Part shown: positions 1 to 54,948 of the stretch, one piece after another | Numbering within the stretch: position 1 is the stretch's first letter | Layout: every line of letters begins with the position of its first letter | From: a virus | Taxonomy: Duplodnaviria; Heunggongvirae; Uroviricota; Caudoviricetes | IMG/VR virus record: IMGVR_UViG_3300033074_000450 | Coordinates: 64,001 to 118,948 of that record | Direction: 5' to 3' (one strand) | Length of the DNA: 54,948 nt | Position numbers and translations under genes: made by a program | Notes under the pieces: model-generated | Seen by the model: only the letters and a program-made list of their open reading frames with translations | Told to the model about the DNA's origin: nothing | Databases searched by the model: none

Positions 1-1
1 C

Positions 2-709
2 TTCGGTATGCCAATGGACATGTACCTTGGTACTGATGTTCACTCACGATTCAGCAGAGCTTTCTACGCTAAACAGCGTGTAATGTCTGGTTCTACAATC
101 AATGCTGGTCAAAAAGTTAAAGAATTTAACGGTTCTTTGGACTTCCGATTCAAGCCTAGCTTGTTCAACCGTCCTCGTAAAGCTCCTTTGGCTTCTACGA
201 TTTCAGCTCAAGCTGCTCCTACTGTAGCTAACTTGACTAGCCCTGCTGATGCTGCTTCTGAGTTTGCATCTGCTGACGCTGGTACTTACAGCTACCGAAT
301 CAGTGCAGTTTACTCTGACGGTGAGACTCTTGCCTCTTCACAAATTTCTGGAGCTGTTGCTGCTGGAGATAAAGTGATGATTGAGATTACTTACTCAGGT
401 GCTCCTCTGTACTTCAACGTATTCAGGGCTCCAGTAGGTACTACTTCAGGTCATGAGTTCATTGGTCGTATCGCTCCTGCTGGTTCAGGCGTTGCAGCTA
501 ATGTGGACTTCAACAAAATGCTCCCAGGTTCAGCTCGTGCTTACCTGTTGATGCATGACCCAGACGTATTGGTTTGGAAACAACTCGGTTCTATGATTAA
601 GTATGACCTTGCAGTTACAGACACTTCTTATAAGTGGCTCCAACTGTTGTACGGTACTCCACTTATCATGGCTCCTCGTAAAAACGTAATCTTGAAAAAT
701 CTTATCTAA
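2..709 (+). CDS. Major capsid protein, C-terminal part (5'-truncated by the window edge), SPO1/Twort-like
   Basis: Frame is open from base 2. C-terminus MIKYDLAVTDTSYKWLQLLYGTPLIMAPRKNVILKNL resembles the Herelleviridae MCP end; internal beta-rich insertion (TYSYRISAV...FNVFR); strong terminator follows. Confidence 0.8.
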   Translation, partial: FGMPMDMYLGTDVHSRFSRAFYAKQRVMSGSTINAGQKVKEFNGSLDFRFKPSLFNRPRKAPLASTISAQAAPTVANLTSPADAASEFASADAGTYSYRISAVYSDGETLASSQISGAVAAGDKVMIEITYSGAPLYFNVFRAPVGTTSGHEFIGRIAPAGSGVAANVDFNKMLPGSARAYLLMHDPDVLVWKQLGSMIKYDLAVTDTSYKWLQLLYGTPLIMAPRKNVILKNLI

Positions 710-737
710 TCAACCTCCGATTAGGTAATATCCTTGT

Positions 738-770
738 AAGGGTGTATAGTTCTGATACACCCTTTTTTTT
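738..770 (+). terminator. Rho-independent terminator after MCP
   Basis: AAGGGTGTAT / 7-nt loop / ATACACCCTT stem followed by a T run. Confidence 0.9.
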
Positions 771-915
771 GCCTAATGTATGTATAATTACAAATTGCAA
801 TATGTAATAATCTAGTAGATTCAACTACTTAAAATTTATTCATACATAAGCCTCCAAATCAACCAAAAAGATTATTCTAAACGTATAAAATCATATCTTA
901 TTGATACTACTCATG

Positions 916-971
916 TATTCCATATTCCGATTTGGAATATGGAATATACATAGTTTATAGTTGACTATGTA
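916..971. repeat. Two adjacent inverted repeats upstream of and overlapping a -35 box
   Basis: TATTCCATATTCC-gattt-GGAATATGGAATA (916-946, perfect 13 bp) and TACATAGT-9nt-ACTATGTA (947-971). Confidence 0.8.
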
Positions 972-989
972 CTATCGCTGATGTAATCT
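961..989 (+). promoter_or_regulatory. sigma70-type (early/middle) promoter for the RNA ligase operon
   Basis: TTGACT-17nt-TAATCT. Confidence 0.7.
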
Positions 990-1079
990 TTACTTACTAA
1001 AGGCATGGGTCCCTGCCTCCTGAAATATGGTGAGATAAGGTTCTCGTAAAAACGACCCCCATTTTCTAAAGGAGGACAA

Positions 1080-1934
1080 ATGGAGTTCAAGGCGTTTCCT
1101 AAAATCGAGCGTATTGGCAAGGTTAATATGGTCATCACTCAGAAGATTCACGGGACCAATGCTCAGGTCTTTATCTATCCAGACGAAACAGGAACGCTCC
1201 AGCTCATTTGTGGCTCTCGTACAAGGTGGATATATCCAGGTGATGATAATTATGGGTTTGCAGCTTACGTCCATGCCCACAAAGAAGAATTCATTGAAAA
1301 GCTTGGTCCAGGTCAACATTTCGGAGAATGGGCTGGTTTAGGAATCAATTCGGGAGAAGGCTTAGATAAGAAGGTCTTCGTTCTTTTTGACTTCTGGAAA
1401 TATCCTCCAGAGCGTCCACTTCCTCCAGGAGTCACTACGGTTCCTGTCCTTTATCAAGGTCCAATGGATTTAGCCAAGATTGATGAAGTGATGACAGAAC
1501 TTAAGACCAATGGCTCTAAGTTGGCTCCAGGCTTCATGCGTCCAGAAGGAGTAGTCATTACTGCTATGGGAACCCGTTTTAAGAAGGTTTTCGATGCAGA
1601 AGAAACAGCTTGGAAGAAAGGTGACGAGAAGTACGCAGCTCAGAAAGAAGCGGAGCGTCAAGCCAATTATGTGGATTATTCTCATCTTTGTCAACCCATC
1701 AGGCTTGAAAAACTTCTCTCTAGAGATGAATCTTACTTTAAAGAGTATCCAAAATCACTGAACAGACTGGTAAACGATTACTGGGATGACCTCGAAGCAG
1801 AGGGTCAAGTGACTGGTTCCGTAGGAGAAATCCTTGGAATGAAAAAGGGAGCAGCTTCTCAAATTTATAAGTTTGTCAGAACATTCGTTGACAACAGCGA
1901 ATATATGGCAATGAAAACAGCAGAGGCAACATGA
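1080..1934 (+). CDS. RNA ligase, Rnl2 family
   Basis: Motif I QKIHGTN (T4 Rnl2-like KIHGTN), FGEWAG, VLFDF, EGVVI; SD GGAGG. Confidence 0.8.
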   Translation: MEFKAFPKIERIGKVNMVITQKIHGTNAQVFIYPDETGTLQLICGSRTRWIYPGDDNYGFAAYVHAHKEEFIEKLGPGQHFGEWAGLGINSGEGLDKKVFVLFDFWKYPPERPLPPGVTTVPVLYQGPMDLAKIDEVMTELKTNGSKLAPGFMRPEGVVITAMGTRFKKVFDAEETAWKKGDEKYAAQKEAERQANYVDYSHLCQPIRLEKLLSRDESYFKEYPKSLNRLVNDYWDDLEAEGQVTGSVGEILGMKKGAASQIYKFVRTFVDNSEYMAMKTAEAT

Positions 1935-2437
1935 AGAAGAAAATCCTGTTCATAGACATGGATGACACCATTGCTGACTTTGGAGGCCACTCTAAGTTCA
2001 GAGCTATTAAGCGTGTCAACGAAGTTCACATGTATGAACCAGGATTCTTCAGAGAATTAGAGCCCGTTAAGGGAGCTTTAGTGGCGGTTCGAGAACTGAT
2101 TAAGATGGGCTTCGATGTCCAGATTTTAACTCAACCAGTAGCTACGAGCCCACACAGCTATTCTGAAAAGGTCCAATGGATTGGAATGTGGTTTCCTGAA
2201 CTCATCAATAAAGTGAATATGGTTCAGGATAAAGGTATTGCAAAAGGCCACTATTTGGTAGATGATAATGCTATTAAGTGGAAGGATAAGTTTGAAGCCA
2301 ACGGAGGCAGGTTTATCCATTTCATTTACAACTTTCATGAAACCAAGACCCAACTCAGCAACGAAGAGATGTGGGAGCGTATAGTGAATTTTTTTGCAGA
2401 CGAATCCCCAACTTATGAGGACGGGGAGAATGAATGA
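1931..2437 (+). CDS. HAD-family 5'(3')-deoxyribonucleotidase (NT5C-like)
   Basis: FIDMDDTIADF, FFRELEPVKGA, EKVQWI, YLVDD motifs; ATGA coupling. Confidence 0.8.
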   Translation: MKKKILFIDMDDTIADFGGHSKFRAIKRVNEVHMYEPGFFRELEPVKGALVAVRELIKMGFDVQILTQPVATSPHSYSEKVQWIGMWFPELINKVNMVQDKGIAKGHYLVDDNAIKWKDKFEANGGRFIHFIYNFHETKTQLSNEEMWERIVNFFADESPTYEDGENE

Positions 2438-2627
2438 TAGTAGGTATTATAAAAACGGTGAGTGGTACGATAGCAAAGAAGAGTACGAAAAACGAGAAAG
2501 GGAACGAATCCGTAGGGAGAACTTTCCAGAAGTAGACCCTTATTGTGATTGCGGAGCCAAGTTTGACAGAGACTTCCCTAACGTACACTCAGAATGGTGC
2601 AGGACAGGAAAAGGAAAACGACGATGA
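2430..2627 (+). CDS. Small hypothetical protein with CxC..H..C motif
   Basis: Start moved to ATG 2430 after GGGGAG; stop overlaps the next start. Confidence 0.55.
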   Translation: MNDSRYYKNGEWYDSKEEYEKRERERIRRENFPEVDPYCDCGAKFDRDFPNVHSEWCRTGKGKRR

Positions 2628-3076
2628 TTAAACTGAAACCAGTAAGAGAGATGGCAGAAATTCAATATGTCCAAGACATTATTGAGAAGCATCACTCAAA
2701 TCCAAAAGGGCTTTGGACGGTAGAGGATGAGCCTCACAGACCCCAATTAAACCAATTTTTCATTGTTAATGATTTTTCTGGAGAAGAAAAAGTCATTGGC
2801 ATCACATCCTATCAAAGATTCTCGAACACGCTTGCTGTACTCCAAAAGCACATCATTCTCCCAGAATATAGAGGTTTGGGATACGGCTCTATCACCATTG
2901 AGTTGGTTGAGCAGGACGCTTATCTAAAAGGAATTATGAAAGTAGCTGCTTATGTTCTAGAAGAGAACAGGAGCATGATTAGAGCCATGAACGATAACAA
3001 TTATAAAGTAGAAGGCTACCTCCGTGACCACTTTGCTCCAGGTCTAGGATGCTATGTCTTCGGGAAGGTTTTATGA
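2624..3076 (+). CDS. GNAT-family acetyltransferase
   Basis: ILPEYRGLGYGS acetyl-CoA motif A; N..MIRAM...NYKVEG motif B; start reassigned to ATG 2624. Confidence 0.8.
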   Translation: MIKLKPVREMAEIQYVQDIIEKHHSNPKGLWTVEDEPHRPQLNQFFIVNDFSGEEKVIGITSYQRFSNTLAVLQKHIILPEYRGLGYGSITIELVEQDAYLKGIMKVAAYVLEENRSMIRAMNDNNYKVEGYLRDHFAPGLGCYVFGKVL

Positions 3077-3732
3077 GCAAACTGAGACCCTACATCTCCA
3101 TCGACCTCGAAACCACTGGGTTGGATGTTGAGAAGGTACAGATTTTACAAATAGGTTGGGTAATTGATGACGGAGTTTCTCCTATTGAGTCCCTCGAAAA
3201 GGGAAGTATTCTGATTCAAAATAATCAGATTAGCTACGGAGAAAATTACGCTATTGGAATGAACGCTTGGATTTTTCAAGAACTTATGAAGAAACCAGCA
3301 GAAAGAAAATATCCAACTAAGGCTCCACAAGCTGGTATCGAGATGTTAATGAATGCCATTGATAAAGCTGCCAAACTCGCACACGCATTTGATGTGGCTC
3401 AGGGCTTAAAGCGTCCAAATCAAAGAGTTCAAATAGCTGGTAAAAATCCAGCAAACTACGACTGGCCTATTGTCCTGAACAATCTTAAGAATATCACTGT
3501 AAGTGATTCCATCATGGAGCACGAATGCAACATGTCCTCTCTCAAGAGAATTGATAAAGTGGACCATAGGTTCATTGATGTTGGAGCGGTTTATTTTGAT
3601 ACATTTGGTAAAAACCCAAGTTTTAATGATATCAATGCTTTAGTAGGTAATACAGAAATCACACATGACGCTCTTGACGATGCTCTGGATGTTGTGATAG
3701 CTTTAAGATATAAATTAGGAATTAAGGAGTAA
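3073..3732 (+). CDS. DEDDh 3'-5' exonuclease
   Basis: SIDLETTG (ExoI), NYDWPI (ExoII), HDALDDA (ExoIII); start at ATGA overlap 3073. Confidence 0.85.
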   Translation: MSKLRPYISIDLETTGLDVEKVQILQIGWVIDDGVSPIESLEKGSILIQNNQISYGENYAIGMNAWIFQELMKKPAERKYPTKAPQAGIEMLMNAIDKAAKLAHAFDVAQGLKRPNQRVQIAGKNPANYDWPIVLNNLKNITVSDSIMEHECNMSSLKRIDKVDHRFIDVGAVYFDTFGKNPSFNDINALVGNTEITHDALDDALDVVIALRYKLGIKE

Positions 3733-3735
3733 ACT

Positions 3736-4095
3736 ATGTCTAGAGAATTAACACTAGAAAAAGAAAAAACAAAACTTGAGAAAAAATTGGAAAAGGAGCG
3801 AGGTAAGTCTGCTGCTCGTGAGTACATTGCTGAATTGGAGAGTATGTCTAAAGAGCAGCTCGAAGATAAGCTTCTTGAGTACTCTAAAACAGCACAAGGT
3901 CTTATCAATACCAAAAATGCTGATGAGGAACTTCAGTCGTTGAAAGACCGAAAAGCGGCTCTAGAGCGAGACCATAACACTGGTATTCGTCGAAACAAAG
4001 AGCATCAGCGTCTAGTATCCTTAATCATCTCTGAAAAATTTGGGGATGAACTTATGGATATTAGAAAAGGTGCAGACGCAGATAACGAAGAATAA
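3736..4095 (+). CDS. Hypothetical coiled-coil protein
   Basis: In operon, SD AAGGAG, charged helical sequence. Confidence 0.6.
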   Translation: MSRELTLEKEKTKLEKKLEKERGKSAAREYIAELESMSKEQLEDKLLEYSKTAQGLINTKNADEELQSLKDRKAALERDHNTGIRRNKEHQRLVSLIISEKFGDELMDIRKGADADNEE

Positions 4096-4123
4096 TTAAC
4101 AAAGCCATCAAAGGAGTTACAAA

Positions 4124-5068
4124 GTGGCAGATTTTACAAGCTTTAATCAAAGCAACGACACATATATTGCAAACATGAACCGTAAGGAAATGCCCAAGCT
4201 TCCTTCTGGAGCATATAAGCTGGACTTCAATCAGCAGACTGGGGAACTTTATTTTAAAAAGTTTCAAGTCAACTATGATGCTTTGATTGACCTTCCGTCT
4301 CCTGAGTACGATGAAGTGATGAAAGAAGTTAACATCTTCTTGAATCCATCCACTCGAAAAGCGTTCGACGATTACGGTTATCTTTACAAGAGAAGCTTCT
4401 TATTGTGGGGTCCTCCTGGAACTGGTAAAACCTGCATCGTTAATCGAGTAGGAGAGAAAGTTCAAGAAAAGGATGGTATTATCATCTTCAATCCACATCC
4501 TAAGCTTCTCATGATGGCCTTCAAAATCTTGGATGACGTTCAACCAAACATCACTACTATGGTGATTTTTGAAGAGTTTGAGCAGCTTCTAGGTCAATTT
4601 ACTGAAGACATGCTTAGTCTTTTGGATGGAGAGATTCAAAAGGATAATGTTATGTACTTGGCTACAACCAATCACTTTGAGCAAATTCCAGCTCGTTTGA
4701 AGCGTCCTGGTCGTTTTGCTACGGTATTGGAAGTCAAGTATCCAAATGAAGCTGCAAGAGCTGTTTATCTTCAACAGAAATTGAAGGCTTCTGATGCGGC
4801 TGAAATCCCTGAGTGGGTAAAGCGTACAGAAGGTCTTTCTATTGATGAATTGAAAGAAACAGTTCTTTCAGTTAAGTGTCTTGGTAAGTCTCTTACTGAA
4901 ATAGTTTCTAGAATTAAATCAACCAAAAAAGAAGCCTCTGATGCAGACAATGGAGAAGGTACTTGGGATAACGACGATTATGATGATGGTTCCCTAGAGT
5001 ATGCTCTTCAAGAGATGCAAAAGAGAGCAGGAATGCTGCCTCAGAAGGCTAAAAAAGGAAGACGATAA
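4124..5068 (+). CDS. AAA+ ATPase
   Basis: Walker A GPPGTGKT, Walker B VIFEE, second region of homology LATTNH...RPGRF; GTG start with SD. Confidence 0.9.
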   Translation: MADFTSFNQSNDTYIANMNRKEMPKLPSGAYKLDFNQQTGELYFKKFQVNYDALIDLPSPEYDEVMKEVNIFLNPSTRKAFDDYGYLYKRSFLLWGPPGTGKTCIVNRVGEKVQEKDGIIIFNPHPKLLMMAFKILDDVQPNITTMVIFEEFEQLLGQFTEDMLSLLDGEIQKDNVMYLATTNHFEQIPARLKRPGRFATVLEVKYPNEAARAVYLQQKLKASDAAEIPEWVKRTEGLSIDELKETVLSVKCLGKSLTEIVSRIKSTKKEASDADNGEGTWDNDDYDDGSLEYALQEMQKRAGMLPQKAKKGRR

Positions 5069-5328
5069 TGAGTGGAACCAACCTAGCCACTTTACCTTTT
5101 ATAGGTCCTAAAGATAAGGACGGGGATGATGGAGGAGAACCAAATCCCGTCCAAATCATTATTGATGTGGCAGTCAATGGTTATATCGTTAATATTAGTG
5201 GAACTGAGAACGATGAGGGTCCAAAAGTCTATCTCTTTAATGGTAGGGGAGATGATGGACCTCAAGCCATGATGCAAGATATCATCAATAATCTTGGTCT
5301 AGTAGACAAGGTAAAGTTACAAAAATGA
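5068..5328 (+). CDS. Hypothetical protein
   Basis: TAATG coupling to the AAA gene. Confidence 0.55.
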   Translation: MSGTNLATLPFIGPKDKDGDDGGEPNPVQIIIDVAVNGYIVNISGTENDEGPKVYLFNGRGDDGPQAMMQDIINNLGLVDKVKLQK

Positions 5329-5777
5329 TTTTATCCGTATTGAAAGACACGCATCCAAAGCTTAAAAAGGTAGCGGCTCCAGCAGACCCTACCAAAGCTC
5401 ATCATAAAACTCTAGCCAGACGTTTGGTAGAGACTATGAAGGCTCACGAAGCTTTGGGTATTGCAGCTAATCAAGTGTTTCCAGGTGAGCTGGTAAGAAT
5501 CATTGCAGTCAATACCAGCGTCTATAAGGGAGCAATGTTTAATCCCGAAATAATTCAAAAAAGCGAATTAGGTACTATCCTAAAAGAAGGCTGTTTATCA
5601 ACCAAAGAACGAGTAGAAATGAACAGACCTTTTCGAGTCACTGTCAAATTCTTTGACATCTCAAATCGAGAACAAACCATCGAATTTATGGACGTAGATT
5701 CCCATGTGGTTCAACATGAGATTGACCACTTGAACGGAATTGTAATTTCAGACTTTATTATTGACAAAAAGAAGTAA
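5325..5777 (+). CDS. def: Peptide deformylase
   Basis: All three PDF motifs: LGIAANQ, EGCLS, QHEIDHLNG. Confidence 0.95.
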   Translation: MILSVLKDTHPKLKKVAAPADPTKAHHKTLARRLVETMKAHEALGIAANQVFPGELVRIIAVNTSVYKGAMFNPEIIQKSELGTILKEGCLSTKERVEMNRPFRVTVKFFDISNREQTIEFMDVDSHVVQHEIDHLNGIVISDFIIDKKK

Positions 5778-5789
5778 CTCCTCTAACAT
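5761..5789 (+). promoter_or_regulatory. sigma70-type promoter
   Basis: TTGACA-17nt-TAACAT, followed by SD AAGGAG and ATG 5809. Confidence 0.7.
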
Positions 5790-5808
5790 ATAGTTAAAGG
5801 AGTGTGTT

Positions 5809-6054
5809 ATGCAAGTTATAAACTTAATAGACCACATCTCAGCTCTAGAGGACCAGAAATGGGACCTCATCCTAAAGGGAGCTGAAGTAAAGCCAGAACT
5901 TCAAAAACAAATTGAAATCATTGATTTGAAATTAGAGAAGCTATATCGCTGGTATTCTACTGCTTTTAGCAATGGATTACTAAATAGGTATGCAACAACC
6001 CCATTCGGTCCAGCAATACCTAAGCCAGTTGATAGACGCAAGAAAATCATTTAA
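5809..6054 (+). CDS. Hypothetical protein
   Basis: SD AAGGAG, first gene after the promoter. Confidence 0.6.
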   Translation: MQVINLIDHISALEDQKWDLILKGAEVKPELQKQIEIIDLKLEKLYRWYSTAFSNGLLNRYATTPFGPAIPKPVDRRKKII

Positions 6055-6078
6055 CTCTATTTTCAAAATTGAGGGAAT

Positions 6079-6432
6079 ATGGGCAAAAGCCGTAATTACG
6101 ACAAAGAGGCAGAACTTATTGATAGGCTTAAACATGAAAATGCCAAACTTAAGAGGGAGTTGGCAAAAATTAGGAGACAGATGGATAGGCTAAACTTGGA
6201 CCATGACAGATATAGAACTCTTCGAGAGCTTGTACATAAGCAGACTCAGGAAGAACGTCAGTCCAAAAAGGCCAAGGATAAATGGATTTGCTACGAATGT
6301 GGCAAGGGGACAATGAAGCTCCAACTGTTTCCTAGAAGAGATGGTAATTTTTATTTCAGGAAGTGTTCTTTGGAGGAATGCGGTCATAGAACCGAACTCA
6401 AGAAGCACACTCCAGATGTAGAGGAGTCGTGA
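6079..6432 (+). CDS. Coiled-coil plus zinc-ribbon protein
   Basis: N-terminal heptads; CYEC...CSLEEC. Confidence 0.6.
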   Translation: MGKSRNYDKEAELIDRLKHENAKLKRELAKIRRQMDRLNLDHDRYRTLRELVHKQTQEERQSKKAKDKWICYECGKGTMKLQLFPRRDGNFYFRKCSLEECGHRTELKKHTPDVEES

Positions 6433-7280
6433 TGGAAAAAATGTTGTTTGCAATCATTGGATTCATATTTGTTTCTGCTGGAGTCGTGCATGGAACAGCT
6501 AGACAAGAGGAAGCCAAAAAACCAAAACGTGTAGAAGAGACTAGGGTAAAAATAGCAGTCATTGATACTGGAATTAACGTATCTCCTAAACTAAAACCCT
6601 TCCTCTGCACCTCTGGACACATCTCTTTGGTTGATGACTTTCCTCTTAGAGATTCAAATGTTCAGATGCATGGAACCAATATCGTAGGTTTGATTTCTGA
6701 AAACTTGGACCCTAAGCGTGAATGTATTCTCATTATAAAATTCTATAAAGATGGCCTTCACGAAGACTTCTTTAAGAAAGTTAGAACTGCTGTAGATTAT
6801 GCTGTTTTTAGACAAGTCAAATTCATAAATATGAGTTTGGGTGGAGAAGGTGTTTCTGACTTAGAAAAGCTTGCTATAAGTAACGCTATTGATAAAAAAA
6901 TACGAATTGCGGTAGCCGCTGGAAACGGACTTTTCAAACCCATAAAAGATAAAGATGGTAAATTTGTTCGCTTAGATGGCACTAGGGATAAGGTTGATAG
7001 ATGGCCTCGTAAATATTATGCTGCATGGATAGGTCAGGATTTAGACAAAAACTGTTATTACTTTCCAGCTTGTTATCAATTTCCAAGTGAGTACTTCCGA
7101 GTCGTTGGCTCTAATACTGGATATGAGAATGACTTTGGAGGAGAAAATAGATATAGCAATTACGGTAAAAAAGTGACTCACTGGGAGAATGGGACAAACG
7201 TAGGTACTCCTAAAATGAAGGGGACATCTCAAGCCACAGCTATCAATCTGGGTAAGTGGGTTAGAGAGATTTATAAGTGA
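6429..7280 (+). CDS. Secreted subtilisin-like S8 serine protease
   Basis: Hydrophobic N-terminal signal; IAVIDTG (Asp), HGTNIVG (His), AVAAGN (oxyanion Asn), GTSQAT (Ser). Confidence 0.9.
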   Translation: MMEKMLFAIIGFIFVSAGVVHGTARQEEAKKPKRVEETRVKIAVIDTGINVSPKLKPFLCTSGHISLVDDFPLRDSNVQMHGTNIVGLISENLDPKRECILIIKFYKDGLHEDFFKKVRTAVDYAVFRQVKFINMSLGGEGVSDLEKLAISNAIDKKIRIAVAAGNGLFKPIKDKDGKFVRLDGTRDKVDRWPRKYYAAWIGQDLDKNCYYFPACYQFPSEYFRVVGSNTGYENDFGGENRYSNYGKKVTHWENGTNVGTPKMKGTSQATAINLGKWVREIYK

Positions 7281-7675
7281 AATACTTGGTCTTCCTTTCT
7301 ATTCTATGCCCTGCCTTGGTTAGGGCTCAACTATTGGAACCAAAAGCGGTCCAAGTAAGAGACGTAAGACCATACTCTAGTGACGAAATGTTTGATATCA
7401 CAACGAAGGCTTTACTTCAAGAAGAAAGTGTTAAATCACTCCTGAAGAACTCAGAACAAGTAGTATGGAGGCAGCTCAATTATGTGGGACTGAATGAACA
7501 TATTGTACGTCCCATTGCTACAGTAGCAGCTCCTCTGATAGCTGGAAAAGTATCTACTAAAGGTCTTCATTTTAAATGGGAACCTGAAAAGGGTTTCAGA
7601 ATTAGACCAGATGTAGACTATTACCTAGATTCTGGACAGTATGCTTATAACTTAAACTTAAACTGGGAGTTTTAA
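7277..7675 (+). CDS. Exported protein with a C-terminal beta-signal-like end
   Basis: Signal peptide ending VRA; C-terminus YAYNLNLNWEF. Confidence 0.6.
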   Translation: MKYLVFLSILCPALVRAQLLEPKAVQVRDVRPYSSDEMFDITTKALLQEESVKSLLKNSEQVVWRQLNYVGLNEHIVRPIATVAAPLIAGKVSTKGLHFKWEPEKGFRIRPDVDYYLDSGQYAYNLNLNWEF

Positions 7676-7676
7676 A

Positions 7677-7958
7677 ATGAAATGGATTATTCTTATTATG
7701 GTACTTTTCTCTTCGATTGTCAAGGCCGAGGAAACAGCTTTTGTTTGTACTTATGGCAAAAGCGGAGAGGTAATCTCGTCAGAAGACTTTCAAAAGGGAC
7801 AAACATCCTTTACGAAATCATACGCTTACGAGGACAATTTTACAGTAAAAGTTACAATTTTTGACTTAACAAAAAGGAATTCTTCTGGTAGAGTGGTAGA
7901 AGTAGTAGATGGGAAATCCAAGGAATTTCCTGCTGAATGCATTATTGGACTTAAATAG
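7677..7958 (+). CDS. Small exported protein
   Basis: Signal peptide MKWIILIMVLFSSIVKA; two Cys in the mature part. Confidence 0.65.
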   Translation: MKWIILIMVLFSSIVKAEETAFVCTYGKSGEVISSEDFQKGQTSFTKSYAYEDNFTVKVTIFDLTKRNSSGRVVEVVDGKSKEFPAECIIGLK

Positions 7959-7968
7959 GAGGACGTAT

Positions 7969-8262
7969 ATGACTAAGTTAGAAGACCTTAAATTGGTTCT
8001 AGAAGCCATCAAAGCCACAAGAGCTAGATGGATTAAATCTTTAGAGTCTCGAATTTCAGAGATTCTAACTGATGACCCAAAGAAGAACTATAATCAAGCA
8101 TTTTCTCAGGCCATCTCCCATAAAGAAGTAAACGAGGAATTTCAGAACCTAATAACTCTCTATGGAGTGATTGGGTCAGATGCAGCGGCTTATTCCCAAG
8201 CCTTGAGCCAAGATGTGGGTCAGAATGCTCAAGTTATTAGACTACCTAAGAAGGCAGCGTGA
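7969..8262 (+). CDS. Hypothetical protein
   Basis: Start reassigned to ATG 7969 after AGGAGG. Confidence 0.6.
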   Translation: MTKLEDLKLVLEAIKATRARWIKSLESRISEILTDDPKKNYNQAFSQAISHKEVNEEFQNLITLYGVIGSDAAAYSQALSQDVGQNAQVIRLPKKAA

Positions 8263-8429
8263 AGAAGAAAAAGCAAGTCGAACCAGAACCATTTGAATTT
8301 AGAGAGGACCATGAATTGGAAGCCATCTCTCTTGAAGAATTGGAAGCTGCAAGACTGCTTGATTTAGAGGAGGAAGAGGATATGGAGGATTTTTACCTTC
8401 CTCCAGGAAAATCTCTTAAGTTTGAATGA
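8259..8429 (+). CDS. Small acidic protein, 56 aa (not in the ORF track)
   Basis: GTGA overlap with the upstream stop; MKKKKQVEPEPFEF...EEEEDMEDFYLPPGKSLKFE. Confidence 0.55.
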   Translation: MKKKKQVEPEPFEFREDHELEAISLEELEAARLLDLEEEEDMEDFYLPPGKSLKFE

Positions 8430-8560
8430 AACAATTTTATTGGTTTATGTTTGTAATTTTTACACTAATTAGCGTTTATAGCTTCCTGGTTCTATTTGCT
8501 CCAGAAGCTACTCCTTTGTTTGAAGGGTCCCCTAACATAGAAGTAATCGAAGATTATTGA
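8426..8560 (+). CDS. Small single-TM membrane protein, 44 aa (not in the ORF track)
   Basis: ATGA overlap; MKQFYWFMFVIFTLISVYSFLVLFAPEATPLFEGSPNIEVIEDY; ends before the terminator. Confidence 0.55.
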   Translation: MKQFYWFMFVIFTLISVYSFLVLFAPEATPLFEGSPNIEVIEDY

Positions 8561-8603
8561 AGAGGCATAACAAACGCCTCGAAGATTACAGGGCTCCTTC
8601 TTG

Positions 8604-8634
8604 GACCCTCCTCGAAAGGGGAGGGTCTTTTTTT
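8604..8634 (+). terminator. Rho-independent terminator
   Basis: GACCCTCCTC-GAAA-GGGGAGGGTC followed by T7. Confidence 0.92.
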
Positions 8635-8645
8635 ATGATATAATT
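8635..8645 (+). promoter_or_regulatory. Putative late promoter (extended -10)
   Basis: ATGATATAATT directly after the terminator; no -35. Confidence 0.7.
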
Positions 8646-8673
8646 GAAAGAGATTCAATATAGGAGATTAGAA

Positions 8674-8928
8674 ATGCCTTGCTTAAAAAAATGTAAATGC
8701 GGTAAAGAAGAGAAGTTCTTTAAATTCCTTAATGATGAGGATATTGAGGCTTTTGAATGTGATGCTTGTCCAAAAGAAGAATCGGCTAAAAAATCGGCAA
8801 AATCTGAAGAAGAAAAGCCAGAAGTAGTTGAAAAGGTTGAGGAATCTCCTAAAGAAGAGTCGGACAAAAAAGAGGACAAAAAGTCTCGTAAGAAGAAGCA
8901 AAAGGCTGAAGACGAGAAACCAGAGTAA
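8674..8928 (+). CDS. Small Cys-containing, K/E-rich protein
   Basis: ATG 8674 after GGAG; CxxxCxC..CxxC then a low-complexity charged tail. Confidence 0.55.
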   Translation: MPCLKKCKCGKEEKFFKFLNDEDIEAFECDACPKEESAKKSAKSEEEKPEVVEKVEESPKEESDKKEDKKSRKKKQKAEDEKPE

Positions 8929-8940
8929 TCAGGATGATTG

Positions 8941-9195
8941 ATGAAACCGCTAAATATCTTTGAAACCACTAATGTTGACTTAGCTGCTTTTCTTATGTTC
9001 GAGGGTATTAAGTATTTGGAAGCTAAAAACAGTAAATCAATGGGTAAAGACTTGGTTGTACTGAGGTTTTTGGATGAGAAACAAAACTGTTTGGACCTTG
9101 AGAGAGTTTTCATGAGTTCGGACTTTAAAAAGTATAGAGACCTTACAAAGTATCTTTTGAAAGAAGTACATAGTAAGTTACGGGAGAGAGTGTAA
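8941..9195 (+). CDS. Hypothetical protein (DUF5659-like)
   Basis: ETTNVDLAAFLM N-terminus resembles the DUF5659 phage family (from memory). Confidence 0.45.
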   Translation: MKPLNIFETTNVDLAAFLMFEGIKYLEAKNSKSMGKDLVVLRFLDEKQNCLDLERVFMSSDFKKYRDLTKYLLKEVHSKLRERV

Positions 9196-9551
9196 TGGCA
9201 AACCCAAATTTCAAACAAAAGAATTCCATCGGTTCCGAAAAACGAGCCCAGTTGAATTATAACGAAGCTGCAAAAGCCCAAAAGCAAATGCAGGTTCAAG
9301 GTATGCCCTTTCAAGTCAATACTGGAGCCGAAGCTACCGCTGGAGTAAAAGTTGGCAAGGGTAATGTTTGTCGTGTATTTGGTACTGCTGCTGACCTCGT
9401 AATTTTCGCTGATTCCAACCCAGGCGGTGTTCCTACCGCTACCGACCAAACTGCTGCCATGCTTGGAGCCACAGTTCAATCATTTGTGGCAACGGGTGAG
9501 TTTATAAGGACTACTGCTGGAGTTACCAGGGTAGAAGTTATAGAAGACTAA
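9195..9551 (+). CDS. Hypothetical protein, possibly virion-associated
   Basis: TAATG coupling; Ala/Gly/Thr-rich beta sequence. Confidence 0.55.
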   Translation: MANPNFKQKNSIGSEKRAQLNYNEAAKAQKQMQVQGMPFQVNTGAEATAGVKVGKGNVCRVFGTAADLVIFADSNPGGVPTATDQTAAMLGATVQSFVATGEFIRTTAGVTRVEVIED

Positions 9552-9581
9552 GTGCGTCACATCCACTTAAGGGAGATAGAT

Positions 9582-9863
9582 ATGGCAGACCGTGAAGAGT
9601 ATTACGGTATCAATCGCTATTTATGTAGCGTTTTAGATGACATGAGAAAATGTTGCGAAACTCTTAATTTCGCTCCAATGAAGAGTCTTATCGAAGAGGC
9701 TCAGATTCTTGGCAATCGTATGGAGGCAGGTCTTGGAGACAAGCGTGACCTCATCAAGATGAACGTGGAGCATTCTGAGCTTCGCAAGAAGATTAAAGCT
9801 CTTCGTAAAGAAGTTAAGGAGCTTGAGAAGAAGCTCCCTAAAAAAGAAGAGAAGAAGAAGTAA
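9582..9863 (+). CDS. Hypothetical coiled-coil protein
   Basis: ATG 9582 after GGGAG; heptad C-terminus. Confidence 0.55.
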   Translation: MADREEYYGINRYLCSVLDDMRKCCETLNFAPMKSLIEEAQILGNRMEAGLGDKRDLIKMNVEHSELRKKIKALRKEVKELEKKLPKKEEKKK

Positions 9864-10033
9864 TGAAACATTGGAAGAAGACCTATCAGGCTTGGTACAT
9901 GACTATGGATTCAAAGCCTAGAGGCAAGCTAAAACAGCTTGTTAATAGAATTACTAGGTCTAAACTCAAATCTGAGCTAAGTAAGGAAGTTAAAACTTAC
10001 GAGCCTTCTTCAGCTTGTCCAGACGAGCGATAA
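9863..10033 (+). CDS. Small basic protein, 56 aa (not in the ORF track)
   Basis: TAATG coupling; overlaps the 3' end of a convergent gene. Confidence 0.35.
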   Translation: MKHWKKTYQAWYMTMDSKPRGKLKQLVNRITRSKLKSELSKEVKTYEPSSACPDER

Positions 10034-10208
10034 CCGAATCCCGTTCTTTTTTAGTTTGAAACCCAGCTCTAACCAAAGCTGGAGCATTCTTAAGCATCAA
10101 AGCAATGTAGAAGCCTTGCACCTCAGTATTACCTAAGACCCCTACTTCTGTATCCCAGTAAGCCATCAGGTCTGTTAATTTAAAACGTACTGTCCCTACC
10201 GTAATCAT
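9990..10208 (-). CDS. Hypothetical protein, 72 aa
   Basis: Start reassigned to ATG 10208, immediately after the nuclease stop. Confidence 0.55.
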   Translation of the reverse strand: MITVGTVRFKLTDLMAYWDTEVGVLGNTEVQGFYIALMLKNAPALVRAGFQTKKERDSVIARLDKLKKARKF

Positions 10209-10209
10209 T

Positions 10210-10683
10210 TTAAGCCCTTTCTCTGTAATAGAGTTGTGCATTCTTTTTAAACACTTCGAGTTTGAAAAGATAGTTCTTTGAATTAGAACCCTCATCTCCC
10301 CCAGTAACAATCCTATGGAACTGATTAGCCTTAACCATGTTCTTTAAAAGCTTCGTCTCAATCATGTACACGCAGATATCCCCATTTGGCTCATGAATTC
10401 TATAGCAATACAAGTCAGCTTGGGAAACCGAAATTCCAGAAGCTCGACCTCGACATTCAAACTCTAAGCCCACATTGCCTGTCTCTTGGCATGTGAAATC
10501 TTCCTTTATCTCAACTTTAATGAATTCTCCTCCAGTAGTCAAGATTCCTAAATCATAACGATTATCGTCATTATGTTGTATCTTTTTGATTTTATTAGGA
10601 TTAGCCTTCATAAGGAGGGTCGCAATAAACTCCTCGGTCTTCACAGCTATCTTGTGGTCTTTCTTAAAGTCATAATTGCCCAT
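10210..10683 (-). CDS. PD-(D/E)xK restriction-endonuclease-like nuclease
   Basis: RYDL...VEIKED...TGNVGLE...SGISVSQADLY pattern; SD GGAGG. Confidence 0.7.
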   Translation of the reverse strand: MGNYDFKKDHKIAVKTEEFIATLLMKANPNKIKKIQHNDDNRYDLGILTTGGEFIKVEIKEDFTCQETGNVGLEFECRGRASGISVSQADLYCYRIHEPNGDICVYMIETKLLKNMVKANQFHRIVTGGDEGSNSKNYLFKLEVFKKNAQLYYRERA

Positions 10684-10701
10684 GTTGAACCTCCAGCTAC
10701 C

Positions 10702-10730
10702 ATAGTATTGTAATTTTTATATGTTGTCAA
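10702..10730 (-). promoter_or_regulatory. sigma70-type promoter for the nuclease cassette
   Basis: Minus strand TTGACA-17nt-TACTAT. Confidence 0.75.
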
Positions 10731-10752
10731 CTAAAATCTAAGCTTTCTCAGG

Positions 10753-10763
10753 ATGATATAATT
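10753..10763 (+). promoter_or_regulatory. Putative late promoter
   Basis: ATGATATAATT. Confidence 0.7.
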
Positions 10764-10805
10764 AAATACACGAGCCTAACAGGGGTTAGGTTTAAGAGGT
10801 TTGGT

Positions 10806-11579
10806 ATGGCAATAGAGAAACGCTGGGAAGCGATAGCTCCCCGTTTATTCACATCTAATGGTGGAATAGAAGGTCAGATAACCCTTAATTCCACTATCGG
10901 TTTTAAAGTAAAACAGCAAGTCATATTAAAATCTTCGTCTCAACCTGGGACGATTCTCGAAGTGAAACGGGTCGTATCGAAGACCCTGATGTTCGTAGGC
11001 AAGCCTGGTAACATAAACGACCGTCAGAATATATCAGCATACCTAGTGGCTGATGGAGCTTCTGTAGAGGCTCTGGAACAACCTAGAGCCAATATCCACA
11101 TTCAAGAGCACGAGAACGCAGTCTACGCTGAAGAACCTATTGTAGCTAAACGCAGTATTTTGGTAGATGAGCTTGGTAATTATTACAATGACCAGAATCC
11201 AATTCCTATCAAAATTGATTATTCTCAATCGGATTCTTCTGTAAAATCTACATTTGGGGAGATAGCTTCATTAGCGGCTAATACTCAAACTAACGTAGTT
11301 TCTTATATGGCTCCTTTGGATAAGGAATCCTTTTTAGAAAAAATTGAAGTGTCGGGAACCAACATAGCCGAATATGAAGTTTTTGTTAATGCTACGAAGA
11401 TAGCTAAGAGAAGAACTCATTTTGGAGCAGATTTGTCTACGGATTTTGAGTTTGATTCTCCAGCAGGTAAGGGTTTACCCCTAGCTCCTGGAGATGTTGT
11501 TACAGTAAAAGTAACTCATCCCCGTCCGTATGTTGGAGACTTTGAGGCTAGAATCCAGACCTTAGAGGTTGTTTTCTAA
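10806..11579 (+). CDS. Putative virion structural protein (beta-rich C-terminal domain)
   Basis: Late promoter upstream; shares DE.GN.Y...NP.P motif with 11795..12574. Confidence 0.55.
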   Translation: MAIEKRWEAIAPRLFTSNGGIEGQITLNSTIGFKVKQQVILKSSSQPGTILEVKRVVSKTLMFVGKPGNINDRQNISAYLVADGASVEALEQPRANIHIQEHENAVYAEEPIVAKRSILVDELGNYYNDQNPIPIKIDYSQSDSSVKSTFGEIASLAANTQTNVVSYMAPLDKESFLEKIEVSGTNIAEYEVFVNATKIAKRRTHFGADLSTDFEFDSPAGKGLPLAPGDVVTVKVTHPRPYVGDFEARIQTLEVVF

Positions 11580-11580
11580 A

Positions 11581-11590
11581 ATGATATAAT
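11581..11590 (+). promoter_or_regulatory. Putative late promoter
   Basis: ATGATATAAT. Confidence 0.65.
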
Positions 11591-11607
11591 AGATAAAGAG
11601 GTTTAAG

Positions 11608-11793
11608 GTGAGCAATTTAGAAGAAAAAGGCTTAGAGTTACAAGTAAAAAAAGCAGAAGTTCAAATTGCTGAACTTGAATTTAAGATATTGGAAAGACAA
11701 GCTGATATCGAAAGAATTTTAGCTCATATTGAGCTTCAGAAAAAAGTTATAATCGACTCGCAAGAGAAACTTAATAAGTTAAGGGGAAAGTAA
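11608..11793 (+). CDS. Short coiled-coil protein
   Basis: GTG start, SD GAGG, continuous heptads. Confidence 0.6.
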   Translation: MSNLEEKGLELQVKKAEVQIAELEFKILERQADIERILAHIELQKKVIIDSQEKLNKLRGK

Positions 11794-11794
11794 A

Positions 11795-12574
11795 ATGGCA
11801 GACTATGATAGTGGTTTACCGATAAGAACAGAAGCCGATGGGACGGATGAGAGACTACACTCTAAGATTGTAGATTTTGCAGACCCAGGTGGAACCGATA
11901 AACAAGTTGAAGTAAGTGAAAAGTTACTCCATAATCGTAATTTTGGTCACGACCCAGCAGGTCTAAAAGTCCAAGAGCGTCTATCGGAAACTGGAGAAAC
12001 AGCAGTAGATGGTACATATAATGCCACTACGAATACAAATCCAGCAAATATTGGAGTTGTAGTTCAGGAACGAAACGCTGCCTCTTCTGATGTTCGTCAG
12101 ACAATGAAGCCCACAGCTATCCGTGGCACTGTAGATAATACTAAAGTGGCTATGGATATCGCTCTCAATGACGAGAATGGTAATTCATATACCAAAGACA
12201 ATCCACTCCCTGTTTCTCTAGAAGAATCAGAGGGAGATGAGATTTGTGATAGAAAGACCTCTACTTCTGTAGCCGTAGATACAACTGTCACTCATGATTA
12301 CACTGTAACTGCTCTTAAGAGTTTAATTATTGATGGAGCATGGATTAGTGCCTCTGGAAAAATTAAAGCTGTTCTTTCGGTAGAGACTGGAGTTGGAACT
12401 GGAGTATTTACTCCTAAATTTGACGCTTTCAATTCAACATCCTCTCCAAACATTGAAATTCCAATCAAGAAAAGACTTGAAGTAGCTGCTGGAGTTAGGG
12501 TCAGAATCTCTATTACCAACCGAGACAACCAACCGCAAGACGTTTATTCAACTCTATTAGGGGATGAGAAATAA
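11795..12574 (+). CDS. Putative virion structural protein
   Basis: Paralogous motif with 10806..11579; beta-sandwich-like C-terminus. Confidence 0.55.
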   Translation: MADYDSGLPIRTEADGTDERLHSKIVDFADPGGTDKQVEVSEKLLHNRNFGHDPAGLKVQERLSETGETAVDGTYNATTNTNPANIGVVVQERNAASSDVRQTMKPTAIRGTVDNTKVAMDIALNDENGNSYTKDNPLPVSLEESEGDEICDRKTSTSVAVDTTVTHDYTVTALKSLIIDGAWISASGKIKAVLSVETGVGTGVFTPKFDAFNSTSSPNIEIPIKKRLEVAAGVRVRISITNRDNQPQDVYSTLLGDEK

Positions 12575-12590
12575 TTAAGGATTCTTTTAA

Positions 12591-13679
12591 ATGGCTGATA
12601 TTAACGAGAAGCAACAATCTGAAGTAGTAAGGATTACGGGTTCTGATGAAAGTCAAGTAGCTGATGTACAGTTAATTGATGGAGCACCTTCTCTAAGAAC
12701 TTTCGGGGTTCAAGCGATTGAGTCCCTGAGAGGTTTTGACCCTATAGCAGACACTTGGTTTTATTTTGGTACAGAAGAAGACGCTACTGGAGCTGGAAAC
12801 GTAGGAGATACAGTTCGAGTTCGGATTGCAGCAGGTAGTGTTCCAGCAGACTTTCCAGCAGTAGATTTAACCTATACTTTAGTACTAGCAGATGTGGGAG
12901 ATGAGGAAACTCTAGCTACAAACGTAGCCTCTTATCTAAACGCTCAAGCATCATTTAATACTCTCTGGAGAGCCCAAAAAATTTCAAATTCTGGAGTTGT
13001 TTATATTACTGCCAAGAAGCCTGGTAGTCAATTTGAACGACCTAATACTGATGATTTCAGAGTAGATACTACAGGAACTACCACAGTAACTAGAGCATTC
13101 GATAAAATTATCCGTAGGAATAAAATCACTTCCCTAGCTCGTGACCCTGCTGACCCCAGACAAGGTATTTTGGGTATTCAGGGTTCAGTTGTACAAACTG
13201 AAGGAGACGTTACAAATCGTTTTCAAACAGTTTTCCCAGAACTAAGAGTAAACGGAAGTGTTACTCCAGTCAAATTCACTGTCTCTGCACATCCCACAGA
13301 GGTAAGATTCATTACTTCCGTGGTTATATCTGGTCGTGCGAATGGTATAAAATTTGGTCAATTTCTAGCGAGTCCATCCTTGACTAACGGCATTCAAGTC
13401 TCCTTTAAATCTAATGACTTCTCTGCTACTAGAGAACCTCTTAAAACAACAGATGATTTATTGGATTTCCATGCAGAAGACCCAGATAACTTTGTATTAT
13501 TTATTCAATCTGGGGGAGATAAGTTTACGGCTGTTTTAGAATTCGGGTCTCCATTAGAATTAAGACCTCAAGGTGAGTTCTCTCTAGATGATTATTTAAC
13601 TATTTCTATAAGAGATAATTTATCAGCAGGTAATCTTCAATTAAGAGCTATTGTCTCTGGATTTAATAGGGAGTACTAA
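12591..13679 (+). CDS. Putative virion structural protein
   Basis: Late operon; contains a sheath/baseplate-type A..[IL]N insertion module. Confidence 0.55.
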   Translation: MADINEKQQSEVVRITGSDESQVADVQLIDGAPSLRTFGVQAIESLRGFDPIADTWFYFGTEEDATGAGNVGDTVRVRIAAGSVPADFPAVDLTYTLVLADVGDEETLATNVASYLNAQASFNTLWRAQKISNSGVVYITAKKPGSQFERPNTDDFRVDTTGTTTVTRAFDKIIRRNKITSLARDPADPRQGILGIQGSVVQTEGDVTNRFQTVFPELRVNGSVTPVKFTVSAHPTEVRFITSVVISGRANGIKFGQFLASPSLTNGIQVSFKSNDFSATREPLKTTDDLLDFHAEDPDNFVLFIQSGGDKFTAVLEFGSPLELRPQGEFSLDDYLTISIRDNLSAGNLQLRAIVSGFNREY

Positions 13680-13681
13680 TT

Positions 13682-14161
13682 ATGAGTAGCGGTTTTATTC
13701 CTGATAGAGATTCCAGCGGTAATATTATTCAGCAGCAGAGTCCCTTTTCTGCCAAAGTAATCAAAGACGGAAAGCTTTTTAGAAGACTTCACGGGTCAAC
13801 TTTTACACTCAATGCTTCTGGGGATACTGTTCACGAAATTACGGTCCCGTATCTAAAATGCAAAATAAATAAATTAGAACTTCTTTGGTTTCCAGAGGGA
13901 GTTACAGTTGATTTTGAAGTATTAGATACAGAGGATTGTGCTATTCAAATAGCTATGGGTGTTCCCGAACAGGATAGAGTTCCGAATGCTATGCTGAATC
14001 AATTTTCTTTTGGAGCAGGTATTAGAACTAATTATCATGAAGACACCTCAGAATATGATGCTGATTTGATTCAAGACATGAAAATAAGAATCACGCTTCA
14101 TAATCCTACGATTGTTACCAAAACAGTTTGTATCAATTCAGTATTTCATGAGATTAAGTAA
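13682..14161 (+). CDS. Hypothetical (virion-associated) protein
   Basis: Tightly packed in the late operon. Confidence 0.55.
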   Translation: MSSGFIPDRDSSGNIIQQQSPFSAKVIKDGKLFRRLHGSTFTLNASGDTVHEITVPYLKCKINKLELLWFPEGVTVDFEVLDTEDCAIQIAMGVPEQDRVPNAMLNQFSFGAGIRTNYHEDTSEYDADLIQDMKIRITLHNPTIVTKTVCINSVFHEIK

Positions 14162-14670
14162 TGAAAATATCCTACCTATTTTCTAGAAATGAAAAAATAG
14201 GTTCCAAGTTAATAGCTGGAGCAAGCGGTTTATTGGTTAAGGATTTGGAAAAGGTCCCATCTCATGTGGCTATTCTCTTGGAATTCGAGGGAGTATCCGA
14301 GAGTTTTGTAATAGAATCGGTTCTTGAGGCTGGAGTAAGAATCATACCATTTTCAGTCTGGCTTGAGAAAAACGAACTCTGCTATAGAATCTCTTGTGGA
14401 AAAGAGCGTACTCTAGATGAGATTTTTAAAGTAGTAAACTCTATCTGGGGTAAAAAATATGACTGGAGAGGCATCCTCTTTTTTAGTCTCTGTTTCATAA
14501 AACACCTGCTCTTTAAGACCCCTTTTCCAAAAGAAAACGCTTGGCAACGAGATGATTACTACTTTTGTAGCGAAGCTGCTGGTAAGATAAGTGGTTATGA
14601 AAAAACAGGTATGGCTACCCCTGCTAAAATGTGTTCCGACTTTCTCAAAATGAGCAGCTCTGAATTGTAA
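14161..14670 (+). CDS. Permuted papain-like NlpC/P60 enzyme (YiiX/YebB family)
   Basis: PSHVAI (His) precedes KYDW..I and YFCSEA (Cys), the permuted order. Confidence 0.75.
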   Translation: MKISYLFSRNEKIGSKLIAGASGLLVKDLEKVPSHVAILLEFEGVSESFVIESVLEAGVRIIPFSVWLEKNELCYRISCGKERTLDEIFKVVNSIWGKKYDWRGILFFSLCFIKHLLFKTPFPKENAWQRDDYYFCSEAAGKISGYEKTGMATPAKMCSDFLKMSSSEL

Positions 14671-14710
14671 AATGTACAATTCCTTTTGTAAAATAAATCA
14701 AGTAAAACCT

Positions 14711-14721
14711 ATGGTATAATT
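14711..14721 (+). promoter_or_regulatory. Putative late promoter
   Basis: ATGGTATAATT. Confidence 0.7.
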
Positions 14722-14762
14722 TCTATATGGTCTCAAAATAACACGAGATATTGGAAATATGC

Positions 14763-15161
14763 ATGTCTGACTCAGATAACTATTTGAAAATCCTTGAGAA
14801 ATTAGGAGAAGTCGGTAAGGACGTAGGCGTTCTTAGTACCGAAGTAAGTCACCTAAAAGAGGATTTTAAAGAAGCTAAGACTAAGCTTGAAGCAATCGAG
14901 CAAGAGGATATCAAGCAAAATCGTCTCCTGGACGAACATATTCGTGGAGTAGTAGCCACAAATGAGAGACTGGATGTAGAAATTGACATCCGTAAAAAAG
15001 AAAAAGAACTCATCGAAAAACAAATGATAGAACTTGATGTTCGACTCAAAAAGGCAGAATTCGTCCCGAATCTAGCCTCCCATATAAAAACAGCCCTGCT
15101 CTGGTTAGCCGCTGTTTCAGGAGCAATCCTAACACTTAAGGAACTCATAACTAAGCTATAA
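14763..15161 (+). CDS. Coiled-coil protein with C-terminal TM helix (holin-like candidate)
   Basis: Long heptads then KTALLWLAAVSGAILTL. Confidence 0.5.
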   Translation: MSDSDNYLKILEKLGEVGKDVGVLSTEVSHLKEDFKEAKTKLEAIEQEDIKQNRLLDEHIRGVVATNERLDVEIDIRKKEKELIEKQMIELDVRLKKAEFVPNLASHIKTALLWLAAVSGAILTLKELITKL

Positions 15162-15177
15162 GCGACAAACTACCCAC

Positions 15178-15188
15178 ATGGTATAATT
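15178..15188 (+). promoter_or_regulatory. Putative late promoter
   Basis: ATGGTATAATT. Confidence 0.7.
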
Positions 15189-15219
15189 TAGAAGTAATAC
15201 TATGTTGAGGAGTGAATAA

Positions 15220-15600
15220 ATGCTTACAGCCAAAGTCCTAAATAGTGCAGCTTCCTTAAACAATTTCAAAGAGATAGCTTCCTTGGAATTTGTTATTGGG
15301 GAAGAGCTTAATTTAGTTTTTCGTCTACACGACCCTCAGTTTAATCTTAGACACGTTCCCCCTGCTACTGCTATTGTAAAAGTTACATTCAATTTGACAG
15401 ACGGTACTACTCTAGAAAAAACTGCTTCTGTTCTTGATGCTGGAGACCGCTCCATGCAAAAGGTTACTTTAACTGAACTAGAGACCGAAACTATCTTAGG
15501 TGGAAACCTATTGTTTCAAGTCGATGTTCTTGGAGATGGTTCTGAAATCATTAAGGGTGTAATCTCTAACGGTTTGAGCAAAATCATCTTAGATTGTTAA
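15220..15600 (+). CDS. Putative virion protein (Ig-like beta-sandwich)
   Basis: All-beta pattern; SD GAGGAG. Confidence 0.5.
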   Translation: MLTAKVLNSAASLNNFKEIASLEFVIGEELNLVFRLHDPQFNLRHVPPATAIVKVTFNLTDGTTLEKTASVLDAGDRSMQKVTLTELETETILGGNLLFQVDVLGDGSEIIKGVISNGLSKIILDC

Positions 15601-15609
15601 GGAGTCACT

Positions 15610-16446
15610 ATGTCTAAAGTAAAAGGCTCCAAAGAGGGAATCAGACAATCCAATAGACTCACTAAACGTGTGGGTCCACTTATCACCGTAGATGAGTTGA
15701 AATCACATTACTTGTTTGGTATAGTAATTGACGATGACAATGGGAACGAGCTTTCTCCAGAAGCCTATCAACAATTTATTGATAATGCGGTGTCTATGTT
15801 AGAGCACACTCTGGATATTTACATCACTCCTGAGACTATCATAGAAGACAAAGACTACCGAATCAATGATTATGCTGATTGGGGATATCTGTATCTAAAT
15901 AACTATCCTGTTGCGTCTATTGACAAGATTGAGATGGTTTACTTCAGAGATGCTGACGGAAATCCAGAAACTATTCAGGAAATCCCAACCAACTGGATGA
16001 GGCTTCAGAACCATGATGGTATTGTTCGTTTAGTCCCAAATGCTCGATTCCCAGCAAACCTACAAATTGACCAATCTGGAAACTATTTTCCAGAGGTTCT
16101 ACGTTCAAACATGGTTCCACATTTATGGAGATTGACTTATACTGCTGGTTTTGAAGATGGTAAGATTCCCGATATTGTGAATCAAGCTATTGGACTTCTT
16201 GCAGCGATTCAAGCCCTGATTGTAGGAGGTAACTTAGTTTTGGGAGCAGGTATCGCTTCTCAATCTATTAGTTTAGATGGTTTGAGTCAGAGTATTCAAA
16301 CTACGGCTTCTGCTGAAAATAGTACTTACTCTGCAACAATTAAAGAATACCAAACCTTACTTTTTGGTAAGAATGCTCAAGACCGTAGCGGTTTAATCGC
16401 AGTTTTGAAAGATTACTACAAAGGTGAGGGTATTGGAATAATTTAA
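15610..16446 (+). CDS. Head-tail adaptor / head completion protein
   Basis: ELKSHYLFG...NAVSMLEHTLD...YPVASIDKI...YTAGF...IPDIVNQAI...SQSISLDGLSQS connector pattern. Confidence 0.75.
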   Translation: MSKVKGSKEGIRQSNRLTKRVGPLITVDELKSHYLFGIVIDDDNGNELSPEAYQQFIDNAVSMLEHTLDIYITPETIIEDKDYRINDYADWGYLYLNNYPVASIDKIEMVYFRDADGNPETIQEIPTNWMRLQNHDGIVRLVPNARFPANLQIDQSGNYFPEVLRSNMVPHLWRLTYTAGFEDGKIPDIVNQAIGLLAAIQALIVGGNLVLGAGIASQSISLDGLSQSIQTTASAENSTYSATIKEYQTLLFGKNAQDRSGLIAVLKDYYKGEGIGII

Positions 16447-16476
16447 GGTAAAAGTTTTTTACCTTACGAGATTAAG

Positions 16477-19400
16477 ATGGATAAATATACAAAAGCGTTA
16501 GACATTCTTAAAAGTGTAGGAGAAGGAAGTCGAGGAGGCCATGTGATTGGTCATACTCGCTCTGGACAACCTATCTATGATTCAGCTAATCACGAAACTC
16601 ATCAGCAGTTTAAAGCTCAAGACCATAAAGATGCTATGAATCATCATTATGATATTTGGTCTAAAACACAAGAAAAAATCAACTCCATCAGACAACAAAA
16701 TCCTAATTGGAACCCTCCCAAGGAAATACATGATTTTCTAAAACATCATTATACTCAAATGCAGATGCATCAAAGTGTCATGGGTAGAAAAATGGATAGG
16801 GAAGCAGCTCAAGCTAAAAACCTTAAAAAATCTGACGAAATCACTCCTTTCTATTCAGCGGTAGTTGTAGTTGATGCCAAAAAGAAGAATTTCCTTTTAG
16901 GTAAACGGAAGAATGATGGGCTTTGGACATCTCCTGCTGGAGGAGCCAAAGTTGGAGAACTTCCCAAGAAAACGGCTATTCGTGAAGCTTTTGAAGAGGC
17001 TGGATTTGTTCTAGAAGAAAGTCAACTGCAAGAACTCCCTATGGGATACGCAGATAATTATAAGCCAGTGCATTGCTATGTGGCAATCTTATCCCCAGAG
17101 CAAATGAAGAAAATCTCCACAATAAATGACCCTGATGAAGAAGTCAAAGAATGGAAATGGCTTCCTATTGATGAGAAGATGCCAAATACTGACGAGAATC
17201 GTGCTGCCACTCTCTTGAACGCTAAGATGCATCTGGCAGGAATTGTAATGAAATCCTACCATAATCTAGATGATATGGAAGGCATGACTTCTATCAATAC
17301 TCATGAATTTAAAGAAGAGAATGAAGAGAGTCATCCAATTAAAGAAAGTATCGAAAGACTCATGGAAGGCTATGAATCTGGAGATGAGCCTCGAAGACTT
17401 ATGCTTGACGGGGAGCATACTCTACACTTAGTCCGAGTCGATGAGGGTATTTTTTCTGGTTTCGTTAAAAAGAAATCAGAAGATGGTATGGAAGAGACCG
17501 CTGTTACTTTGGACAAGATGCCTATTCCTAGCATCGTACAATATTTAAAAGCTAAAGAGATTCTTAAAGACGCTCCTAAACAGGTTGAGCTTAAACAAGA
17601 CGATTCTGCTCTAAGAGAAGTAATCGAGCGTTTAGCTGGTATGACTGTTTATGGAGACGTAAATATCACTATCAAAAAAGCCAAGGCTCTACCAATCGGA
17701 ACAATCCGTCAATGGGGAGTTTACAAGTACGTTAAACACGCAGATGGCTGGGTAGTTGTGGGAGGAGAGCATCATGGTAAGCTTATGGGTAATTTTAAGT
17801 CTGAGCCTAGTCACGCTGATTTTGCTAGACATCATGAGGGTTCGACTCCTAAACAAGATGAGCCTGAAACAAAGCCAGAAGCTCCAAAGGTGGATGAGGG
17901 GACTTCCTCAAAAGAAAAGCCTAAAGCAGAAGCTAAACCAAAGGCTGAGAGTCCTAAAGAAGAGTCTAAGCCTAAAAGCCCTGAAGAAGAAATTAAACAA
18001 GCTAAAGAGCTTGGGAAGAAAGCTTTTGAAGAAGGTAAAGGACCTGCTCCCTCACAAAGTTCGGAGCTAATGAAACTTTTTAAAGAGAGAACTGACCAAT
18101 CTCATGAACATGGATTAGCTCTTATGGATGCTTATGCTAAAGAATGGCATAGGGCTAATCTAGCTGCTCCTGTTCCAGAACCAGAAGCCAAGCCCAAAGA
18201 AGAGCCTAAGAAGAAGGATGAGAAGCCAGTACAAGAACCTGGAGCACCTGAAGCAGAGACCGAAGATGATGTTGATGACCAACCCGAAGTAGATGCTAAA
18301 TTTGGTCAAGTAGATAATCCTAGAGAAGAAGCTGAAGCTGAACAGGCAGAGCTTGAATCTGAAGGTGAGTATGCTAATGCTCGTAAATCAAAGATTTCAA
18401 ATATAGGAGAAGACGTAGAGGGTTCGGCTCGACATAAAGCTATGGACTGGAAAGGTCTTGCACAAGCTGAGAAAGATGGTAATGCAGAAGCTTTTATTAA
18501 ACGTGACCAATTATTGAAGATGGAACCAACCAAATTCGATGAGATGGTAACTCCTCAGAATTATATGGTCGCTCTTCAAATGCAATCTGCTTTGGAGCGT
18601 TTTCCTCCAGCTCCTAAACACTCTTGGTTAACTGGAGGCTGGGACTCTAAACCAGACGAAGAACTTCGCTATGCTGAAGTAATGACTCCTGCTGGAAGTA
18701 CTAGAAAAATACATCCATCTGAATTTGAACGTCTTGAGAGAGAAGGAAATCTTCCTGGAGAAGTCGTTAAAAAGGTAACTGTTGGAGATATCAAAAAACA
18801 AATCCGAAGTGATTATCTTGATGCCTTCAATAAGGTTAAAGCTGCTGCCACAGAAATCGTTAAGACCAAAGGTACAGCAGATATCGTGGAAAACATGAAG
18901 GCTCTTCAAACTGAGGTTCAGAAAATCATAAAAGAACGCAGAGAAAAAGACCGCTATGACGAGATGGCTAACAACATGATTAACTATCTCAATAAGACTG
19001 TTTCTCCATCACTACGCAAACGTAATAATACTGTAATGAATGACTTGAATGAGTTTGCTGAGATGGCAGCAAAATATCATCAAACCGATGCTGCTGGACT
19101 TTTAGGCAATAAAGAAGTAGCTGAACAAGCAAAGCAAGTAATTAAAGGAAAACCAGCATCCAAGATTTTTGGAGTTGAAAAAGAAGGTAAGAAACGCTTC
19201 ACAGCAGCAGACCTTTATGTGGACCATGCAGACCGTCAAGGACCTGATTCTGGTTTAAATACGGTTACAGAACAAGCTGATTTCTTAAGCAAAAAAGCTA
19301 AAATGAGAGCTGTTCAATGGGGTAACTCTGTTACGGATGAAGAGCGTGAACATCATTTAAAACATGCTGCCAACGCTTTTAAAGACCTTACTGACATTCT

Positions 19401-19998
19401 AGGACTCCCAGAAGAAATGGGTTCATTCAATGGACGCTTGGCTCTTGCAATCGGAGCTAGGGGTAAAGGTACAGCCTTAGCACACTATGAGCCAGATAGT
19501 AAAACAATCAACCTCACTCGTAAAAAAGGAGTTGGTTCTCTTGCTCACGAATGGGGACACATGCTAGATAACGTGTTAGGAGAAATCCACACTGGTTCTG
19601 GCAGAAATTATGTTTCCGAAGGCTCCGCTTATGGAAACAAAGATATCCCAGTTTATAAAGAAATGAAGGAGTTTCAGTATTCTGAAACAATGTCCCAGTT
19701 CCGAGATAAGGTAAGAGATGCTATTCGTGAAGAGCAAAAGAAGGGCAATTCTGTAGATTCTGATTACTGGATGTCCCGAAAAGAAGTTTGGGCTCGTTGT
19801 TTTGAAAAGTATGTTTCCCATAAGCTCGAAAAGTCTGGCAGAAAGAACACTTACCTATCTGGAGTTAAGGACCATGCTTTTTGGCCTAACGACAAAGAGA
19901 TTGAAGCTATGGCTCCATATTTTGATAAAATTATAGAAGCTGCTAAATCGAATGGTGACATCAAGAAGGCTTTAGACCTTCTAGGAATAACCCTTTAA
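16477..19998 (+). CDS. Large polyvalent protein: Nudix hydrolase plus C-terminal LPD1-like zincin domain
   Basis: Perfect Nudix box GGAKVGELPKKTAIREAFEEAGF (~16939-17007); VQWGNS...LALAIGARG...AHYEP...SLAHEWGHMLD...EVWARCFE (LPD1-like). Confidence 0.85.
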   Translation: MDKYTKALDILKSVGEGSRGGHVIGHTRSGQPIYDSANHETHQQFKAQDHKDAMNHHYDIWSKTQEKINSIRQQNPNWNPPKEIHDFLKHHYTQMQMHQSVMGRKMDREAAQAKNLKKSDEITPFYSAVVVVDAKKKNFLLGKRKNDGLWTSPAGGAKVGELPKKTAIREAFEEAGFVLEESQLQELPMGYADNYKPVHCYVAILSPEQMKKISTINDPDEEVKEWKWLPIDEKMPNTDENRAATLLNAKMHLAGIVMKSYHNLDDMEGMTSINTHEFKEENEESHPIKESIERLMEGYESGDEPRRLMLDGEHTLHLVRVDEGIFSGFVKKKSEDGMEETAVTLDKMPIPSIVQYLKAKEILKDAPKQVELKQDDSALREVIERLAGMTVYGDVNITIKKAKALPIGTIRQWGVYKYVKHADGWVVVGGEHHGKLMGNFKSEPSHADFARHHEGSTPKQDEPETKPEAPKVDEGTSSKEKPKAEAKPKAESPKEESKPKSPEEEIKQAKELGKKAFEEGKGPAPSQSSELMKLFKERTDQSHEHGLALMDAYAKEWHRANLAAPVPEPEAKPKEEPKKKDEKPVQEPGAPEAETEDDVDDQPEVDAKFGQVDNPREEAEAEQAELESEGEYANARKSKISNIGEDVEGSARHKAMDWKGLAQAEKDGNAEAFIKRDQLLKMEPTKFDEMVTPQNYMVALQMQSALERFPPAPKHSWLTGGWDSKPDEELRYAEVMTPAGSTRKIHPSEFERLEREGNLPGEVVKKVTVGDIKKQIRSDYLDAFNKVKAAATEIVKTKGTADIVENMKALQTEVQKIIKERREKDRYDEMANNMINYLNKTVSPSLRKRNNTVMNDLNEFAEMAAKYHQTDAAGLLGNKEVAEQAKQVIKGKPASKIFGVEKEGKKRFTAADLYVDHADRQGPDSGLNTVTEQADFLSKKAKMRAVQWGNSVTDEEREHHLKHAANAFKDLTDILGLPEEMGSFNGRLALAIGARGKGTALAHYEPDSKTINLTRKKGVGSLAHEWGHMLDNVLGEIHTGSGRNYVSEGSAYGNKDIPVYKEMKEFQYSETMSQFRDKVRDAIREEQKKGNSVDSDYWMSRKEVWARCFEKYVSHKLEKSGRKNTYLSGVKDHAFWPNDKEIEAMAPYFDKIIEAAKSNGDIKKALDLLGITL

Positions 19999-20007
19999 GG
20001 AACTAAC

Positions 20008-20856
20008 ATGAAAAAATTACAATTACTGGAAGAAATGGCAAAAAGTACTCAAGAGTTCAATCTAGCCATCAAGCTTCAAAAATCAGAAGAGTTCCAAAAG
20101 GCTCAAGGTCTTCCCGTAGGAAGCGTTAGATTGTGGCATGGTCAGAAATTCATTAAACAAGGTGATGGACACTGGGTCCCACTTCCTTCTGGTCAACAGG
20201 GACAAGGGCAGCAAAGTCAACCCCAGCAACAACCAGCTCCTCAACAAGAAGCTAAACCACAAGAGCAACAGGCACAAAAACAGGAAGCGAAAAGTGATGA
20301 GCTTGAAAAACAACCTCAAGAAAAATCTATTGAATCTGAACCTTTAGGCCATCTTAAGCCTAAAGAGGGGTTCGGAGGTCATGTAGGATTACATTCAAAA
20401 GACCTTGATGAGAGTTTGAAGAATGGTAAGTATTCCCTTATTTCTGCTGGACGTAATCCAAATAATGCAGGAGATAGGGCTCTTACAGATGACCAGATTA
20501 AAGAGCGTTATAAGCGTTTAGAGCAAGACTTGAAGGACCAGGGATACAAGTATTCTAAAGTCAAGGGTCATTACGGTGGAGAAGAAGATTCCTTTATGGT
20601 CCATCACGCTAAACCAGAACACATGAACGAGCTTGGGATGAAATATAACCAGGATTCAGTCATTCATAGCGACCAAGGCAAACATAAGATGCATTTTACT
20701 ACAGGTGACAATTCAGGGATGCATCATAAAGGTGAGGGTTTCCAAGAGGTCCCAGACGCTAAAGATTACTACAGTGTAATAAATACAACTGATGGGCAGC
20801 AAAAGAAGTTTAGTTTGAACTTTGATTTCGGCAAACACCATAAGGCCGATGAGTAA
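20008..20856 (+). CDS. SAM lyase (T3 SAMase-like) domain fused to a leader module
   Basis: LISAGR...KGHYGGEEDSF...KYNQDSVI...GFQEVP parallels T3 SAMase VSAFR...GCYRE...EEKT...WEQDCVL...SFQEVP (recalled from memory). Confidence 0.7.
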   Translation: MKKLQLLEEMAKSTQEFNLAIKLQKSEEFQKAQGLPVGSVRLWHGQKFIKQGDGHWVPLPSGQQGQGQQSQPQQQPAPQQEAKPQEQQAQKQEAKSDELEKQPQEKSIESEPLGHLKPKEGFGGHVGLHSKDLDESLKNGKYSLISAGRNPNNAGDRALTDDQIKERYKRLEQDLKDQGYKYSKVKGHYGGEEDSFMVHHAKPEHMNELGMKYNQDSVIHSDQGKHKMHFTTGDNSGMHHKGEGFQEVPDAKDYYSVINTTDGQQKKFSLNFDFGKHHKADE

Positions 20857-20866
20857 CAAATACAGT

Positions 20867-20877
20867 ATGGTATAATT
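20867..20877 (+). promoter_or_regulatory. Putative late promoter
   Basis: ATGGTATAATT. Confidence 0.7.
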
Positions 20878-20899
20878 TAATTATTGACGGAGAAATGCA

Positions 20900-22147
20900 A
20901 TGTCTAAAACAAAAGAACAGATTGATGTAGAAATTACAAACTTAGCTGAACAGATGGTTAAGTCTGTAACTGATTCTAAACAACTTCTTTTCGATACCAT
21001 CATGAATCTTGGTCCTGAGAACCTTAAGAAGGCCGTTGCCTCTCTTTCTGATTCTGAGAAGGAAGTCTTGAAATCATGTGTGGCAGACTTGCAAAAAGCT
21101 AAAGAGGTTTCTGCTGAAATCACTCCTAAGAAGACTGAAACTAAAGCTGCTGAAATGAAAACTGAGTCTCAGACTGGTTCTGATGATGAAGATGAAAAGA
21201 AGCTTATGGATGAGAAGAACGCAGAACATCCTCATCAAGGTGGACCTAAAGACAAGCCCGAAGGTTGGGAAGGTCAAGTAATTAAAGCCAAAAAAGAAGA
21301 CGAAGAGCCTGAAGTTGAAATGCCAGCTAAAGAAGCTGTAAAAGAGCACAAGCGTCTAGTTAATGTTTTGGAGTCTGATTCTAAAAAAGATGACAAAGAA
21401 GAAGCTAAAAAACAAAAGAAAGAGCTTAAAGAATATCAATCAGAAATGAAAAAAGCTGATGATAAAGCTGTTGATGCTTTGATTCAGATTGAGGAAGCAG
21501 AACACAATAAAGATATTAACGGTGACGGTAAAATTGCCGAGAAACTTGAAAAGGAAAAGAAAATGAAAAAGTCATTAGAAGAAATCGTTGAGTTGGCTAA
21601 GTCACTCAATATGTCTAAAGAGGAAGTCATTAAGACGATTAAAGATTCTAATGATGACCTTGAACTTGTTAAGGGCAAAATGAAAGAAAAGTTTGCCGAA
21701 CAAGGTATGAAGCTTGCTGAACCCAAAAAAGAAGACGAGGGTTCTCCCGAAGATAAGAAAGAAGATAAAAAGGAAAAGAAGATGGAGAAATCTGTCAACT
21801 GGAACTTTAAGTCCTCTATCGCTGCCAATAGTTTGGGTCGTAATACTCACTGGGATGTGGATTCATACATCGAGAAGTCTGAAGCTGAGAAGCAAGAGAT
21901 TATCAAAAAAGGTGGATATTTCGGAGAAACTCAAGATGAGACTCTTCAAAAGTCTGAGTCTAAAAAAGTTGACATTAACGACCTAATCGAAAAAGGTCAA
22001 GATTATTCTACTGAAGAAATCAAGCGTATTGAAGGTATCCGTGACCACAAGATTGAAGGTAAGGTTGTTAAATCTTTCCACGATGAGGATATCGCTGCTG
22101 CTCTTGGCATGACTAAGGAAGAATATAAAAAGTTAATGGGAGAGTAA
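20900..22147 (+). CDS. Highly charged internal head / scaffold-like protein
   Basis: K/E/D-rich; more than 10 hydrophobic-x-K-[SAG] motifs; DINGDGKI loop. Confidence 0.6.
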   Translation: MSKTKEQIDVEITNLAEQMVKSVTDSKQLLFDTIMNLGPENLKKAVASLSDSEKEVLKSCVADLQKAKEVSAEITPKKTETKAAEMKTESQTGSDDEDEKKLMDEKNAEHPHQGGPKDKPEGWEGQVIKAKKEDEEPEVEMPAKEAVKEHKRLVNVLESDSKKDDKEEAKKQKKELKEYQSEMKKADDKAVDALIQIEEAEHNKDINGDGKIAEKLEKEKKMKKSLEEIVELAKSLNMSKEEVIKTIKDSNDDLELVKGKMKEKFAEQGMKLAEPKKEDEGSPEDKKEDKKEKKMEKSVNWNFKSSIAANSLGRNTHWDVDSYIEKSEAEKQEIIKKGGYFGETQDETLQKSESKKVDINDLIEKGQDYSTEEIKRIEGIRDHKIEGKVVKSFHDEDIAAALGMTKEEYKKLMGE

Positions 22148-22151
22148 TCCC

Positions 22152-22955
22152 ATGTCAAAACCCCAAGGCTGGAATCAAAAGCCTCCAGTGCAGTTAGCTG
22201 CTAAACCTACTGGGGGAAGGGTCGATATAGACCCTGCAAAATTTGAACAACTCATTCAAGAGAAGGGTGTTCGAGTTAAAGTCTATAGGACTGTTTTTTG
22301 TCCAAACGTAAAATCTATTGACGGTGGAGAGCACAACATTGATTGTGACCTCTGTAATGGTTCTGGTTTTTTAGATACCAGACCAATTTGTACCCTTGCA
22401 TTCATTCAAAATCAAGCTCTAGAAAAACTTCCCTTCGTAGAAGGTATGGTTGATGGTAACTCCGTAGCGGCTACTTTTCCTATGGGAATCGAGCTTCAGT
22501 ACTTTACTCTTGTGGAACTTGAAGACTTTACTGAAATCTATTTTCAACGTGTCAAGCGTCAAGAGGGTGATATAGATGTTCTCAAATACAAGGCTCATAG
22601 AGTTAATCTTTGCATAGACCAATATGGAAAAGAGTATTTCCAAGACAATGATTTTTGTATTGACCCCAACGGATGTATTAAATGGAACCCGAATAAGGGA
22701 CCTAATCCTGGAGATATTTACTCAATTCACTATGAAGCTTCTGTTCAATTCAGGGCCGTAAGAGCCATGCATAATAACCGCTTCACTCAGTACCTCACCA
22801 AAAAAGAGGGAGGGGGAGCAGTTCATGTTAAACTTCAAGAGCAATGGGTTCTTCAAAAAGAGTACTTAGTTAAACGAAAAGACCTAGATGGTAATGAGAT
22901 TCTCCCGAACCTCATTCATGAAAAAACTGACCCAGACGCTCCAGAAGAAGATTAA
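22152..22955 (+). CDS. Neck / head-closure protein with Zn-binding motif
   Basis: FEQLIQEKG..VKVYRTVFCP...CDLCNGSG matches the Herelleviridae-type neck protein pattern. Confidence 0.7.
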   Translation: MSKPQGWNQKPPVQLAAKPTGGRVDIDPAKFEQLIQEKGVRVKVYRTVFCPNVKSIDGGEHNIDCDLCNGSGFLDTRPICTLAFIQNQALEKLPFVEGMVDGNSVAATFPMGIELQYFTLVELEDFTEIYFQRVKRQEGDIDVLKYKAHRVNLCIDQYGKEYFQDNDFCIDPNGCIKWNPNKGPNPGDIYSIHYEASVQFRAVRAMHNNRFTQYLTKKEGGGAVHVKLQEQWVLQKEYLVKRKDLDGNEILPNLIHEKTDPDAPEED

Positions 22956-23191
22956 CGCTTCTTATATTTAATAGAGTCCATAACAGCCTTAGCTATAGGC
23001 TTCTTGAATTTCTCATCTATCTTGTGGCTCATGTCATAAAACGGATAAAGAGGATTTTCCTCTCTATATTTGTCAGATGCAGTAGTATCCATAATTTCAT
23101 GTCTTTGAGCCCTTAAGAGTTCGGACTGAAGACGTTTAAGTAGTGTAGTGATTTTTCGGTATGAATCCTCAACTTGTTTTCGTGTAGCCAT
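22952..23191 (-). CDS. Hypothetical protein
   Basis: Last gene of the minus-strand operon; TAATG coupling. Confidence 0.55.
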   Translation of the reverse strand: MATRKQVEDSYRKITTLLKRLQSELLRAQRHEIMDTTASDKYREENPLYPFYDMSHKIDEKFKKPIAKAVMDSIKYKKR

Positions 23192-23445
23192 TAGTCCTCC
23201 AGTCTCAATTTTTCTGCTTTATAGAATTCAATAGCTTGATTCAAAGCTTCTTGAACTGCAAGAGCTTCTTCTAAACTCATGTTTTGGGAGAATTGTCTCA
23301 CGCTACCGCAATCCTCATTCTTCCAAATTTCCATAACCAAATTACCATCCCAAGACGCAAACTTAATATCTCGTTGAAGCTGCTCATGATTATTGTAGTC
23401 AAGAGTTACTAGGAACTCACTGATTACTGGTACTTTCCTGGACAT
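23191..23445 (-). CDS. Hypothetical protein
   Basis: SD GAGG; in operon. Confidence 0.55.
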   Translation of the reverse strand: MSRKVPVISEFLVTLDYNNHEQLQRDIKFASWDGNLVMEIWKNEDCGSVRQFSQNMSLEEALAVQEALNQAIEFYKAEKLRLED

Positions 23446-24097
23446 TTTTTACCTCTTTTTTATACATTTCAAATAAGCTTTTACGAAGTCTCTTTTGAGG
23501 ACTAATTCCAAGCGGAGCCAGAATCTTTTCATATTTTTCAATTACTGCCCAAGCTTGGTCTTCGGTCATATCAGCTATATTTTCTTCGGAGACTTCAATC
23601 TCCACAAAGTAATCTGCCTTCTTAGGCTTTCCAAAAGTCGTATCATAAACCGTGTAGAAAACTAGGGTAGCATCATCGAAGAAGTAAATATGGCAATTCT
23701 TTATGATAGAAGCGTTGAAGAGAAGTCCAGAAGCTTGGAGTTGTTCAACAATGACGTTTTCTGGAGTCTTCCCAATATCCCAGTTGTGCTCTTTTCTCTG
23801 AATATTGTTTTTAGCATCTTTGGGTTTATACTTCCAAGTGACTTGCCTACGACCTTTATCTAAACCAAATGATGGCTTCCTATACCTAACAAAAGTTCCA
23901 TTGGGCTCCCATTGAGGGTTAGCATCAAACCAACTTTGTGGGTAGACATAAAAGTGGTCTGGACCTTCCACATATAGGAAGTCTTTTAACTCTGGATGAC
24001 CTTCAAGTATTTGCTTAAATTCGATAAGCAAGTGGTCTTCCACTCTATATTTCGTCTCGAATTCAATGTGTTCGAGATTACGTTCTTTCGTTTCCAT
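23417..24097 (-). CDS. CYTH / triphosphate-tunnel metalloenzyme
   Basis: IEFETKY (ExExK), FVRYR, VTWKYK, FVEIEV, KSLFEM; start likely 24097 or 24103. Confidence 0.8.
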   Translation of the reverse strand: METKERNLEHIEFETKYRVEDHLLIEFKQILEGHPELKDFLYVEGPDHFYVYPQSWFDANPQWEPNGTFVRYRKPSFGLDKGRRQVTWKYKPKDAKNNIQRKEHNWDIGKTPENVIVEQLQASGLLFNASIIKNCHIYFFDDATLVFYTVYDTTFGKPKKADYFVEIEVSEENIADMTEDQAWAVIEKYEKILAPLGISPQKRLRKSLFEMYKKEVKNVQESTSNQ

Positions 24098-24380
24098 CTT
24101 CATCCTCTTTGTTATGGACAATCTTCAGTCTGTTTTTTCTGAAGTTACCCTCAATGATTTTTGGGTCATTTTTAGGGTCAGTGATGTTCTTTTGTAGCTC
24201 TTGAATGAGCTGCATGATGTCTGCTTCTGATAGCTTGAGCTTTATGTAGTCCCTTCCCATTATGTCATGATGAGTTGTGAAGTTTTGTCCTGGTTCTTTG
24301 TTAACAACTAAAATCTGGAATCTTCTTCCATTCTTATAATCAAAAATAGGCTCTACTCTGAGAGTGTCATTGATTCTCAC
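24078..24380 (-). CDS. Hypothetical protein
   Basis: GTG start overlapping the upstream stop. Confidence 0.5.
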   Translation of the reverse strand: MRINDTLRVEPIFDYKNGRRFQILVVNKEPGQNFTTHHDIMGRDYIKLKLSEADIMQLIQELQKNITDPKNDPKIIEGNFRKNRLKIVHNKEDEDGNERT

Positions 24381-24589
24381 TTTAAACGCTCCTTATGTCC
24401 ATAGTAAAATACTGGCCTTGAACCGTCTTTGTATTCTTCTTGAGCATGTGGTCTATGAACCATCAACCAACCCAGAACGAGAAAAAGAATATCATACCAT
24501 TGTAAATCATGGTCATCCACTAACTCTTCGAGTAGCGGTTCCATGTCTAATAGAATGTCTCCCGTAGGTCTTATTTTCTTTTTACTCAT
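24377..24589 (-). CDS. Hypothetical protein
   Basis: Overlaps the ligase stop; in operon. Confidence 0.55.
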   Translation of the reverse strand: MSKKKIRPTGDILLDMEPLLEELVDDHDLQWYDILFLVLGWLMVHRPHAQEEYKDGSRPVFYYGHKERLK

Positions 24590-25679
24590 CCACTCTCACT
24601 CGTAGTCCAACTGGGAATCTCGGAATCCCATCTGGAGTCAATCCTTGATATTGGACTGTAAGTTGTTTTCCTTTGTACTTTTCAAAATTGACAAAGTACT
24701 CAGTAAGAGCTTCCAGCTCACCTTTAAGTTTAGCTTTGAATTCTTTTCCTTCAGCAGTTTTTACGATAAAGGCTCCAGCTTTACCTTGAAGCTTACCATT
24801 ACCTTCTTGAACCCCGATAATTTCAAACTCAGCATCTTTCATGATTTTTACTTTAAGAAGACTGACGCTTCGTTTGTTCTCGTAAGACATTAGAGGGTTA
24901 CGATACATGGCTCCTTCATAACCAGCTTCGAGGAAAGCATCGAAGACCTCATCCATCTCCGATTGCTGCTTAACAATCATAGTAGGAACCAATTTAAGGT
25001 ATCCAGAGTCATCAATAAGATGCTGGATTAGAGCAGTTCTAACAGCGTAGTTTTCTTCAGAGACCACATCGTAAACATGATATTGGATTTCTGTGGCTTC
25101 GGGATGAACTTCATCTCGTTTAATTAGAGACATGATTCTGTTGAAGTTTTCCTTGTGTTCATGATTATAAAGTTCCCCATCCAAGATAATTGTTTGACCA
25201 GCAAACTTATTCTCAATCTCGGCTACGATATGAGGGACCGTGTTAATCTCTTTTTGAGTCCTGCTGAAGAGCTTACATTTTCCATCTTGTACCATTGCGA
25301 TACAACGCATACCATCAAGCTTTGGTTGGACGTATGCTGGATATTTAACGTATTTGAGCTTGTCTTCTATTGGGAATGCAAGCATTGGCTCAACTGCTCC
25401 TAGAGTATTTTTAGTGCTTTTGGCAAGCTCTACATCTGGAACGTAACCTTCTTTAACTTTCTTTTCAAATAACTGTTCTGCTTTGAGACGAGCCTGTTGT
25501 TCGGGAGTTGTCTCATTTACTTTACCAATATTCTTGCCAGTCTTTATAACGTCTTGAGTAGCTTGGAGTTTTCCCCCAACCTGTCCAAATTCGGTATTAA
25601 CTACGTTACCTTCAACCCAGACCCTCCATTGCTGTAGAGTTCCTGTATTGTTCTGCTTAAATAATGTGTTAAGTTCCAT
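24582..25679 (-). CDS. ATP-dependent DNA ligase with N-terminal WGR-like domain
   Basis: QPKLDGMR (I), LDGELY (III), YHVYDV (IIIa), EGAMYR (IV), LLKVK (V), RFP (VI); N-terminal QQWRVW..EFGQVG..KKVKEGY. Confidence 0.93.
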   Translation of the reverse strand: MELNTLFKQNNTGTLQQWRVWVEGNVVNTEFGQVGGKLQATQDVIKTGKNIGKVNETTPEQQARLKAEQLFEKKVKEGYVPDVELAKSTKNTLGAVEPMLAFPIEDKLKYVKYPAYVQPKLDGMRCIAMVQDGKCKLFSRTQKEINTVPHIVAEIENKFAGQTIILDGELYNHEHKENFNRIMSLIKRDEVHPEATEIQYHVYDVVSEENYAVRTALIQHLIDDSGYLKLVPTMIVKQQSEMDEVFDAFLEAGYEGAMYRNPLMSYENKRSVSLLKVKIMKDAEFEIIGVQEGNGKLQGKAGAFIVKTAEGKEFKAKLKGELEALTEYFVNFEKYKGKQLTVQYQGLTPDGIPRFPVGLRVRVDE

Positions 25680-25702
25680 ATCAGTCCTCCCGATTATTAG
25701 TA

Positions 25703-25731
25703 AGAATAGATTGATTTTAAAGGAAAGTCAA
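25703..25731 (-). promoter_or_regulatory. sigma70-type promoter (ligase operon)
   Basis: Minus strand TTGACT-17nt-TATTCT. Confidence 0.75.
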
Positions 25732-25739
25732 ATAAAATG

Positions 25740-25768
25740 TTGACACATATCTTAAAGCAGTCTAATCT
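25740..25768 (+). promoter_or_regulatory. sigma70-type promoter (sigma-factor operon)
   Basis: TTGACA-17nt-TAATCT, divergent from the ligase promoter. Confidence 0.75.
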
Positions 25769-25784
25769 ATAAATAGGAGGAAAT

Positions 25785-25985
25785 ATGAAAATTTTACCCG
25801 TACACCTTTTAAAACTCCGTTGGCTCCTTGCTAATACAGACCTCTTGAAGAGGACTGAGCTGGAGCTGGTACAAAATATGCAACAATCTTGGTCAAAAGT
25901 CAATTACTTAGTTTCCTGTCCTGTAACTTTGTCTGCATTGGATAAAGTTTATGAGTCTGTCAAAAAGGAGTACACATGTCAGTAA
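25785..25985 (+). CDS. Hypothetical protein upstream of sigma
   Basis: SD AGGAGG; overlaps the sigma start. Confidence 0.6.
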
Positions 25986-27502
25986 AAGATACGCTCGAAT
26001 CTTACAGTGCAGAATTAGATGTGGTCAAGTCGTATCTTGCCAAACTGAATAGATTGGAACTTCTTACCAAGGACCAAGAAGCTGAGATTTGCAAAGCTAT
26101 CGAAGTTGGAGAAGATAAGATTCTGAAAGTGTGTGTCAGGTCCCCTCTCATTTTGAAACAGATTCTTTCTTACAGAAATATTCTAATAGAGAATCCTTCT
26201 ATGGTAGTTGGCATGGTTAGAAAGCTAGACGAGGAATCCTCTGATGAAGAAATAAATGAAACCTTTAAAAGGATGTTTACCCTTTTTGAGGCTATTGACA
26301 CTTTCCTAGATAAGCCTACAAAAGTTTTGGAAAAGAAGATTGTTAGTGAATTACAGGAACTCACCTTTAATACTAAAACCATCACGGCTTTTCTTCAACC
26401 ATTCAAAGACTTAGTTCAGAAGGCTAAGGATTTGAGAAAGAAGAGTGACCTCAATCTCAAAGAGTTAAGACTCGAAAACCATAAACACTTTGCAAAACTG
26501 TTGATTTCTTTGACAGATAAACTTGAAGGTAATGAGCCTATTTTAAATGAAGAAGCTGTGAGTAATCTAGCCCACTCTCTTGGCTTTTCTGTAAAAGAGA
26601 CAAGAGCCATGATTGAAGCTCAGAAAACTTTGATGCGTGAATTAGCCATAAATTCAGTATTGCTTGAAAAAGACTATAAGAAGCTGGAAACTACTAACTC
26701 AGTTTTATTCAAAGCGGAGCAAACTGCAATCCTAGCCAAAAACAAACTAATTGAGGGAAATCTTCGTTTAGTAGTTTCACGGGCTAAAAAGTTCACTAAC
26801 CGAGGTTTGGAGTTTGAGGATTTGATTCAGGAAGGTAACATTGGGCTAATGAAGGCTGTTGATAAGTTTGAATATCGAAAAGGTTATAAATTCAGTACTT
26901 ATGCAACATGGTGGATTGACCAAGTTCTAGGAAGGTCTATTGCAGACCAATCCAGAATGATTCGTTTACCAGTCCACATGGTTGAGACCGTCAACGCTGT
27001 TAACAAAGCTAGAGCCCGATTGATTCAGGTTCTAGGCAAGGAACCATCTGTGGAAGACCTAATCAAAGCTACTAAGCTTGAGGAAGATAAAGTACGAAAA
27101 GCTCTCTCTATTGCAAAAGACCCAATTAGCTTTGAGACGGAGGTTTCTGGAGACCAAGATTCCCCAGAAGGTTCAACTCTCGAAGATTTTATCGCAGACA
27201 CTTCCGAGACCAGTGCCTACAAGAATGTGGTTAGACAAGCCCTGATGGAGGGTATTAGAAAGCTCTTGTCAAGACTTCCTCCTAGAGATGAGAAGATTAT
27301 TAGGCTTCGTTTTGGTATTGGGGAGCCTTTGAACGAAGATTATACTCTAGAAGAGATTGGAAATAAGTTTCCAAATACTAAAACTGGAGAGCCTTTGACC
27401 AGAGAACGTATTCGACAAATTGAAGAAAAATGTAAGGCCAAACTCAAGAAAATGAGCAAGGGTGAGATTTTCAAGCTCTTGTTCCTTTCAGAAGATTTGT
27501 AA
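25976..27502 (+). CDS. rpoD: Phage-encoded RpoD-like group 1 sigma70 factor lacking region 1.1
   Basis: Region 1.2 DVVKSYL..LLTKDQE; non-conserved region; [49 protein letters not shown]; IRLPVHMVE; TLEEIG...TRERIRQIE. Confidence 0.97.
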
Positions 27503-27522
27503 ATTCTTCCATACTCTCAGAA

Positions 27523-27533
27523 ATGATATAATT
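27523..27533 (+). promoter_or_regulatory. Putative late promoter
   Basis: ATGATATAATT, 8 nt before the next ATG. Confidence 0.7.
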
Positions 27534-27541
27534 ATGGGAGT

Positions 27542-28318
27542 ATGGCTGATATCAATGTTAAATTTAGAGCTGCTGAACTGGGTAAGTCTTTGGAGAATCT
27601 CGCTTATGAGGTCCAACAAGAACTAGACCAGGCCATCAAGGATACCGCTAATGCGGCTTATGCGACCATTGTAGCTAAGGCTCAAGCTGACCTTAATTCG
27701 ACTAGAGCTGACTATTTAAAAGGATTGTCTTTTGAAGAGCTAGGGAATAACACCTATCTAATCACTTTAGAAGGTGATTGGGCTAATGCCCTTGAAAAGG
27801 GATTTTCAGGATTTGATATCCGTGAATGGATGTTATCCTCTGAGAAGGTAGTTCAGGTAGGAACTAGGACGGGACAAAAATGGGTACAGACTGGAGCTAG
27901 TGGTCAGAAATTCGCACACGTTCCTTTTGAGCATAGGCCACATTCTAAGGCTCCTAAAACGTCTGATTTGGCTCAAGCTATAAAAAAATTACAAACACAC
28001 AATCGTTCTGGCAGAGTCCAGAAATTCACTTCTATCTTTAAAGATGCTGCTGGTAAGCCTCTTGAGGGACGAGTAGCTTCAGTTAAAAAAGTTGAAGGAT
28101 TTCCTCAACTTGACGGTATTACAAAGTATCAGAAAATCTACAAAAACGAATCTACAGGTAAGCAGAGTGTTCAGTCCGTCTATATGACTTTTAGGACTGT
28201 TTCTGAAGCTGCTGAGTCTTGGAGACATCCAGGCTTTGAGGGTCTCAAAGCTTTTGATGAAGCCGAGAAATGGGTAGAAGAGCAGATTGATACAATTATA
28301 ATGACCCTGATTAAATAA
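27542..28318 (+). CDS. Putative neck / tail-completion protein
   Basis: Lies between head and sheath genes; HK97 gp10-like position and W.HPGF end. Confidence 0.5.
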   Translation: MADINVKFRAAELGKSLENLAYEVQQELDQAIKDTANAAYATIVAKAQADLNSTRADYLKGLSFEELGNNTYLITLEGDWANALEKGFSGFDIREWMLSSEKVVQVGTRTGQKWVQTGASGQKFAHVPFEHRPHSKAPKTSDLAQAIKKLQTHNRSGRVQKFTSIFKDAAGKPLEGRVASVKKVEGFPQLDGITKYQKIYKNESTGKQSVQSVYMTFRTVSEAAESWRHPGFEGLKAFDEAEKWVEEQIDTIIMTLIK

Positions 28319-28328
28319 GAGGTAAGAC

Positions 28329-29291
28329 ATGTCATTTACAATGCCTGATTTGGTTGTTGAGTCCATTCTTCGTGAAGGATTCATGGCTTTAAAAAGAAAG
28401 CCTGAGCTTATTGATGACGTTTTTGCAAGTCTTACAAAGAACTACGCAGATAAAAAATACGGTCAAAAAGAACTTCAGAGAATCAAGGACGCTATACAGA
28501 AGCGTGACTGGGGATTCGTACATAGCTTCGGTGAGGTGGAATCCAATCTACCTTGTGTATCTATTCAGCTTGGCAATGAATCTGAGGATAAAGGTACAGC
28601 CCACTTAGAAGACTTCGAGGCAGACGTTACTGAAAATATTACAGACCCAGATGAATTAGCTGGTCTTGTAAAAATTTCAAATATTCAACCCCTGGACTAT
28701 GACGAACTCAGTGGAACTGTTTACCTAGATAACTCTGTAAATCTTTCAAGTGTTTATCCCAATCTCCTCTACGTTGACGCTGCTGGAGTAGAACATAAGA
28801 TTATCGGAGGCATAGACAATACAAGCGGTCAGAAGCAATTTGTGGTCGAGCCTATGTCAGAAGTTGATATTTCCGACGAGGGTCATATCAAATCTAGTAT
28901 TGATTTTAAGCAATATACTGAAAGAGGAGTCCACAATGATGTTCAGATTTTGCTGGGTATCCATACCAAGGACGCTCTCCTAACCAAGTATTTCTATATT
29001 TTAGTTAAGTATTTCCTCTTGTCTAGAAAGAAGGACATGATTGACCGTTGTTTCATCGTTTCCTCTTACCAAGGCTCTGATTTCACTAGGAACTTAAAAT
29101 ATGAGGGTGACATTGTTTACACTCGTTTTTTGACCATTACTGGTAAAGTTCAAGATACCTTCCGTTCTGACCAGGCTGATATCTTTGACAATGTTGAAGT
29201 TATTACAAAAGTACCTAAAGACGTAGCTACCACTGAGGACTTGGATTTACAAGACCAAACAGTGCAGGTTGGGGAGACCGACCAAGAGTAG
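28329..29291 (+). CDS. Putative tail terminator / tail completion protein
   Basis: Upstream of sheath; LPCVSIQL..E.E, VQILLGIH, YTRFLTI pattern. Confidence 0.55.
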   Translation: MSFTMPDLVVESILREGFMALKRKPELIDDVFASLTKNYADKKYGQKELQRIKDAIQKRDWGFVHSFGEVESNLPCVSIQLGNESEDKGTAHLEDFEADVTENITDPDELAGLVKISNIQPLDYDELSGTVYLDNSVNLSSVYPNLLYVDAAGVEHKIIGGIDNTSGQKQFVVEPMSEVDISDEGHIKSSIDFKQYTERGVHNDVQILLGIHTKDALLTKYFYILVKYFLLSRKKDMIDRCFIVSSYQGSDFTRNLKYEGDIVYTRFLTITGKVQDTFRSDQADIFDNVEVITKVPKDVATTEDLDLQDQTVQVGETDQE

Positions 29292-29314
29292 CTATAAAAT
29301 TATTCCATAGGTTT

Positions 29315-29325
29315 AGGGTATAATT
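29315..29325 (+). promoter_or_regulatory. Variant late promoter
   Basis: AGGGTATAATT; ATG at 29331 with no SD. Confidence 0.5.
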
Positions 29326-29330
29326 GTAGT

Positions 29331-29549
29331 ATGTCTGGAAAAAAAGAAAAGGCTTCAAAAAAGAAGCAAGACAACAAAATTGAAGCTAAACCTGAAAAGA
29401 TACCTTTTTCAGCATGGTTTTTTAAGCGTGTAGAAGAAGGAAAGCTTCAATTTTGGCAAAAAAAAGAGATATCAGTTTTCTTCAAATCTAAAGGTTTGTC
29501 CGAGAACGAAGAATCAGATAAATACTCAGAATTGTTGAAACTTTATTAA
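29331..29549 (+). CDS. Small basic protein preceding sheath
   Basis: Position before sheath; probably leaderless. Confidence 0.55.
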   Translation: MSGKKEKASKKKQDNKIEAKPEKIPFSAWFFKRVEEGKLQFWQKKEISVFFKSKGLSENEESDKYSELLKLY

Positions 29550-29566
29550 CTAAGGAGAGATTTCAA

Positions 29567-31423
29567 ATGGGAATCAAAAAATCTTTCGCTGGAGCATCAA
29601 TCAGAAAACCTGGAGCATATTCTAGGTCTAAAGTTGATAATTCGAGTGGAGCACCTCTTGGAACGAATGACACATTATTTTTAATCGGAGAAGCCGATTC
29701 TGGTAGAGCTGGTTCTGTTGAAGGAATCGTAGAATTTACTGCTGAACAAATTGACCGCTTAATCGAAAAGTTCACTTCTGGTCCTGTTGTTGACTGTGCT
29801 CTTGCAGCTACCCGTCCATCCCCAGATTCTACTATCGGTGGAGCTGGTCGTATTTTAGTGTATATCACTAATGCGTTGGCTCAAGCGTCTAGAACTGTAA
29901 ACGAAGCTACCAATACCAACCCTCTTTACTCTGTAAAAGACCGTAAAGGTGGAGTTTCTGGTAATGACCTTTCAATCACTATTGCCAACGGTACTGTTCC
30001 TGCTCGTCAGAAACTTATCACTATCAATCGTTTGAATGATACCGCTGAAGTATTGGGTGAGAATCCTGGTACTGCTGTAATCTCGATTGATTACACTGGA
30101 GATGCTACAACTGCTTCTGCTGTGATTTCTGGAGCTTCTAAAGCTGCCAAAACTCTTGCAATTACCCTTGCTGGAGACCAAACAGACGGTTCATTGAACC
30201 AAAGCATTATGCTTGCAAACTATACTTTCAAACAACTTGTGGACTTCATCAATGCTCAAGTAGGTTATGCTGCTGTTCTTTTGGATTCTTCTAAAGCTGC
30301 TTTGAAAGCTAATGAGCTTGACTCAATCGGTGCTACTAGCATTCTTTCAGTTACTAGCTTGTATCGTCTTCAAGAAGAAATTCTTGAACTCATCAATGAA
30401 TCTGACCGTGTAGAGGCTTCTTTGGCCGCTACTCCTGTTGTAGGTCTGCCTGTCAACTTGACTAACTCCTTCCTTTCGGGTGGAGCTAAAGGTGCATCTA
30501 CTAACTCTAGCTTCTCAACTGGACTCTCTAAGTCACTTGCACGAGACTACTCTGTAGCTCTTCCTTGTATCTCTAGAGACGCTTCTGCTGATATCGCTGA
30601 CGGCATGACTGATGCAGGTTCTACTTATACTATCGCTGCTGTTCAAGCCGCTCTGGAAACTCACCTTGTTCTTCGTGGTTCTGTTAAGAATCGTAAAGAA
30701 GCTCAAGGCCACACTGGTTTCCGTGATGCTCAGAAAGCTGACTGTTTTGCTCAAGCTGCTAACATCGGTTCTGAGTTGGTTCAGGTTTCAATCCAGGACG
30801 TTTTAGTTCTTGATGTGAACGGTGACTTGGCTTGGAAACATCCTCATGTTCACGCTGCCCTTTGTGCAGGTATCCGATTGGGTACTGAAGTCGGTGAGCC
30901 TTTGACTCACAAGTTCCTAAACGTAAACGGAGTTGGTCACGTTGTAGACCCTCTGACTGGTTTGGAAACTGGAGACTTTAACGAGAGTCTGGATGTTGAT
31001 GATGCAATCGACGCTGGAGTTACCTTCTCTGAAAAAGCTCAGGGTGGACACCGAATCGTTGTGGATAACACAACTTATGGAGTTGACCAAAGCTTCGTAT
31101 TCAACAGGGGTTCTGTTGTAGAAGCTGCTCAGTTTACTGCTAAGACTCTTCGTGAGACTGCTGAATTGGTTTTCGTTGGTAAGAAAGTTTCTAACGGAGC
31201 TGCTTCTTCCATCAAGTCGGTTCTTCGCAATAAACTTGAAGAGTTGAACAGAGCTAACATCATCACCGCTTCTGACGATGCTCCTCAAGGTTTCGTAGAA
31301 GAGACTTTCGTAGTTACCGTAACTGGAAATACTGCTGAAGTTCAAGTTGAAGTTAAACCTGTTCAAGGATTGGACTTTGTATTCATTACTTTCACTTTGG
31401 GAGATATTAAGCAATCAGCTTAA
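29567..31423 (+). CDS. Contractile tail sheath protein
   Basis: IRKPGAYSRS N-terminus; LIGEADSG; IVVDNTTY; VEVKPVQGLDFVFITF C-terminus. Confidence 0.92.
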   Translation: MGIKKSFAGASIRKPGAYSRSKVDNSSGAPLGTNDTLFLIGEADSGRAGSVEGIVEFTAEQIDRLIEKFTSGPVVDCALAATRPSPDSTIGGAGRILVYITNALAQASRTVNEATNTNPLYSVKDRKGGVSGNDLSITIANGTVPARQKLITINRLNDTAEVLGENPGTAVISIDYTGDATTASAVISGASKAAKTLAITLAGDQTDGSLNQSIMLANYTFKQLVDFINAQVGYAAVLLDSSKAALKANELDSIGATSILSVTSLYRLQEEILELINESDRVEASLAATPVVGLPVNLTNSFLSGGAKGASTNSSFSTGLSKSLARDYSVALPCISRDASADIADGMTDAGSTYTIAAVQAALETHLVLRGSVKNRKEAQGHTGFRDAQKADCFAQAANIGSELVQVSIQDVLVLDVNGDLAWKHPHVHAALCAGIRLGTEVGEPLTHKFLNVNGVGHVVDPLTGLETGDFNESLDVDDAIDAGVTFSEKAQGGHRIVVDNTTYGVDQSFVFNRGSVVEAAQFTAKTLRETAELVFVGKKVSNGAASSIKSVLRNKLEELNRANIITASDDAPQGFVEETFVVTVTGNTAEVQVEVKPVQGLDFVFITFTLGDIKQSA

Positions 31424-31432
31424 TAAAAACTA

Positions 31433-31939
31433 ATGAGTAAAGTAATTGACTGGAGCAAAACTTTTAAGCCTGTAATTGGAGACCTGAAGAGGGGAGTAAA
31501 TTCCACTAATACTTCAGGTTCCATGAAAGAGTCTTTTCAAAAGAGCTATGCCCAGTTACAAGAGCAAGAGAAAGCTGAAGCGACTTTGAGAAAAGCTCTT
31601 CCAGTTATGAAGGGAATCCTCTTGCAACGTATGACAGAAAAAAGGCCGTTAAAGGTTATGAGACCCCTTCCTTACACTACAGAAACTCTGGGTGGAGATG
31701 AGGAAGATGATGGATTTTATAGCAATATGGCTAAAGGTGAGAACGCTTCTTTTAAGTCGATTACGAAAGTAATCCCTCCTGGTACTGAACTCACGTTCAT
31801 TACTTTAGAAAAGTCGATGAACCAGTTGTGGTTTAAGACTGATAAGGGTGAAGAAATCGGAATTTACTTAGATGAACAAAACAGGTTACTTACTCAAACA
31901 GATATTTATGAAGTAGTAGCCAAAGCTATGAAAGAATAA
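31433..31939 (+). CDS. Hypothetical protein with K|S/A motifs between sheath and tube
   Basis: FQKS, LRKA, LEKS, VAKA motifs. Confidence 0.55.
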   Translation: MSKVIDWSKTFKPVIGDLKRGVNSTNTSGSMKESFQKSYAQLQEQEKAEATLRKALPVMKGILLQRMTEKRPLKVMRPLPYTTETLGGDEEDDGFYSNMAKGENASFKSITKVIPPGTELTFITLEKSMNQLWFKTDKGEEIGIYLDEQNRLLTQTDIYEVVAKAMKE

Positions 31940-31957
31940 TTTTTAAGGAGAACTAAG

Positions 31958-32365
31958 ATGTCTAAAGTATTTACAGGTAGTAAAGCCAGTTTGAAACTGA
32001 ATGGTCAGAAAGTGGCTTTCGTTGGTAGCTTGAATATCAACCATGAAAACACTCTGACTGATATTGACGTACTAGACCAACTGGACGTTGCAGAACACGC
32101 TGAGACAGGTCACAAAGTAAGCTTTACTTGTAACTTGTTTAAAGTTGATGAGAACGCTGCCACATTGCTTGGTCTTGACCCATTGAACCTTGATGACATC
32201 TTGAGTCAACCTGAATTGACTATGGAAGTCTTTGACCGTGTAGGTGACAAAGTTCAGTACACTATGACAGGTGTTAAGTGGGAAGGTGGTTCGGGTTCTG
32301 TTGACGCTAGAGGCGTTTGGCAGGGTACTTGGAACTTCAAAGGTCGCAGAGGCCGAGGACTATAA
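31958..32365 (+). CDS. Tail tube protein
   Basis: 135 aa; VFTGSKASLKLNGQKVAF...EHAETG..VSFTC pattern; follows sheath. Confidence 0.85.
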   Translation: MSKVFTGSKASLKLNGQKVAFVGSLNINHENTLTDIDVLDQLDVAEHAETGHKVSFTCNLFKVDENAATLLGLDPLNLDDILSQPELTMEVFDRVGDKVQYTMTGVKWEGGSGSVDARGVWQGTWNFKGRRGRGL

Positions 32366-32391
32366 TCCTCTAATTTATAATCCAGACAAAG

Positions 32392-32421
32392 AAGGCTCAG
32401 GTTTCGTCCTGGGCCTTTTTA
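32392..32421 (+). terminator. Intrinsic terminator after tube (probably bidirectional)
   Basis: AAGGCTCAGG-tttcgt-CCTGGGCCTT plus T run; lies between convergent genes. Confidence 0.8.
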
Positions 32422-32597
32422 TTTTGTTGCCACTCATAAAGCCCAAGTCTCTCAGACTCGGCTACCATCTCGTCTAAAGCTTTTTCACGTTTTTTCTTGT
32501 CTCTATATTTTTTATAAAGGTAAAGGGGTACAATAATACTCCCTCCTGGAATCAGAAGTATAGCCGCTGCTATTTTAGCAGCTTCTTTGATTTTCAT
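32397..32597 (-). CDS. Small membrane protein
   Basis: Hydrophobic IAAAILLIPGGSIIVPLYLY followed by a basic stretch. Confidence 0.55.
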   Translation of the reverse strand: MKIKEAAKIAAAILLIPGGSIIVPLYLYKKYRDKKKREKALDEMVAESERLGLYEWQQNKKAQDET

Positions 32598-32600
32598 ATT

Positions 32601-33149
32601 TTAGTCCTTCTTGATGCCTTCGATTTTGGCTAGAGCTTCTTCAAACATTTTACGTTTCCTCTCAGCTACCTTTTCGGCTACCCTATCCTCAATCTCAAGA
32701 AAAGCTTTATACCCAGCCCTGAATGCATCCTCTAAAGGAGGAACGTCTGCCACTATTTTAGCCATGCGATTTAACTCAGTCTCTCGAAAATCATCCAGCT
32801 CTTGCATAAAAGCTTTAGTTTCTTCTAAAATAGCTCTCTGCTTCTTAATGTTCTCTAGACCTGCTTGAGAGAACTGCTTCTCAGTACCATTGATAACGCC
32901 ACATTTCATGCATACAAGCTTGGCAGAGGAACTTCGGCTCCCAACATCCATCAAGTTAAGCTCTTCCCAAGAGTGAGGCTCTCCTTTAGCAGAGCATGTG
33001 GTCGATTCATCCAATGGCATGAATACGGGAATGGGTGATGAATCCAGAGTCTTTTTCAAGGCTTCGGCTTGCTTCTTTTTGTAAAAAGTATAGAGTTTGA
33101 TACCCAAACCAAATCCCAGAATGAGACCGCTGATTGTAAGAAGTTCCAT
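32601..33149 (-). CDS. Membrane-anchored protein with Zn-finger-like Cys/His cluster
   Basis: N-terminal TM; C..HSW...CMKC; SD GGAGG. Confidence 0.65.
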   Translation of the reverse strand: MELLTISGLILGFGLGIKLYTFYKKKQAEALKKTLDSSPIPVFMPLDESTTCSAKGEPHSWEELNLMDVGSRSSSAKLVCMKCGVINGTEKQFSQAGLENIKKQRAILEETKAFMQELDDFRETELNRMAKIVADVPPLEDAFRAGYKAFLEIEDRVAEKVAERKRKMFEEALAKIEGIKKD

Positions 33150-33167
33150 TTACCCTCCTATCCTAGT

Positions 33168-33178
33168 GTGATATAATT
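33168..33178 (+). promoter_or_regulatory. Putative late promoter (chaperone/TMP operon)
   Basis: GTGATATAATT. Confidence 0.65.
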
Positions 33179-33179
33179 A

Positions 33180-33208
33180 TTTATATGACTTTTGTAAAAA
33201 GAAGTCAA
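33180..33208 (-). promoter_or_regulatory. sigma70-type promoter for the membrane-protein cassette
   Basis: Minus strand TTGACT-17nt-TATAAA. Confidence 0.65.
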
Positions 33209-33232
33209 TAAGATTAAGATTAAAGATATAAG

Positions 33233-33655
33233 ATGGAGAAAAACATGAGTAATCTCAATAACTTAAAGAAAACGCTTCCAGAAATGGAACATTCCTTCTC
33301 GATTGATTTGGAAGGTTCTTTGACCAAACAGGCATGGCAAGGGAACTTTACCTGCAAGATTCCTAACGCAAAAACCCAAGCCATGATTGCAAAACACAAG
33401 ACTCTACTGAATGGTGGATTCGACGAGCATCTGGATATTGGGACTAAAAACCTCCATCACATGATTAGTTATCTACGATATACCCTAACAGATATTCCCA
33501 AATGGTGGAAGGATGCTGATATGGGTTATGAGCTTTATGACATCAACGTAATTGAGGCGGTCTACGCTAAAGTACTTGAATTCGAGAAAGCTTGGTTTGA
33601 AGAGATTTGGGGACCTGGAGAAGAAAAGGTAGAGGAACCAGAAGCGAATGAGTAA
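33233..33655 (+). CDS. Tail assembly chaperone (start may be 33245)
   Basis: Between tube and TMP; SPO1/Twort-like TAC pattern (GNFTCKIP...YL...L..IP.WW). Confidence 0.7.
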   Translation: MEKNMSNLNNLKKTLPEMEHSFSIDLEGSLTKQAWQGNFTCKIPNAKTQAMIAKHKTLLNGGFDEHLDIGTKNLHHMISYLRYTLTDIPKWWKDADMGYELYDINVIEAVYAKVLEFEKAWFEEIWGPGEEKVEEPEANE

Positions 33656-34031
33656 GAGCGTTGAGGGTCTTTTTAGATTAGAGTACATGGCCTATTGCAT
33701 GTCTCAAATGCCTCCCAAGGACGTACCGTCCACATTGGAGGATTACGTCAGATTCGCTAAGTTCCAACTTTCTGTGGATAAGCACCTTCTGATGGAAGAC
33801 CCTATTTGGGAAAAGTACACTGATGAACAAATCATTGTAGAGTTCATGGCAAATTTGTTCATGAAGAATCCCAAGAAGCTTGAAGAGTTTGAATCTAAAC
33901 TACTTGGTTCAGATGATAACATCTACGATTGGTTTGATAAGAAAATCGCTGAAAACCAAAAAGAAATGGCTAGTAAGATTGAAAGTATGGAAGAGAGCGT
34001 TAAGTTCGTTCCAGAAACTATTGGGGAATAA
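33648..34031 (+). CDS. Second tail assembly chaperone-like protein
   Basis: Immediately upstream of TMP; own SD GAGG. Confidence 0.6.
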   Translation: MSKSVEGLFRLEYMAYCMSQMPPKDVPSTLEDYVRFAKFQLSVDKHLLMEDPIWEKYTDEQIIVEFMANLFMKNPKKLEEFESKLLGSDDNIYDWFDKKIAENQKEMASKIESMEESVKFVPETIGE

Positions 34032-34034
34032 AGA

Positions 34035-36146
34035 ATGTCAAGACAGATTAAAATTTCGGGTGATACGTCCGAATTAAGAAAATCAATACTCGAACTGTCA
34101 AAGTTAGTCAATAAGGACCTTGGCAAATCCAAGATTGAACTCTTTACTCCAGACACTAAAAAGTTTTTAAGAACTGAAGCTTCTTCTGCAATGGAGTCTA
34201 TTAAGAAACAAATTGATTCTATTAAAACGTCCACAAAACAACATCAGCAAGCTTTGAATGAGGTTGTTAAAGGTTCTAAAGAAGAATTGAAGATAAGAGA
34301 GAAAATCCTCAAGGCTCAACAGCACATATCTAAATTGGAAAAGGACAGAAGTAAAGTTTCGGAGATGGCTGAACAAGTCACTCAACCTGGATTCATGAAG
34401 CAGTTCGGAAAGTTTTCTGGACTTTCTGCTATCCTCAAAGGTGCTAAGGGCATCGGTGGAATGGGGATGATGGGTGGAGCTGGAGCCCTTTTAGGTATGG
34501 GTGGAGCAGCTTTAGCTGGTTATGGAATCTCTAGAATCATGTCAGCTCGTCAAACCTATGGTGAGGGTATTGATAATAGACTCATGCTTCGAGGCAGAGG
34601 GGTTACTGATTTAGCTCCTACTGATACTCAAGGTATGCTTGGAGCTGGACTTAATTCGTTATCACTCAGACAAGCTCGTTTGAGGGATATGGATGTTTTT
34701 GGTCGTTCTGGAGCTACTCAAAAAGCTGTTATTCAACGTGCTCAGTTTGAAAGAAATTTTGGTATTGAAGAGGGAACCATGTCTGGAATCGGAGCAGGAC
34801 TTCGTAGAAGCATGGGTGGAGGAGGAGCTAGTCAAACAGTGATGAAGCTTCAGGCTTCCTTGATTGCAAGTGGTATCACTGACGCTATCGGACCTTACTT
34901 AGAAACAGCCGCATCAATGTTGACAGAATTGAATGAACGTGGATTCACTATGGATGATTCTGTCACTTCCCTTTTCAATTCTATGCTCAAGCTTGGAATG
35001 GGTGAGGGTAGGATTCAGCAATTAGCTATGGGAGCTGACCAAGGTATTCGTGGAGCCACTGGAGAATCAAACGCATTCTTCCAATCAGTCTTTAATAAAG
35101 CTGGAATCGGTGGAGGAACCATCGGTGGAGCCCAAGCCGCTATGCGTATGGGTGGACTCTTTGGAGTTGATTTAGATAAATACAAAGCCATGAGTGGCGT
35201 TGACCGTAAGATGTTTGAGCAAATGGGTATCGGAGGAGGCGGTCACATGCAGAATGTGGCTCAAGCTACTTTGGGTACACTTGACCAATTATTCGGTTCT
35301 GATAAAGAAATTTCTAAACAGCAAGCTTCAAAAGACCGTAATGTTCGAGAAAGCGGTAACTTAAAACGTATGAGCAGACTTCGTTACGTCATGCAAGCTT
35401 TTGGTCTTAAAGACGAAGGTCAGGCTTCTGAGACTGAAGGACTACTCCGTAAAGCTTCTACAGCGTCTCCAGAAGAACGTAAGAAAATCATGCAACAAAT
35501 TAAGAATCTCAAAGAAGATACTCCTGAGCTTCAGAATTTGAAAGCTATCAATAAATCAAATGATGGAATTTATAACATTCTTAAAAATCAACAGACCACA
35601 ACTGAGGATGCAATCGGTGAGGCTACTGCTGAAGCGTTTAATACCGCTAACAAGTTCTTAGCCTCTATTGATGGAGCCATCTTAGCTGTTGCCAAGTTCT
35701 TGACTGGATATCAAACTCCAGCAGAGCGTCAACAAGAAATTCAAGATGATATAAAATCTCAGCAAGAATCTACTAAGAAAAGAGCTAGTAATTTTCTTTC
35801 TATGGGAGGCGGTTATCTTGGTAGTAAAGAAGACCTTGCTATGGGTCTTGATTACGAAGAAGGTATGGCTCTTACTAAAGAAATTCAAAAAAGAGCTGCT
35901 GGAGAAAAGGATAAAGGTTTCTTTACTAAAAATAGAAGTTACGAGCGTGAGCTTGAATCTGGTAAATTAGACCCATATATCAAGGGACTCAAAGCTCTCG
36001 AAGGTAGAGCTGGTAAGGGAGACCAAGCAGCTATTAAGCAGCTTGAAGCTCTTAATGAAATTGCATTTACGAACAGAACTATTGCTAGACACTCTAAGGA
36101 AAAAGGTACTCTTAAACCAGGGTCATCTAGTACTACAGGAAATTAA
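34035..36146 (+). CDS. Tape measure protein
   Basis: Helical N-terminus, Gly/Ala/Met-rich hydrophobic segment, position after the chaperones. Confidence 0.85.
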   Translation: MSRQIKISGDTSELRKSILELSKLVNKDLGKSKIELFTPDTKKFLRTEASSAMESIKKQIDSIKTSTKQHQQALNEVVKGSKEELKIREKILKAQQHISKLEKDRSKVSEMAEQVTQPGFMKQFGKFSGLSAILKGAKGIGGMGMMGGAGALLGMGGAALAGYGISRIMSARQTYGEGIDNRLMLRGRGVTDLAPTDTQGMLGAGLNSLSLRQARLRDMDVFGRSGATQKAVIQRAQFERNFGIEEGTMSGIGAGLRRSMGGGGASQTVMKLQASLIASGITDAIGPYLETAASMLTELNERGFTMDDSVTSLFNSMLKLGMGEGRIQQLAMGADQGIRGATGESNAFFQSVFNKAGIGGGTIGGAQAAMRMGGLFGVDLDKYKAMSGVDRKMFEQMGIGGGGHMQNVAQATLGTLDQLFGSDKEISKQQASKDRNVRESGNLKRMSRLRYVMQAFGLKDEGQASETEGLLRKASTASPEERKKIMQQIKNLKEDTPELQNLKAINKSNDGIYNILKNQQTTTEDAIGEATAEAFNTANKFLASIDGAILAVAKFLTGYQTPAERQQEIQDDIKSQQESTKKRASNFLSMGGGYLGSKEDLAMGLDYEEGMALTKEIQKRAAGEKDKGFFTKNRSYERELESGKLDPYIKGLKALEGRAGKGDQAAIKQLEALNEIAFTNRTIARHSKEKGTLKPGSSSTTGN

Positions 36147-36148
36147 CA

Positions 36149-37693
36149 ATGGCTATTAAAACAGACATAAAAAATATTAGTAGTCAGTGTCAAGTGGTTG
36201 TCTTCAACTGGAAGAACAAGATTGCTCGTGACGAATTGAATCTGGTCGAGTTATCTGACTCTGAGCCTTTGGATATCTCTAAATACATTTTAGAGTGTTC
36301 ATTCTCTAAAACTATGTCTGACCCAGCAGGTACATTCCAATTCACTCTACCTAATGATAGGGATTGGAAAGATGTAATCCAAAGAGGATGTTGGGCTCTA
36401 ATTTATATGTCGCAAGACGGTGGACTGAGCATCCCTAAGAATTCAGATACTCCAAACATAAGTCTTTTAAGCGAACAAGGTAAGAAGCTTAGAGGAATTG
36501 TTTTTATTGAACGTGTAGCTCCCAAGGGCATGGTAGGTGGAGAACGAGGCGAGTTCGATGTAGAATTCATTGTTACTGGAAGAGACTTCGGAGTAGTTTA
36601 TGTGGAGAACGAGATTTTCTATAATAGACTTTATGCTGAAGGTAAGATTCAGGAAGCTGCTGCTGGGGAACTCAGAGTTCAATCTGTTAGAAGTACTAAA
36701 TCACTTTTAGAGACCTTTCATAAAGCTTTCTTTTCTCCACAAGAATTGGGAATCACTCTAGAAGGGGATTCTATTACAAAAGCTATTCCTCTACAATGGT
36801 TACTACCTGCTCAGTTATTTGAGGCTTTAAACCTCCAAAGGAAGAAATTTTCTGGTAGTTCTTATTATGGAAATATTGATGGTTTATTGAATTTTAGCGA
36901 CACGCTTTGTTCTTATCCTGTTGAAAACCCCATGACTCTCATCAACGGTAAGGCTTGGGATAAGCTTCGTTCATATTCTATCGAACCATTCCATGAGTTA
37001 TTTCCAGAGACCGATGATAATGGGTATCCTAGACTAACTTTTAGATATCTTCCTTGGAAGACAAGTAAAGGTAGGGCTTTGGGTCAACTAAATGAAAAAG
37101 TATTGGCTATGGTTGATGTACCTAGAGTTCAGCTTAAAACCGTTGACCTTCTAGAGTTTGACCTTGGAGAAGATACTCATTCTAGATTCAATTACTTCTT
37201 TACAGCTCTAGATACATCTCTTTTTACTGCTGAGAGTAGTGCAGCGATTTTAAAAGATACTGACCCCAAGACTGGTTTCCCACGAATTCAATCTAATAGT
37301 ATTCGACGAAACGGGCTTCGCTTGATGTACACTACCGTCAACGCTCTGATTCAGTTAGGTTCTGAAAAGGCTGACGAAGACTTACTGTTTTTACACAACG
37401 AATTGATTTATGAGTACTGGAACAACTCGGTTTTCTTTGAATCTGGAACCATGACTATGATTGGTTCTAATGAAGTCAAAATAGGTAAGGTACTTGAAAT
37501 AGAAGCTGGAACCCCATATAATGGAGGCAAGATATTCTATATTGAAGGATACACTGACTCTTATACAGTTAATGAGCAAGGAACTGGATTTTGGACTCAA
37601 AGTCTAAGCCTTACTCGTGGAATGTATCCAGGTAAAATTGGCAAACGTGGAGAGGACTATACCGATAACGGTGAGTTCACGGAGGATAAATAA
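36149..37693 (+). CDS. Baseplate hub protein (gp27/gp44-like)
   Basis: FSKTMSDPAGTFQF..., GRDFG, EVKIGKVL..FYIEG...TRG pattern; follows TMP. Confidence 0.8.
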   Translation: MAIKTDIKNISSQCQVVVFNWKNKIARDELNLVELSDSEPLDISKYILECSFSKTMSDPAGTFQFTLPNDRDWKDVIQRGCWALIYMSQDGGLSIPKNSDTPNISLLSEQGKKLRGIVFIERVAPKGMVGGERGEFDVEFIVTGRDFGVVYVENEIFYNRLYAEGKIQEAAAGELRVQSVRSTKSLLETFHKAFFSPQELGITLEGDSITKAIPLQWLLPAQLFEALNLQRKKFSGSSYYGNIDGLLNFSDTLCSYPVENPMTLINGKAWDKLRSYSIEPFHELFPETDDNGYPRLTFRYLPWKTSKGRALGQLNEKVLAMVDVPRVQLKTVDLLEFDLGEDTHSRFNYFFTALDTSLFTAESSAAILKDTDPKTGFPRIQSNSIRRNGLRLMYTTVNALIQLGSEKADEDLLFLHNELIYEYWNNSVFFESGTMTMIGSNEVKIGKVLEIEAGTPYNGGKIFYIEGYTDSYTVNEQGTGFWTQSLSLTRGMYPGKIGKRGEDYTDNGEFTEDK

Positions 37694-38709
37694 TGAGCAT
37701 GGAAAGACGAGATGGTTCAGTTCAATCTGCTAACCTACCAGCTTATAATAGATTATCCAAGAATAAAGTCGATAGAGACTTCGGTATCTATCGTTGCATG
37801 ATTACTCGTGTAAATTTTACTGATGAAGAATCCAACTTGACTTTTGATAACAAACAAGTGACTTATGAAGCCGTTATTCTTGGAGGACCCAAAGAAGGTC
37901 AAATTCTTCAGAACGTAAAAGCTATGGGTGATTACGGTGGAGAATTCAACTACGCTGAGAAAATCTATAGACCTATTGAGACTAAAAACATCAAGGACAA
38001 ACAAATCTCCGAACACAAAGGAGACATTGTATTTGTGGGTTTTCTACAAGGCAATAATCGTGCTCCAGTAATTATTGGAGCTGGAGTACAGCCTTTTGAT
38101 AAAGATTCTACTGGAGCCAAAAAAGCTGATGGCTTCAGAATGAGGAAACAGTATAACGGAGTCTTTGAAGAAATAAATAAAAAAGGTGAGTATGAGTTTA
38201 CTCGAAAGGGTGGAAAACTCAATGAGACTACTGGAGTATTCACTCCTGCCACATCTGAATTCGAGGCTCGTTTTAAATTCTTTGAAAATAAAATGGTCTG
38301 GGAAGACCCTAACTCAAGTATTACTTTTGAGAAAAAAGAAAAGAAACTTACTACAAAAGTGGGTGATTCTTATACAGAAACTATTGACGGTACTGCTAAA
38401 AAAGTTACCAAGATGATGGGTAGCGTCAAGATGGAATTCGATGACGCTTCCAAGAAGGCTACCTTTACCGCTGGAACTACAGTCATTGAAATTGACGGTA
38501 ACTCTGGTAAGATTAAATTGACCTCAGACTTTGTAGATATTGGTAAAGCTGTATCAGACTTCGCTGTTCTCTTCACAGAACTCTCTACTGCATTCAATAC
38601 TCACACGCATCAATACTTTCCTGGTCCTGGAGGTCCTACCCCAACTACTCCTCCAATGGCTCCATTACTTCAATCAGTGGCTTCAACCACAGTAAAACTT
38701 CAACCATAA
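37693..38709 (+). CDS. Central baseplate spike (gpV/gp45/gp5-like)
   Basis: OB-fold N-terminus (GDIVFVGFLQGN..PVIIG), beta-helix repeats, terminal HTH (HxH metal site). Confidence 0.85.
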   Translation: MSMERRDGSVQSANLPAYNRLSKNKVDRDFGIYRCMITRVNFTDEESNLTFDNKQVTYEAVILGGPKEGQILQNVKAMGDYGGEFNYAEKIYRPIETKNIKDKQISEHKGDIVFVGFLQGNNRAPVIIGAGVQPFDKDSTGAKKADGFRMRKQYNGVFEEINKKGEYEFTRKGGKLNETTGVFTPATSEFEARFKFFENKMVWEDPNSSITFEKKEKKLTTKVGDSYTETIDGTAKKVTKMMGSVKMEFDDASKKATFTAGTTVIEIDGNSGKIKLTSDFVDIGKAVSDFAVLFTELSTAFNTHTHQYFPGPGGPTPTTPPMAPLLQSVASTTVKLQP

Positions 38710-38721
38710 GGAGATTAGAAA

Positions 38722-39936
38722 ATGCCAGCTCCAGTATTATCTCCTGCTGAAATTGCTCAACTACAAGCAGAGAAAGCTAAACAAGAAAACTTCAGAGATG
38801 CCATGCAAGCGGCTGTTCCAGCTAAAACAGCTAGAGCTGCTGAACTTGCGGTAGCTGATGGGGGATTCAAAAAATTCTTCGATTACTACAATGATGACAT
38901 CATAGGACAGTATGACGCAGAACGTAAGGCTCTCAACGGACAATATATTGCAGCTCCTATTACTGAAGCCGATGTTGTAGGACCAGCAGAGGTGGATGGT
39001 TCAGTTAGAACTACTCCAGCTATGCCAGTCACCGATATAGTTAGGGTAGCCGAATTTGACGGTGGACCACTTATTGTGGACCCACTTAATGAAGTTCAAC
39101 ATATTTCTGACCAAGCTGACGTAGAAGATACTCTGGTAAATGGTTACGGTTCTGGAGGAGGTTTTAATCCAGCTACCGCTGTAACAGCTTCAGCTCTAAC
39201 TCCGTCTTCTACTTCTTTGGATGTCAACGACCCTACGAATGCCTTGACTATTGCAATAAATGACGTTTTTCTTGTAGTTGATATGGGAGACTTAGCTGTT
39301 GTAAAAGTTACATCAGTTACCGATAATATGGGTGGAGACCCTCCTTATGATTTTACTTATGGGATTGAACTCATAGTTCCTCCCTCTGGAACAATCTCTG
39401 CTGGAGCTAGTCTTGATGAATTCACTGGTTTTACCAACGGAGAACGTACTGCTAAGACCGCTTCAGACCCCGATTTACAGCCTTTGATGGATTACCTTAT
39501 TGACCAGTTAGAATTGCAAATCAATAATAGAATTGATAGGTTAGATGAACAACTGGTAGCTCTAGCTGCCAATCAAGACCCCGATGGAGTAGCTCAAATC
39601 ACTACCGCTACGACTAATGTAAATACTTCAAAAAACTTCCTGACCAATTATCTCCTGACTACAGATATTTCAGATACGGGTTTGGGAACTTTGGCTACGG
39701 AAAGAGGAGTTCGCAGTCCTCAAATCACAACTAGGCTTGCTCAGATTGTTGCAAATTTTACAGGGCAGACCGAAAACTATTTTGACCGAAGGTATCAGAT
39801 AGCTAATGACAGAGCCAATACAGCTCGTGGAACTCTGAGGCTTCAAAAAGCTACCGAACAATCCGTGACTGAACTTGGTAACTATGCTTCTGGAGCCCAG
39901 GACGCAATAGACGCTATTGATGCTCTACTCCCATAG
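38722..39936 (+). CDS. Putative baseplate/tail structural protein
   Basis: Position; helical ends flanking a beta-rich middle. Confidence 0.55.
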   Translation: MPAPVLSPAEIAQLQAEKAKQENFRDAMQAAVPAKTARAAELAVADGGFKKFFDYYNDDIIGQYDAERKALNGQYIAAPITEADVVGPAEVDGSVRTTPAMPVTDIVRVAEFDGGPLIVDPLNEVQHISDQADVEDTLVNGYGSGGGFNPATAVTASALTPSSTSLDVNDPTNALTIAINDVFLVVDMGDLAVVKVTSVTDNMGGDPPYDFTYGIELIVPPSGTISAGASLDEFTGFTNGERTAKTASDPDLQPLMDYLIDQLELQINNRIDRLDEQLVALAANQDPDGVAQITTATTNVNTSKNFLTNYLLTTDISDTGLGTLATERGVRSPQITTRLAQIVANFTGQTENYFDRRYQIANDRANTARGTLRLQKATEQSVTELGNYASGAQDAIDAIDALLP

Positions 39937-39956
39937 TCAATTCCCTTGTCTGAGAA

Positions 39957-39967
39957 ATGATATAATT
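39957..39967 (+). promoter_or_regulatory. Putative late promoter
   Basis: ATGATATAATT. Confidence 0.7.
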
Positions 39968-40002
39968 TAAGAAGACAAGATTTATATTGGAGATAGAGAT
40001 TC

Positions 40003-42102
40003 GTGGCATTTAATATATCAGGTTTAATCAATAACATATCGAAATCAGTAAGTAATCTGGTATCGAGCCTCACTGGTACAAAGGCTGGTTCTTCCTATTA
40101 TCCAAATAACGAGTTCACTAAAGAAGCTCTGACCACAGTAAATCCTGAGAATTGGCTCAAACTTCCCTTTCCATATTCTTTCGATGTCTTGAATACCGTG
40201 ACCAATGAGTTCGGTGATGGCAACGGTGGATTCAAGGAATTTCAACTTCCTTTGGCTCCGACCAAGATTAACCAGACAGAACACTTTGCAGTATCCATCA
40301 AGCCTACCCAAGGCGGTACTGTTGTTTCGCATTCTGGTAATAAATACAAAACCCTGACAATTTCTGGTACTACTGGTATCCAACCCTTTAGAGGAGCTGG
40401 AGGCGTTGAAAAATCTACAGGTAATGCTATTTTCCAACCCGACGAACTCAAATTCAAATCTGGTTATGAAGTCTTCTTACATCTTAGAAACTATTTCAAA
40501 GCTTACTACGAGTTCAAGAAAAATGCACGAGGAGAGGGTGGAGCCCAAAATCTCCGATTAGTATTTAAGAATTACAAGGACGGAGAATTCTTAATTGTGG
40601 AACTTCTTGACTTCCAAATGGACCGTCAAGCTGGTAAGCCGTTCTTGTATGACTACAATCTTACTTTTAAAGTTCTTGGACACTTCTCCTTTGTAAATAA
40701 AGACGAGAATCTTTTTGAGTTTGAAAAGAAATTAAAACAAGCCTCAGAAATCATGGATAAAGCTAGAGGCGTATTTTTACGTTCTCAAGACATTCTGAGA
40801 CAGATTGAATCTACTTACGAATCCACAGTATTGGAGCCTGTCCGAAAGGCTTCTCTTGCAATTAAAGCTTTCCAGGGCATTGGTCCTACTGCTCAAGATA
40901 TGGGTAATCGAATGATTACTAAAACCATGACTAGCGTTGCGGCTCTAGGCATTCTCGGTAAGATGGAAGGTTTCAAGGCTAACGTAGCGACTGGAACTGC
41001 TCCTAGTAGCACAGCTTTAGATAACACTACTCTGCCTTCAAAAACAGAAACCTCTTTAGACCCTGCTGGTTCAATCATTGGATTGAATGAGGGATTGAGT
41101 CTTTTAGCTCCAGAAGATTTTCCAGAAACTACTCAAACAGAACTTCAACAAGAAATGACTGACGTTCAAACCCTTCCTAGAAGCTTCTATGAAGACGCTC
41201 TAGAAGATATGAAGCGTGTTAAAAACAATGCTGAAGACTTTTTCGGCTTGGGTAGTGCTACCTATGATAATCTTTTTGACCGAACTTCTACAGTAACAGC
41301 AGACGTTAGTAAGGTAATCACTGACGAAGAATTTGATTTACTTGAAGCTTTTAATTTAGCTATTCGAGGACTTCAAAACATTTTGGCTTCAGATACTCTT
41401 TTCAAAAGTAATTTTGATGAAAGAATCCAGACTATTCTCGATAGCTTTGAAAACCAAATCGCTCTTAAAGCTTTACCAGCGGTAAAACAAATTGTGATGC
41501 CTCAGAATACTGATTTAGAAAAATTAGCTCAAATTCATTTGGGAAATTCTACTAGATGGGTAGAAATTGCAGAACTCAACGACTTACGGGCTCCATACGT
41601 TATTCAAGACATGAGTGACCTTACAAGCAACGTAATTCATCCTGGAGAGACTATTCTTATTCCAATCTCCCCCACAAGTGGTTTCTCGAAGCTGCCAGAA
41701 GGAAAAGAAATCACTTCTGGTCCAGAGCTTAATGAACTGGAGAGAAGTCTGGGAAGTGATTTAAAAGTTACCGAAGACTTCGATTTGTCTTTAGGCAATA
41801 ATGGAGATTTACAGATAGTTCGAGGAGCAGACAATGTGGCTCAGGCTGTTGTATTAAAATTAGCTTATGAGCCTGGAGAGGTAATGCGTTCTCCTGGTTT
41901 AGGAGTTGGCTTAGGAGTAGGTAAGAAATTCCCTCCATTAGGAGAGATTAAGGATAACTTGATTAGGTCTCTTACTCAAGACCCAAGGATTGATAAAGTT
42001 GAGAATCTTCGCTTAGAACAAAATAATTCAGAGCTGAGACTCTCTTTCGACCTCAAGATTAAGAAGGTTGATATTCCAGTCCCAGTAGTAATAAAGGTGT
42101 AA
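40003..42102 (+). CDS. Baseplate fusion: tube-initiator-like N-terminus, LysM and gp25/W-like domains
   Basis: LysM TDLEKLAQIHLGNSTRWVEIAELN..PGETILIP; gp25-like GADNVAQAV..L...PGE...DPRIDKV; GTG start. Confidence 0.75.
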   Translation: MAFNISGLINNISKSVSNLVSSLTGTKAGSSYYPNNEFTKEALTTVNPENWLKLPFPYSFDVLNTVTNEFGDGNGGFKEFQLPLAPTKINQTEHFAVSIKPTQGGTVVSHSGNKYKTLTISGTTGIQPFRGAGGVEKSTGNAIFQPDELKFKSGYEVFLHLRNYFKAYYEFKKNARGEGGAQNLRLVFKNYKDGEFLIVELLDFQMDRQAGKPFLYDYNLTFKVLGHFSFVNKDENLFEFEKKLKQASEIMDKARGVFLRSQDILRQIESTYESTVLEPVRKASLAIKAFQGIGPTAQDMGNRMITKTMTSVAALGILGKMEGFKANVATGTAPSSTALDNTTLPSKTETSLDPAGSIIGLNEGLSLLAPEDFPETTQTELQQEMTDVQTLPRSFYEDALEDMKRVKNNAEDFFGLGSATYDNLFDRTSTVTADVSKVITDEEFDLLEAFNLAIRGLQNILASDTLFKSNFDERIQTILDSFENQIALKALPAVKQIVMPQNTDLEKLAQIHLGNSTRWVEIAELNDLRAPYVIQDMSDLTSNVIHPGETILIPISPTSGFSKLPEGKEITSGPELNELERSLGSDLKVTEDFDLSLGNNGDLQIVRGADNVAQAVVLKLAYEPGEVMRSPGLGVGLGVGKKFPPLGEIKDNLIRSLTQDPRIDKVENLRLEQNNSELRLSFDLKIKKVDIPVPVVIKV

Positions 42103-42111
42103 GGATAATAT

Positions 42112-45100
42112 ATGGCTAAATTATCACTAAAATCAGAACGTCAGATTCAGACAGATATCCTGACGAAAATCATTGCGGAGCTTGGGTTGAACGATGTCAA
42201 CGCTGGTTCCGTCTTGGATATCATTACTCAAGCTGTAGCTCAAGAAGACTTTGCTCAATATGTTGCTATGGCTCAAATTGCTCGATTGGTTAATCTGGAT
42301 GCCATTACTGGAGAAGACCTAGACAATAAAGCTTTTGAATATGGACTTTCTCGTAGACAAGCCATTAAAGCTACGGGTAAGATTGATATTCTTAGACCTG
42401 AAAGTTTCGTAAAAGTATCTACCACATTCTTCGCTGGTTCTCCTGCTCCGATTATAGGTAACACTCAAATTGATGTCAATGATGCTTCTAGTCTCTTGAT
42501 TGGTACTTCTGGAACTCTTATTCTTGGTCGAGGAACTGAGAACGAAGAAGAAGTCACTTATGCAGCGGCTCCTACAAACTTTACTAACTTTTGGAGATTC
42601 GTTACTTCGGCTTTGACTAAAAACCATGCTGTTGAAGAGACTGTAATTCTTAAACAAGGTAACAATGAAACTATTCTTGCTGGTACATCAGTTAGAGTTC
42701 AATCTACTGGAACCAGTGCTGAAATCTTATTTAGGCTTAATGATGACGTAATTCTCCTTGCTGGGGAAGACCGTCTTACTGATGTTGATGTTACTGCAAT
42801 CAAAGCTGGGGAAGAAGGAAACATCCCAGTTAAAGCTATCGAGGGTGAGGGAGCTTTCCCATCTCCTCCTTTTGCTGGAGCACGAGCTGAGAACAACTCT
42901 AAATTCACAACTGGAAGAAATCGTCAAACCGACAATGAACTTCGAGACGCTATCAGAAATCACGTTCAGTCCCTTTCTCGTGGCGTTAAGCAAGCAATTC
43001 TGAACGCTATCGTGGGTCTAGTTGATAGCGAAACAGCTAAACGTATCGTTTCTGCTAACGTAATTCTCCCTCAAACTACTGCTGAACCAGTCAAAGTTTA
43101 TATTGATGACGGTGGAGGTTTTGAACCTAGTTTTGATTCTGAAGGATTCGAGACGGTATTAGGTAATTCTACGGGTGGAGAAACTCGACTTCAATTAGAT
43201 ACTAAACCTCTTGTAAAAGCTCAAGTAGAGAATAACATTGAAGAGCCCTACAATATGTCAGGTGGAACTAAAACGCTCATCTATAATATTGGAAGCGAAT
43301 CAGAAACCATTACTTTCTCAGGTGGAGATTTCCAATTTCCTGATACTGCTACAGCAGAAGAGATTGTAGCGGCTATCAACGATAAAGCCACATTGATTGA
43401 GGCTAGAACTAGCCAATCTGGTAAACAAGTAGTAATCTCTGCAAAACGAGATACTAACGAAGATATCCAGGTTACGGGTGGAACATCCAACTCGATTTTA
43501 GGATTCCCTACGGACCTAAAATCTACTCTTTTCCTTTATATTGATGATGAGTTGAAGTCTAAGGATGGAGAGACCGCTGTTCTGGATTCAGGCAATCAGA
43601 GCCCATACAACTTACTAGCTATCAGCGGTGGACCTTGGACCCTAACTGTGGTAGTGGATGGAAAAACAGCCAATCCTCAAACTGTTACGTTTCAGGTGTC
43701 TGATTTTTCTGATGCTACTTCTGCAACAGTTCAAGAAATCATTGCAGTAATCAATGCCCAGCTTGCTGGAGCTACTGCCATCGGAGTCAACAATAATACC
43801 AGAGTCCGTTTGGTATCTAACACTGAATTGTCGAGTTCTTCTAAGATTAAAGTCAACGGTGGAACAATCAATGACGTAACTAATGGTCTAAATTTTTCTA
43901 CTGTTGAAAAAGTAGGTAAAGATGGAGATTATACTCTTAATAGAGAACTTGGTACAATCGAACTCAAAACTCCTCTAATGGCTAATCAGTCTGTTTCAGC
44001 GGCTTCTGTATTTACAAGAGCCCGTTTGAGAGCTGGAGTAGCAGAACTTTACTCTCCTGCAAACGGTGAGACTTTAGTCATTTCTGTGGACGGTGGAGCT
44101 AACCAGACAGTAACTTTTGATGCTACTTTTGCTGGAGGTAAAACAGCTCAGGATACGGCTGATTTTATCAATGCTCAACTTCTAGGAGCTACCGCTATCG
44201 TAAGACAAGTAGGCGGTCAGAATTTCCTAGAAATCAATACTAATACTTATGATGAACTTAGCGGTTCTCTTGAGATTAAAGGTACATCTACTGCTAACGG
44301 CTCTTTTGGATTCACACTTGATGTTGAAGTAGTCAACCAACGTCCACATAAGGCTACTCAGTTGAGCCAATCTTCTGGACCTTATGGTTTTGCTGAAGCA
44401 GATAGCTTGGTTGTAATTTTAGATAACGATATCGTAAATTCTACTTTCTCCATCACAATGGATTATGATGCGGCTGTATCGAGTGGTACATCAACTACGG
44501 TATTCGCAGCTTCAACCTTAATGAATATCTTTCAAAGTGATGATGAGCTAGTAGGATTCTACGCAGCTTTCACTAACGGACCAAATACCACTACTGGAAA
44601 CATTGCAACAGTTTCAGACCAAACTGGAGATACTTGGAGACTTGAATTCTCCGCTCTTCCAACTGGTTTAGCTTCGTATGCTGCTGGGGATTTAGTAAAA
44701 ATCACTGGACTAGATTCTAGTTCTAACAATGGATTCTTCATCATTACCGCTGTAAATACAACTGGTAATGGTTGGATTGAAATTACGAATGAGAGCGGTA
44801 TAGCAGCTACTCTTCAGAGCGGTACAGCCCTACTCAGTCAACGTAGAGCAATTACAGACTATGTTGCCTTGACAGGACAGATTACTGTGGGTTCAGCTTT
44901 TAGTGCTACTCCAGTAGTTGGAAATAACTGTATTGTTCTTCCTTCAACCGTTCAAAACTTAGTTGATTTCATTAACAATACCAAGATTACTTCTTTTAGT
45001 CTAAAAGGTATTGTTGAGGGAGCTGACAATAATACTAAGCTTCAATTATCTTCAAAACTTAATGGTTCTGATGGATACATTCAAGTAAGTGGCGGTAAGG

Positions 45101-45537
45101 CCAATGATAAACTTAATTTCGACACTGATGTTTACAGAGGTCTACAGGCTTATAACTTTTATACTGGATTACTTGCCCTTGCCCACAAAACTATCTATGG
45201 AGATGACCAAGACTTGGTTTCTTTCCCTGGAGTTGGAGCGGCTGGAATCACTTTCCAAGTCCTGGCTCCTACAGTTAAGGAATTGAGCATCAACATTGAC
45301 GTAACTCTGGATGAGGGTGTTTCTTTGGCTTCTCTTGAGAATAGTATCAAATCTGCCATCACTGGTTATGTAAATAACTTGGGAGTTGGAGATGATGTTA
45401 TCATTGAAGAAATCAGAGCGGCTGTTATTCGCATCAACGGTATTCAAGATGTGGTCTTGAATTCTCCTTTAGCTAACATCCCTGCTGCTGATAACGAACT
45501 TATCAGAACTAGAGATGCTTTGATTATCGTAGGTTAA
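42112..45537 (+). CDS. Baseplate J-like wedge protein (gp6-like) with large insertion
   Basis: N-terminal LNDVNAGSVL...ATGEDLD...GLSRRQAIKATG; C-terminal IKSAITGYVNNLGVGDDVII. Confidence 0.88.
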   Translation: MAKLSLKSERQIQTDILTKIIAELGLNDVNAGSVLDIITQAVAQEDFAQYVAMAQIARLVNLDAITGEDLDNKAFEYGLSRRQAIKATGKIDILRPESFVKVSTTFFAGSPAPIIGNTQIDVNDASSLLIGTSGTLILGRGTENEEEVTYAAAPTNFTNFWRFVTSALTKNHAVEETVILKQGNNETILAGTSVRVQSTGTSAEILFRLNDDVILLAGEDRLTDVDVTAIKAGEEGNIPVKAIEGEGAFPSPPFAGARAENNSKFTTGRNRQTDNELRDAIRNHVQSLSRGVKQAILNAIVGLVDSETAKRIVSANVILPQTTAEPVKVYIDDGGGFEPSFDSEGFETVLGNSTGGETRLQLDTKPLVKAQVENNIEEPYNMSGGTKTLIYNIGSESETITFSGGDFQFPDTATAEEIVAAINDKATLIEARTSQSGKQVVISAKRDTNEDIQVTGGTSNSILGFPTDLKSTLFLYIDDELKSKDGETAVLDSGNQSPYNLLAISGGPWTLTVVVDGKTANPQTVTFQVSDFSDATSATVQEIIAVINAQLAGATAIGVNNNTRVRLVSNTELSSSSKIKVNGGTINDVTNGLNFSTVEKVGKDGDYTLNRELGTIELKTPLMANQSVSAASVFTRARLRAGVAELYSPANGETLVISVDGGANQTVTFDATFAGGKTAQDTADFINAQLLGATAIVRQVGGQNFLEINTNTYDELSGSLEIKGTSTANGSFGFTLDVEVVNQRPHKATQLSQSSGPYGFAEADSLVVILDNDIVNSTFSITMDYDAAVSSGTSTTVFAASTLMNIFQSDDELVGFYAAFTNGPNTTTGNIATVSDQTGDTWRLEFSALPTGLASYAAGDLVKITGLDSSSNNGFFIITAVNTTGNGWIEITNESGIAATLQSGTALLSQRRAITDYVALTGQITVGSAFSATPVVGNNCIVLPSTVQNLVDFINNTKITSFSLKGIVEGADNNTKLQLSSKLNGSDGYIQVSGGKANDKLNFDTDVYRGLQAYNFYTGLLALAHKTIYGDDQDLVSFPGVGAAGITFQVLAPTVKELSINIDVTLDEGVSLASLENSIKSAITGYVNNLGVGDDVIIEEIRAAVIRINGIQDVVLNSPLANIPAADNELIRTRDALIIVG

Positions 45538-45538
45538 T

Positions 45539-46867
45539 ATGAGTGATGAGAAACTAAAAAAGTTTTTAAGAACGATACCTAAAGTATTTAAGCCTGGAAG
45601 CAATCCAGTCATAAATGCTTTGTTACAGGGTTTTGCTGGAGCTGACGATGAAATCAGTACTCAGATTCAAAACACTAAAGCTCAACTGTTCGTTAGAACT
45701 GCTGAAGGTCAGAATCTTGATAAGCTTGCCAACTCTCTTGGAGTTTCTCGTCCAGTCTCTTTAGGTCTCACGGATGCAGAGTATCAGAACTTAATTCCTA
45801 ACTTATCCCTTAAGGCTAAACAGATTCGTAAAACCTTTTATGATACTGCTGAAGTTTTCTGGGGACCGCTGTTTATCTATACTAATGCTCAAACAGCTAA
45901 CTTTGGACCCTTCAACGTGTCTATTGGGGATACTTTTGAAATCTCTGTAGATAATGGAGAATCCCAAAAGATTAAAGCTATCACGGGTGATATCGCTATA
46001 AACGGAGCTGCTACTGCCCAAGAAATAGTCAACATCCTTTCTCGAATTCAAGGAGTAACTGCCACAATTCAGGTGGATGCCTTGACTGGAGATGAAGCCG
46101 TAAACATCAGAACAAATACTCCAGGAGCCTCTGGAGCCTTAGAAATTATAGCCAGTTCAATGGTCGGAGTTTCTAAATTAAATTTCACGGTCAAAAAATA
46201 TGAAGTCATTCAACAACCCCAACGTGTGGTCATCTATGAGATTCGACCAAATGAAGTATTGATTGAGATTCCAGCTATCGTACCAGCTCTGAGACGTACT
46301 CTTAAGGGCTCACATCACTTACATACTGATTCTACTCTCGAAGGCCCAGTTCCTCCATCTAACGGTATCTGGCAAGGCTCGTTCCTTTATGACGCTTCTG
46401 GAACTCAGCAGACTTTTACGGTTAGCAGACAAAAAGCTATTTCTGAAGAGGGTCTGGTCAAAGGGAACGTCTATACCAAAGTAACGGTAGATGATACTGT
46501 AAATATTACAAGCCAGAGCGGTTTTCTGGTATTTGGATGGGGACTTGATAGCGAGGAACAACCTGTTAGATTTAGAGGCGTTCCTAACTCCAAAACGATT
46601 CTATTAGACCCTAGCTATGTGTTTCAAAATGACCAACCCATCGGAACTCCTATAAATGTTATAGCAGAACAAAAACCATATAAGCCTAGACGAGATGGTA
46701 CTGATTTGGCTATTTATTTGACATCTCCTTCCGATGCTCGTGAAGTGGTCCAGAAGATTCTAGCGTCTTTAGCCGCTGCTGGAGTCATTGTAAATTTTGT
46801 AGTGTTAGCTCCAGATTACATCTACCATATCGACAATCCGTACCTCAGTGATGACGATGCTGGTTAA
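45539..46867 (+). CDS. Baseplate wedge protein (gpI/gp7-like)
   Basis: LFVRTAEGQNLDKLA..GV.RP..LTDAEY; ends LAAAGVIVNF. Confidence 0.75.
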   Translation: MSDEKLKKFLRTIPKVFKPGSNPVINALLQGFAGADDEISTQIQNTKAQLFVRTAEGQNLDKLANSLGVSRPVSLGLTDAEYQNLIPNLSLKAKQIRKTFYDTAEVFWGPLFIYTNAQTANFGPFNVSIGDTFEISVDNGESQKIKAITGDIAINGAATAQEIVNILSRIQGVTATIQVDALTGDEAVNIRTNTPGASGALEIIASSMVGVSKLNFTVKKYEVIQQPQRVVIYEIRPNEVLIEIPAIVPALRRTLKGSHHLHTDSTLEGPVPPSNGIWQGSFLYDASGTQQTFTVSRQKAISEEGLVKGNVYTKVTVDDTVNITSQSGFLVFGWGLDSEEQPVRFRGVPNSKTILLDPSYVFQNDQPIGTPINVIAEQKPYKPRRDGTDLAIYLTSPSDAREVVQKILASLAAAGVIVNFVVLAPDYIYHIDNPYLSDDDAG

Positions 46868-46885
46868 AAGATGACCGTCTGAAAA

Positions 46886-46896
46886 ATGATATAATT
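46886..46896 (+). promoter_or_regulatory. Putative late promoter
   Basis: ATGATATAATT. Confidence 0.7.
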
Positions 46897-46916
46897 TTTA
46901 GTAGAGAGAGATTAAG

Positions 46917-49900
46917 ATGATACTATCCAGAGTTAAATTCTATCCCCAAGAACGTATTGACCTTGAAGATTTTACAACGCTTCTTTCAGGTGCTCGTACA
47001 GACTCCAAGCTCTGGACGAAACAATTCCTTTCGGGTGAGAATTACATTTTAAAAGGTTTCACAGTTTCGGGAATCGGACTTCAGTCTGCTTCTATCGAAA
47101 TGGATAATGCTACCCTTATTTTGGGTAACGGTTCTCAAGACTTCTCTTACTTCATTGCTGAAGACTCTCCCACAGATATCACTATTCCTGACGCTGACCT
47201 AGCCGATGGGGTCCGTAACTATGTGGAATTGGAGCTGATTTATCAAGATGGTACTCCAATCGTTAAAGCTTTCTGGGACCCCTCTGCCAACGGTGGATTG
47301 GGAGCAGAATTCAATCAACAAGTAAATACTGTCTCCGACCTCCGTATTCAAGCAGTTGTGGTTCAGGGTGGATTCACTGGACTTCCTAACAGAGTTCCTG
47401 TTGCAATCATTGATACTGATGGTTCTGGTATTATCAAAGTCATCCTTGACCGTAGAAATATGTTTTTCCGTCTTGGAACTCCTGCTAATCCTGCTGAAGG
47501 ATTCACTTGGGCTTCTCAGACTGAACCTCCTTACTCTGTAAATCTTACAGGAGTAGTTGGTACTTTCGTTGCCAATGAAACCGTAACTTTCTCAGGTGGA
47601 GCTACCGCTACAGTTGTAACTGGAGGCGGTTCTAACATCACAATTAAACTTCCATCTAGCTTAAGCTTCGCAAGCGGTAACACTCTTACAGGAGCTTCTT
47701 CTGGAGCTACTGGAACAGTAAATACGATTATTGAAAACTTCACTGGAGCTGATAAAGACATCGACGATGTTCGAGAAGCTCTTGCAGCTCTGATGACTGA
47801 AGTTCGCAGAGTCAAAGGAACTAATTTCTGGCATGAGATTGGAAGCGGTTCTATTTCTGGAATCAATAGCTTTTTAAACTCTGCCATGACTCCGTTCACT
47901 TCTTCTGCACGAATTAAGTGGGATGGTTCGGGTGTTTATATCTTAGATAATGCTCTAACACCTCTTAAAGCAGATGTTATTGCTAAAATTAGAATTTTTA
48001 ATAGAAATAGCCAATTTAATCTTACTCGTCAAGATGATGGTAAAGAGATTCAAACTGTAAATTTCTCAGCAGTCCCAGATAGCGGTACTTTTACTCTTGA
48101 ACAAGATGGAGATATTTCTAACTCGATTAGTTGGAATGCTTCTGCTATCGCAGTTCAGAACGCTTGTAATGCGAACTGGACTAATCAAGTAACTGTAACT
48201 GGTAACTTCTCTGATGGTTTTACATTTACTTTTGATTCCCCAGGTGGACCACAAGTTGAGATTACAGAAGATACCAATACTTTGGTTGACGGTATTACTC
48301 CAGTAACTATTATTGTCGCTACCATTAAAAATGGTTTGGCTGGTATCGCTCCAATTCCTGTAGCTGATGGAGAAGTTCTTTACTTAGAAATTCCTGCTGC
48401 TGGGGACCGTACTTATTCTGATGCTGGAGCAGGTGCTACCAACTATAGAGTAGCTTCTTTCAGTACTTTCGTAAATAATGATTCTAACTACTGGCTTGCT
48501 GTTCGAGAAAGTTCACGCCTTATCGTAAGAGGTCTCGGAGAAGTTGGTATCGGTGAGGAAATTGGACTAGGTAGTTCTGTTCCTCAAAGCTTGCTTGATA
48601 TTATTGGTATCGCAAGTGTTACATCTCCTGCAAACTACTCTTCAAATATTCGTGGTACTCAAGGTGAGTCTCTTGTAAATCGTCTCAGCGTCTTAACTGA
48701 TGCAATGGGAGATACCCAAGAAGACCGTTCAGCTTTCCTTCGTTCAGACGATGTGGTAACTTGGACTGGAACTCAACTTGAGTTTACTCAAGATATTCTT
48801 CTTGAAATCATCAATAGCAAAGCAGGTGGAGTAACTCTTCATACTGTAGATGTTGGGGATTCTCCTCTAGTTTTAGCTGACGGTGAGTCTTTATACGTTA
48901 AAATTGATAGAAGTCAAGCTTCTGAAACTATTACTTTAATCAATAGCGGTGTAACTCCAATCCCTGCTCAAACTCAAGCTGATGAAGACGTATTCATATT
49001 CTTTAAGCGAATTGATGCTTTGGGAGCTGGTTATTTACATATTCCTCTCCACAAGCAGGTTCTTGAGCCTGGTCAAACTGTAAGGCTTGGAGCTTCTGGT
49101 TCCGGTAGCGGTGAGGGTGACTCAATCGCTGGAGACCTTAAACGCAGACTCACTATGAGTCCGTTTGACTTCGTAATGCCTAACATCTTTGCTACAGATA
49201 AAGATGATAAAGTAGCATTGGCATCTACTGGAGAATTCAGTCCAGCTAAGAAAGCTTTTCACTTAGACCCAATCGGTGAGACTTTTGTTTCTACCGAAAT
49301 GCTTGACGCTGATTTCTTAGACCTAGGCATTGATATTACTGAGACTGAACTTTATTTATTCTGGCTTGAAGGCTTTGTTGACCCTCTAGCTACTTACGAA
49401 GTTAGCCGTAATGGTGGAAACGAGTGGCAAGCCGTTACAATGTCTCGTGTTAGCCCTACCTCTAACGCTTTCAGAGGCTATCACACATTCACAGAAGAAG
49501 CTTCAAATCAAGACCTTCAAGGTTATGCAGTAGCTAATGCTGATTCAACTTTAGTTTTAAACGCTACCACTACACAGTCTAGAGCCCAATCATTTGTGGT
49601 TACTGATACTGAGGTAATCAAAGAGGTTGAAGTTTATTTGAATAAGGTTGGAACTCCTACTGGTAAGTGGAAAGTTTCTATCGTAAATGATGATTCTGGA
49701 GCACCTTCATTGAGTCCTCTTGATAATCTTTCTGAGTCTGACCTTAAAAACGTAGCTGACCTTTCTGCTGGTAACAATACTGTTCTAGTAGAAATCCCAC
49801 AAATCGTATTGACTGCTGGTACTTACTGGTTGGTTTTTGAAACTGATGCTGATTATAAAGCTAGTTTCTCTGCTGGAGTTCATGAGCTTAATGTCAGAGG

Positions 49901-52673
49901 TGATACTTCTGCTCCTACCGTTCCTGATTCTCAAACGTATAACGGTACAGTTTGGGCTACAGCCGTTAATACTGCTCTGACTTATCAATTCAAGGGTCGT
50001 GAACATAGCTTACTTGTCCGAGTTACTTCTGGTACTGGAAACGTATATGTTCAGGCTTATGGAGTTTATTACGGTATCGTTCCAGGTGGAACTACTGAAG
50101 ACGGAAGTAAACTCCTTGAAAAGTTCTACTTTACTGGAGACGAGAACCGTACTGAGTTTACTCTTACCTTTTTACCTGACCCAAGCATTCTAAAAGTTTA
50201 TGACGTTTATCGTGGTCAGGTTTATGTAGCTGAAGAAGGAGTTTTCAGAATCAACGGTAACGTAGTTACTTTTGAACCTGATTTCTTCAATGATGCTGGA
50301 GAAGATATCTTACTTCGTTTTGAACAAATCGAAGGAAATGGTTTTGATAACTCTGACCAAAACGCAAACGCTATTGCTTCAATTCAAAGTCAGTTAATTG
50401 ATATCGGAGAAGAAATAGCTTCTATTTCTAATTCGATGATTCTTCCCAAAATTGCAACTCCCTTTACAACTGTATTAAATCGTTCTTTAATGCCAGATTT
50501 AAGTCAGGATTTATTGCCAAGATTTGGAATTCAAAGATTTAATACACATCAATTTTTTCAAATATTTGATGAGCAAGGACCAAATGGAGAATCTGTATTT
50601 GGAATAGCAAATGATAACTTTAATCAAGTTAGAATTATTGGTAGTGTAGACGCTATTACTGGAACAACTGGTTCATATCTAAGAATAGATGCTCCAGTAA
50701 CAAATACTTCTTATATTGAAATTTCATTTTATGGTACTGGTTTAAATATATTAACTACACAACCAGGAGCTTCTCATACAGCAGTTTATTCTGTAGATGC
50801 AGGTGGAGAAAGCTCTAATTTCATGCCATCAATGAATACTATTTTAACTGGTAGAAACTATTCTCCAAACGTAGTGGTTCCTGTTGTTAATAATTTAAGT
50901 TTAGGATTACATACTATTAGAATTAGAAATACTGGAGCCGCTTCATTACATCTTCATGGTTTTGAAATATTAACAGAACAAGCTTCTGGTTTAATTACTC
51001 TTCCACAAGGAAGTCAATATCACAAGGGGAAAAAGAGAACTCACTCTATTTTGGAGAGTTCGTCATATAATTCTGCTTTTGAGACTGGAACTTTAGGAAC
51101 CCGTGGTGGAAGAGTTTTAATATATCAGAAGGCAGATGGCTCTGTAGTAAAATCTGTCACTCCAGCAGATGCTTCTCAACTTAACTTAGCTTCTGCTAAT
51201 CATTCTAATGAGGAGTTAGTTAGAACTCATCATTGGAGAGAATTCGGTGCAGGAAGAGTTGATGATTTTAGTAGATTTCAAACTGGTCCTGGGACTGCTA
51301 GATTCACTTTGGATGATGGCATAACCTCATTGAGTGGTTCAAACGTCACTCAAAATAGTTTGGCTTTAGGAGATGTGTTAGACTGCTCCACTTCTGGATA
51401 TTTTTTCTTTACCTTTATTGGTACTGGTTTAGATTTACTGGTTGGAGGTAGTGGTACTGTATTTGATAATTTTTCTGTTAATATAGACGGTCAAGGTATT
51501 ATTGGCAATATCACTGGTTCTACTATTCCTAAGATTGTTAAAATAGTTTCTGGACTTCCTTATGGAAGTCACACTGTAGTAATTACAAGAACGGCAAACG
51601 TAAATGCTGGATTATCGCTTCATAGTTTTAGAGTGTATGCTCCTAAAAAACCATCAATCCCTTCTGATGCGGTTGAGATAGCAGATTATTGTGTTTTAGG
51701 AAACTATTCTGCCTCTGGAATTTCTACTAGCGGTCTCACCTCAGAAAACACACAAGTTCCGTCTGGGGTTTTAAGAAAATTCGTCTCAGTTAGGGAGGGA
51801 AACTTTGTAGGGTCTAGCTGGACTATTACTGGTTCTATAAACCAACCAACAGGCTATATTACTTATACTGGAAACAATACCGATTATGTGGAATATACTT
51901 TTTTTGGAACTGGATTCGTAACACATCTTAACAGGAGTGGAACCAATAACATAGATTACACCATACATGTTGATGGAGTTTTAAATTCTTCAGGAACAGT
52001 TTTAACTACAAGTTCTGGTTCTAATCTTGGAGGAGGGTCTTATAGAAATATCGCAAGCGGTCCTCAAGACCAAGGTCCTGTAAGAATTCAATTCAGCGGT
52101 TTATCAATGGGTAAACATGTTTTACGAATTACAAAAACTGCTGGAGCAGACAATATGAGTATTCAGGGTATTGATGTAATTACTCCTATTCATATTTTAA
52201 AAGACAACGGTCCATTTATTACACAAAATACTATGTCTATCGGTTCTTGTGGTATAAATGATTTAAGACTATTTAGTAAAAAAGATGTAAAAAATACAGA
52301 TAGGATTAGTCAGGCATCTCCAGTATCTTCATCTCCATCTACAACCAGTACTGCCTATGTCCCAATGGCTGATATGCAGTTACCTATTAAAACTACGGGT
52401 AAACCTATTGAAATTAGTTACAGTGCTTCTTGCTATAATACCAATGCTACGATTGGTTCTATACAGACTGCTATTTATGTTGATGGTTTAATTAGAAGTG
52501 TTACTCAAAGAGGAACTTCTAATGGAACAGGAACTACTGGTATGACTGACAAAATTACTATTCCAGTTTCCTCTGGGTATCATGTTATTCAGATTAAATT
52601 TTTAGCTGAATCAGATACCGCTGTAGCCTATAGTTTAAATAGGTTTTGTTCTGTAAGAGAATTGAAGGATTAA
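46917..52673 (+). CDS. Long tail fibre / receptor-binding protein (1918 aa)
   Basis: Baseplate-anchor N-terminus (RVKFYPQERIDLEDF); Thr/Gly/Ser-rich; three F.GTG...L..G.HT.[VI]I beta-sandwich repeats. Confidence 0.8.
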   Translation: MILSRVKFYPQERIDLEDFTTLLSGARTDSKLWTKQFLSGENYILKGFTVSGIGLQSASIEMDNATLILGNGSQDFSYFIAEDSPTDITIPDADLADGVRNYVELELIYQDGTPIVKAFWDPSANGGLGAEFNQQVNTVSDLRIQAVVVQGGFTGLPNRVPVAIIDTDGSGIIKVILDRRNMFFRLGTPANPAEGFTWASQTEPPYSVNLTGVVGTFVANETVTFSGGATATVVTGGGSNITIKLPSSLSFASGNTLTGASSGATGTVNTIIENFTGADKDIDDVREALAALMTEVRRVKGTNFWHEIGSGSISGINSFLNSAMTPFTSSARIKWDGSGVYILDNALTPLKADVIAKIRIFNRNSQFNLTRQDDGKEIQTVNFSAVPDSGTFTLEQDGDISNSISWNASAIAVQNACNANWTNQVTVTGNFSDGFTFTFDSPGGPQVEITEDTNTLVDGITPVTIIVATIKNGLAGIAPIPVADGEVLYLEIPAAGDRTYSDAGAGATNYRVASFSTFVNNDSNYWLAVRESSRLIVRGLGEVGIGEEIGLGSSVPQSLLDIIGIASVTSPANYSSNIRGTQGESLVNRLSVLTDAMGDTQEDRSAFLRSDDVVTWTGTQLEFTQDILLEIINSKAGGVTLHTVDVGDSPLVLADGESLYVKIDRSQASETITLINSGVTPIPAQTQADEDVFIFFKRIDALGAGYLHIPLHKQVLEPGQTVRLGASGSGSGEGDSIAGDLKRRLTMSPFDFVMPNIFATDKDDKVALASTGEFSPAKKAFHLDPIGETFVSTEMLDADFLDLGIDITETELYLFWLEGFVDPLATYEVSRNGGNEWQAVTMSRVSPTSNAFRGYHTFTEEASNQDLQGYAVANADSTLVLNATTTQSRAQSFVVTDTEVIKEVEVYLNKVGTPTGKWKVSIVNDDSGAPSLSPLDNLSESDLKNVADLSAGNNTVLVEIPQIVLTAGTYWLVFETDADYKASFSAGVHELNVRGDTSAPTVPDSQTYNGTVWATAVNTALTYQFKGREHSLLVRVTSGTGNVYVQAYGVYYGIVPGGTTEDGSKLLEKFYFTGDENRTEFTLTFLPDPSILKVYDVYRGQVYVAEEGVFRINGNVVTFEPDFFNDAGEDILLRFEQIEGNGFDNSDQNANAIASIQSQLIDIGEEIASISNSMILPKIATPFTTVLNRSLMPDLSQDLLPRFGIQRFNTHQFFQIFDEQGPNGESVFGIANDNFNQVRIIGSVDAITGTTGSYLRIDAPVTNTSYIEISFYGTGLNILTTQPGASHTAVYSVDAGGESSNFMPSMNTILTGRNYSPNVVVPVVNNLSLGLHTIRIRNTGAASLHLHGFEILTEQASGLITLPQGSQYHKGKKRTHSILESSSYNSAFETGTLGTRGGRVLIYQKADGSVVKSVTPADASQLNLASANHSNEELVRTHHWREFGAGRVDDFSRFQTGPGTARFTLDDGITSLSGSNVTQNSLALGDVLDCSTSGYFFFTFIGTGLDLLVGGSGTVFDNFSVNIDGQGIIGNITGSTIPKIVKIVSGLPYGSHTVVITRTANVNAGLSLHSFRVYAPKKPSIPSDAVEIADYCVLGNYSASGISTSGLTSENTQVPSGVLRKFVSVREGNFVGSSWTITGSINQPTGYITYTGNNTDYVEYTFFGTGFVTHLNRSGTNNIDYTIHVDGVLNSSGTVLTTSSGSNLGGGSYRNIASGPQDQGPVRIQFSGLSMGKHVLRITKTAGADNMSIQGIDVITPIHILKDNGPFITQNTMSIGSCGINDLRLFSKKDVKNTDRISQASPVSSSPSTTSTAYVPMADMQLPIKTTGKPIEISYSASCYNTNATIGSIQTAIYVDGLIRSVTQRGTSNGTGTTGMTDKITIPVSSGYHVIQIKFLAESDTAVAYSLNRFCSVRELKD

Positions 52674-52674
52674 C

Positions 52675-53496
52675 ATGGCACAAAAACTTCGTGATGATAA
52701 AATTGGAACTCTTCAACATTCTGCTGGAAACATCCAGATGATTGCTTCTTTGTCTAATCCAGCTTACTTGACTATTGGAGGTCAACAGTACAAAGTCACT
52801 TCCACATTAGTTGTGGCTCTTCCAGCTATGACTTCTCTTACTAGATATCAAGTTTATGCTGTTCAATCGGGTGGAGTTGTGAGCTTAGTCATCAGTCAAA
52901 ATGAAAACTCTGTTGGTCCTGCTGGATATACTAGATGGAAGTTAATTGGAAGTTTAATGGCTAACGGTTTAACCTCTGTTAGTTTTGGTAGTTTTATAAA
53001 TATAAAAGGTGCTCCTATGTCCCTTCCTGTAGATTTTACACCTACTGGAACTCATAATAATTGTACTTATACTGGAAAACTAACAAGGAATGGTGCTAAA
53101 GCAGACTTGAATTGTCTACTTTCTTATACTGGAACTCCTACTCTTACAGAGCTTCATGTAAATCTACCTTTTACAGTTAATACTACTGGGTTTGCTAATA
53201 CAAATTTTTCTGGAACAAATGCTCCAAGGGTTGGTTGGGCAGAATTACAGGAAACTTCTTTTGTTTTCGCTGAATTAGCTATGCGGTCCAATACATCTTT
53301 AAGAGTATTCAGAGGAAGTATAAATCCCTCTGCTGCTGTAAGCGTAGCATCGGCTACCTATACTGGTTTCGATGGTACTTATCAAAACAGCAACGGTAGT
53401 ACTTTAACTATGATAAACGGTAGTAGGGTTATATTAAATGTTCCAGGTGGACTTCCTGTTTCTGGTTGGACTACTACTCCGATAGAGGATTTATAA
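52675..53496 (+). CDS. Tail fibre / RBP-like protein
   Basis: Follows the main fibre; C-terminal head-like beta domain shared with 53498..54850. Confidence 0.6.
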   Translation: MAQKLRDDKIGTLQHSAGNIQMIASLSNPAYLTIGGQQYKVTSTLVVALPAMTSLTRYQVYAVQSGGVVSLVISQNENSVGPAGYTRWKLIGSLMANGLTSVSFGSFINIKGAPMSLPVDFTPTGTHNNCTYTGKLTRNGAKADLNCLLSYTGTPTLTELHVNLPFTVNTTGFANTNFSGTNAPRVGWAELQETSFVFAELAMRSNTSLRVFRGSINPSAAVSVASATYTGFDGTYQNSNGSTLTMINGSRVILNVPGGLPVSGWTTTPIEDL

Positions 53497-53497
53497 T

Positions 53498-54850
53498 ATG
53501 TCAGGAATTACAGGTAAAAATACATCTACTGCATTCAGAAAAAAAGACGTAGCTGAGTCTAGACTACTCTCTATCGGCTTTAAGAAAATCCGTTTCATGC
53601 ACAAAGCTGCTGCTGGAGATACTCTTATTCAACTTGCTTCGCTTACGACTCCTACTGAGGCCACAGCTAATGGCTTCGTTCAACCAAGTGTGTCTGATTT
53701 ACTAAAAACAGATATTTATGAATTTCAAGAGAATGTGGAGCTTCGCTCGTCTTTAAGAGGTCCCCTAGACCAGTTTTTGGCATACAGAATCACTGGTCCT
53801 TCTACTATCAAGCTTTTGTTTGAAGCTGAAGAGAATGAAATTTTTACAGGTCTTATTGACCTCTCCGCTCGTACTGGAAATACCCTGGTTGATGCTGAAC
53901 CCCTCGTTTCAACTGGTTCTCTTGCTGCTGGAGACACTGATTATAACGTGGGAACTCCCTTCAAAGTTGGAATGTTTCCTAATGCACAACATGGTGCAGT
54001 AATGGTTTTCTTAGATAACCAGCCAGTTTATAGAAACTCTGGTAACAACCCTCCTGGTCCTGGAGTGGATGGAGAGTACTACGAAGTTCATGCAGGTGGA
54101 GGTCTTGGAACCATTATTCGTTTCAATACTCCTGACCTAGTAAATGACCGTAACGTGAGTGTAATCAGTATAGGTTCATTGGTAGAACGTCCAAATGGAA
54201 GCCAATTAGCTCTTGTGGAAGCTCTACAGGGACAAGTTACTACTCTTAGAGAATATGTTCAAGCTTTAGTTGGAGAAGAAGTTACTGTTCCAGTATCAGC
54301 TCCCACAAATGTTGATTTGAAGGCTTTTGGGGATGACGTATTTACCCTAAAGAAAATTTTAGACTTAGAAGTTCCAATTATGACTGGTTGGCAAGCGAGT
54401 ACGGTTACAACTAACGTAACTACTAATACTGTGATTTCTTCTAAAGTTAGACAAGTTGGAGATTCTCTACATTATAAAGTTTTAATTGATTGGTCTGGAG
54501 CACCTTCGGCTTTTTCTACTTTAGATTTAATTTTGCCAAGTAATATTGATACAACAAAGCTTTTAAGCTCTACTGCTGCTAAAGAAGAACTTCATAGTAG
54601 TGGAACTCATTTTGACCCTGCTGGAGGTACGACTAAATGGGTAGTTAAGGCTTTTTATCAGTCGGAAAATACTGTCAGAGTTAAACATTTAATTCAAGTA
54701 TCTGGAGCTAGTACTATTGTACATATCGTTGATATTTCAAATACAACGCCATTTTCAATTATTAACGGTTCTTTTATGGAAGTAAATTTTATAGTTCCAG
54801 GAGTAGGTTTACAAGCTACTCAAACTGTTAGACAGGCATTAGGATTATAA
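53498..54850 (+). CDS. Tail fibre / RBP-like protein
   Basis: Short coiled coil followed by a head-like domain W...T.T...RQVGDSLHYKV...LP. Confidence 0.6.
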   Translation: MSGITGKNTSTAFRKKDVAESRLLSIGFKKIRFMHKAAAGDTLIQLASLTTPTEATANGFVQPSVSDLLKTDIYEFQENVELRSSLRGPLDQFLAYRITGPSTIKLLFEAEENEIFTGLIDLSARTGNTLVDAEPLVSTGSLAAGDTDYNVGTPFKVGMFPNAQHGAVMVFLDNQPVYRNSGNNPPGPGVDGEYYEVHAGGGLGTIIRFNTPDLVNDRNVSVISIGSLVERPNGSQLALVEALQGQVTTLREYVQALVGEEVTVPVSAPTNVDLKAFGDDVFTLKKILDLEVPIMTGWQASTVTTNVTTNTVISSKVRQVGDSLHYKVLIDWSGAPSAFSTLDLILPSNIDTTKLLSSTAAKEELHSSGTHFDPAGGTTKWVVKAFYQSENTVRVKHLIQVSGASTIVHIVDISNTTPFSIINGSFMEVNFIVPGVGLQATQTVRQALGL

Positions 54851-54851
54851 T

Positions 54852-54948
54852 ATGAAGACACGAAGACAGAGTAATGAAGAGTTAGAAAGTAGTTTTAGTA
54901 TTCTAGAATCTAGCGTTTCTGAATTAGAGAATGAATCTTATTCAGACT
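54852..54948 (+). CDS. Start of a 3'-truncated ORF
   Basis: ATG 54852 just after TAA; open to the window end. Confidence 0.45.
   Translation, partial: MKTRRQSNEELESSFSILESSVSELENESYSD

What the first reader, a model, noticed from the sequence alone, without database searches (positions are those of the whole stretch)
16477..22147. Candidate capsid-packaged, protease-processed cargo system marked by hydrophobic-x-K|S/A motifs
Seen: three consecutive genes inside the head/neck region carry recurring [ILVMF]-x-K-[SAG] motifs. In the 1173-aa protein they fall at domain junctions: ILK|S13, LKK|S119 (just before Nudix), VMK|S260 (just after Nudix), IKK|A402, IKK|A1165. The 282-aa protein has three in its first 32 residues (MAK|S, LQK|S, FQK|A). 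The 415-aa protein has more than 10 (MVKS, VLKS, LQKA, VIKA, MKKS, LAKS, MEKS, IEKS, LQKS, VVKS). Known: MCP precursors of Herelleviridae such as Listeria A511 are matured by cleavage between Lys and Ser, and this MCP is of that type. Inference: the proteins are packaged into the prohead, cut by the head protease into free enzymes (Nudix, LPD1 zincin, SAM lyase) and injected with the DNA as an immediate anti-defence payload, i.e. a viral polyprotein strategy.
Basis: partly seen in the sequence, partly recalled or inferred. Interest (0 to 1): 0.92.

Follow-up and report, generated by a model that had tools for sequence, protein, structure and literature searches.

The report
Head-protease cut sites mark phage cargo
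A short motif (hydrophobic-x-Lys, then Ser/Ala/Gly) looks like the cut site of this phage's head-maturation protease; it fills one scaffold-like protein and sits at the module borders of two neighbouring enzyme-carrying proteins, which suggests that they are loaded into the capsid and cut into separate enzymes, though no experiment shows this.

Summary
The window is the right-hand 55 kb of a 118,948-bp uncultured myovirus. Its portal, prohead protease and major capsid protein (MCP) are about 30% identical to those of Herelleviridae.

- **Motif:** [ILVMF]-x-K|[S/A/G] is specific. P1 is Lys and not Arg, and P1' Ser is 8-12x enriched. It is concentrated in the scaffold gene next to the MCP gene (11 seen, 1.5 expected), in the protease, and at one invariant MCP N-terminal site. 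Three Herelleviridae phages show the same pattern. It is most likely the prohead-protease site.
- **415-aa protein:** 15 sites against 3 expected, 0 of 50,000 shuffles reach this, and 69 of 70 homologues share the excess. It has no enzyme domain and a low-confidence predicted model. I read it as a second, degradable core or scaffold protein, not as cargo.
- **1173-aa and 282-aa proteins:** neither has a count excess (7 against 6; 3 against 1.3). However, five of the seven sites in the 1173-aa protein are conserved at module borders, and four of these lie in predicted linkers. An N-terminal leader of about 12 residues ending in the motif recurs in 35 of 56 homologues.

Packaging, cleavage and injection remain inferences. 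This is a new variant of the T4/phiKZ internal-protein theme and of the polyvalent-protein theme.

The parts
16477..19998 (+). 1173-aa polyvalent cargo protein (P0001). Predicted pieces run from the leader to the 9-residue C-terminal tail; each is listed separately below.
   Evidence: Pfam NUDIX 57 bits and LPD1 51 bits. An HExxH motif (HEWGH) is read in the translation. Site conservation. AlphaFold model with mean pLDDT 77.
16477..16512 (+). N-terminal leader of the 1173-aa protein, MDKYTKALDILK|S. It is a candidate capsid-targeting propeptide ending in the protease motif.
   Evidence: The site is conserved in 13 of 15 aligned homologues. A motif starts at residues 3-22 in 35 of 56 polyvalent homologues, against 26 of 158 ORFs of the genome. 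pLDDT is below 50.
16513..16830 (+). Module 'GEGSRGGHVIGHT...' followed by a helical hairpin (residues 13-118), ending at LKK|S119.
   Evidence: The same module occurs directly after a K| site in members of the 415-aa family (P0012, P0043, P0058) and in cargo proteins of relatives. No Pfam hit.
16831..17253 (+). Nudix hydrolase module (residues 119-259) with an intact Nudix box, flanked by LKK|S119 and VMK|S260.
   Evidence: Pfam PF00293, E = 2.4e-15. The flanking sites are conserved in 15/18 and 15/15 homologues. All nine Nudix modules read by eye in relatives end in the motif.
17254..17679 (+). 'Domain X' (residues 260-401): a small alpha+beta module found in a cargo-slot protein at each of the 11 related loci, followed by a tail and then IKK|A402.
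   Evidence: It is found in 33 non-redundant homologous segments, 30 of them aligned. A Phi-x-K|[SA] site directly precedes it in 12 of 12 locus proteins, whatever lies upstream. AlphaFold core pLDDT is about 90. There is no significant fold match; the best hit is a weak PUR/PC4-like one, E = 0.075.
17680..19968 (+). Residues 402-1164: 'W-module' (LPIGTIRQW..Y.K..DGW), disordered Lys/Glu/Pro linkers, a helical region, a zincin with HExxH, and LPD1. No conserved internal site, so one 86-kDa product is predicted.
   Evidence: The K| site before the W-module is conserved in 24 of 24 homologues. Residues 915-1158 are 34% identical to polyvalent proteins of Stx phages. Internal sites 888 and 1117 are not conserved and lie in folded regions.
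20008..20856 (+). 282-aa protein (P0002): a leader region with three sites (residues 1-31), then the W-module, a Gln/Pro-rich linker and a SAM lyase domain (residues 158-258).
   Evidence: Pfam S-AdoMet_lyase PF23780, 40.1 bits against a cutoff of 28. Homologues keep a K| site just before the W-module. In relatives the same module is fused to the Nudix protein (L038 919 aa, L042 573 aa, P0089-P0091).
20900..22147 (+). 415-aa acidic, Lys-rich protein (P0003) with 15 motif sites. Proposed to be a degradable prohead core or scaffold-like protein.
   Evidence: 15 sites against 3.0 expected, 0 of 50,000 shuffles. Of 70 homologues, 69 carry 10-23 sites against 2.3-5.2 expected. The near-invariant alignment columns are mostly the sites themselves. 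No Pfam or PHROG family. The Atlas model has pLDDT 0.44. It is not homologous to the MCP-adjacent scaffold family.
15610..16446 (+). Left flank: 278-aa virion protein, homologue of phage 812 gp98 and SP-10 gp143.
   Evidence: PHROG 772, E = 8e-46. blastp to 812 gp98, E = 2e-24.
22152..22955 (+). Right flank: 267-aa virion structural protein, homologue of phage 812 gp99 and SP-10 gp144.
   Evidence: PHROG 1004, E = 1e-14. blastp to 812 gp99, E = 1e-6.
2..709 (+). C-terminal half of the major capsid protein. The N-terminus with the LQK|A31 site, the scaffold (11 sites) and the prohead protease lie just upstream of the window, at genome positions 61188-64709.
   Evidence: PHROG 752. Motif statistics.

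Best explanation
Phi-x-K|[S/A/G] (Phi = L, M, V, I or F) is the recognition site of this phage's Herelleviridae-type prohead serine protease.

During head assembly the protease:
1. trims the MCP after K30;
2. processes itself;
3. shreds the MCP-adjacent scaffold into peptides of 1-8 kDa.

The three genes of the finding form an accessory head-interior module. It is inserted between two conserved virion genes and is probably co-transcribed with them.

The 415-aa protein is a second, poorly structured core or scaffold-like protein. It would be cut at about 15 sites into small peptides that leave the head.

The 1173-aa and 282-aa proteins are polyvalent cargo. A leader of about 12 residues ending in the motif would take them into the prohead. 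The protease would then remove the leader and cut at the conserved linker sites. The predicted free products are a 12-kDa module, a 16-kDa Nudix hydrolase, the 16-kDa domain X, an 86-kDa W-module-zincin/LPD1 protein and a 28-kDa W-module-SAM lyase. These would stay in the head and enter the host with the DNA.

Shown by computation: motif specificity, enrichment, positional conservation, location in linkers, synteny and module shuffling. Inferred: which protease cuts, packaging, cleavage, ejection and any anti-defence role.
For: 1. **Motif specificity.** In the scaffold family and in the 415-aa family, P1' after Phi-x-K is Ser at 11.7x and 8.3x, Ala at 4.9x and 3.7x, and Gly at 1.5x and 2.5x. 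P1 is Lys (7.0x and 4.8x) and not Arg (0.3x and 0.7x). P3 is L, M, F, V or I. The rest of the genome is flat (0.9-1.4x).
2. **Link to head maturation.** In 33 related contigs the MCP N-terminus keeps L-[QNH]-K|A-L, the scaffold has 6-15 sites against about 1.8 expected, and the protease has 4-11 against about 2. The protease carries a copy of the MCP N-arm directly after a Phi-x-K|A site. The same pattern is seen in phage 812 (scaffold-like gp95 7 against 1.4, MCP VVK|S24), SP-10 (annotated scaffold 8 against 1.4, protease 8 against 1.1, MCP LNK|A) and, more weakly, Listeria phage cka16. The protease is homologous to Herelleviridae prohead proteases.
3. **The 415-aa family.** 1181 sites in total against 248 expected in 71 proteins. 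The conserved alignment columns are the sites. The family is unrelated to the scaffold family, so the two enrichments are independent.
4. **The cargo proteins.** Five sites are conserved and two are not. Upstream context varies while Phi-x-K| is kept before the W-module (24/24) and before domain X (12/12). Four conserved sites lie in linkers with pLDDT below 50. An N-terminal leader motif occurs in 35 of 56 homologues against 26 of 158 genome ORFs. Local-homology junctions lie next to sites 164 times against 95 +/- 8.6 expected.
5. **Modules move.** They move between separate genes, fused polyproteins and members of the 415-aa family.
6. **Precedents.** T4 gp21 degrades core proteins and clips the leaders of internal proteins (PMC9958956). 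SPN3US gp245 does likewise (PMC10052503). An LPD1-bearing polyvalent protein is abundant in phi24B virions (bioRxiv 10.64898/2026.04.10.717836).
Against: - There are no protein-level data of any kind. This is an uncultured phage known only from metagenomes.
- Site counts in the 1173-aa and 282-aa proteins are no higher than composition predicts.
- Homologues are not independent samples, so the conservation counts overstate the evidence.
- Phi-x-K-[SAG] at the end of a helix before a linker could be kept for structural reasons.
- The C-terminal site (K1164|A) is part of a conserved LPD1 element found in distant polyvalent proteins of unknown origin (29/29). It is therefore weak evidence for this protease.
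- Long disordered linkers at residues 450-497 and 567-616 carry no site.
- The genome has a second protease-like gene (ClpP family), so which protease cuts is inferred only by analogy with phage 812 and SP-10.
- I could not retrieve the published Lys|Ser cleavage of the A511 MCP.
Confidence: 0.6

Rival explanations
1. Only the 415-aa protein, together with the scaffold, protease and MCP, is a protease substrate. The 1173-aa and 282-aa proteins are ordinary late-expressed cytoplasmic enzymes, and their few motif matches are chance or structural features. They are neither packaged nor cut.
For: Counts of 7 against 6.1-6.4 and 3 against 1.2-1.4 are not significant. Two of the seven sites are clearly chance. 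Polyvalent homologues as a set show only a 1.46x excess, 503 against 345.
Against: Five sites are conserved in 13/15 to 29/29 homologues. Phi-x-K| is kept in front of the same module under different upstream sequences. Four sites lie in predicted linkers. Leaders of about 12 residues ending in the motif recur, and some homologues lack the leader and start directly at the Nudix fold. Modules are shared with the 415-aa family. The genes lie inside a virion gene block.
Confidence: 0.22
2. The polyvalent protein is cut by its own zincin (MPTase/LPD1) domain, as proposed for polyvalent proteins in general. The head protease is not involved.
For: An HExxH zincin plus LPD1 is present. Iyer et al. 2017 propose MPTase autoprocessing (PMC5512222). 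The LKK|AL element at the end of LPD1 is conserved in 29 of 29 homologues, including distant ones.
Against: Several related loci have cargo proteins with the same bordered modules and, on my reading of the sequences, no zincin (for example L044, L045, L048); this was not checked with a domain search. The identical motif fills the scaffold, the protease and the MCP N-terminus, also in Herelleviridae head modules where no such gene lies between the gp98 and gp99 homologues.
Confidence: 0.07
3. The products are packaged and processed but act inside the head or during ejection, for example in DNA organisation, in forming an ejection conduit or in degrading the cell wall. They are not anti-defence effectors.
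For: For phi24B gp47 the authors propose a conduit or peptidoglycan role. Domain X and the W-module have no enzymatic signature. Domain X has a weak PUR/PC4-like fold hit, a fold typical of nucleic-acid binders.
Against: A SAM lyase and a Nudix hydrolase have no obvious structural role. The cargo slot changes fast among relatives and holds RelA/SpoT, FMN reductase, PI3/4-kinase-like, GNAT and PAP2 domains by Pfam, plus modules that look GIY-YIG-like by eye. This is typical of conflict genes.
Confidence: 0.15

Closest known systems
T4 prohead core system: gp21 protease, gp22/gp67/gp68 core proteins, internal proteins IPI-III and Alt with an N-terminal capsid-targeting sequence
   Same: One head protease with a short motif trims the MCP, shreds the core proteins to small peptides and clips leaders of about 10 residues from proteins that stay in the head and are injected. 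IPI is an anti-restriction protein (PMC9958956). Here the 415-aa protein and the scaffold would play the gp22/67/68 role, and the 1173-aa and 282-aa proteins the IP/Alt role.
   Different: The protease is of a different type (Herelleviridae type, PHROG 1028) and the motif ends in Lys rather than Glu. The cargo proteins are multi-domain, with predicted internal cuts between enzymes rather than leader removal alone. Nothing has been shown experimentally.
Giant-phage head maturation (phiKZ gp175, SPN3US gp245, 201phi2-1)
   Same: [quoted passage not shown] Propeptides are cut at several sites. The protease clips its own C-terminus (PMC10052503).
   Different: Those cuts follow Glu and mostly remove long N-terminal propeptides. 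This genome is 119 kb with a Herelleviridae-like head, and the cuts would release separate enzymes from one chain.
Polyvalent proteins of phages and conjugative elements (Iyer, Burroughs, Anand, de Souza, Aravind 2017); phi24B gp47
   Same: Several unrelated effector domains in one polypeptide, including a zincin/LPD1. The gene lies among head genes, domains are shuffled extensively, and packaging and proteolytic release are predicted (PMC5512222). phi24B gp47 is 34% identical over residues 919-1158 and is abundant in virions.
   Different: The published model invokes the protein's own metallopeptidase. Here the junction motif matches the head-maturation protease, and zincin-free relatives keep the junction sites. 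A SAM lyase is part of the repertoire.
Herelleviridae head maturation (A511, K/812, SPO1 group)
   Same: Portal, protease and MCP are homologous at about 30% identity. There is an MCP N-terminal K|S or K|A site, and scaffold and protease are rich in Phi-x-K|S.
   Different: In 812 and SP-10 the gp98 and gp99 homologues are adjacent, with no cargo genes and no 415-aa-like gene between them. There is no nucleotide similarity to any cultured phage.

Membership tests
Prohead-protease substrates (T4-type core and internal head proteins) | The phage encodes a prohead maturation protease next to the scaffold and MCP genes | tested here: met
   PHROG 1028, E = 2e-37. The order is portal ... protease - scaffold - MCP at genome positions 61188-64709. 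The protein is homologous to Herelleviridae prohead proteases.
Prohead-protease substrates (T4-type core and internal head proteins) | The protein carries the protease's recognition motif, defined independently on MCP and scaffold, above chance or at conserved exposed positions | tested here: met
   415-aa protein: 15 against 3.0. 1173-aa and 282-aa proteins: no count excess, but conserved linker and leader sites. The motif itself is inferred from sequence, not from cleavage data.
Prohead-protease substrates (T4-type core and internal head proteins) | The protein is present in proheads or virions and is cleaved there | not testable with these tools
   The phage is uncultured and no proteomic data exist.
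Prohead-protease substrates (T4-type core and internal head proteins) | An N-terminal targeting peptide is sufficient for encapsidation | tested here: inconclusive
   A leader ending in the motif recurs in 35 of 56 homologues. Its function was not tested.
Polyvalent proteins (Iyer et al. 2017) | Two or more unrelated effector or enzymatic domains in one polypeptide | tested here: met
   NUDIX, an HExxH zincin and LPD1 in the 1173-aa protein. Homologues add SAM lyase, RelA/SpoT, FMN reductase, PI3/4-kinase-like, GNAT and PAP2 domains.
Polyvalent proteins (Iyer et al. 2017) | The gene lies with phage head or packaging genes, and domain architectures are shuffled among relatives | tested here: met
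   Synteny at 11 related loci, with a variable slot between conserved virion genes. Fused and split forms of the Nudix and SAM lyase modules both occur.
SAM lyase (Pfam PF23780, T3 SAMase type) | Profile match above the curated cutoff | tested here: met
   40.1 bits against a cutoff of 28, residues 158-258 of the 282-aa protein.
SAM lyase (Pfam PF23780, T3 SAMase type) | Catalytic residues and enzymatic activity | not tested
   No residue-level comparison with T3 SAMase or Svi3-3 was made.
Nudix hydrolase (PF00293) | Profile match and an intact Nudix box GX5EX7REUXEEXGU | tested here: met
   57.1 bits against a cutoff of 21.1. The box GGAKVGELPKKTAIREAFEEAGF, read in the translation, fits the pattern.
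Phage scaffolding protein (for the 415-aa protein) | Homology to a known scaffold family | tested here: not met
   No Pfam or PHROG hit. hhalign probability against the MCP-adjacent scaffold family is 0.4%. No match among cultured phages. The scaffold-like reading rests on composition, the low-confidence model and site density only.

The most novel reading that the evidence does not exclude
A clade of 110-120-kb phages with Herelleviridae-like heads uses its head-maturation protease as a polyprotein processor. A swappable slot in the neck operon encodes multi-enzyme precursors (Nudix, SAM lyase, zincin, and in relatives RelA/SpoT, kinase-like and other domains). Each module is bracketed by Phi-x-K|S/A sites, and a dedicated degradable 415-aa chaperone or scaffold accompanies them. 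The virion would thus deliver a set of ready-made, individually released anti-defence enzymes, including the first virion-borne SAM lyase.
Probability: 0.35. Interest if true: 0.8.

Novelty: new variant of a known kind. Interest (0 to 1): 0.62.

Why it matters
If it holds, the site rule gives a purely sequence-based way to predict which proteins of Herelleviridae-like phages are loaded into the head and where they are cut. It would link two ideas that have stayed separate: polyvalent proteins, and prohead-protease processing as in T4 and phiKZ. It would also show that a phage can pre-load fast-acting counter-defence enzymes, such as a SAM lyase against SAM-dependent restriction or BREX, or a Nudix enzyme, instead of depending on early transcription. 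The leader and the site could also be used to load foreign proteins into such capsids. The Herelleviridae include therapeutic Staphylococcus and Listeria phages, and their scaffold and protease show the same motif.

Tried and rejected
- **Nucleotide search** of the region against cultured phages found no match. tblastn of the 415-aa protein against phages also found none.
- **The search for related loci with the single 415-aa protein** failed because the search patterns were low in complexity. It worked with the alignment.
- **Homology between the 415-aa family and the MCP-adjacent scaffold family:** rejected, hhalign probability 0.4%.
- **Pfam at E up to 1** on the leader module, domain X, the W-module and the C-terminal part of the 415-aa protein gave nothing credible.
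- **Fold search of domain X** in PDB and BFVD gave no hit at E <= 0.001. The PUR/PC4-like hits are only weak.
- **Protein Atlas search for the 415-aa protein** gave only unnamed clusters below 0.9.
- **The sigma factor (508 aa) as a substrate:** it has 9 sites against 2.9 expected, and 8 against 3.0 in the closest relative. More distant homologues show no excess (2-4 against 2.3-3.1). Rejected as a conserved feature.
- **Sites 888 and 1117 of the 1173-aa protein:** rejected as chance. They are not conserved and lie inside the folded zincin.
- **Promoter and terminator scan:** uninformative, except that no strong plus-strand terminator lies within the block.
- **Literature:** the Loessner and Scherer 1995 A511 paper is not held. 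Several searches for a published Herelleviridae cleavage motif found nothing usable. No paper on a virion-borne SAM lyase was found.
- **Complex prediction** was not used. The binding partner of the leader is unknown and enzyme-substrate pairs are poor targets for it.


Full report
**Context**

The window is positions 64001-118948 of a 118,948-bp IMG/VR virus record. It has no nucleotide match among cultured phages.

The head genes lie just upstream of the window:
- large terminase at 49177-51054;
- portal at 51497-53563;
- a ClpP-like protein at 59575-60567;
- a head maturation protease (PHROG 1028, 302 aa) at 61188-62096;
- an acidic 268-aa scaffold-like protein at 62390-63196;
- the MCP (469 aa, PHROG 752) at 63300-64709.

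MCP, protease and portal are about 30% identical to those of Herelleviridae such as Staphylococcus phage 812 and Bacillus phage SP-10.

**The observation**

I counted [ILVMF]-x-K-[SAG] in 158 ORFs of the whole genome and compared each count with shuffles of the same protein, which corrects for Lys content. Five ORFs stand out:

| ORF | Sites seen | Sites expected |
|---|---|---|
| MCP-adjacent scaffold | 11 | 1.5 |
| 415-aa protein | 15 | 3.0 |
| Protease | 8 | 2.4 |
| Sigma factor | 9 | 2.9 |
| 168-aa ORF after the sheath gene | 6 | 1.0 |

In 50,000 shuffles the maximum was 11 for the 415-aa protein and 8 for the scaffold. The 1173-aa protein (7 against 6.1, p about 0.4) and the 282-aa protein (3 against 1.4, p about 0.16) show no excess by count.

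**Is the motif a real signal?**

In the scaffold family (34 sequences) and the 415-aa family (71 sequences), the residue after Phi-x-K is Ser at 11.7x and 8.3x the shuffled expectation. Ala is 4.9x and 3.7x, and Gly 1.5x and 2.5x. P1 is Lys (7.0x and 4.8x) and not Arg (0.3x and 0.7x). P3 is Leu, Met, Phe, Val or Ile. The other 153 ORFs of the genome are flat. The two families are not homologous (hhalign probability 0.4%), so the enrichments arose independently.

In 33 related viral contigs:
- the MCP N-terminus keeps an invariant L-[QNH]-K|A-L at about residues 28-32;
- the scaffold has 6-15 sites against about 1.8 expected;
- the protease has 4-11 sites against about 2 expected.

The protease also carries a near copy of the MCP N-arm right after a Phi-x-K|A site. 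In L021 it reads IQK|ALAVSQNYGTTAP..GGSAL, against LQK|ALSISQNYGSTAP..GGSAL in the MCP.

The same picture appears in true Herelleviridae:
- Phage 812: MCP VVK|S24, scaffold-like gp95 7 sites against 1.4, protease 6 against 1.6.
- SP-10: MCP LNK|A, annotated scaffold 8 against 1.4, protease 8 against 1.1.
- Listeria phage cka16 (an A511/P100 relative): MCP ALK|S, with weaker enrichment.

I therefore take Phi-x-K|[S/A/G] to be the prohead-protease site, with confidence about 0.85. The published Lys|Ser cleavage of the A511 MCP fits this, but I could not retrieve the paper. That point rests on recall.

**The 415-aa protein**

It has no Pfam or PHROG family and no relative among cultured phages. 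Seventy metagenomic homologues exist. All but one carry 10-23 sites against 2.3-5.2 expected, and the total over the 71 proteins of the family is 1181 against 248. In a 21-sequence alignment with only 28% mean column identity, the invariant and near-invariant columns are largely the sites themselves: K21|S22, K43, K66, Q126-V127-x-K129, K258, K297|S298, K351|S352, K365 and K391|S392.

Cutting at all sites gives 16 fragments of 0.9-7 kDa, much like the scaffold's 12 fragments of 1.1-7.9 kDa. The ESM Atlas model is of low confidence (pLDDT 0.44). This is the signature of a protein made to be destroyed inside the prohead, like T4 gp22, gp67 and gp68 (PMC9958956). It is not an enzyme cargo.

**The 1173-aa and 282-aa proteins**

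Domain hits:
- 1173-aa protein: NUDIX at residues 128-244 (57 bits, box intact) and LPD1 at residues 1094-1158 (51 bits). LPD1 is preceded by an HExxH zincin.
- 282-aa protein: SAM lyase at residues 158-258 (40 bits against a cutoff of 28).

Eleven related loci share the gene order 136 aa - 126 aa - 278 aa - [variable cargo ORFs] - [motif-rich 415-like ORF] - 267 aa. The 278-aa and 267-aa proteins are homologues of 812 gp98 and gp99, and correspond to SP-10 gp143 and gp144. Those genes are adjacent in 812 and SP-10. The cluster is therefore an insertion into the virion gene block.

The slot is highly variable. Nudix and SAM lyase are fused in one chain in L038 (919 aa), L042 (573 aa) and P0089-P0091. 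Other relatives carry RelA/SpoT, FMN reductase, PI3/4-kinase-like, GNAT and PAP2 domains by Pfam, and modules that look GIY-YIG-like by eye.

The positional evidence is as follows.

1. *Conservation of the five listed sites.* They are conserved in aligned homologues: K12| in 13/15, K118| in 15/18, K259| in 15/15, K401| in 24/24 and K1164| in 29/29. The two unlisted sites are not: K890| in 0/26 and K1119| in about 14/46.
2. *Module borders.* The same module is always preceded by Phi-x-K|, whatever lies upstream. This holds for domain X in 12 of 12 locus proteins, for the W-module in 24 of 24, and for every 'GEGSRGG / GGxGSGxxGH' module seen.
3. *Leader.* A leader of about 12 residues ending in the motif (MDKYTKALDILK|S; MKKLQLLEEMAK|S) occurs in 35 of 56 polyvalent homologues, against 26 of 158 ORFs genome-wide. 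Some homologues lack it and begin directly at the Nudix fold.
4. *Predicted structure.* In an AlphaFold model of the 1173-aa protein (34-sequence alignment, mean pLDDT 77), the first four conserved sites lie in segments with pLDDT below 50. Such segments make up 17% of the chain. The two non-conserved sites lie inside the confidently folded zincin.
5. *Homology junctions.* Junctions of local homology between proteins of different architecture lie next to a site 164 times, against 95 +/- 8.6 for random site positions.
6. *Shared modules.* Cargo modules also occur inside members of the 415-aa family, right after a site (P0012, P0036, P0043, P0058).

Caveats:
- Homologues are not independent.
- K1164|A belongs to a conserved LPD1 element found in distant proteins too.
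- Long linkers at residues 450-497 and 567-616 carry no site. The zincin/LPD1 would therefore remain in an 86-kDa product with the W-module.

**Mechanism proposed**

The steps are inferred unless marked otherwise.

1. The genes are expressed late with the virion genes. Shown: the gaps between genes are 4-43 nt and no plus-strand terminator lies inside the block.
2. The leader, and perhaps other elements, target the precursors to the prohead core, possibly through the 415-aa protein or the scaffold.
3. The prohead protease removes the leaders and cuts at the linker sites.
4. The 415-aa protein and the scaffold are degraded and leave the head.
5. The folded products (a 12-kDa module, Nudix, domain X, W-zincin/LPD1 and W-SAM lyase) stay with the DNA and are ejected into the host.

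Precedents are T4 IPI and Alt, the SPN3US ejection proteins and phi24B gp47. The last is an LPD1-bearing polyvalent protein, 34% identical over residues 919-1158, abundant in virions and proposed to be an ejection protein.

**Comparison and novelty**

Iyer et al. 2017 already predicted that polyvalent proteins are packaged and proteolytically released, but by their own metallopeptidase. Processing of internal proteins by the head protease is textbook for T4 and established for phiKZ-like phages.

Four things are new here:
- the Lys-type site rule for a Herelleviridae-like protease, derived from sequence;
- its use at inter-enzyme junctions of a polyvalent protein;
- a dedicated multi-site companion protein;
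- a SAM lyase in the presumed virion cargo. I found no report of one.

I class this as a new variant of a known kind. My confidence is about 0.85 that the motif is the protease site, about 0.7 that the 415-aa protein is a degradable head-interior protein, about 0.55 that the two enzyme proteins are packaged and cut, and lower for injection and an anti-defence role.

**Earlier notes of this scan**

They overlap this finding and did not change my reading.

Noticed in passing
window 31433-31939 (+), 168-aa ORF between the tail sheath (29567-31423) and the conserved 135-aa ORF (31958-32365): This ORF is also enriched in the motif (6 sites against 1.0 expected). Its homologues in relatives are too: 4 against 0.8 in L038, 8 against 0.9 in L040 and 3 against 0.4 in L043. 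A protease-site-rich protein inside the tail module is unexpected. It has no Pfam or PHROG family.
   Followed up: partly
genome 61188-62096 (upstream of the window; L002:16189-17097), prohead protease: After a Phi-x-K|A site at residues 204-207, the protease carries a copy of the MCP N-arm (K|ALGVGAGGAAAP..GGDAL against MCP K|ALSISQNYGTTAP..GGSAL). The copy is conserved in most relatives, and the same mimicry occurs in phages 812, cka16 and SP-10. It may anchor the protease in the shell in the way an MCP subunit is anchored.
   Followed up: partly
L039, L041, L044-L048 and P0107, P0114, P0128: C-termini of cargo proteins: Many cargo proteins of relatives end in a conserved amphipathic helix, (K/R)-I-(R/K)-x-L-E-L-(I/V)-x-K-L-(L/I)-x. 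The 1173-aa protein has a similar internal segment (ALREVIERLAG, residues about 382-392) just before the K401| site. It could be a second targeting or docking element.
   Followed up: no
window 25976-27502 (+), RpoD-like sigma factor: It has 9 motif sites against 2.9 expected, and 8 against 3.0 in the nearest relative L038. More distant homologues show no excess. This is probably lineage-specific chance.
   Followed up: partly
window 19960-19998; LPD1 C-terminus of the 1173-aa protein: The element F-(K/R)-x-S-x-x-L-K-K|A-L at the end of LPD1 is kept in 29 of 29 aligned homologues. These include distant polyvalent proteins that either continue for hundreds of residues or stop about 10 residues later. 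It may be a general LPD1 feature or a widely used processing site.
   Followed up: partly
genome 59575-60567, 53565-53804 and 60684-61172 (upstream of the window): A second protease-like gene of the ClpP family (Pfam E = 4e-11) lies in the head module. A 79-aa ORF after the portal has two N-terminal motif sites, and a 162-aa ORF before the protease has a leader, MSSDDQKRTLSLVEK|ALDL. These may be further head-interior proteins.
   Followed up: no
window 1080-10700, between the MCP gene and the neck genes: About 10 kb or more of non-structural genes split the head module from the neck and tail module. They include an RNA ligase, a nucleotidase-like protein, an acetyltransferase, an exonuclease, an AAA ATPase, a peptide deformylase and a subtilase-like protease. 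This differs from the contiguous arrangement in phages 812 and SP-10.
   Followed up: no

Follow-up and report, generated by a model that had tools for sequence, protein, structure and literature searches.

The window analysed here, a stretch of 54,948 nucleotides from a 118,948-bp phage genome, carries two adjacent cargo genes located between head genes and tail genes (Table 1). Pfam searches bore out the domain context given in an earlier note on this DNA, with NUDIX and LPD1 domains in the large protein and an S-AdoMet lyase domain in the small one. The capsid protein encoded at the start of the window matched SPO1 Gp6.1 (E 5.9e-46) and the Kayvirus major capsid protein (E 4.5e-14) in a phmmer search of the PDB.

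Table 1. Features of the cargo locus and flanking head genes (window coordinates; an arrow marks the putative scissile bond)
Feature	Position	Strand	Evidence
Major capsid protein gene, 3' part; gene start 700 nt before window	1..709	+	phmmer vs PDB
Polyvalent cargo protein, 1173 aa: N-terminal leader, NUDIX, module 1, linkers, LPD1-type zincin (HEWGH)	16477..19998	+	ORF translation, Pfam, orthologues P0008-P0015
NUDIX hydrolase domain, residues 128-244	16858..17208	+	Pfam E 2.4e-15
Copy 1 junction motif I399-K400-K401↓A402, consensus site of putative scissile bond	17671..17682	+	Family position statistics; kept in 8/8 orthologues
Module copy 1, basic three-stranded beta meander, LPIGTIRQWGVYKYVKHADGWVVVG	17689..17763	+	BLASTP, six-frame search, HMM, AF2
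Subfamily-specific conserved extension GEHHGKLMGNFKSEPSHADFARHH	17764..17835	+	Invariant columns in orthologues
P/E/K-rich low-complexity linker behind copy 1	17836..17988	+	Sequence
Zincin-like metallopeptidase region, HEWGH ~residues 1024-1028, LPD1 1094-1158	19225..19950	+	Pfam and PHROG matches
Gene split: TAA stop, AAGGA Shine-Dalgarno-like site, ATG; both ORFs in one frame	19996..20010	+	Sequence; relatives fused here
SAM-lyase cargo protein, 282 aa: leader, module 2, Q-rich linker, S-AdoMet lyase domain	20008..20856	+	ORF translation, Pfam
Leader with three hydrophobic-x-K-[S/A] motifs (MAK↓S, LQK↓S, FQK↓A); K31↓A32 = consensus junction	20008..20103	+	Sequence, motif table
Module copy 2, LPVGSVRLWHGQKFIKQGDGHWVPL	20110..20184	+	BLASTP, six-frame search, HMM, AF2
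Q/P/E/K-rich low-complexity linker behind copy 2	20185..20367	+	Sequence
S-adenosylmethionine lyase domain (PF23780 / DUF3293), residues 158-258	20479..20781	+	Pfam E 4.2e-10
415-aa protein, 12 hydrophobic-x-K-[A/G/S] motifs (3.6 per 100 aa)	20900..22147	+	Motif density table

The earlier note had singled out one segment in each cargo protein as copies of a shared module. Both lie where it placed them: 17683-17760 encodes KALPIGTIRQWGVYKYVKHADGWVVV (residues 403-428 of the 1173-aa ORF 16477-19998) and 20098-20185 encodes KAQGLPVGSVRLWHGQKFIKQGDGHWVPL (residues 31-59 of the 282-aa ORF 20008-20856). Their proposed kinship was borne out as well. By comparing the two ~48-aa module segments with BLASTP, we found 13 identities over 32 positions (E 2e-8). 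When the module-1 segment was searched against the six frames of the whole genome, module 2 was the sole other match (E 1.4e-5). An HMM trained on 240 modules of other proteins alone, without the window copies, recovered copies 1 and 2 among 1,742 ORF fragments with E values of 1.1e-13 and 4.4e-11, and none of the other fragments fell below E 1. The module count of this 119-kb genome is two, both in the window cargo genes. The pair was absent from the matches of full-length BLASTP, hence the module match is local and short. That absence is also what could be said for a chance or low-complexity resemblance of the two copies, to which we give a negligible probability; it was refuted by profile searches, in which hundreds of independent family members show the same pattern. 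Sequence comparison thus confirms that the segment shared by both cargo proteins is a real homologous module.

The surroundings of the two copies agree only in part with what had been proposed. For copy 2, both the cleavage site (F29-Q30-K31↓A32) and the order "linker then enzyme" are accurate. For copy 1, the consensus junction I399-K400-K401↓A402 lies two residues upstream of the first-proposed K403↓A404, just outside the start first given for the module, and "linker then enzyme" is only roughly true because a conserved 25-aa extension (GGEHHGKLMGNFKS...ARHH), a P/E/K-rich stretch, a small conserved domain and then ~480 further residues come before the zincin. This extension is shared by 8 of 251 family modules.

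An HMM search of the kind that the earlier note proposed, run over 1.84 billion proteins, returned 625 representative clusters at E<=0.001 (59 at E<=1e-10), with many effector domains downstream and virion or late gene contexts. Pfam, with its LPD models, contains nothing that matches the module. The family consensus is hydrophobic-x-K-[A/G/S]-[K/R]-x-hydrophobic-P-[V/I]-G-T-[V/I]-[R/H]-x-W-x-G-x-x-Y-x-K-x-x-x-G-x-W-x-P-V. Modules have a net charge of +4.3, and the 50 aa behind a module are poor in hydrophobic residues family-wide (0.21 vs 0.27 for whole proteins). The 146 listed proteins with a scored copy carry one (66), two (60), three (15) or four (5) copies at a median spacing of 308 aa. 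Each copy heads an effector-size segment, and the last one starts within 60 aa of the C-terminus in 9 of these proteins only. Examples are module / SNF2-C / module / ART / module / RadC (P0017), module / TopoIB / module / ART (P0018), module / SAM lyase / module / Kyano_Gp96 (P0026) and module / SAM lyase / module / RelA_SpoT (L003 ORF). Effectors found downstream of the module are SAM lyase, RelA/SpoT, Zeta kinase, NUDIX, ART, TopoIB, RadC, ParB and InPase, and the repertoire of the family is that of polyvalent proteins (SAM lyase, Zeta toxin, RelA_SpoT, NUDIX, InPase, TopoIB, LPD1, ddrB-ParB, ART-PolyVal, PBECR1, MuF). With many distinct effector domains headed in hundreds of protein clusters, the suggestion that the module can be bolted onto different effectors holds.

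The module precedes each effector, in fused polyproteins and separate genes alike. Since it is present before each enzyme domain, here as in the hundreds of phage proteins of the same family, the ~35-residue unit, comprising a probable head-protease site and a small basic three-stranded beta sheet, has the appearance of a "start of cargo unit" tag that can be reused. It is new to the domain databases searched and represents a widespread, hitherto undescribed "cargo-unit head".

The context also agrees with the assumption that cargo proteins are virion-associated, as module-bearing genes were found in virion or late gene neighbourhoods. The gene order phrog_1004, cargo gene, phrog_16819, tail sheath recurs in a Treponema MAG contig; no cultured phage carrying the module was found. 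The two window proteins are probably virion-delivered anti-defence proteins. The 415-aa protein encoded downstream of them, in which the family HMM detected no module, is a candidate scaffold-like or other processed head-internal protein.

In related phages, both window genes form one fused polyprotein of 1190-1331 aa (NUDIX, module, zincin, module, SAM lyase) in which both modules are kept, an identity of the two "cargo proteins" that was absent from the earlier note. By aligning these orthologues, we found positionally conserved motifs directly before and after NUDIX, upstream of both modules and, for others, inside the zincin region; the hydrophobic-x-K-S motifs flanking NUDIX lie at residues 116-119 and 257-260, and their columns are kept in 7-8 of the 8 orthologues. 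Compared to the near-identical relative P0008, the N-terminal 567 residues show 77% identity overall and are nearly identical around module 1. The zincin is a divergent cassette (23% identity to that of P0008), whose 5' breakpoint lies ~140 residues downstream of module 1 and whose 3' boundary falls just upstream of module 2's leader.

The upstream hydrophobic-x-K-[A/G/S] belongs to the unit, as it is present in 204 of 229 copies (position -7 hydrophobic, -5 K in 67%, -4 A/G/S in 71%) at a fixed spacing from junction Lys to meander. It is retained in 40 of 41 N-terminal copies although their leader is merely 5-21 aa long, and the junction therefore behaves as a linear motif rather than as a fold element. 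The motif is low in information, with ~3 defined positions, and could be conserved for structural reasons. Most ORFs contain at most one such motif per 100 aa, scaffold-like head ORFs 3-4. The N-terminus of the window capsid protein reads EELQK↓ALSIS, with LQK↓A at residues 28-31. In the Kayvirus Mcp, the junction is ...VVK↓SFQTGYG; the solved PDB chain 9row_B, 439 aa long (463 minus 24), begins at SFQ, which we infer from its length and alignment to be the natural mature end of this protein; the Listeria LP-125 Cps reads ...ALK↓SFTTGYG. In the capsid alignment, the Kayvirus mature N-terminus faces window residue 33, not 31, so that a 2-residue indel has to be assumed. The same hydrophobic-x-K↓[S/A] at the propeptide junction of homologous Herelleviridae capsid proteins makes plausible the earlier view of the K↓A site as a maturation cleavage site, and the match between the cargo junction and the propeptide junction of the capsid protein points to the head protease as the cutter. 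The polyprotein's own zincin would be an alternative one. The phage genome encodes two ClpP-like proteins, and its candidate HK97-type protease found no support from Pfam or the PDB.

The small beta-sheet module that had been postulated was recovered by AF2: each copy is predicted as a meander of three strands, with a core pLDDT of 81-90 (90 in copy 2). In copy 1, the strands span residues 410-413, 416-421 and 424-429 and the junction is unstructured; in copy 2, a helix is predicted for residues 25-34 (pLDDT ~67) with the junction at its end. The top Foldseek match of the model was a beta fragment of phiKZ gp184 (E 0.3, not significant), and further comparisons with gp184 were not significant either (VIA Z 3.0; HMM E 0.015-0.05 on its single sequence). 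The head-protease cleavage sites of gp184 were verified earlier, and in PDB 8Y6V its beta-rich residues 69-102 are docked under a hexamer at the inner capsid surface while the remainder is unresolved (PMC11297242). This non-significant resemblance to a capsid-bound fragment, an analogy rather than an established homology, is the only pointer, and a hint at most, to the role of the module.

Taking these observations together, we favour, with moderate confidence, a maturation-protease junction followed by a basic beta cap with which each effector would begin once released and which might serve docking, DNA binding or ejection. Maturation cleavage of module-bearing cargo proteins, which we infer, is fairly well supported, and the role of the cap is speculative. 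The prohead would take in the polyprotein or a single-unit protein, and the head-maturation protease would cleave behind the junction Lys, in the same motif as at the end of the lineage's capsid propeptide. Each effector, in this phage the zincin unit and also the SAM lyase, would then be freed with a stabilising A/G/S N-terminus, followed by the compact, strongly basic beta cap and a flexible linker. The cap could serve a step common to all units, namely retention in the head (on DNA or the inner shell) and/or exit via the tail.

It is unlikely, in our opinion, that the polyprotein stays uncleaved and that the module is a small nucleic-acid-binding or interaction domain, repeated along its length, that tethers each enzyme, once injected, to the phage's DNA or to a host structure common to all, with K-[A/G/S] as part of the fold. 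Such a tether would suit the strongly basic charge, the conserved W/Y/K/R residues, like those of small DNA-binding beta sheets, and the helical junction of copy 2. However, the motif is kept with N-terminal leaders too short for a likely helix, it is identical to that of the capsid propeptide junction and enriched in scaffold-like proteins, and effectors with unrelated substrates (SAM, nucleotides, NAD, UNAG) would hardly share one host target. We regard as improbable that the LPD1-type zincin cuts the junction, in the head or after injection, with the meander as a positioning exosite. The window protein and its orthologues do contain a zincin, the literature already proposes that such peptidases process their own polypeptides (PMC5512222) and the Lys-meander spacing is fixed, but most sampled module proteins are without zincin (LPD1 in 3 of 74), many have a single effector, and the identity with the capsid junction favours the head protease.

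The shuffling, fusion and splitting of effector cassettes around the module, and the zincin cassette that differs between near-identical phages up to module 2's leader, would also fit a module kept mainly as a recombination junction for cassette swaps between phages, akin to polymorphic-toxin pre-toxin motifs. We hold this to be very improbable given that conservation is seen at the protein level, with only 41% of residues in common between the two window copies, the 5' breakpoint lying away from module 1, and the predicted fold and basic surface, which suggest a function at the protein level.

Several known systems resemble the proposed maturation of module-bearing cargo. In T4, internal proteins (IPI-III, Alt) carry a short N-terminal capsid targeting sequence, portable to foreign proteins, that ends in a hydrophobic-x-charged site cut by the prohead protease gp21; the T4 head takes up small basic proteins as well as enzymes, which are injected. 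Cleavage there follows L/I-x-E↓ and not hydrophobic-x-K↓, the leader is removed, and T4 is not known to leave a conserved folded module on the mature protein or to encode its cargo as polyproteins in which a tag recurs. Inner-body and ejection proteins of phiKZ and SPN3US are processed by the head protease, as proposed here, but at S/A/G-x-E↓. Pre-toxin motifs of polymorphic toxins (VENN in CdiA, PxxxxDPxGL in Rhs) are also short conserved elements that bound variable C-terminal effector cassettes and are tied to processing or release. In these secreted bacterial toxins, there is one such element per protein, ahead of the single toxin domain at the end, whereas the module, of other sequence and fold, recurs ahead of each unit in a protein that is probably packaged by the phage. 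The hydrophobic-x-K↓[S/A] site itself is shared by Herelleviridae capsid proteins (VVK↓S, ALK↓S or LNK↓A among Kayvirus Mcp, Listeria A511/LP-125 Cps and SPO1 gp6.1; LQK↓A in the window phage), where cleavage takes off a 24-30-aa propeptide and, unlike at the cargo junction, no beta module follows; this cleavage is not known to have been linked to cargo proteins.

The closest account deals with polyvalent proteins encoded by phages or by conjugative elements (Iyer, Burroughs, Anand, de Souza, Aravind 2017, J Bacteriol; PMC5512222), in whose main-text passages these proteins are multi-effector polypeptides from late or virion neighbourhoods, predicted to be injected with DNA and proposed to release their domains by proteolysis, with NUDIX, LPD1 zincin, RelA-SpoT, InPase, ART-PolyVal, ddrB-ParB, PBECR, RadC, SNF2 and MuF among them. 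The same passages describe no recurrent short module or junction before each effector, and they favour zincin autoprocessing, whereas the module junction found here matches the capsid propeptide site.

The earlier note had described a shared segment of about 27 residues in two cargo proteins of the window, a polyvalent protein and a S-adenosylmethionine (SAM) lyase protein, and translation placed both peptides exactly where they had been reported. Their similarity is real: aligned by BLASTP as segments of about 48 residues, the two copies had 13/32 identities (E = 2e-8), and a six-frame search of the whole genome with segment 1 returned segment 2 as the sole other match (E = 1.4e-5). Likewise, an HMM trained on 240 copies taken from unrelated proteins recovered the window copies at E = 1.1e-13 and 4.4e-11, with nothing in the rest of the genome below E = 1. 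Together, these searches exclude a chance resemblance. Full-length BLASTP did not pick up the pair, which shows only that the match is short. The HMM detected neither a third copy in the genome nor a degenerate one, whether in the GSRGGHVIGHTRSG region at the N-terminus or in the neighbouring protein of 415 aa.

By collecting extra copies from IMG/VR loci, we obtained a 9-sequence profile that was then searched against 1.84 billion representative proteins, yielding 625 clusters at E≤1e-3, of which 59 reach E≤1e-10. We located 251 copies in the 148 best proteins, from 1 to 4 in each. Counted from an invariant Pro, the upstream consensus is hydrophobic at -7 (about 70%), K at -5 (67%), A/G/S at -4 (71%), K/R at -3 (64%) and hydrophobic at -1, and from the Pro onwards it reads P-[V/I]-G-T-[V/I]-[R/H]-x-W-x-G-x-x-Y-x-K-x-x-x-G-x-W-x-P-V. 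Net charge averages +4.3 over the aligned part, and the 50 residues behind it contain few hydrophobics and many K, E and A. Pfam gave no match to the two window segments at E≤10, no domain match overlapping the module positions of 7 multi-module proteins, and only noise at E≤1 for 10 short canonical members (CBM_5_12, E = 0.021; ChaB, E = 0.0057 in one protein; both below cut-off). No Pfam family covers the module, LPD1-40, DUF6550, CBM_5_12 and ChaB included.

Copies are separated by a median of 308 residues, and the last one begins within 60 residues of the C-terminus in just 9 of 146 proteins. Tabulating the downstream domains of the profile-search members bore out the proposal that the segment can be joined to different effectors. 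In the mapped multi-module proteins one copy stands ahead of each domain, and a Pfam tally of 74 further members gave SAM lyase (10), Zeta toxin, RelA_SpoT and NUDIX (6 each), InPase (4), TopoIB, LPD1 and DUF5661 (3 each), ddrB-ParB (2), and ART-PolyVal, mCpol, PBECR1, HD, MuF and poly(A) polymerase (one each). This effector repertoire is the one defined for phage-type polyvalent proteins, which are predicted to be packaged and injected (Iyer et al. 2017, PMC5512222); in the parts of that article that were searched, a description of the module was not found. We consider it very probable that the module is a modular "unit head" of virion-associated polyvalent effectors.

Coordinates of the genes, proteins and sequence features discussed (window, nucleotides of the window; genome, nucleotides of the whole record; L-numbers, loci from other phages or genome contigs; P0017, P0018, P0026 and the L003 ORF, other module-bearing proteins, in residues)
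Feature	Position	Content
Polyvalent ORF, 1173 aa	window 16477-19998	NUDIX 128-244; LPD1-type zincin (HEWGH; LPD1 1094-1158)
SAM-lyase ORF, 282 aa	window 20008-20856	S-adenosylmethionine lyase domain 158-258
Large-ORF N-terminal leader	window 16477-16590	MDKYTKALDILK↓SVGEGSRGGHVIGHTRSG
Extension behind module 1	window 17764-17835	GGEHHGKLMGxFK...ARHH
Zincin cassette	window 18178-19998	residues ~568-1173
Boundary between the two ORFs	window 19996-20010	TAA, AAGGA, ATG
Capsid protein, 469 aa	genome 63300-64709	starts 700 nt upstream of the window, ends at window 709
Motif-dense ORF	window 20900-22147	
Motif-dense ORF, 302 aa	genome 61188-62096	
Motif-dense ORF	genome 62390-63196	
phrog_1004 virion protein	window 22152-22955	
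Tail sheath	window 29567-31423	
169-aa ORF	window 14161-14670	
P0017	modules 7, 654, 1237, 1893	SNF2-C 500-598; ART-PolyVal from 908; RadC 1343-1433
P0018	modules 169, 471, 762, 1300	TopoIB 225-417; ART 573-744
P0026	modules 10, 439, 689, 744	SAM lyase 297-400; Kyano_Gp96 482-556
L003 ORF	modules 148, 511	SAM lyase 330-419; RelA_SpoT 768-873
Leader-bearing loci	L013:2699-3745, L021:4191-5321, L004:5477-7540, L006:4624-6366, L024:3863-6826, L025:5650-6639, L027:5632-7185, L003:9203-12310, L005:6060-7937	

The record is an uncultured myovirus of 118,948 bp, of which the window is the 3' 55 kb, and it encodes a SPO1-like major capsid protein, a tail sheath, a baseplate and its own sigma factor. 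As expected of polyvalent proteins, which combine at least two disparate activities per polypeptide, NUDIX and LPD1 zincin lie in one window ORF, and the cargo genes adjoin late or virion genes (the capsid gene at the window start, phrog_1004 and the tail sheath). Orthologues from other metagenomes (P0008 and P0010-P0014) are single proteins of 1190-1331 aa in the order N-terminal leader, NUDIX, module 1, linkers, zincin, module 2, linker and SAM lyase. Their zincin has a HEIGH motif, with Pfam LPD1 in P0014 only, and these single-ORF relatives are 55-98% identical in the region compared. In the window, both ORFs share one frame, and only the stop codon, a Shine-Dalgarno-like site and the start codon lie between them. 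Compared with P0008, identity is 77% over the whole of the N-terminal 567 residues and nearly complete around module 1, against 23% for the zincin cassette. Judged from these alignments, the zincin of the window clade looks like a recent cassette replacement inside the polyvalent protein; since this replacement ends in TAA/AAGGA/ATG in frame, the SAM-lyase unit is now a separate gene that has retained leader and module.

Some features of this region were observed besides. The leader of the large ORF is kept in 7 of 8 aligned orthologues (P0015 starts later); its junction motif at residue 12 is followed by a GSRGGH-IGHT-SGKPIY block without any Pfam match. The extension behind module 1 is present in all orthologues and in 8 of the 251 family copies (HADGW subtype), and its paired His might bind metal. 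Just upstream of the cargo genes, the 169-aa ORF has weak matches to phrog_1128 (ClpP/crotonase-like, E = 7e-13) and Pfam Peptidase_C92 (E = 1.6e-4, below cut-off), and could be a further peptidase-like gene.

A K↓A site (the arrow marking the putative cut) had been proposed in front of both copies. This holds for copy 2, at K31↓A32; for copy 1, the consensus site is K401↓A402 (window 17677-17682), two residues upstream of the proposed K403↓A404. The two junctions, I-K-K↓A and F-Q-K↓A, match the form of the putative head-protease junctions of Herelleviridae-type heads. Across the family, hydrophobic-x-K-[A/G/S] occurs at a fixed distance in 204 of 229 copies, and it is kept in 40 of 41 N-terminal copies, where just 5-21 residues stand ahead of it (for example MRLFIK↓A, MKLVFK↓A and MFLLK↓A). 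Each orthologue has 9-11 such motifs, 9 positions being kept in at least 5 of 8 aligned sequences: in the N-terminal leader, directly before and after NUDIX, upstream of both modules and inside the zincin region. The motif has little information content; its conservation suggests a functional linear motif and not a mere neighbour of the module. Single-effector proteins of other phages have a common homologous N-terminal leader of about 110 residues with several such motifs. Across IMG/VR cargo proteins with one or two effectors, the homologous leader measures about 110-150 residues (LDxxIxKG ... hydrophobic-x-K-[AGS]-L-[ST]-[FH]-[DN]-P ... YYNPY ... W); it stands ahead of junction and module whichever effector follows and may be a propeptide or targeting domain.

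We then compared the junctions with the capsid protein of the same phage, which matches SPO1 Gp6.1 (E = 5.9e-46) and Kayvirus major capsid proteins (E = 4.5e-14). Its residues 26-35 read EELQK↓ALSIS, and corresponding stretches are MTIEKNLSDVQQKYADQFQEDVVK↓SFQTGYG in the Mcp of Kayvirus A3R, QEDALK↓SFTTGYG in the annotated precursor of Listeria phage LP-125 Cps and DALNK↓ALEAG in the SPO1 capsid protein, giving the set LQK↓A, VVK↓S, ALK↓S and LNK↓A. By alignment, the window-phage junction appears to correspond to VVK↓S in Kayvirus Mcp and to ALK↓S in Listeria phage Cps. PDB chain 9row_B has 439 aa (463 minus 24) and begins with SFQ, that is at S25 of Kayvirus Mcp, right behind Lys; from chain length and alignment, this start is presumably the natural mature N-terminus. 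Motif density, which is at most 1 per 100 aa in most ORFs, reaches 4.1 in a 268-aa and 3.0 in a 302-aa ORF, both of which adjoin the capsid gene, and 3.6 in the 415-aa ORF that follows the SAM-lyase gene. Scaffold-like proteins chopped during maturation would be expected to show such densities, and the three are candidate scaffold or processed head-internal proteins. Taken together, the features of the motif, its match to the capsid junctions and its density make it likely that hydrophobic-x-K↓[S/A/G] is a head-maturation protease site and that each module starts right after such a cut. The genome has two ClpP-like genes near the portal, and our literature search found no usable published cleavage consensus for T5, HK97 or Herelleviridae proteases. 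For an HK97-type prohead protease at genome 61188-62096, neither Pfam nor PDB sequence searches gave support.

Modelling agreed with the small beta-sheet that the earlier note had predicted: with small alignments, AlphaFold2 gave one three-stranded antiparallel meander for both copies. In copy 2 the strands are VRLW, QKFIKQG and HWVP, with a core pLDDT of 90, and a helix stands ahead of them (pLDDT about 67); in copy 1 they span 410-413, 416-421 and 424-429 (core pLDDT 81) and the junction is unstructured. In a Foldseek search of the PDB, rank 1 was a 34-residue beta fragment of phiKZ gp184 (residues 69-102), a weak match (E = 0.3, probability 0.94), weak also by VIA (Z 3.0, rmsd 2.8 over 34 residues), and the module HMM scored gp184 at E = 0.015-0.05 on that single sequence, which is not significant. 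In 8Y6V (PMC11297242), this fragment is seen beneath a hexamer, docked to the inner face of the capsid. Profile searches of the phiKZ and P-HM2 genomes gave no match, so that gp184 and a BFVD match to the P-HM2 endonuclease stay structural leads only, and we keep the capsid-docked fragment as an analogy, not as evidence. A sequence search of the PDB with the module profile returned chance-level matches only, such as transthyretin, and a wide VIA fold search peaked at Z 4.3 (collagen XV/XVIII trimerisation domain), with no convincing fold relative. By eye, residues 69-102 of gp184 (L031:28470-29162), PGDTYHVNGVDWIYQEDGGWVTM, resemble G-x-x-[RH]-x-W ... DG-W-V, with scores that are not significant.

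Our preferred explanation of these observations is a pathway in which the cargo protein would be taken into the prohead and cut at the junctions by the maturation protease, so that each effector would begin with a small residue, followed by a basic beta cap and a flexible linker. Since the cap is common to effectors whose substrates are unrelated, it would most likely serve shared logistics, either holding the unit on DNA or the inner shell or guiding it out via the tail, or both; a shared host target seems less likely, and any one specific role is doubtful. Rival explanations, each less probable, differ on the cut and on its agent. The module may be an uncleaved DNA-binding or interaction repeat; cleavage at the cargo-protein junction itself we put at roughly even odds from sequence. 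Or the junction may be cut by the protein's own zincin, which the window protein does have, but most module members lack one. If the module were instead a recombination junction, breakpoints should fall at the modules; on comparing the window protein with P0008, the 5' breakpoint lies about 140 residues downstream of module 1, which does not favour this explanation.

Proteins that a phage injects together with its DNA are active ahead of all phage gene expression and therefore form the first layer of counter-defence. To our knowledge, cargo choice, cutting and delivery are known in detail only for T4 and partly for phiKZ-like phages. The T4-type capsid targeting sequence is an N-terminal leader of about 10 aa that ends in L/I-x-E and is cut by a gp21-type protease. 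In contrast, the module junction has Lys, not Glu, and the head module of the window is SPO1-like and not T4-like; the likeness is functional only. In the window phage and its relatives, at least 625 protein clusters contain one short unit, which stands in front of SAM lyases, alarmone synthetases, Zeta-type kinases, ADP-ribosyltransferases, nucleases and other effectors, and its junction motif matches the presumed capsid maturation site of the same phage lineage. If cutting by the head protease is the correct reading, this would provide a sequence rule to recognise virion-delivered effectors in metagenomes, many of them with unknown domains after the tag, would explain fusion and fission of polyvalent proteins, and would make the packaging of chosen proteins into the heads of laboratory phage strains open to test. 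More tentatively, and with the odds against it, junction and cap might act, in a large group of SPO1-like-headed myoviruses, as a general and portable signal for packaging and delivery: any protein behind it would be loaded into the prohead, freed by the head protease at hydrophobic-x-K↓[A/G/S], held on DNA or the inner shell by the cap, and injected ahead of or with the genome. Such a signal would explain how interchangeable, pre-made anti-defence payloads evolve and would offer a rule by which foreign proteins could be designed for loading into phage heads. Even if cleavage were disproved, the module would be a large undescribed domain family specific to polyvalent proteins.

Finally, we looked for the module in other genomes. 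The SAM-lyase protein as query found no related loci, module 2 alone retrieved near-identical proteins only, and megablast of both window genes against cultured phages gave no match. Neither module segment, nor a canonical 96-aa member, matched any of 50,697 phage genomes by tblastn, which is weak evidence of absence given short queries with the low-complexity filter on. A 2224-aa multi-module protein had one match only among cultured phages, via its ART region. A degenerate exact DNA pattern of the core motif hit 20 stretches in 185,579 species genomes, all 20 being true modules by HMM. These GTDB contigs (L034-L053) come from Treponema, Treponemataceae or Spirochaetaceae MAGs in 16 cases and from Bacillota in the remainder, which points to spirochaete phages or prophages as a reservoir of the module. 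Several of them hold two module-bearing genes. On one Treponema contig, a phrog_1004 virion protein, a module-bearing cargo gene, phrog_16819, an ORF without PHROG match and a tail sheath follow one another, and the window has these families in equal relative order. Elsewhere on this contig, a second module-bearing gene has a DarB-like methylase-helicase polyvalent protein on one side and a "minor head protein" on the other.

Follow-up and report, generated by a model that had tools for sequence, protein, structure and literature searches.

The window analysed here, a stretch of 54,948 nt, comes from an uncultured phage, a sheathed myovirus with a genome of about 119 kb. The open reading frame at 16477-19998 (+) runs for 1173 aa with no internal stops, giving a precursor of 132 kDa that holds a Nudix domain, a zincin/LPD1 domain and at least four unnamed modules. 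Polyvalent proteins are defined by at least two unrelated effector domains on one polypeptide in a late or packaging gene context (Iyer et al., 2017), which is the arrangement found here; Pfam, motif and fold all support the first-pass annotation, which had described a polyvalent protein that combines a zincin with an intact Nudix. Nudix and LPD1 each occur once genome-wide, both within this protein. Searching 50,697 phage records with the gene by megablast gave no match, and the tblastn matches, to Stx phages and one Bacillus phage (34-39% identity), cover the zincin/LPD1 part only. The Nudix/zincin polyvalent architecture is already present in public databases, and the protein represents a known class well; it does not define a new one.

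Judged from its sequence context, the gene is in a late, virion-gene transcription unit. An extended -10 late promoter (TGGTATAAT; 15179-15187, +) heads a unit of four reading frames (15220-15600, 15610-16446, 16477-19998 and 20008-20856), and the next copy of TGRTATAAT is found at 20868. TGRTATAAT is present 10 times, where 1.06 copies would be expected; every copy is on the + strand, and no shuffle reached 10.

The last gene of the unit, next to the polyvalent gene, encodes a SAM lyase of 282 aa, a proposed cargo protein (20008-20856, +; PF23780/DUF3293). Its aa 1-282 correspond to aa 1035-1316 of P0003 with 83% identity, so that what is a stand-alone SAM-lyase gene here forms part of the polyvalent protein in relatives. 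The split point of this fusion or fission is a linker rich in sites of a hydrophobic-x-K-[S/A/G] motif (Phi-x-K), and the SAM-lyase protein has a leader of its own, MKKLQLLEEMAK↓S (arrows mark putative cut positions). Further downstream, a 415-aa protein (20900-22147, +) carries 12 Phi-x-K-[AS] sites, and its sequence suggests that it is probably a scaffold-like or core protein.

The Nudix domain

The Nudix domain spans aa 119-259 (16831-17253, +; PF00293) and ends at the conserved K259↓S. The Nudix box GGAKVGELPKKTAIREAFEEAGF (aa 155-177; 16939-17007, +) is intact, as first annotated, and fits GX5EX7REUXEEXGU, with G155, G160, E161, R169, E170, E173 and E174 invariant across 21 aligned sequences. 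Pfam NUDIX matches aa 128-244 (E 2.4e-15; 57.1 bits against a curated cut-off of 21.1), and Foldseek matches CDP-Chase, RppH, NUDT15, GDPMH and NudC at E 4e-9 to 1e-7, with Dcp2 also among the fold matches. By box, profile and fold, the domain is a member of the Nudix superfamily. The modelled fold is generic and lends no particular support to an NAD or alarmone substrate. NudC-type NADH pyrophosphatases carry an SQPWPFPxS array downstream of the Nudix box; a sequence search of the polyvalent protein found neither the NADH motif SQPWPFP nor the CoA motif LLTxR[SA]. No relevant paper on anti-defence Nudix enzymes in virions emerged from the literature search.

Domain D and the gluzincin domain

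The helical domain D (aa 613-927; 18313-19257, +) always accompanies the zincin, and its structure matches are non-specific helical bundles only (Z 5-6). A single-sequence IMG/VR scan with aa 613-1173 found no close relative. It took an alignment-based scan to find relatives; the whole region came up as a single unit in 252 IMG/VR stretches. The gluzincin metallopeptidase domain follows (aa ~928-1164; 19258-19968, +) and ends at the conserved K1164↓A. HEWGH (aa 1024-1028; 19546-19560, +), found exactly where it had been annotated, is the sole HExxH in the protein, and A-H-E-W-x-H is invariant across 25 aligned sequences. E1103 and E1110, in an S..E.FAR.FE.Y helix inside the Pfam LPD1 stretch, are also invariant in 25 sequences and are candidates for the third zinc ligand. 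The predicted LPD1 match was found by Pfam (PF18796) at aa 1094-1158 (19756-19950, +; E 1.5e-13), with 51 bits against a curated cut-off of 27 and model positions 6-76 of 78 covered.

HEWGH lies 70 residues upstream of this match, so the term "LPD1-like zincin" used in the first-pass annotation is right only if both belong to one domain. Across aa 928-1173, Pfam at E≤10 listed no metallopeptidase family (the one named for polyvalent proteins is MPTase-PolyVal, PF18818), with LPD1 as the sole significant match. PDB sequence searches with the single sequence and with the profile returned Nudix enzymes only and no peptidase, and the zincin link is therefore drawn from fold and motif. In the AF2 model of aa 613-1173 (pLDDT 84), aa ~917-1157 were aligned by VIA-align with anthrax LF (Z 8.9, rmsd 5.8, 198 aligned), MtfA-like 3dl1 (Z 8.2, rmsd 4.0, 173 aligned), PPEP-3 (Z 7.0) and PPEP-2 (Z 6.5), which are the best four of 48,161 chains at moderate Z values; the zincin fold consists of a helix, a three-stranded sheet and two active-site helices. 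The LF matches by Foldseek alone are weak (E 8e-3). The model thus covers HEWGH and LPD1 with one fold, by which LPD1 as a separate domain was ruled out. On this model, LPD1 is the C-terminal helical part of one LF/MtfA/PPEP-like gluzincin domain (aa ~917-1164); the name first given holds for that domain as a whole.

Elsewhere, the zincin module is linked to the capsid or virion. P0036 carries it joined to a Mu-type portal, and proteins of the kind of Stx-phage phi24B gp47, which was detected in virions (bioRxiv 10.64898/2026.04.10.717836), match aa 919-1158 at ~34% identity. An envelope-breaching role was suggested for gp47 in the same study, and the D + zincin piece, widespread as it is, could likewise form or clear a channel through the periplasm or peptidoglycan instead of acting against defence. 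We regard this as very improbable here: the phage is a sheathed myovirus in which one tail protein has a weak lysin-family match (phrog_1015, E 1e-6), the closest folds (LF, MtfA and PPEP) are protein endopeptidases and not muralytic enzymes, and no transmembrane segment was noted in the polyvalent protein sequence.

The leader, the small modules and the Phi-x-K sites

The protein starts with a 12-residue leader (MDKYTKALDILK; 16477-16512, +), a predicted amphipathic helix that ends at Phi-x-K↓S. The AF2 model shows a helix at 2-14 and a drop in pLDDT at 11-18, and L-x-K-[SAG] at aa 10-13 is kept in 13/13 aligned proteins with this N-terminal domain. Leaders of this kind occur in 33/55 homologues, compared to 12/122 control proteins, and stand before unrelated first domains. 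The N-terminal helix thus behaves as a family-wide leader ending in a putative protease site, whichever domain comes next.

The motif RGGHVIGHTRSGQPIY comes after K12↓S13, as had been noticed at first reading, and lies in the unnamed repeat module A (aa 13-118; 16513-16830, +), which ends at the conserved K118↓S. Module A is built of a GEGSRGGHVIGHTRSGQPIY beta-hairpin and a His-rich helical hairpin; it was found in 1031 cluster representatives at E≤1e-3, mostly with 2-7 copies apiece, and Phi-x-K-[SAG] precedes 152 of 162 copies (94%). The ESM Atlas gave no usable match to it. Module C1 (aa 260-401; 17254-17679, +), a small alpha/beta domain with strands at aa 306-348 in the AF2 model, accompanies the Nudix domain in relatives and ends at the conserved K401↓A. 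It is followed by an SH3-like small beta module (KALPIGTIRQWGVYKYVKHADGW; aa 402-445; 17680-17811, +) with four short strands predicted at aa 410-439. In relatives, 39/42 copies of this module stand after a Phi-x-K-[SAG] site (background 8%), and the module also opens the SAM-lyase protein. By composition, aa 446-612 (17812-18312, +) form an E/K/P/A-rich low-complexity linker, inside which a small helical domain (aa 505-567; 17989-18177, +) matches phrog_19203. Pfam at E≤10 returned nothing credible for modules A and C1, the SH3-like module, the small helical domain or domain D.

The polyvalent protein has nine Phi-x-K-[ASG] sites. Those conserved in homologues (K12, K118, K259, K401 and K1164) all stand at module borders; the first four coincide with BLAST module borders and fall within the low-pLDDT segments 11-18, 115-121, 257-283 and 386-403, which are predicted to be flexible. 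K6↓A7 (KAL), K358, K890 and K1119 were ruled out as functional sites by non-conservation.

The motif [LIVMFY].K[AS] is most strongly enriched in three of the 157 proteins: the scaffold (11 vs 1.4 expected), the 415-aa protein (12 vs 2.3, p≤0.001) and the prohead protease (7 vs 1.6). Ten control motifs show no enrichment in these three proteins. The longer form [LIVMFY].K[AS]L occurs 10 times in the head module, where 1.3 are expected. In a blind cross-check on unrelated viral contigs at IMG/VR loci, the neighbouring ORFs picked by motif excess only were phrog_1028 proteases and phrog_15087 scaffolds. The tail tube (4 vs 0.64) and the sigma factor (8 vs 2.3) also show an excess, and the motif is therefore not exclusive to head proteins. 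The head protease was assigned to the phrog_1028 type via PHROG only; neither Pfam nor a PDB sequence search matched it, and its family is HK97-like by eye only.

The count in the polyvalent protein itself is not enriched (8 vs 4.7 expected, p ~0.09), and the argument for cleavage therefore rests on site position and conservation. This count, and the fact that amphipathic helices are common, would suit a protein that is never packaged: a cytoplasmic late enzyme serving the producing cell, with Phi-x-K-[S/A] acting in linkers or helix capping and the likeness of the termini arising from amphipathic helices. We judge this improbable, because the sites are conserved amid variable nearby positions and precede three unrelated module types, the control motifs fail in the scaffold, the protease and the 415-aa protein, the gene lies within a late structural operon, and the same zincin module is portal-fused in P0036 and has its counterpart in phi24B virions.

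Cutting by the embedded zincin is another possible explanation of the sites. A self-processing role for the metallopeptidase (MPTase) of polyvalent proteins was proposed by Iyer et al. 2017 (PMC5512222), and the LF-like zincin could itself cut the sites between modules, whether in cis or in trans and whether ahead of ejection or following it. A zincin of the D+E/LPD1 type or the shorter HEIGH type is present in most multi-module relatives examined, the HEIGH type belonging to those in which the SAM lyase is joined to the C-terminal half, and Phi-x-K-A directly follows the zincin module in ~21/25 aligned homologues, distant ones included. However, the motif is richest in the scaffold and the head protease, which are canonical prohead-protease substrates; many short proteins with 2-7 site-preceded copies of module A show no zincin, and a zincin-module clade in GC-rich contigs lacks the site. 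Self-processing is thus an unlikely explanation, less so than the absence of packaging, and the head protease is the enzyme we prefer.

The terminal helices

The N-terminus (MDKYTKALDILKS) and the C-terminus (DIKKALDLLGITL) share K-A-L-D-[IL]-L, as first noticed, and a common 6-mer between the two 20-residue ends arose in 1.2e-4 of residue shuffles. The first-pass annotation had taken the two helices for capsid-targeting signals. The family-wide leader described above agrees with this at the N-terminus, but the evidence does not support reading the helices as paired tags. "KAL" at the N-terminus occurs only here and in the relative with 86% identity. At the other end, the [LI]-x-K-A-[LIM] helix is a conserved end-piece of the zincin, kept even when the module is internal and other domains follow. 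A proteome-wide search for the amphipathic "targeting helix" pattern gave results no better than shuffles, and the idea that both helices are copies of one specific tag was therefore dropped.

The sequences suggest that the shared stretch is more plausibly an extended cleavage motif, Phi-x-K↓[A/S]-L-[D], present once at each end. This form occurs elsewhere as VEK↓SLDV in the scaffold, VEK↓ALDL in a 162-aa head-module protein, LQK↓ALSI in the major capsid protein and VEK↓ALGV in the protease, and LQK↓ALS at aa 28-33 of the capsid protein is kept in 120/120 homologues. The K-A-[LIM] helix that follows the zincin recurs in very diverse phages and may be simply structural. Cutting after K1164 would release the C-terminal tail ALDLLGITL (aa 1165-1173; 19969-19995, +).

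Discussion

From the domains, border sites, motif enrichment and late operon observed here, we infer that the gene probably encodes a late cargo polyprotein that is packed into the head via its leader, cut after Lys by the head protease and ejected with the DNA as separate effectors. The parts would be ordered as 12-residue leader, module A, Nudix, module C1, the SH3-like module with linker, D and gluzincin, and 9-residue tail. The precursor would be built into the prohead as it assembles, and its leader would play the part of a T4 capsid-targeting sequence or of the N-terminal packaging signal that P1 DarB carries (PMC9024508). The phrog_1028-type head-maturation protease would then cut after the Lys of hydrophobic-x-K↓[S/A] at K12, K118, K259, K401 and K1164, yielding pieces of about 12, 16, 16 and 86 kDa that would leave the capsid together with the DNA. 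In the first minutes of infection, the Nudix, the zinc endopeptidase and the SAM lyase of the neighbouring gene would attack nucleotides, proteins and SAM of the host, and defence systems are their most likely targets.

If this reading holds, a leader followed by hydrophobic-x-K↓S/A would predict head-loaded proteins and their cut positions in a large environmental phage family, and would explain why an effector that is part of a fusion in one phage has a gene of its own in another. The injected Nudix and module A (>1000 clusters) would be candidates for early counter-defence or packaging, and Pfam "LPD1", a domain of unknown function, would become the C-terminal portion of a zinc peptidase resembling lethal factor. 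More tentatively, a large group of uncultured phages with phrog_1028-type head proteases might use one Lys code both to dismantle the scaffold and to split shuffled, fused or split cargo cassettes into injected effectors. A cassette would then consist of a leader, a small docking module (for example GEGSRGGxVIGHTxSGKPIY or PxGTxRxWxGxKYxKHxDGW) and an enzyme. The two unnamed small modules that always come just behind the cut would be the real capsid-docking elements, and would amount to a portable, general-purpose set of tags for packing proteins into phage heads.

This is no new kind of system: there are precedents for polyvalent proteins, for leaders that target the capsid and for ejection proteins processed by a protease. 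Compared to LF and PPEP-2/3 (M34) and 3dl1 (M90), the zincin shares the gluzincin fold, the HExxH helix and a conserved Glu (here the candidate third zinc ligand) on a later helix over 144-198 aligned residues, with a sequence identity of just 10-16% and with the ~300-residue helical domain D as an extra part ahead of it. The Nudix domain has the complete box and the alpha/beta/alpha fold in common with small MutT-type enzymes (E. coli RppH and YmfB/NudJ, human NUDT15, B. cereus CDP-Chase), whereas here it is embedded in a virion-gene polyprotein. The polyvalent proteins of phages and conjugative elements, including P1 DarB and N4 vRNAP gp50 (Iyer, Burroughs, Anand, de Souza, Aravind 2017, PMC5512222), likewise join unrelated effector domains on one late virion-linked polypeptide, with a zincin-like metallopeptidase hub, LPD1 and free partner swapping; the partners in the relatives of our protein are mCpol, RelA/SpoT, FMN reductase, GNAT, SAM lyase and the Mu portal. 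In that survey, Nudix has one occurrence, LPD1 is a domain of unknown function and processing is ascribed to the metallopeptidase, whereas here LPD1 is modelled as the C-terminal part of the zincin fold and the motif at the sites favours the head protease. Capsid-targeting sequences are known from T4 and giant phages, where the processing of ejection proteins is motif-directed, and the prohead protease cuts phiKZ and SPN3US ejection proteins at (A/S/L/I)-x-E (PMC5694885). As in T4 internal proteins (IP), phiKZ and SPN3US, a short N-terminal propeptide (10-20 residues there; here the 12-aa leader ending I-L-K↓S, a putative propeptide of the T4 IP/CTS type) ends in the protease motif, which is a predicted one here, and the motif is dense in the scaffold or core proteins and in the protease, there in its C-terminal part. 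Their cargo is delivered with the DNA, as we propose from sequence for the protein described here. The P1 residue is Glu in phiKZ and SPN3US and putatively Lys here, and the protease family differs (phrog_1028). In addition, the cargo in those phages consists of single small proteins, whereas here it is a multi-module polyprotein with an internal site at each border.

Domain organization of the polyvalent protein

The virus record (118,948 bp, of which the window covers the final 55 kb) is rated complete by CheckV, and genes for a tail sheath (29567-31423) and a baseplate mark the phage as a myovirus. The head module lies upstream of the window and encodes terminase, portal, a head-maturation protease of the phrog_1028 family, a scaffold-like protein and a 469-aa capsid protein. 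The ORF at 16477-19998 (+) comprises 1173 uninterrupted codons, and its product is almost certainly a polyvalent protein with a Nudix domain and a zincin containing LPD1. The Pfam matches to NUDIX (aa 128-244, E 2.4e-15) and LPD1 (aa 1094-1158, E 1.5e-13) are both well over the cut-off, and each domain occurs only once in the genome. The Nudix box, described as intact in the first-pass annotation, is present at aa 155-177 (nt 16939-17007), and the HEWGH motif reported at about 19546-19560 was found at aa 1024-1028 (nt 19546-19560), where it is the sole HExxH of the protein. The two ends, MDKYTKALDILKS (N-terminal) and DIKKALDLLGITL (C-terminal), do share KALD[IL]L as reported, and the motif RGGHVIGHTRSGQPIY does lie just after K12|S13, the bar marking putative cleavage. 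When the terminal residues were shuffled, a 6-mer common to both ends arose in 1.2e-4 of shuffles.

BLAST comparison shows a mosaic of modules whose order and combination differ among 56 database homologues. The modules are a leader (aa 1-12), module A (aa 13-118; window 16513-16830), Nudix (aa 119-259), module C1 (aa 260-401), an SH3-like small beta module (aa 402-445), an E/K/P-rich linker with a small helical domain (aa 446-612), and a unit of about 550 residues that joins helical domain D to the HEWGH/LPD1 region (aa 613-1173). This last unit recurs in 252 IMG/VR stretches, and its AlphaFold model has a pLDDT of 84. The model of aa 1-470 (pLDDT 72) consists of confident domains with low-confidence stretches at 11-18, 115-121, 257-283, 366-379, 386-403 and 442-470. 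The start of domain D (aa 616-654, window 18322-18438; AR.S...N.GED..GSARHK) is strongly conserved yet modelled with low confidence. Its residues R616, G644, D646, R652 and H653 are invariant in 25 sequences, and the segment could act as a pro-segment of the zincin unit or as a peptide through which that unit binds a partner.

The gene belongs to a late transcription unit. The extended -10 promoter TGRTATAAT occurs in ten copies, all on the + strand (window 8636, 10754, 11582, 14712, 15179, 20868, 27524, 33169, 39958 and 46887), against about one expected, and the copies lie upstream of structural genes; they form a late promoter class that lacks a -35 element. The copy at 15179 heads the unit with the polyvalent gene and the next gene (20008-20856), which starts 9 nt downstream and encodes a T3-type SAM-lyase domain; the copy at 20868 stands at the head of the unit after that.

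LPD1 as a predicted part of a lethal-factor-like zincin, and the Nudix domain

When the model was compared in an unbiased search against 48,161 solved chains, its top four structural matches were all gluzincin endopeptidases of the same kind: anthrax lethal factor (Z 8.9, 198 aligned residues), the MtfA-like hydrolase 3dl1 (Z 8.2, rmsd 4.0, 173 of 210 residues), and two Pro-Pro endopeptidases, PPEP-3 (Z 7.0) and PPEP-2 (Z 6.5). The Z values are moderate. The aligned span (aa ~917-1157) takes in the entire Pfam LPD1 stretch. A-H-E-W-x-H is invariant in an alignment of 25 homologues, and the same holds for E1103 and E1110, both on the LPD1 helix S..E.FAR.FE.Y. PDB sequence searches with the polyvalent protein gave no peptidase match. 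Because the fold match covers the whole of LPD1 and the invariant glutamates lie on a helix inside it, we read LPD1 here as the helical C-terminal portion of a zincin that resembles lethal factor. As a prediction from the model, this fold for the LPD1-containing region is well supported, and we infer that the zincin is catalytically competent. A survey of polyvalent proteins lists LPD1 among the domains whose function "remains elusive" and ties the metallopeptidases of these proteins to the same fold (4dv8; Iyer et al., 2017, PMC5512222).

All Nudix-box residues are unchanged across 21 relatives. The fold is of the generic small MutT type, with matches to CDP-Chase, RppH, Dcp2, NUDT15, GDP-mannose hydrolase, YmfB and NudC, and neither the NADH nor the CoA signature motif occurs in the protein. 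Hydrolysis of RNA 5'-ends or caps, of NTPs, Ap4A or alarmones, and of ADP-ribose are all candidate activities, and a counter-defence role of the domain is at best a tentative suggestion.

Conserved lysine sites at module borders

The terminal helices had been taken as capsid-targeting tags. The N-terminal KAL is not fixed: K6-A-L is replaced in relatives by KLL, QVL, RLR, NLL, ELL and others. The constant end of this helix is L-x-K-[S/A/G] at aa 10-13. A similar leader, with its lysine at position 12-15, opens relatives that begin with Nudix, the SH3-like module or other domains, and is seen in 33 of 55 homologues versus 12 of 122 control proteins from the same genome. The neighbouring SAM-lyase protein begins MKKLQLLEEMAK|S. 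At the other end, [LIF]-x-K-[AS]-[LIM] is retained in about 21 of 25 homologues, and equally so where the zincin module is internal with domains after it. The C-terminal helix is therefore an end-piece of the module and not a C-terminal tag. Separately, a second C-terminal Leu-rich helix, D-[KR]-[RK]-I-x-[VIM]-L-x-L-[LIM]-x-K-L-[LIT], recurs in relatives without a terminal zincin (P0181-P0183, P0021, P0028 and P0042) and could be a true C-terminal signal.

Nine hydrophobic-x-K-[A/S/G] sites occur in the polyvalent protein, of which five (K12, K118, K259, K401 and K1164) are conserved and the others vary. K12, K118, K259 and K401 all fall in stretches predicted to be flexible, and such stretches account for 22% of this N-terminal region. 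The BLAST module borders coincide with these four lysines.

The lysine motif in head proteins

Classic substrates of prohead proteases are the scaffold, the protease itself and the N-terminus of the capsid protein. We counted [LIVMFY].K[AS] in the 157 ORFs called across the genome and compared observed with expected numbers. The top three excesses are in the 268-aa scaffold-like protein (L085:3390-4196 in the upstream part of the genome, genome 62390-63196; 11 sites versus 1.4), a 415-aa protein (window 20900-22147, +; 12 hydrophobic-x-K-[A/S] sites versus 2.3, a density as in the scaffold) and the head protease, whose gene is adjacent to that of the scaffold-like protein (L085:2188-3096, genome 61188-62096; 7 versus 1.6). 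None of ten control patterns is over-represented in the three proteins; the controls placed E, D or R at P1, used other P1' classes, shifted the spacing or reversed the motif. No family match was obtained for the 415-aa protein, whose gene is preceded by a separate late promoter at 20868; the protein probably serves as another scaffold-like or core protein and is degraded in the head. The count in the polyvalent protein itself is not significant.

In the head protease, IVEK|ALGVG stands directly after the catalytic part, a position that suggests C-terminal autocleavage. The longer motif [LIVMFY].K[AS]L occurs 10 times in the head module versus 1.3 expected. One of these is LQK|ALS at aa 28-33 of the capsid protein, present in 120 of 120 homologues, and another is VEK|SLD in the scaffold. 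Two more lie in the portal (L001:7497-9563, genome 51497-53563), with MEK|ALKVEYYK twelve residues from its C-terminus, and in a 162-aa head-module protein (L085:1684-2172), with LVEK|ALDLTD at aa 12-21; the head protease may act on these two proteins as well. The protease is assigned to its family from PHROG alone, with no Pfam match and no PDB sequence match, and its motifs (NWDH..., MGMSIEG...) look HK97/assemblin-like by eye. Some excess is also seen in the phage's sigma-70 relative (window 25976-27502, +; 8 versus 2.3, p 0.004) and a likely tail tube protein (window 31433-31939, +; 4 versus 0.64, p 0.0025). With 157 proteins compared, this could be coincidence; alternatively, it may hint at processing or packaging of the sigma factor.

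In a blind test, the neighbours of zincin modules in IMG/VR loci were ranked solely by motif excess. The top-ranked ORFs are phrog_1028 head-maturation proteases (L050, L062, L073) and scaffolds of the phrog_15087 family (L062, L051); the present phage has a protease of that phrog_1028 family too, and identity in the zincin module is only 30-43%. Neighbours carry twice the expected motif count where the zincin module ends in a K-type motif, and 1.5 times in loci without such an end. Cleavage at the five conserved lysines by the head protease is the reading that we favour by a small measure. The main rival, proposed by Iyer et al. (PMC5512222), is that the zincin processes its own polyprotein; it is weakened by the motif being densest in the scaffold and protease and by proteins without a zincin that bear the same sites.

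Small modules, gene fusion and gene fission

Module A has a core hairpin, GEGSRGGxVIGHT[RK]SGKP[IV]Y, followed by His-rich helices, and has no Pfam or PHROG family. It is matched by 1031 cluster representatives, mostly with 2-7 tandem copies (P0185-P0345 among them). The motif preceded 52 of 57 copies in a first sample, and in an independent sample it lies 10-14 residues upstream of 152 of 162 copies, against a background of 21.5%. For the SH3-like module, the motif stands before 39 of 42 copies versus a background of 8%.

Relatives on 116-121-kb contigs combine the N-terminal half seen here with a shorter HEIGH zincin, an SH3-like module and the SAM lyase in a single chain. The 282-aa SAM-lyase protein corresponds to residues 1035-1316 of one such chain (83% identity), and the fused linker at the gene boundary reads ...EIRK|AIQQMELADILRK|SENFQK|A... 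On another contig of about 120 kb, a 308-aa protein consists of the leader, Nudix and C1 alone. Should cleavage occur at the borders, a fused gene and its split counterparts would yield equal products, which would explain the free shuffling of modules. GNAT is another domain swapped into relatives, and further same-chain domains are mCpol (Cas10-palm-like; P0019 aa 422-534), RelA/SpoT (P0041 aa 786-892) and FMN reductase (P0009 aa 1044-1170); nucleotide-signalling enzymes are a recurrent cargo. A Mu-type portal (P0036 aa 65-436) is fused to a zincin module.

A putative capsid cargo and comparison with known systems

A late polyvalent cargo polyprotein is the reading that fits these data best. 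Once loaded into the prohead, the precursor would be divided by the head protease into fragments of about 12, 16, 16 and 86 kDa, which would be ejected together with the DNA. Residence in the capsid is probable by analogy, given the portal fusion, the detection of phi24B gp47 in virions (bioRxiv 10.64898/2026.04.10.717836) and the precedent of P1 DarB (PMC9024508); proteins of the gp47 kind share the zincin/LPD1 region with the polyvalent protein, at about 34% identity.

Already known are the class of polyvalent proteins, the concept of capsid targeting through the N-terminus and the fact that ejection proteins are processed; Nudix+LPD1 architectures, too, are present in public databases. What is new is that LPD1 is read as part of the zincin fold, that a Lys-type site code is linked both to module borders and to phrog_1028 proteases, and that two small modules without a name almost always begin at a putative cut. 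The same logic applies in T4, phiKZ and SPN3US, which have targeting propeptides of 10-20 residues, proteases that cleave themselves in the C-terminal part and ejection proteins that are processed, with (A/S/L/I)-x-E as the motif (PMC5694885).

Follow-up and report, generated by a model that had tools for sequence, protein, structure and literature searches.

S-adenosylmethionine (SAM) lyases are familiar as anti-restriction and anti-BREX enzymes that phages express early, but an early gene still gives no cover until the first phage protein has been synthesized. The present locus has a gene of this family among the structural genes of an uncultured phage. The window, i.e. the whole stretch of DNA that was analysed, comprises 54,948 nucleotides and corresponds to positions 64,001 to 118,948 of a genome of 118,948 bp (about 119 kb; IMG/VR record IMGVR_UViG_3300033074_000450). 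An initial annotation, made from the letters alone, had described a T3-like SAM lyase here and proposed that it might be pre-loaded in the capsid. The ORF, P0001, was present as described at 20008-20856 on the plus strand; it encodes 282 aa and starts 9 bp past the stop codon of the gene for a large polyvalent protein. All four motifs that had been listed were found (ISAGR at residues 145-149, G-H-Y-G-G-E-E-D-S at 187-195, N-Q-D-S-V at 214-218 and G-F-Q-E-V-P at 244-249). The proposed domain boundaries, approximately 20425-20830, match both the Pfam assignment at residues 158-258 and the confident part of the AlphaFold model at about 120-275.

The proposed likeness to the T3 SAMase was upheld by both sequence models and structure. 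P0001 scored 40.1 bits against Pfam PF23780 (cut-off 28, E 4.2e-10), compared with 143 bits for T3 gp0.3 on the same model, and a genome-wide search with PF23780 found a single copy in the phage genome, 41.4 bits, at the lyase gene. The domain, residues 120-275 (20365..20832, +), was modelled with a PII-like fold and pLDDT >90. Foldseek returned the T3 SAM lyase 8bb1_E as the best PDB match of the model (E 1.5e-4), and VIA-align superimposed the two with Z 12.2 over 128 of 147 residues at 3.4 Å, the first unrelated chain having Z 4.8. Svi3-3 (6zm9), the second enzyme with which comparison had been suggested, also matched, with Z 5.8 over 93 residues. When 48,161 PDB representatives were searched exhaustively, only T3 (Z 10.9) and Svi3-3 (Z 5.8) rose above Z 5, and the BFVD matches to the lyase domain include annotated SAM hydrolases of T7-like phages. 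Neither the protein sequence nor a 53-member profile, searched directly against every chain in the PDB, gave a match at E up to 10, so the link to T3 depends on the Pfam model or on the fold. The C-terminal domain of P0001 is a SAM-lyase-family domain of the T3 type.

The residue roles in SAM lyases have been described by Guo et al. 2021 (PMC7877911), who identified G56, E69 and Q104 as the three strictly conserved residues of Svi3-3. Mutation of T3 E68, Q94, D95 or the residues equivalent to the G-x-Y motif reduces activity, and the T3 E68Q/Q94A double mutant has none. When P0001 was aligned with T3 by hhalign, G187, Y189, E193, Q215 and D216 fell opposite T3 G55, Y57, E68, Q94 and D95. The first of these residues lie in G187-H-Y189-G-G-E192-E193 (20566..20586, +; counterparts T3 G55/Y57/E67/E68 and Svi3-3 G56/Y58/E69) and the others in Q215-D216-S217 (20650..20658, +; counterparts T3 Q94-D95 and Svi3-3 Q104-E105-S106). 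In the aligned relatives, G187 and Q215 are each conserved in 159/159, Y189 in 158/159, E193 in 156/163 and D216 in 143/159. Such near-invariance in a set of 159 diverse relatives is what would be expected of an active site that is being maintained.

The surroundings of the site are different. The tyrosine and the glutamate pair are separated by about 9-10 residues in T3 and ~10 in Svi3-3, whereas in P0001 the spacing is two residues and there is no T-loop. With the loop cut this short, the environment of the active site is not the same, and the domain may or may not be active on SAM. The T3 enzyme (8BB1, 7OCK) shares PF23780, the G-x-Y motif, the Glu and the Gln-Asp pair, but it is a 152-aa single domain, is encoded by the first early gene and also inhibits MetK, whereas the P0001 domain follows additional N-terminal elements, belongs to a structural-gene unit beside a polyvalent protein and is only ~20% identical. 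Svi3-3 (6ZM9, 6ZNB; PMC7877911) has the PII-like fold, and its G56, Y58, E69, Q104 and E105 all have counterparts in P0001; however, it is a much weaker structural match than T3 and is a trimer with inter-subunit sites and a full T-loop.

As modelled, the unit consists of a short helix, a beta mini-module of ~25 residues, a disordered linker of ~50 residues and the T3-type SAM-lyase domain. The helix, residues 1-29 (20008..20094, +), was predicted by AF2 at 2-29 with pLDDT 40-59. It had been taken for a cleavable-looking leader, an interpretation that the comparison does not support: the alignment retains the helix in close relatives only and it is missing from a fused ortholog, the conserved part being the beta module and linker. 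T4-type capsid-targeted internal proteins carry a short N-terminal leader ending in (L/I)-x-E, which is cut by the gp21-type (Peptidase_S77) prohead protease. The N-terminus of P0001, M-K-K-L-Q-L-L-E-E, includes L-L-E, and a hydrophobic-x-E is kept there in the alignment of close homologues. The genome codes for a head maturation protease of PHROG families other than the T4 type, and the capsid protein is SPO1-like, not T4-like. A search of the genome with PF04586 (HK97-type prohead protease) gave no match; nor did PF03420 (T4-type prohead protease), for which the control likewise matched nothing anywhere.

The mini-module occupies residues 35-59 (L-P-V-G-S-V-R-L-W-H-G-Q-K-F-I-K-Q-G-D-G-H-W-V; 20110..20184, +) and was modelled by AF2 as a three-stranded beta meander with strands at 40-43, 46-52 and 55-58. 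A second copy of about 25 aa (A-L-P-I-G-T-I-R-Q-W ... G-W-V) lies within the adjacent polyvalent protein at 17689..17763 (+). A regular expression applied to all six frames found just these two copies, at 17689 and 20110, and BLASTP paired them. Across the family, the motif occurred 21 times in 18 of 160 proteins, usually 70-140 residues ahead of the lyase domain, and the conserved prefix can be written as hydrophobic-x-K-[G/S/A]-x-L-P-x-G-T-x-R-x-W ... G-x-W followed by a disordered linker. The Q/P/K/E linker that had been noted in P0001 is real: residues 61-109 (20188..20334, +) are rich in these amino acids, the model is disordered at 62-109 (pLDDT <50), and homologues differ there in both length and sequence. 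Both Pfam and the AlphaFold model gave P0001 a single enzymatic domain; it was therefore classified as an associated solo module beside a polyvalent protein and not as a polyvalent protein itself.

The neighbourhood of the gene was then compared with the proposal that it belongs to a head-gene operon. An extended -10-type promoter motif, ATGGTATAAT (15178..15187, +), opens the transcription unit 15220-20856, and the next copy (20867..20876, +), 11 bp past the lyase stop codon, opens the following unit. The window contains 10 matches to the motif RTGRTATAAT, every one on the plus strand, where 0.49 were expected; genome-wide, over 118,948 bp, 12 of the 14 matches lie in the structural region at 51-111 kb. 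The unit includes a 278-aa protein resembling head-completion or head-tail connector proteins (15610..16446, +; phrog_772, E 7.8e-46), the conserved left flank of the cargo slot, which an Atlas search linked to PF24163 HCP and PF05135 connector clusters (feature score 0.95; TM 0.68-0.72 by target) and which is 82% identical in the related phage L003 and 53% in L008. It is followed by the 1173-aa polyvalent protein (16477..19998, +), in which a NUDIX domain at residues 128-244 (57 bits in Pfam), the mini-module at ~405-430, a low-complexity linker and an LPD1 zincin-like domain with HEWGH at 1094-1158 (51 bits) follow one another. Downstream of the lyase gene are a 415-aa K/E-rich protein (20900..22147, +) with no family match and a 267-aa protein (22152..22955, +) matching phrog_1004 'virion structural protein' (E 1.2e-14). 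The former is a conserved neighbour whose homologues hold their position in L003, L008 and L012, the lyase gene coming after it in L008; the latter is the conserved right flank of the cargo slot (91% identity in L003, 57% in L008). The gene is thus in a transcription unit of structural and not early genes, as had been proposed, but the genes for the major head protein, portal, protease and terminase are at least 19 kb upstream of it. With connector-like, polyvalent, K/E-rich and virion structural proteins as neighbours, the lyase gene is located in the head-completion or neck part of the structural region.

No match to the N6/N4, Dam-type or C5 DNA-methylase families was obtained in the genome search, so nothing in these three families suggests that the phage needs SAM to methylate its own DNA. 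Furthermore, since the only PF23780 copy in the genome is this one, an anti-restriction role would require that the enzyme be delivered with the DNA.

In a sister phage (116-kb contig, same gene order), a single 1305-aa chain, P0016, contains the NUDIX/zincin protein together with the whole lyase unit, which is fused at the C-terminus of the ortholog of the 1173-aa protein. The separate lyase gene is also found in independent assemblies at 61-86% identity, and L012 has the same split layout as here, with the lyase gene separate from the polyvalent gene. Searching 1.84 billion cluster-representative proteins with the domain, residues 120-282, yielded 829 matches at E<=0.001, of which the 150 best-scoring, together with close homologues, made up the 159 relatives examined. 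Most of these are large proteins, 112 having at least 400 aa and 74 at least 700 aa, and the partner domains in the relatives scanned were NUDIX, Zeta toxin, mCpol, InPase, TopoIB, ParB, LPD1, ART-PolyVal and RelA/SpoT. A general coupling of zincin and lyase domains was considered and set aside as weak: HExxH occurs in 19 of the 112 relatives of at least 400 aa where ~9 would be expected by chance, and ~8 look genuine. In an unrelated phage of ~80 kb (L004-L006), the portal and GNAT genes are followed by the lyase gene and then by MuF-like, SNF2 and >2400-aa genes, the MuF-like assignment being under the cut-off at 24.4 bits. In Flavobacterium phage elemo the domain lies within a 3694-aa 'structural protein', a label that is an annotation only. 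Protein matches in cultured phages comprised the Flavobacterium elemo phages, one Myxococcus phage and weak matches in cyanophages, and a DNA-level search of the region against cultured phages gave no match. Of the matching public sequencing runs, only small shares came from wastewater, soil and groundwater, too little to establish a habitat, and no RNA run was listed among them.

These contexts resemble those of the polyvalent proteins defined by Iyer, Burroughs, Anand, de Souza and Aravind in 2017 (PMC5512222). The lyase domain occurs in multi-domain proteins near portal and MuF genes and fits that class, which is predicted to be packaged and injected, although here the module is encoded by its own gene, outside the long chain. 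The terms SAMase, AdoMet and DUF3293 are absent from the text of that study, and none of its LPD Pfam families matches the lyase domain.

A virion-associated relative has been reported. The gp6 protein of Synechococcus phage S-CREM2 (OR473000), annotated 'SAM hydrolase (virion protein)', was detected in 2023 by mass spectrometry of CsCl-purified virions, and its authors proposed that the enzyme enters with the DNA to counter restriction (PMC10665884). It scores 70 bits with PF23780 and is linked to the P0001 clade by hhalign with a probability of 90.6%. However, gp6 has 414 aa with the lyase domain N-terminal and lacks the mini-module; it belongs to a T4-like cyanophage, where its gene lies among replication and repair genes and adjoins a Dam methylase, not a polyvalent protein. 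The S-CREM2 protein is a distant relative, and its detection in virions does not prove internal packaging or ejection.

The comparative context points to virion cargo without proving it. The fused ortholog, the habit of the domain of residing in polyvalent proteins, the portal- and MuF-side copies and the virion homologue of S-CREM2 are the reasons for this reading and for the loading into the capsid that it entails. It is probable that the phage particle contains this SAM-lyase-family enzyme and brings it into the host along with the DNA. In its full form, the proposal is that P0001 is a stand-alone cargo unit of the phage polyvalent-protein system that is packaged, injected with the DNA and destroys SAM, and we give this a little better than an even chance. 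The lyase gene would be transcribed, presumably late, with the head-completion genes from a promoter whose class occurs almost solely in the structural region. The protein would be loaded into the capsid with, or in the same way as, the NUDIX and LPD1 polyvalent protein and, following the model of Iyer et al. 2017 (PMC5512222), would pass into the cell together with the DNA on ejection. If it acts like its homologues T3 gp0.3 and Svi3-3, the domain would then bind SAM through G187, Y189, E193, Q215 and D216 and convert it to methylthioadenosine and homoserine lactone, which would leave less cofactor for type I and III restriction and BREX ahead of any phage gene expression. The MetK-binding residues of T3 are not conserved outside its close relatives, so the second T3 mechanism, inhibition of MetK, probably does not apply. 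The dose is a difficulty for this scheme. The turnover of Svi3-3 is about 9.5 SAM per second, and T3 infection yields about 10,000 copies of SAMase in each cell; by our own estimate, a few tens of injected copies may be too slow against the cellular SAM pool unless the host cell is small.

This dose argument favours synthesis within the cell, and the first alternative is that P0001 is a genuine SAM lyase that is made late, is not packaged and acts in the cytoplasm late in infection. It might keep progeny DNA unmethylated, shut down SAM-dependent processes of the host or feed methionine salvage, and its place among virion genes would reflect nothing more than its origin as a module of a polyvalent protein. 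The evidence on family and residues fits here as well, the separation of the lyase gene in this phage and in L012 means that the enzyme need not be tied physically to a packaged carrier, and detached solo forms of polyvalent domains have been described (Iyer et al. 2017, PMC5512222). However, an enzyme made only late would leave the incoming genome unprotected, although protection of that genome is the established function of the family, and the unit retains the mini-module and linker found alongside the domain in polyvalent proteins. Furthermore, both the fused ortholog and the copies on the portal side suggest a virion location, and one family member, that of S-CREM2, has been found in virions. 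We regard late cytoplasmic action as unlikely, though as an explanation of some weight.

The second alternative retains packaging and injection but changes the substrate to a low-abundance molecule derived from SAM, the best candidate being the type III CRISPR signal SAM-AMP. P0001 would then resemble the candidate AcrIIIB4 of Chi et al. 2025 (PMC12255297), as an anti-CRISPR-like enzyme loaded in advance. The SAM-AMP lyases have the same PII-like superfamily fold and the same catalytic Glu/Gln pair, and a phage enzyme with an extra N-terminal domain cleaves SAM-AMP and not SAM. They differ in having a distinct T-loop and aromatic residues that hold the AMP; in the C. botulinum enzyme, the AMP moiety is held by W64, F84, T110 and Y122 (PMC12255297). 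The T-loop of Svi3-3 would clash with the AMP group (PMC12255297), and in P0001 this loop is almost absent. In addition, a few injected molecules would, by our reasoning, suit a signal better than a large metabolite pool, and partner domains in the relatives, namely NUDIX, RelA/SpoT, mCpol and InPase, act on nucleotides or signals. On the other hand, among solved structures the T3 enzyme, which cleaves SAM, is by far the nearest (Z 12.2 and 10.9), and no SAM-AMP lyase chain was among the structural matches listed, an absence from the list that does not amount to exclusion. A substrate of this kind appears rather improbable.

A broader version of the same idea is more speculative and was given little credence. 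The loop-less clade might be a dedicated injected-effector module whose prefix is a portable capsid-loading or processing tag common to several cargo domains, and it might act on a scarce SAM-derived substrate such as SAM-AMP, which is suggested because few copies fit in a capsid. It would be the first pre-loaded enzyme to disarm a signalling defence at DNA entry. Finally, the domain might be without catalysis, retain no more than the ancestral fold and serve for binding or structure, for example by sequestering SAM or attaching to a host protein. This is very unlikely, for although catalytically dead T3 SAMase still counters BREX by binding MetK and the shortened loop might impair catalysis, the five active-site residues are near-invariant and the MetK-binding residues are confined to the T3 group.

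The initial annotation had also regarded the arrangement as undescribed. This no longer stands for a virion-associated SAM hydrolase as such, since one with the same proposed role has been published for S-CREM2 (PMC10665884); for the polyvalent-module form, the literature search found no paper, SAM lyase and polyvalent protein co-occurring only in one reference list. A literature search on DUF3293 likewise found no paper.

If a large clade of SAM lyases does travel in virions as polyvalent modules, depletion of SAM, or destruction of a SAM-derived signal, would arrive with the DNA, and the T3 arrangement would be just one of several ways in which phages deploy the enzyme. It would also assign a function to a DUF3293-like module in hundreds of giant phage proteins. 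Moreover, the split, fused and relocated forms of the unit in four related phages provide a natural test set for the loading of capsid cargo.

The lyase gene (20008-20856, + strand) encodes a protein of 282 residues, for which an AlphaFold model was built from a 14-sequence alignment (mean pLDDT 74.7). The model consists of an N-terminal helix (residues 2-29), a three-stranded beta meander (residues 40-58), a disordered Q/P/E/K-rich stretch (residues 62-109, pLDDT below 50) and a compact alpha/beta domain (residues ~120-275, pLDDT above 90). All the motifs of the initial annotation were found: ISAGR at residues 145-149, GHYGGEEDS at 187-195, NQDSV at 214-218 and GFQEVP at 244-249. Its T3-like SAM-lyase domain was also confirmed. 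Residues 158-258 matched the Pfam family PF23780 (S-AdoMet_lyase) with an E value of 4.2e-10 and 40.1 bits, the cut-off being 28; the match is overlapped by a weaker one to DUF3293. The PF23780 model gives T3 gp0.3 143 bits. Plain sequence comparison with PDB chains gave no match. Foldseek against the PDB returned two significant matches, both of them T3 SAM lyase chains (8bb1_E, E 1.5e-4, and 7ock_K). VIA-align superimposed the T3 enzyme with a Z score of 12.2 (128 of 147 residues, 3.4 A) and Svi3-3 with 5.8, while the first unrelated chain scored 4.8; T3 and Svi3-3 alone exceeded Z 5 in an exhaustive pass over 48,161 PDB representatives. In a viral structure library the top matches were polyvalent and "structural" proteins, followed by small T7-like phage proteins, several annotated as SAM hydrolases.

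Residues 120-282 were employed to search 1.84 billion representative proteins, yielding 829 matches at E ≤ 0.001 and 83 at 1e-30. The 150 best-scoring of the 829, together with close homologues, constitute the 159 relatives examined. Although the score of the profile-to-T3 alignment is weak, the functionally tested residues pair: G187-x-Y189 with G55-x-Y57 of T3 gp0.3, E192-E193 with E67-E68 and Q215-D216 with Q94-D95. G56, E69 and Q104 of Svi3-3 are the sole strictly conserved residues of active enzymes, E69Q abolishes Svi3-3 activity, and T3 E68Q does not rescue an auxotroph (PMC7877911). In the T3 SAM lyase, E68Q or Q94A alone reduces activity fivefold, and combining them inactivates the enzyme. 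Among the relatives, all aligned sequences keep G187 and Q215, 158 of 159 keep Y189 and 156 of 163 keep E193. The Pfam, fold and conserved-residue evidence together place the protein in the SAM-lyase family by every feature that can be tested computationally. The spacing from the Tyr to the Glu pair differs, being 9 residues in T3, 10 in Svi3-3 and only two, a Gly-Gly turn, in this clade, indicating that the T-loop is essentially absent.

The cleavable leader proposed in the initial annotation was not upheld: the N-terminal helix is conserved in close relatives only and is absent from P0016, a 1305-aa fused ortholog from a sister phage. The conserved element is instead a mini-module of ~25 residues, L-P-x-G-T-x-R-x-W ... 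G-x-W-V. Among 160 family proteins, 18 have it, some of them twice, giving 21 occurrences in total, usually 70-140 residues N-terminal to the lyase domain. In nearly all of the 21 listed occurrences it comes after hydrophobic-x-K-[G/S/A] and before a disordered linker. The mini-module matches no Pfam family and recurs in polyvalent proteins, P0016, P0017, P0021 and others having it. In the window, copies lie at 17689-17763 (polyvalent protein) and 20110-20184 (lyase protein). Its role may be that of a loading tag or a processing site, or it may simply space domains. The N-terminus of the SPO1-like major head protein (L007:15301-15540, genome 63300-63539) has L-Q-K|A at residues 28-31, near the point where trimming might occur in relatives annotated 'capsid protein precursor', and matching the K|S/A pattern ahead of the mini-module. 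This fits a K|S/A cleavage rule that was suggested initially as a separate idea, but proves nothing in such Lys-rich proteins.

The relatives are mostly long proteins, 112 of 159 having at least 400 residues, 74 at least 700 and 31 at least 1000. Partner domains found by Pfam in a sample of them (NUDIX, Zeta toxin, mCpol, InPase, TopoIB, ParB and LPD1) are typical of polyvalent proteins. Phage polyvalent proteins are predicted to be packaged and injected (Iyer et al. 2017, PMC5512222); neither SAMase nor DUF3293 appears in the text of that study. An unrelated ~80-kb phage has a lyase gene with the same mini-module, located 3' of the portal and a GNAT gene; next come a MuF-like gene, its match weak, and genes for an SNF2 protein and for a protein of >2400 residues. 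The domain is also part of a 3694-aa protein, annotated as structural, of cultured Flavobacterium elemo phages.

P0016, the top match of the domain search, is encoded on a 116-kb contig whose gene order is that of the window. It is orthologous, at 64% identity over 599 residues, to the 1173-aa NUDIX+LPD1 protein encoded upstream of the lyase in the window, and its C-terminus is the entire lyase unit of mini-module, linker and domain. Four related phages showed three layouts of one "cargo slot", whose borders are a 278-aa protein and a virion protein of ~265 residues, both conserved. The polyvalent protein and the lyase are split yet neighbouring in the window and in the independent assembly L012 and fused in L003, while in L008 the lyase is relocated to follow the K/E-rich protein. 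The split gene is therefore real and not an assembly error. The polyvalent protein of L008 (L008:2253-5225, vs. 16477-19998 in the window) carries NUDIX plus RelA/SpoT in place of NUDIX plus LPD1, indicating that the slot between the connector-like and 267-aa virion genes is a variable cargo site. In all four relatives the cargo genes adjoin a conserved, extremely Lys/Glu-rich 415-aa protein without a family match (20900-22147), of which only parts align (42-67% identity over ~150 residues).

The window comprises bases 64001-118948 of the 118,948-bp viral record. Just upstream of it are terminase, portal, head maturation protease, scaffold-like and SPO1-like major head protein genes, a block that extends into the first 709 bases of the window; the tail sheath and baseplate are encoded downstream. 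The lyase gene is flanked on the left by the polyvalent protein and then the 278-aa protein, which resembles head-completion/connector proteins, and on the right by the 415-aa protein and then a protein that PHROG labels "virion structural protein". Accessory genes are mixed among the structural genes: an RNA ligase-like gene (1080-1934), a peptide deformylase (5325-5777) and a 169-aa protein (14161-14670) with conflicting weak matches (crotonase-like PHROG; papain-like C92 Pfam). A 283-aa protease-like gene (6429-7280, phrog_3677) lies between the capsid and neck genes; the L003 homologue matches Pfam Peptidase_S8 (subtilisin), unusual for a phage structural region.

Ten copies of the motif RTGRTATAAT, vs. 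0.49 expected, lie in the window, every one of them on the + strand (8635, 10753, 11581, 14711, 15178, 20867, 27523, 33168, 39957 and 46886). Genome-wide there are 14 copies, the others at genome positions 13584, 51059, 59324(-) and 62109, and 12 fall between 51 and 111 kb, the structural region. The motif resembles an extended -10 with no obvious -35, and the phage encodes its own sigma-70-family factor (25976-27502). The copies at 15178 and 20867 flank a unit ending with the lyase gene. The lyase gene therefore shares a promoter class with virion genes, one that we infer to be "late". Overall, the analysis bears out the initial observation and, in part, its interpretation. The lyase gene is the single PF23780 match in the 118,948-bp genome, so that any protection of incoming DNA by the enzyme would require it to enter along with that DNA. 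A late enzyme that remains unpackaged is considered unlikely.

We lean toward a putative SAM lyase that would be loaded into the capsid and injected into the host. Main doubts are the altered active-site loop and the dose. Svi3-3 turns over ~9.5 SAM per second and T3 makes ~10,000 SAM lyase molecules per cell; against these figures, a few tens of injected copies might draw down a metabolite pool only slowly. The possibility was considered that the injected lyase acts on SAM-AMP or a similar signal. This is quite unlikely, and is kept alive by the small dose, the nucleotide-directed partner domains and the absence of the T-loop, whose Svi3-3 counterpart would collide with the AMP moiety of SAM-AMP (PMC12255297). 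A non-catalytic module is very improbable.

As to the capsid-loaded SAM lyase, the general idea of a virion-borne enzyme is already published: the S-CREM2 gp6 "SAM hydrolase" was detected by mass spectrometry in CsCl-purified virions, and its authors proposed that it enters with the DNA and counters restriction (PMC10665884). Membership of S-CREM2 gp6 in the family was verified (PF23780, 70 bits; hhalign probability 90.6% to the profile of this clade). S-CREM2 has a DNA adenine methylase gene (gp8, L011:5245-6135) two genes from gp6, whereas the present genome gave no match to the three DNA-methylase families searched. No description of the polyvalent-module habitat of the domain or of the split/fused series was found in the literature searched. 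The loop-less SAM-lyase clade is a probable cargo module of polyvalent proteins, detached here as a gene of its own.
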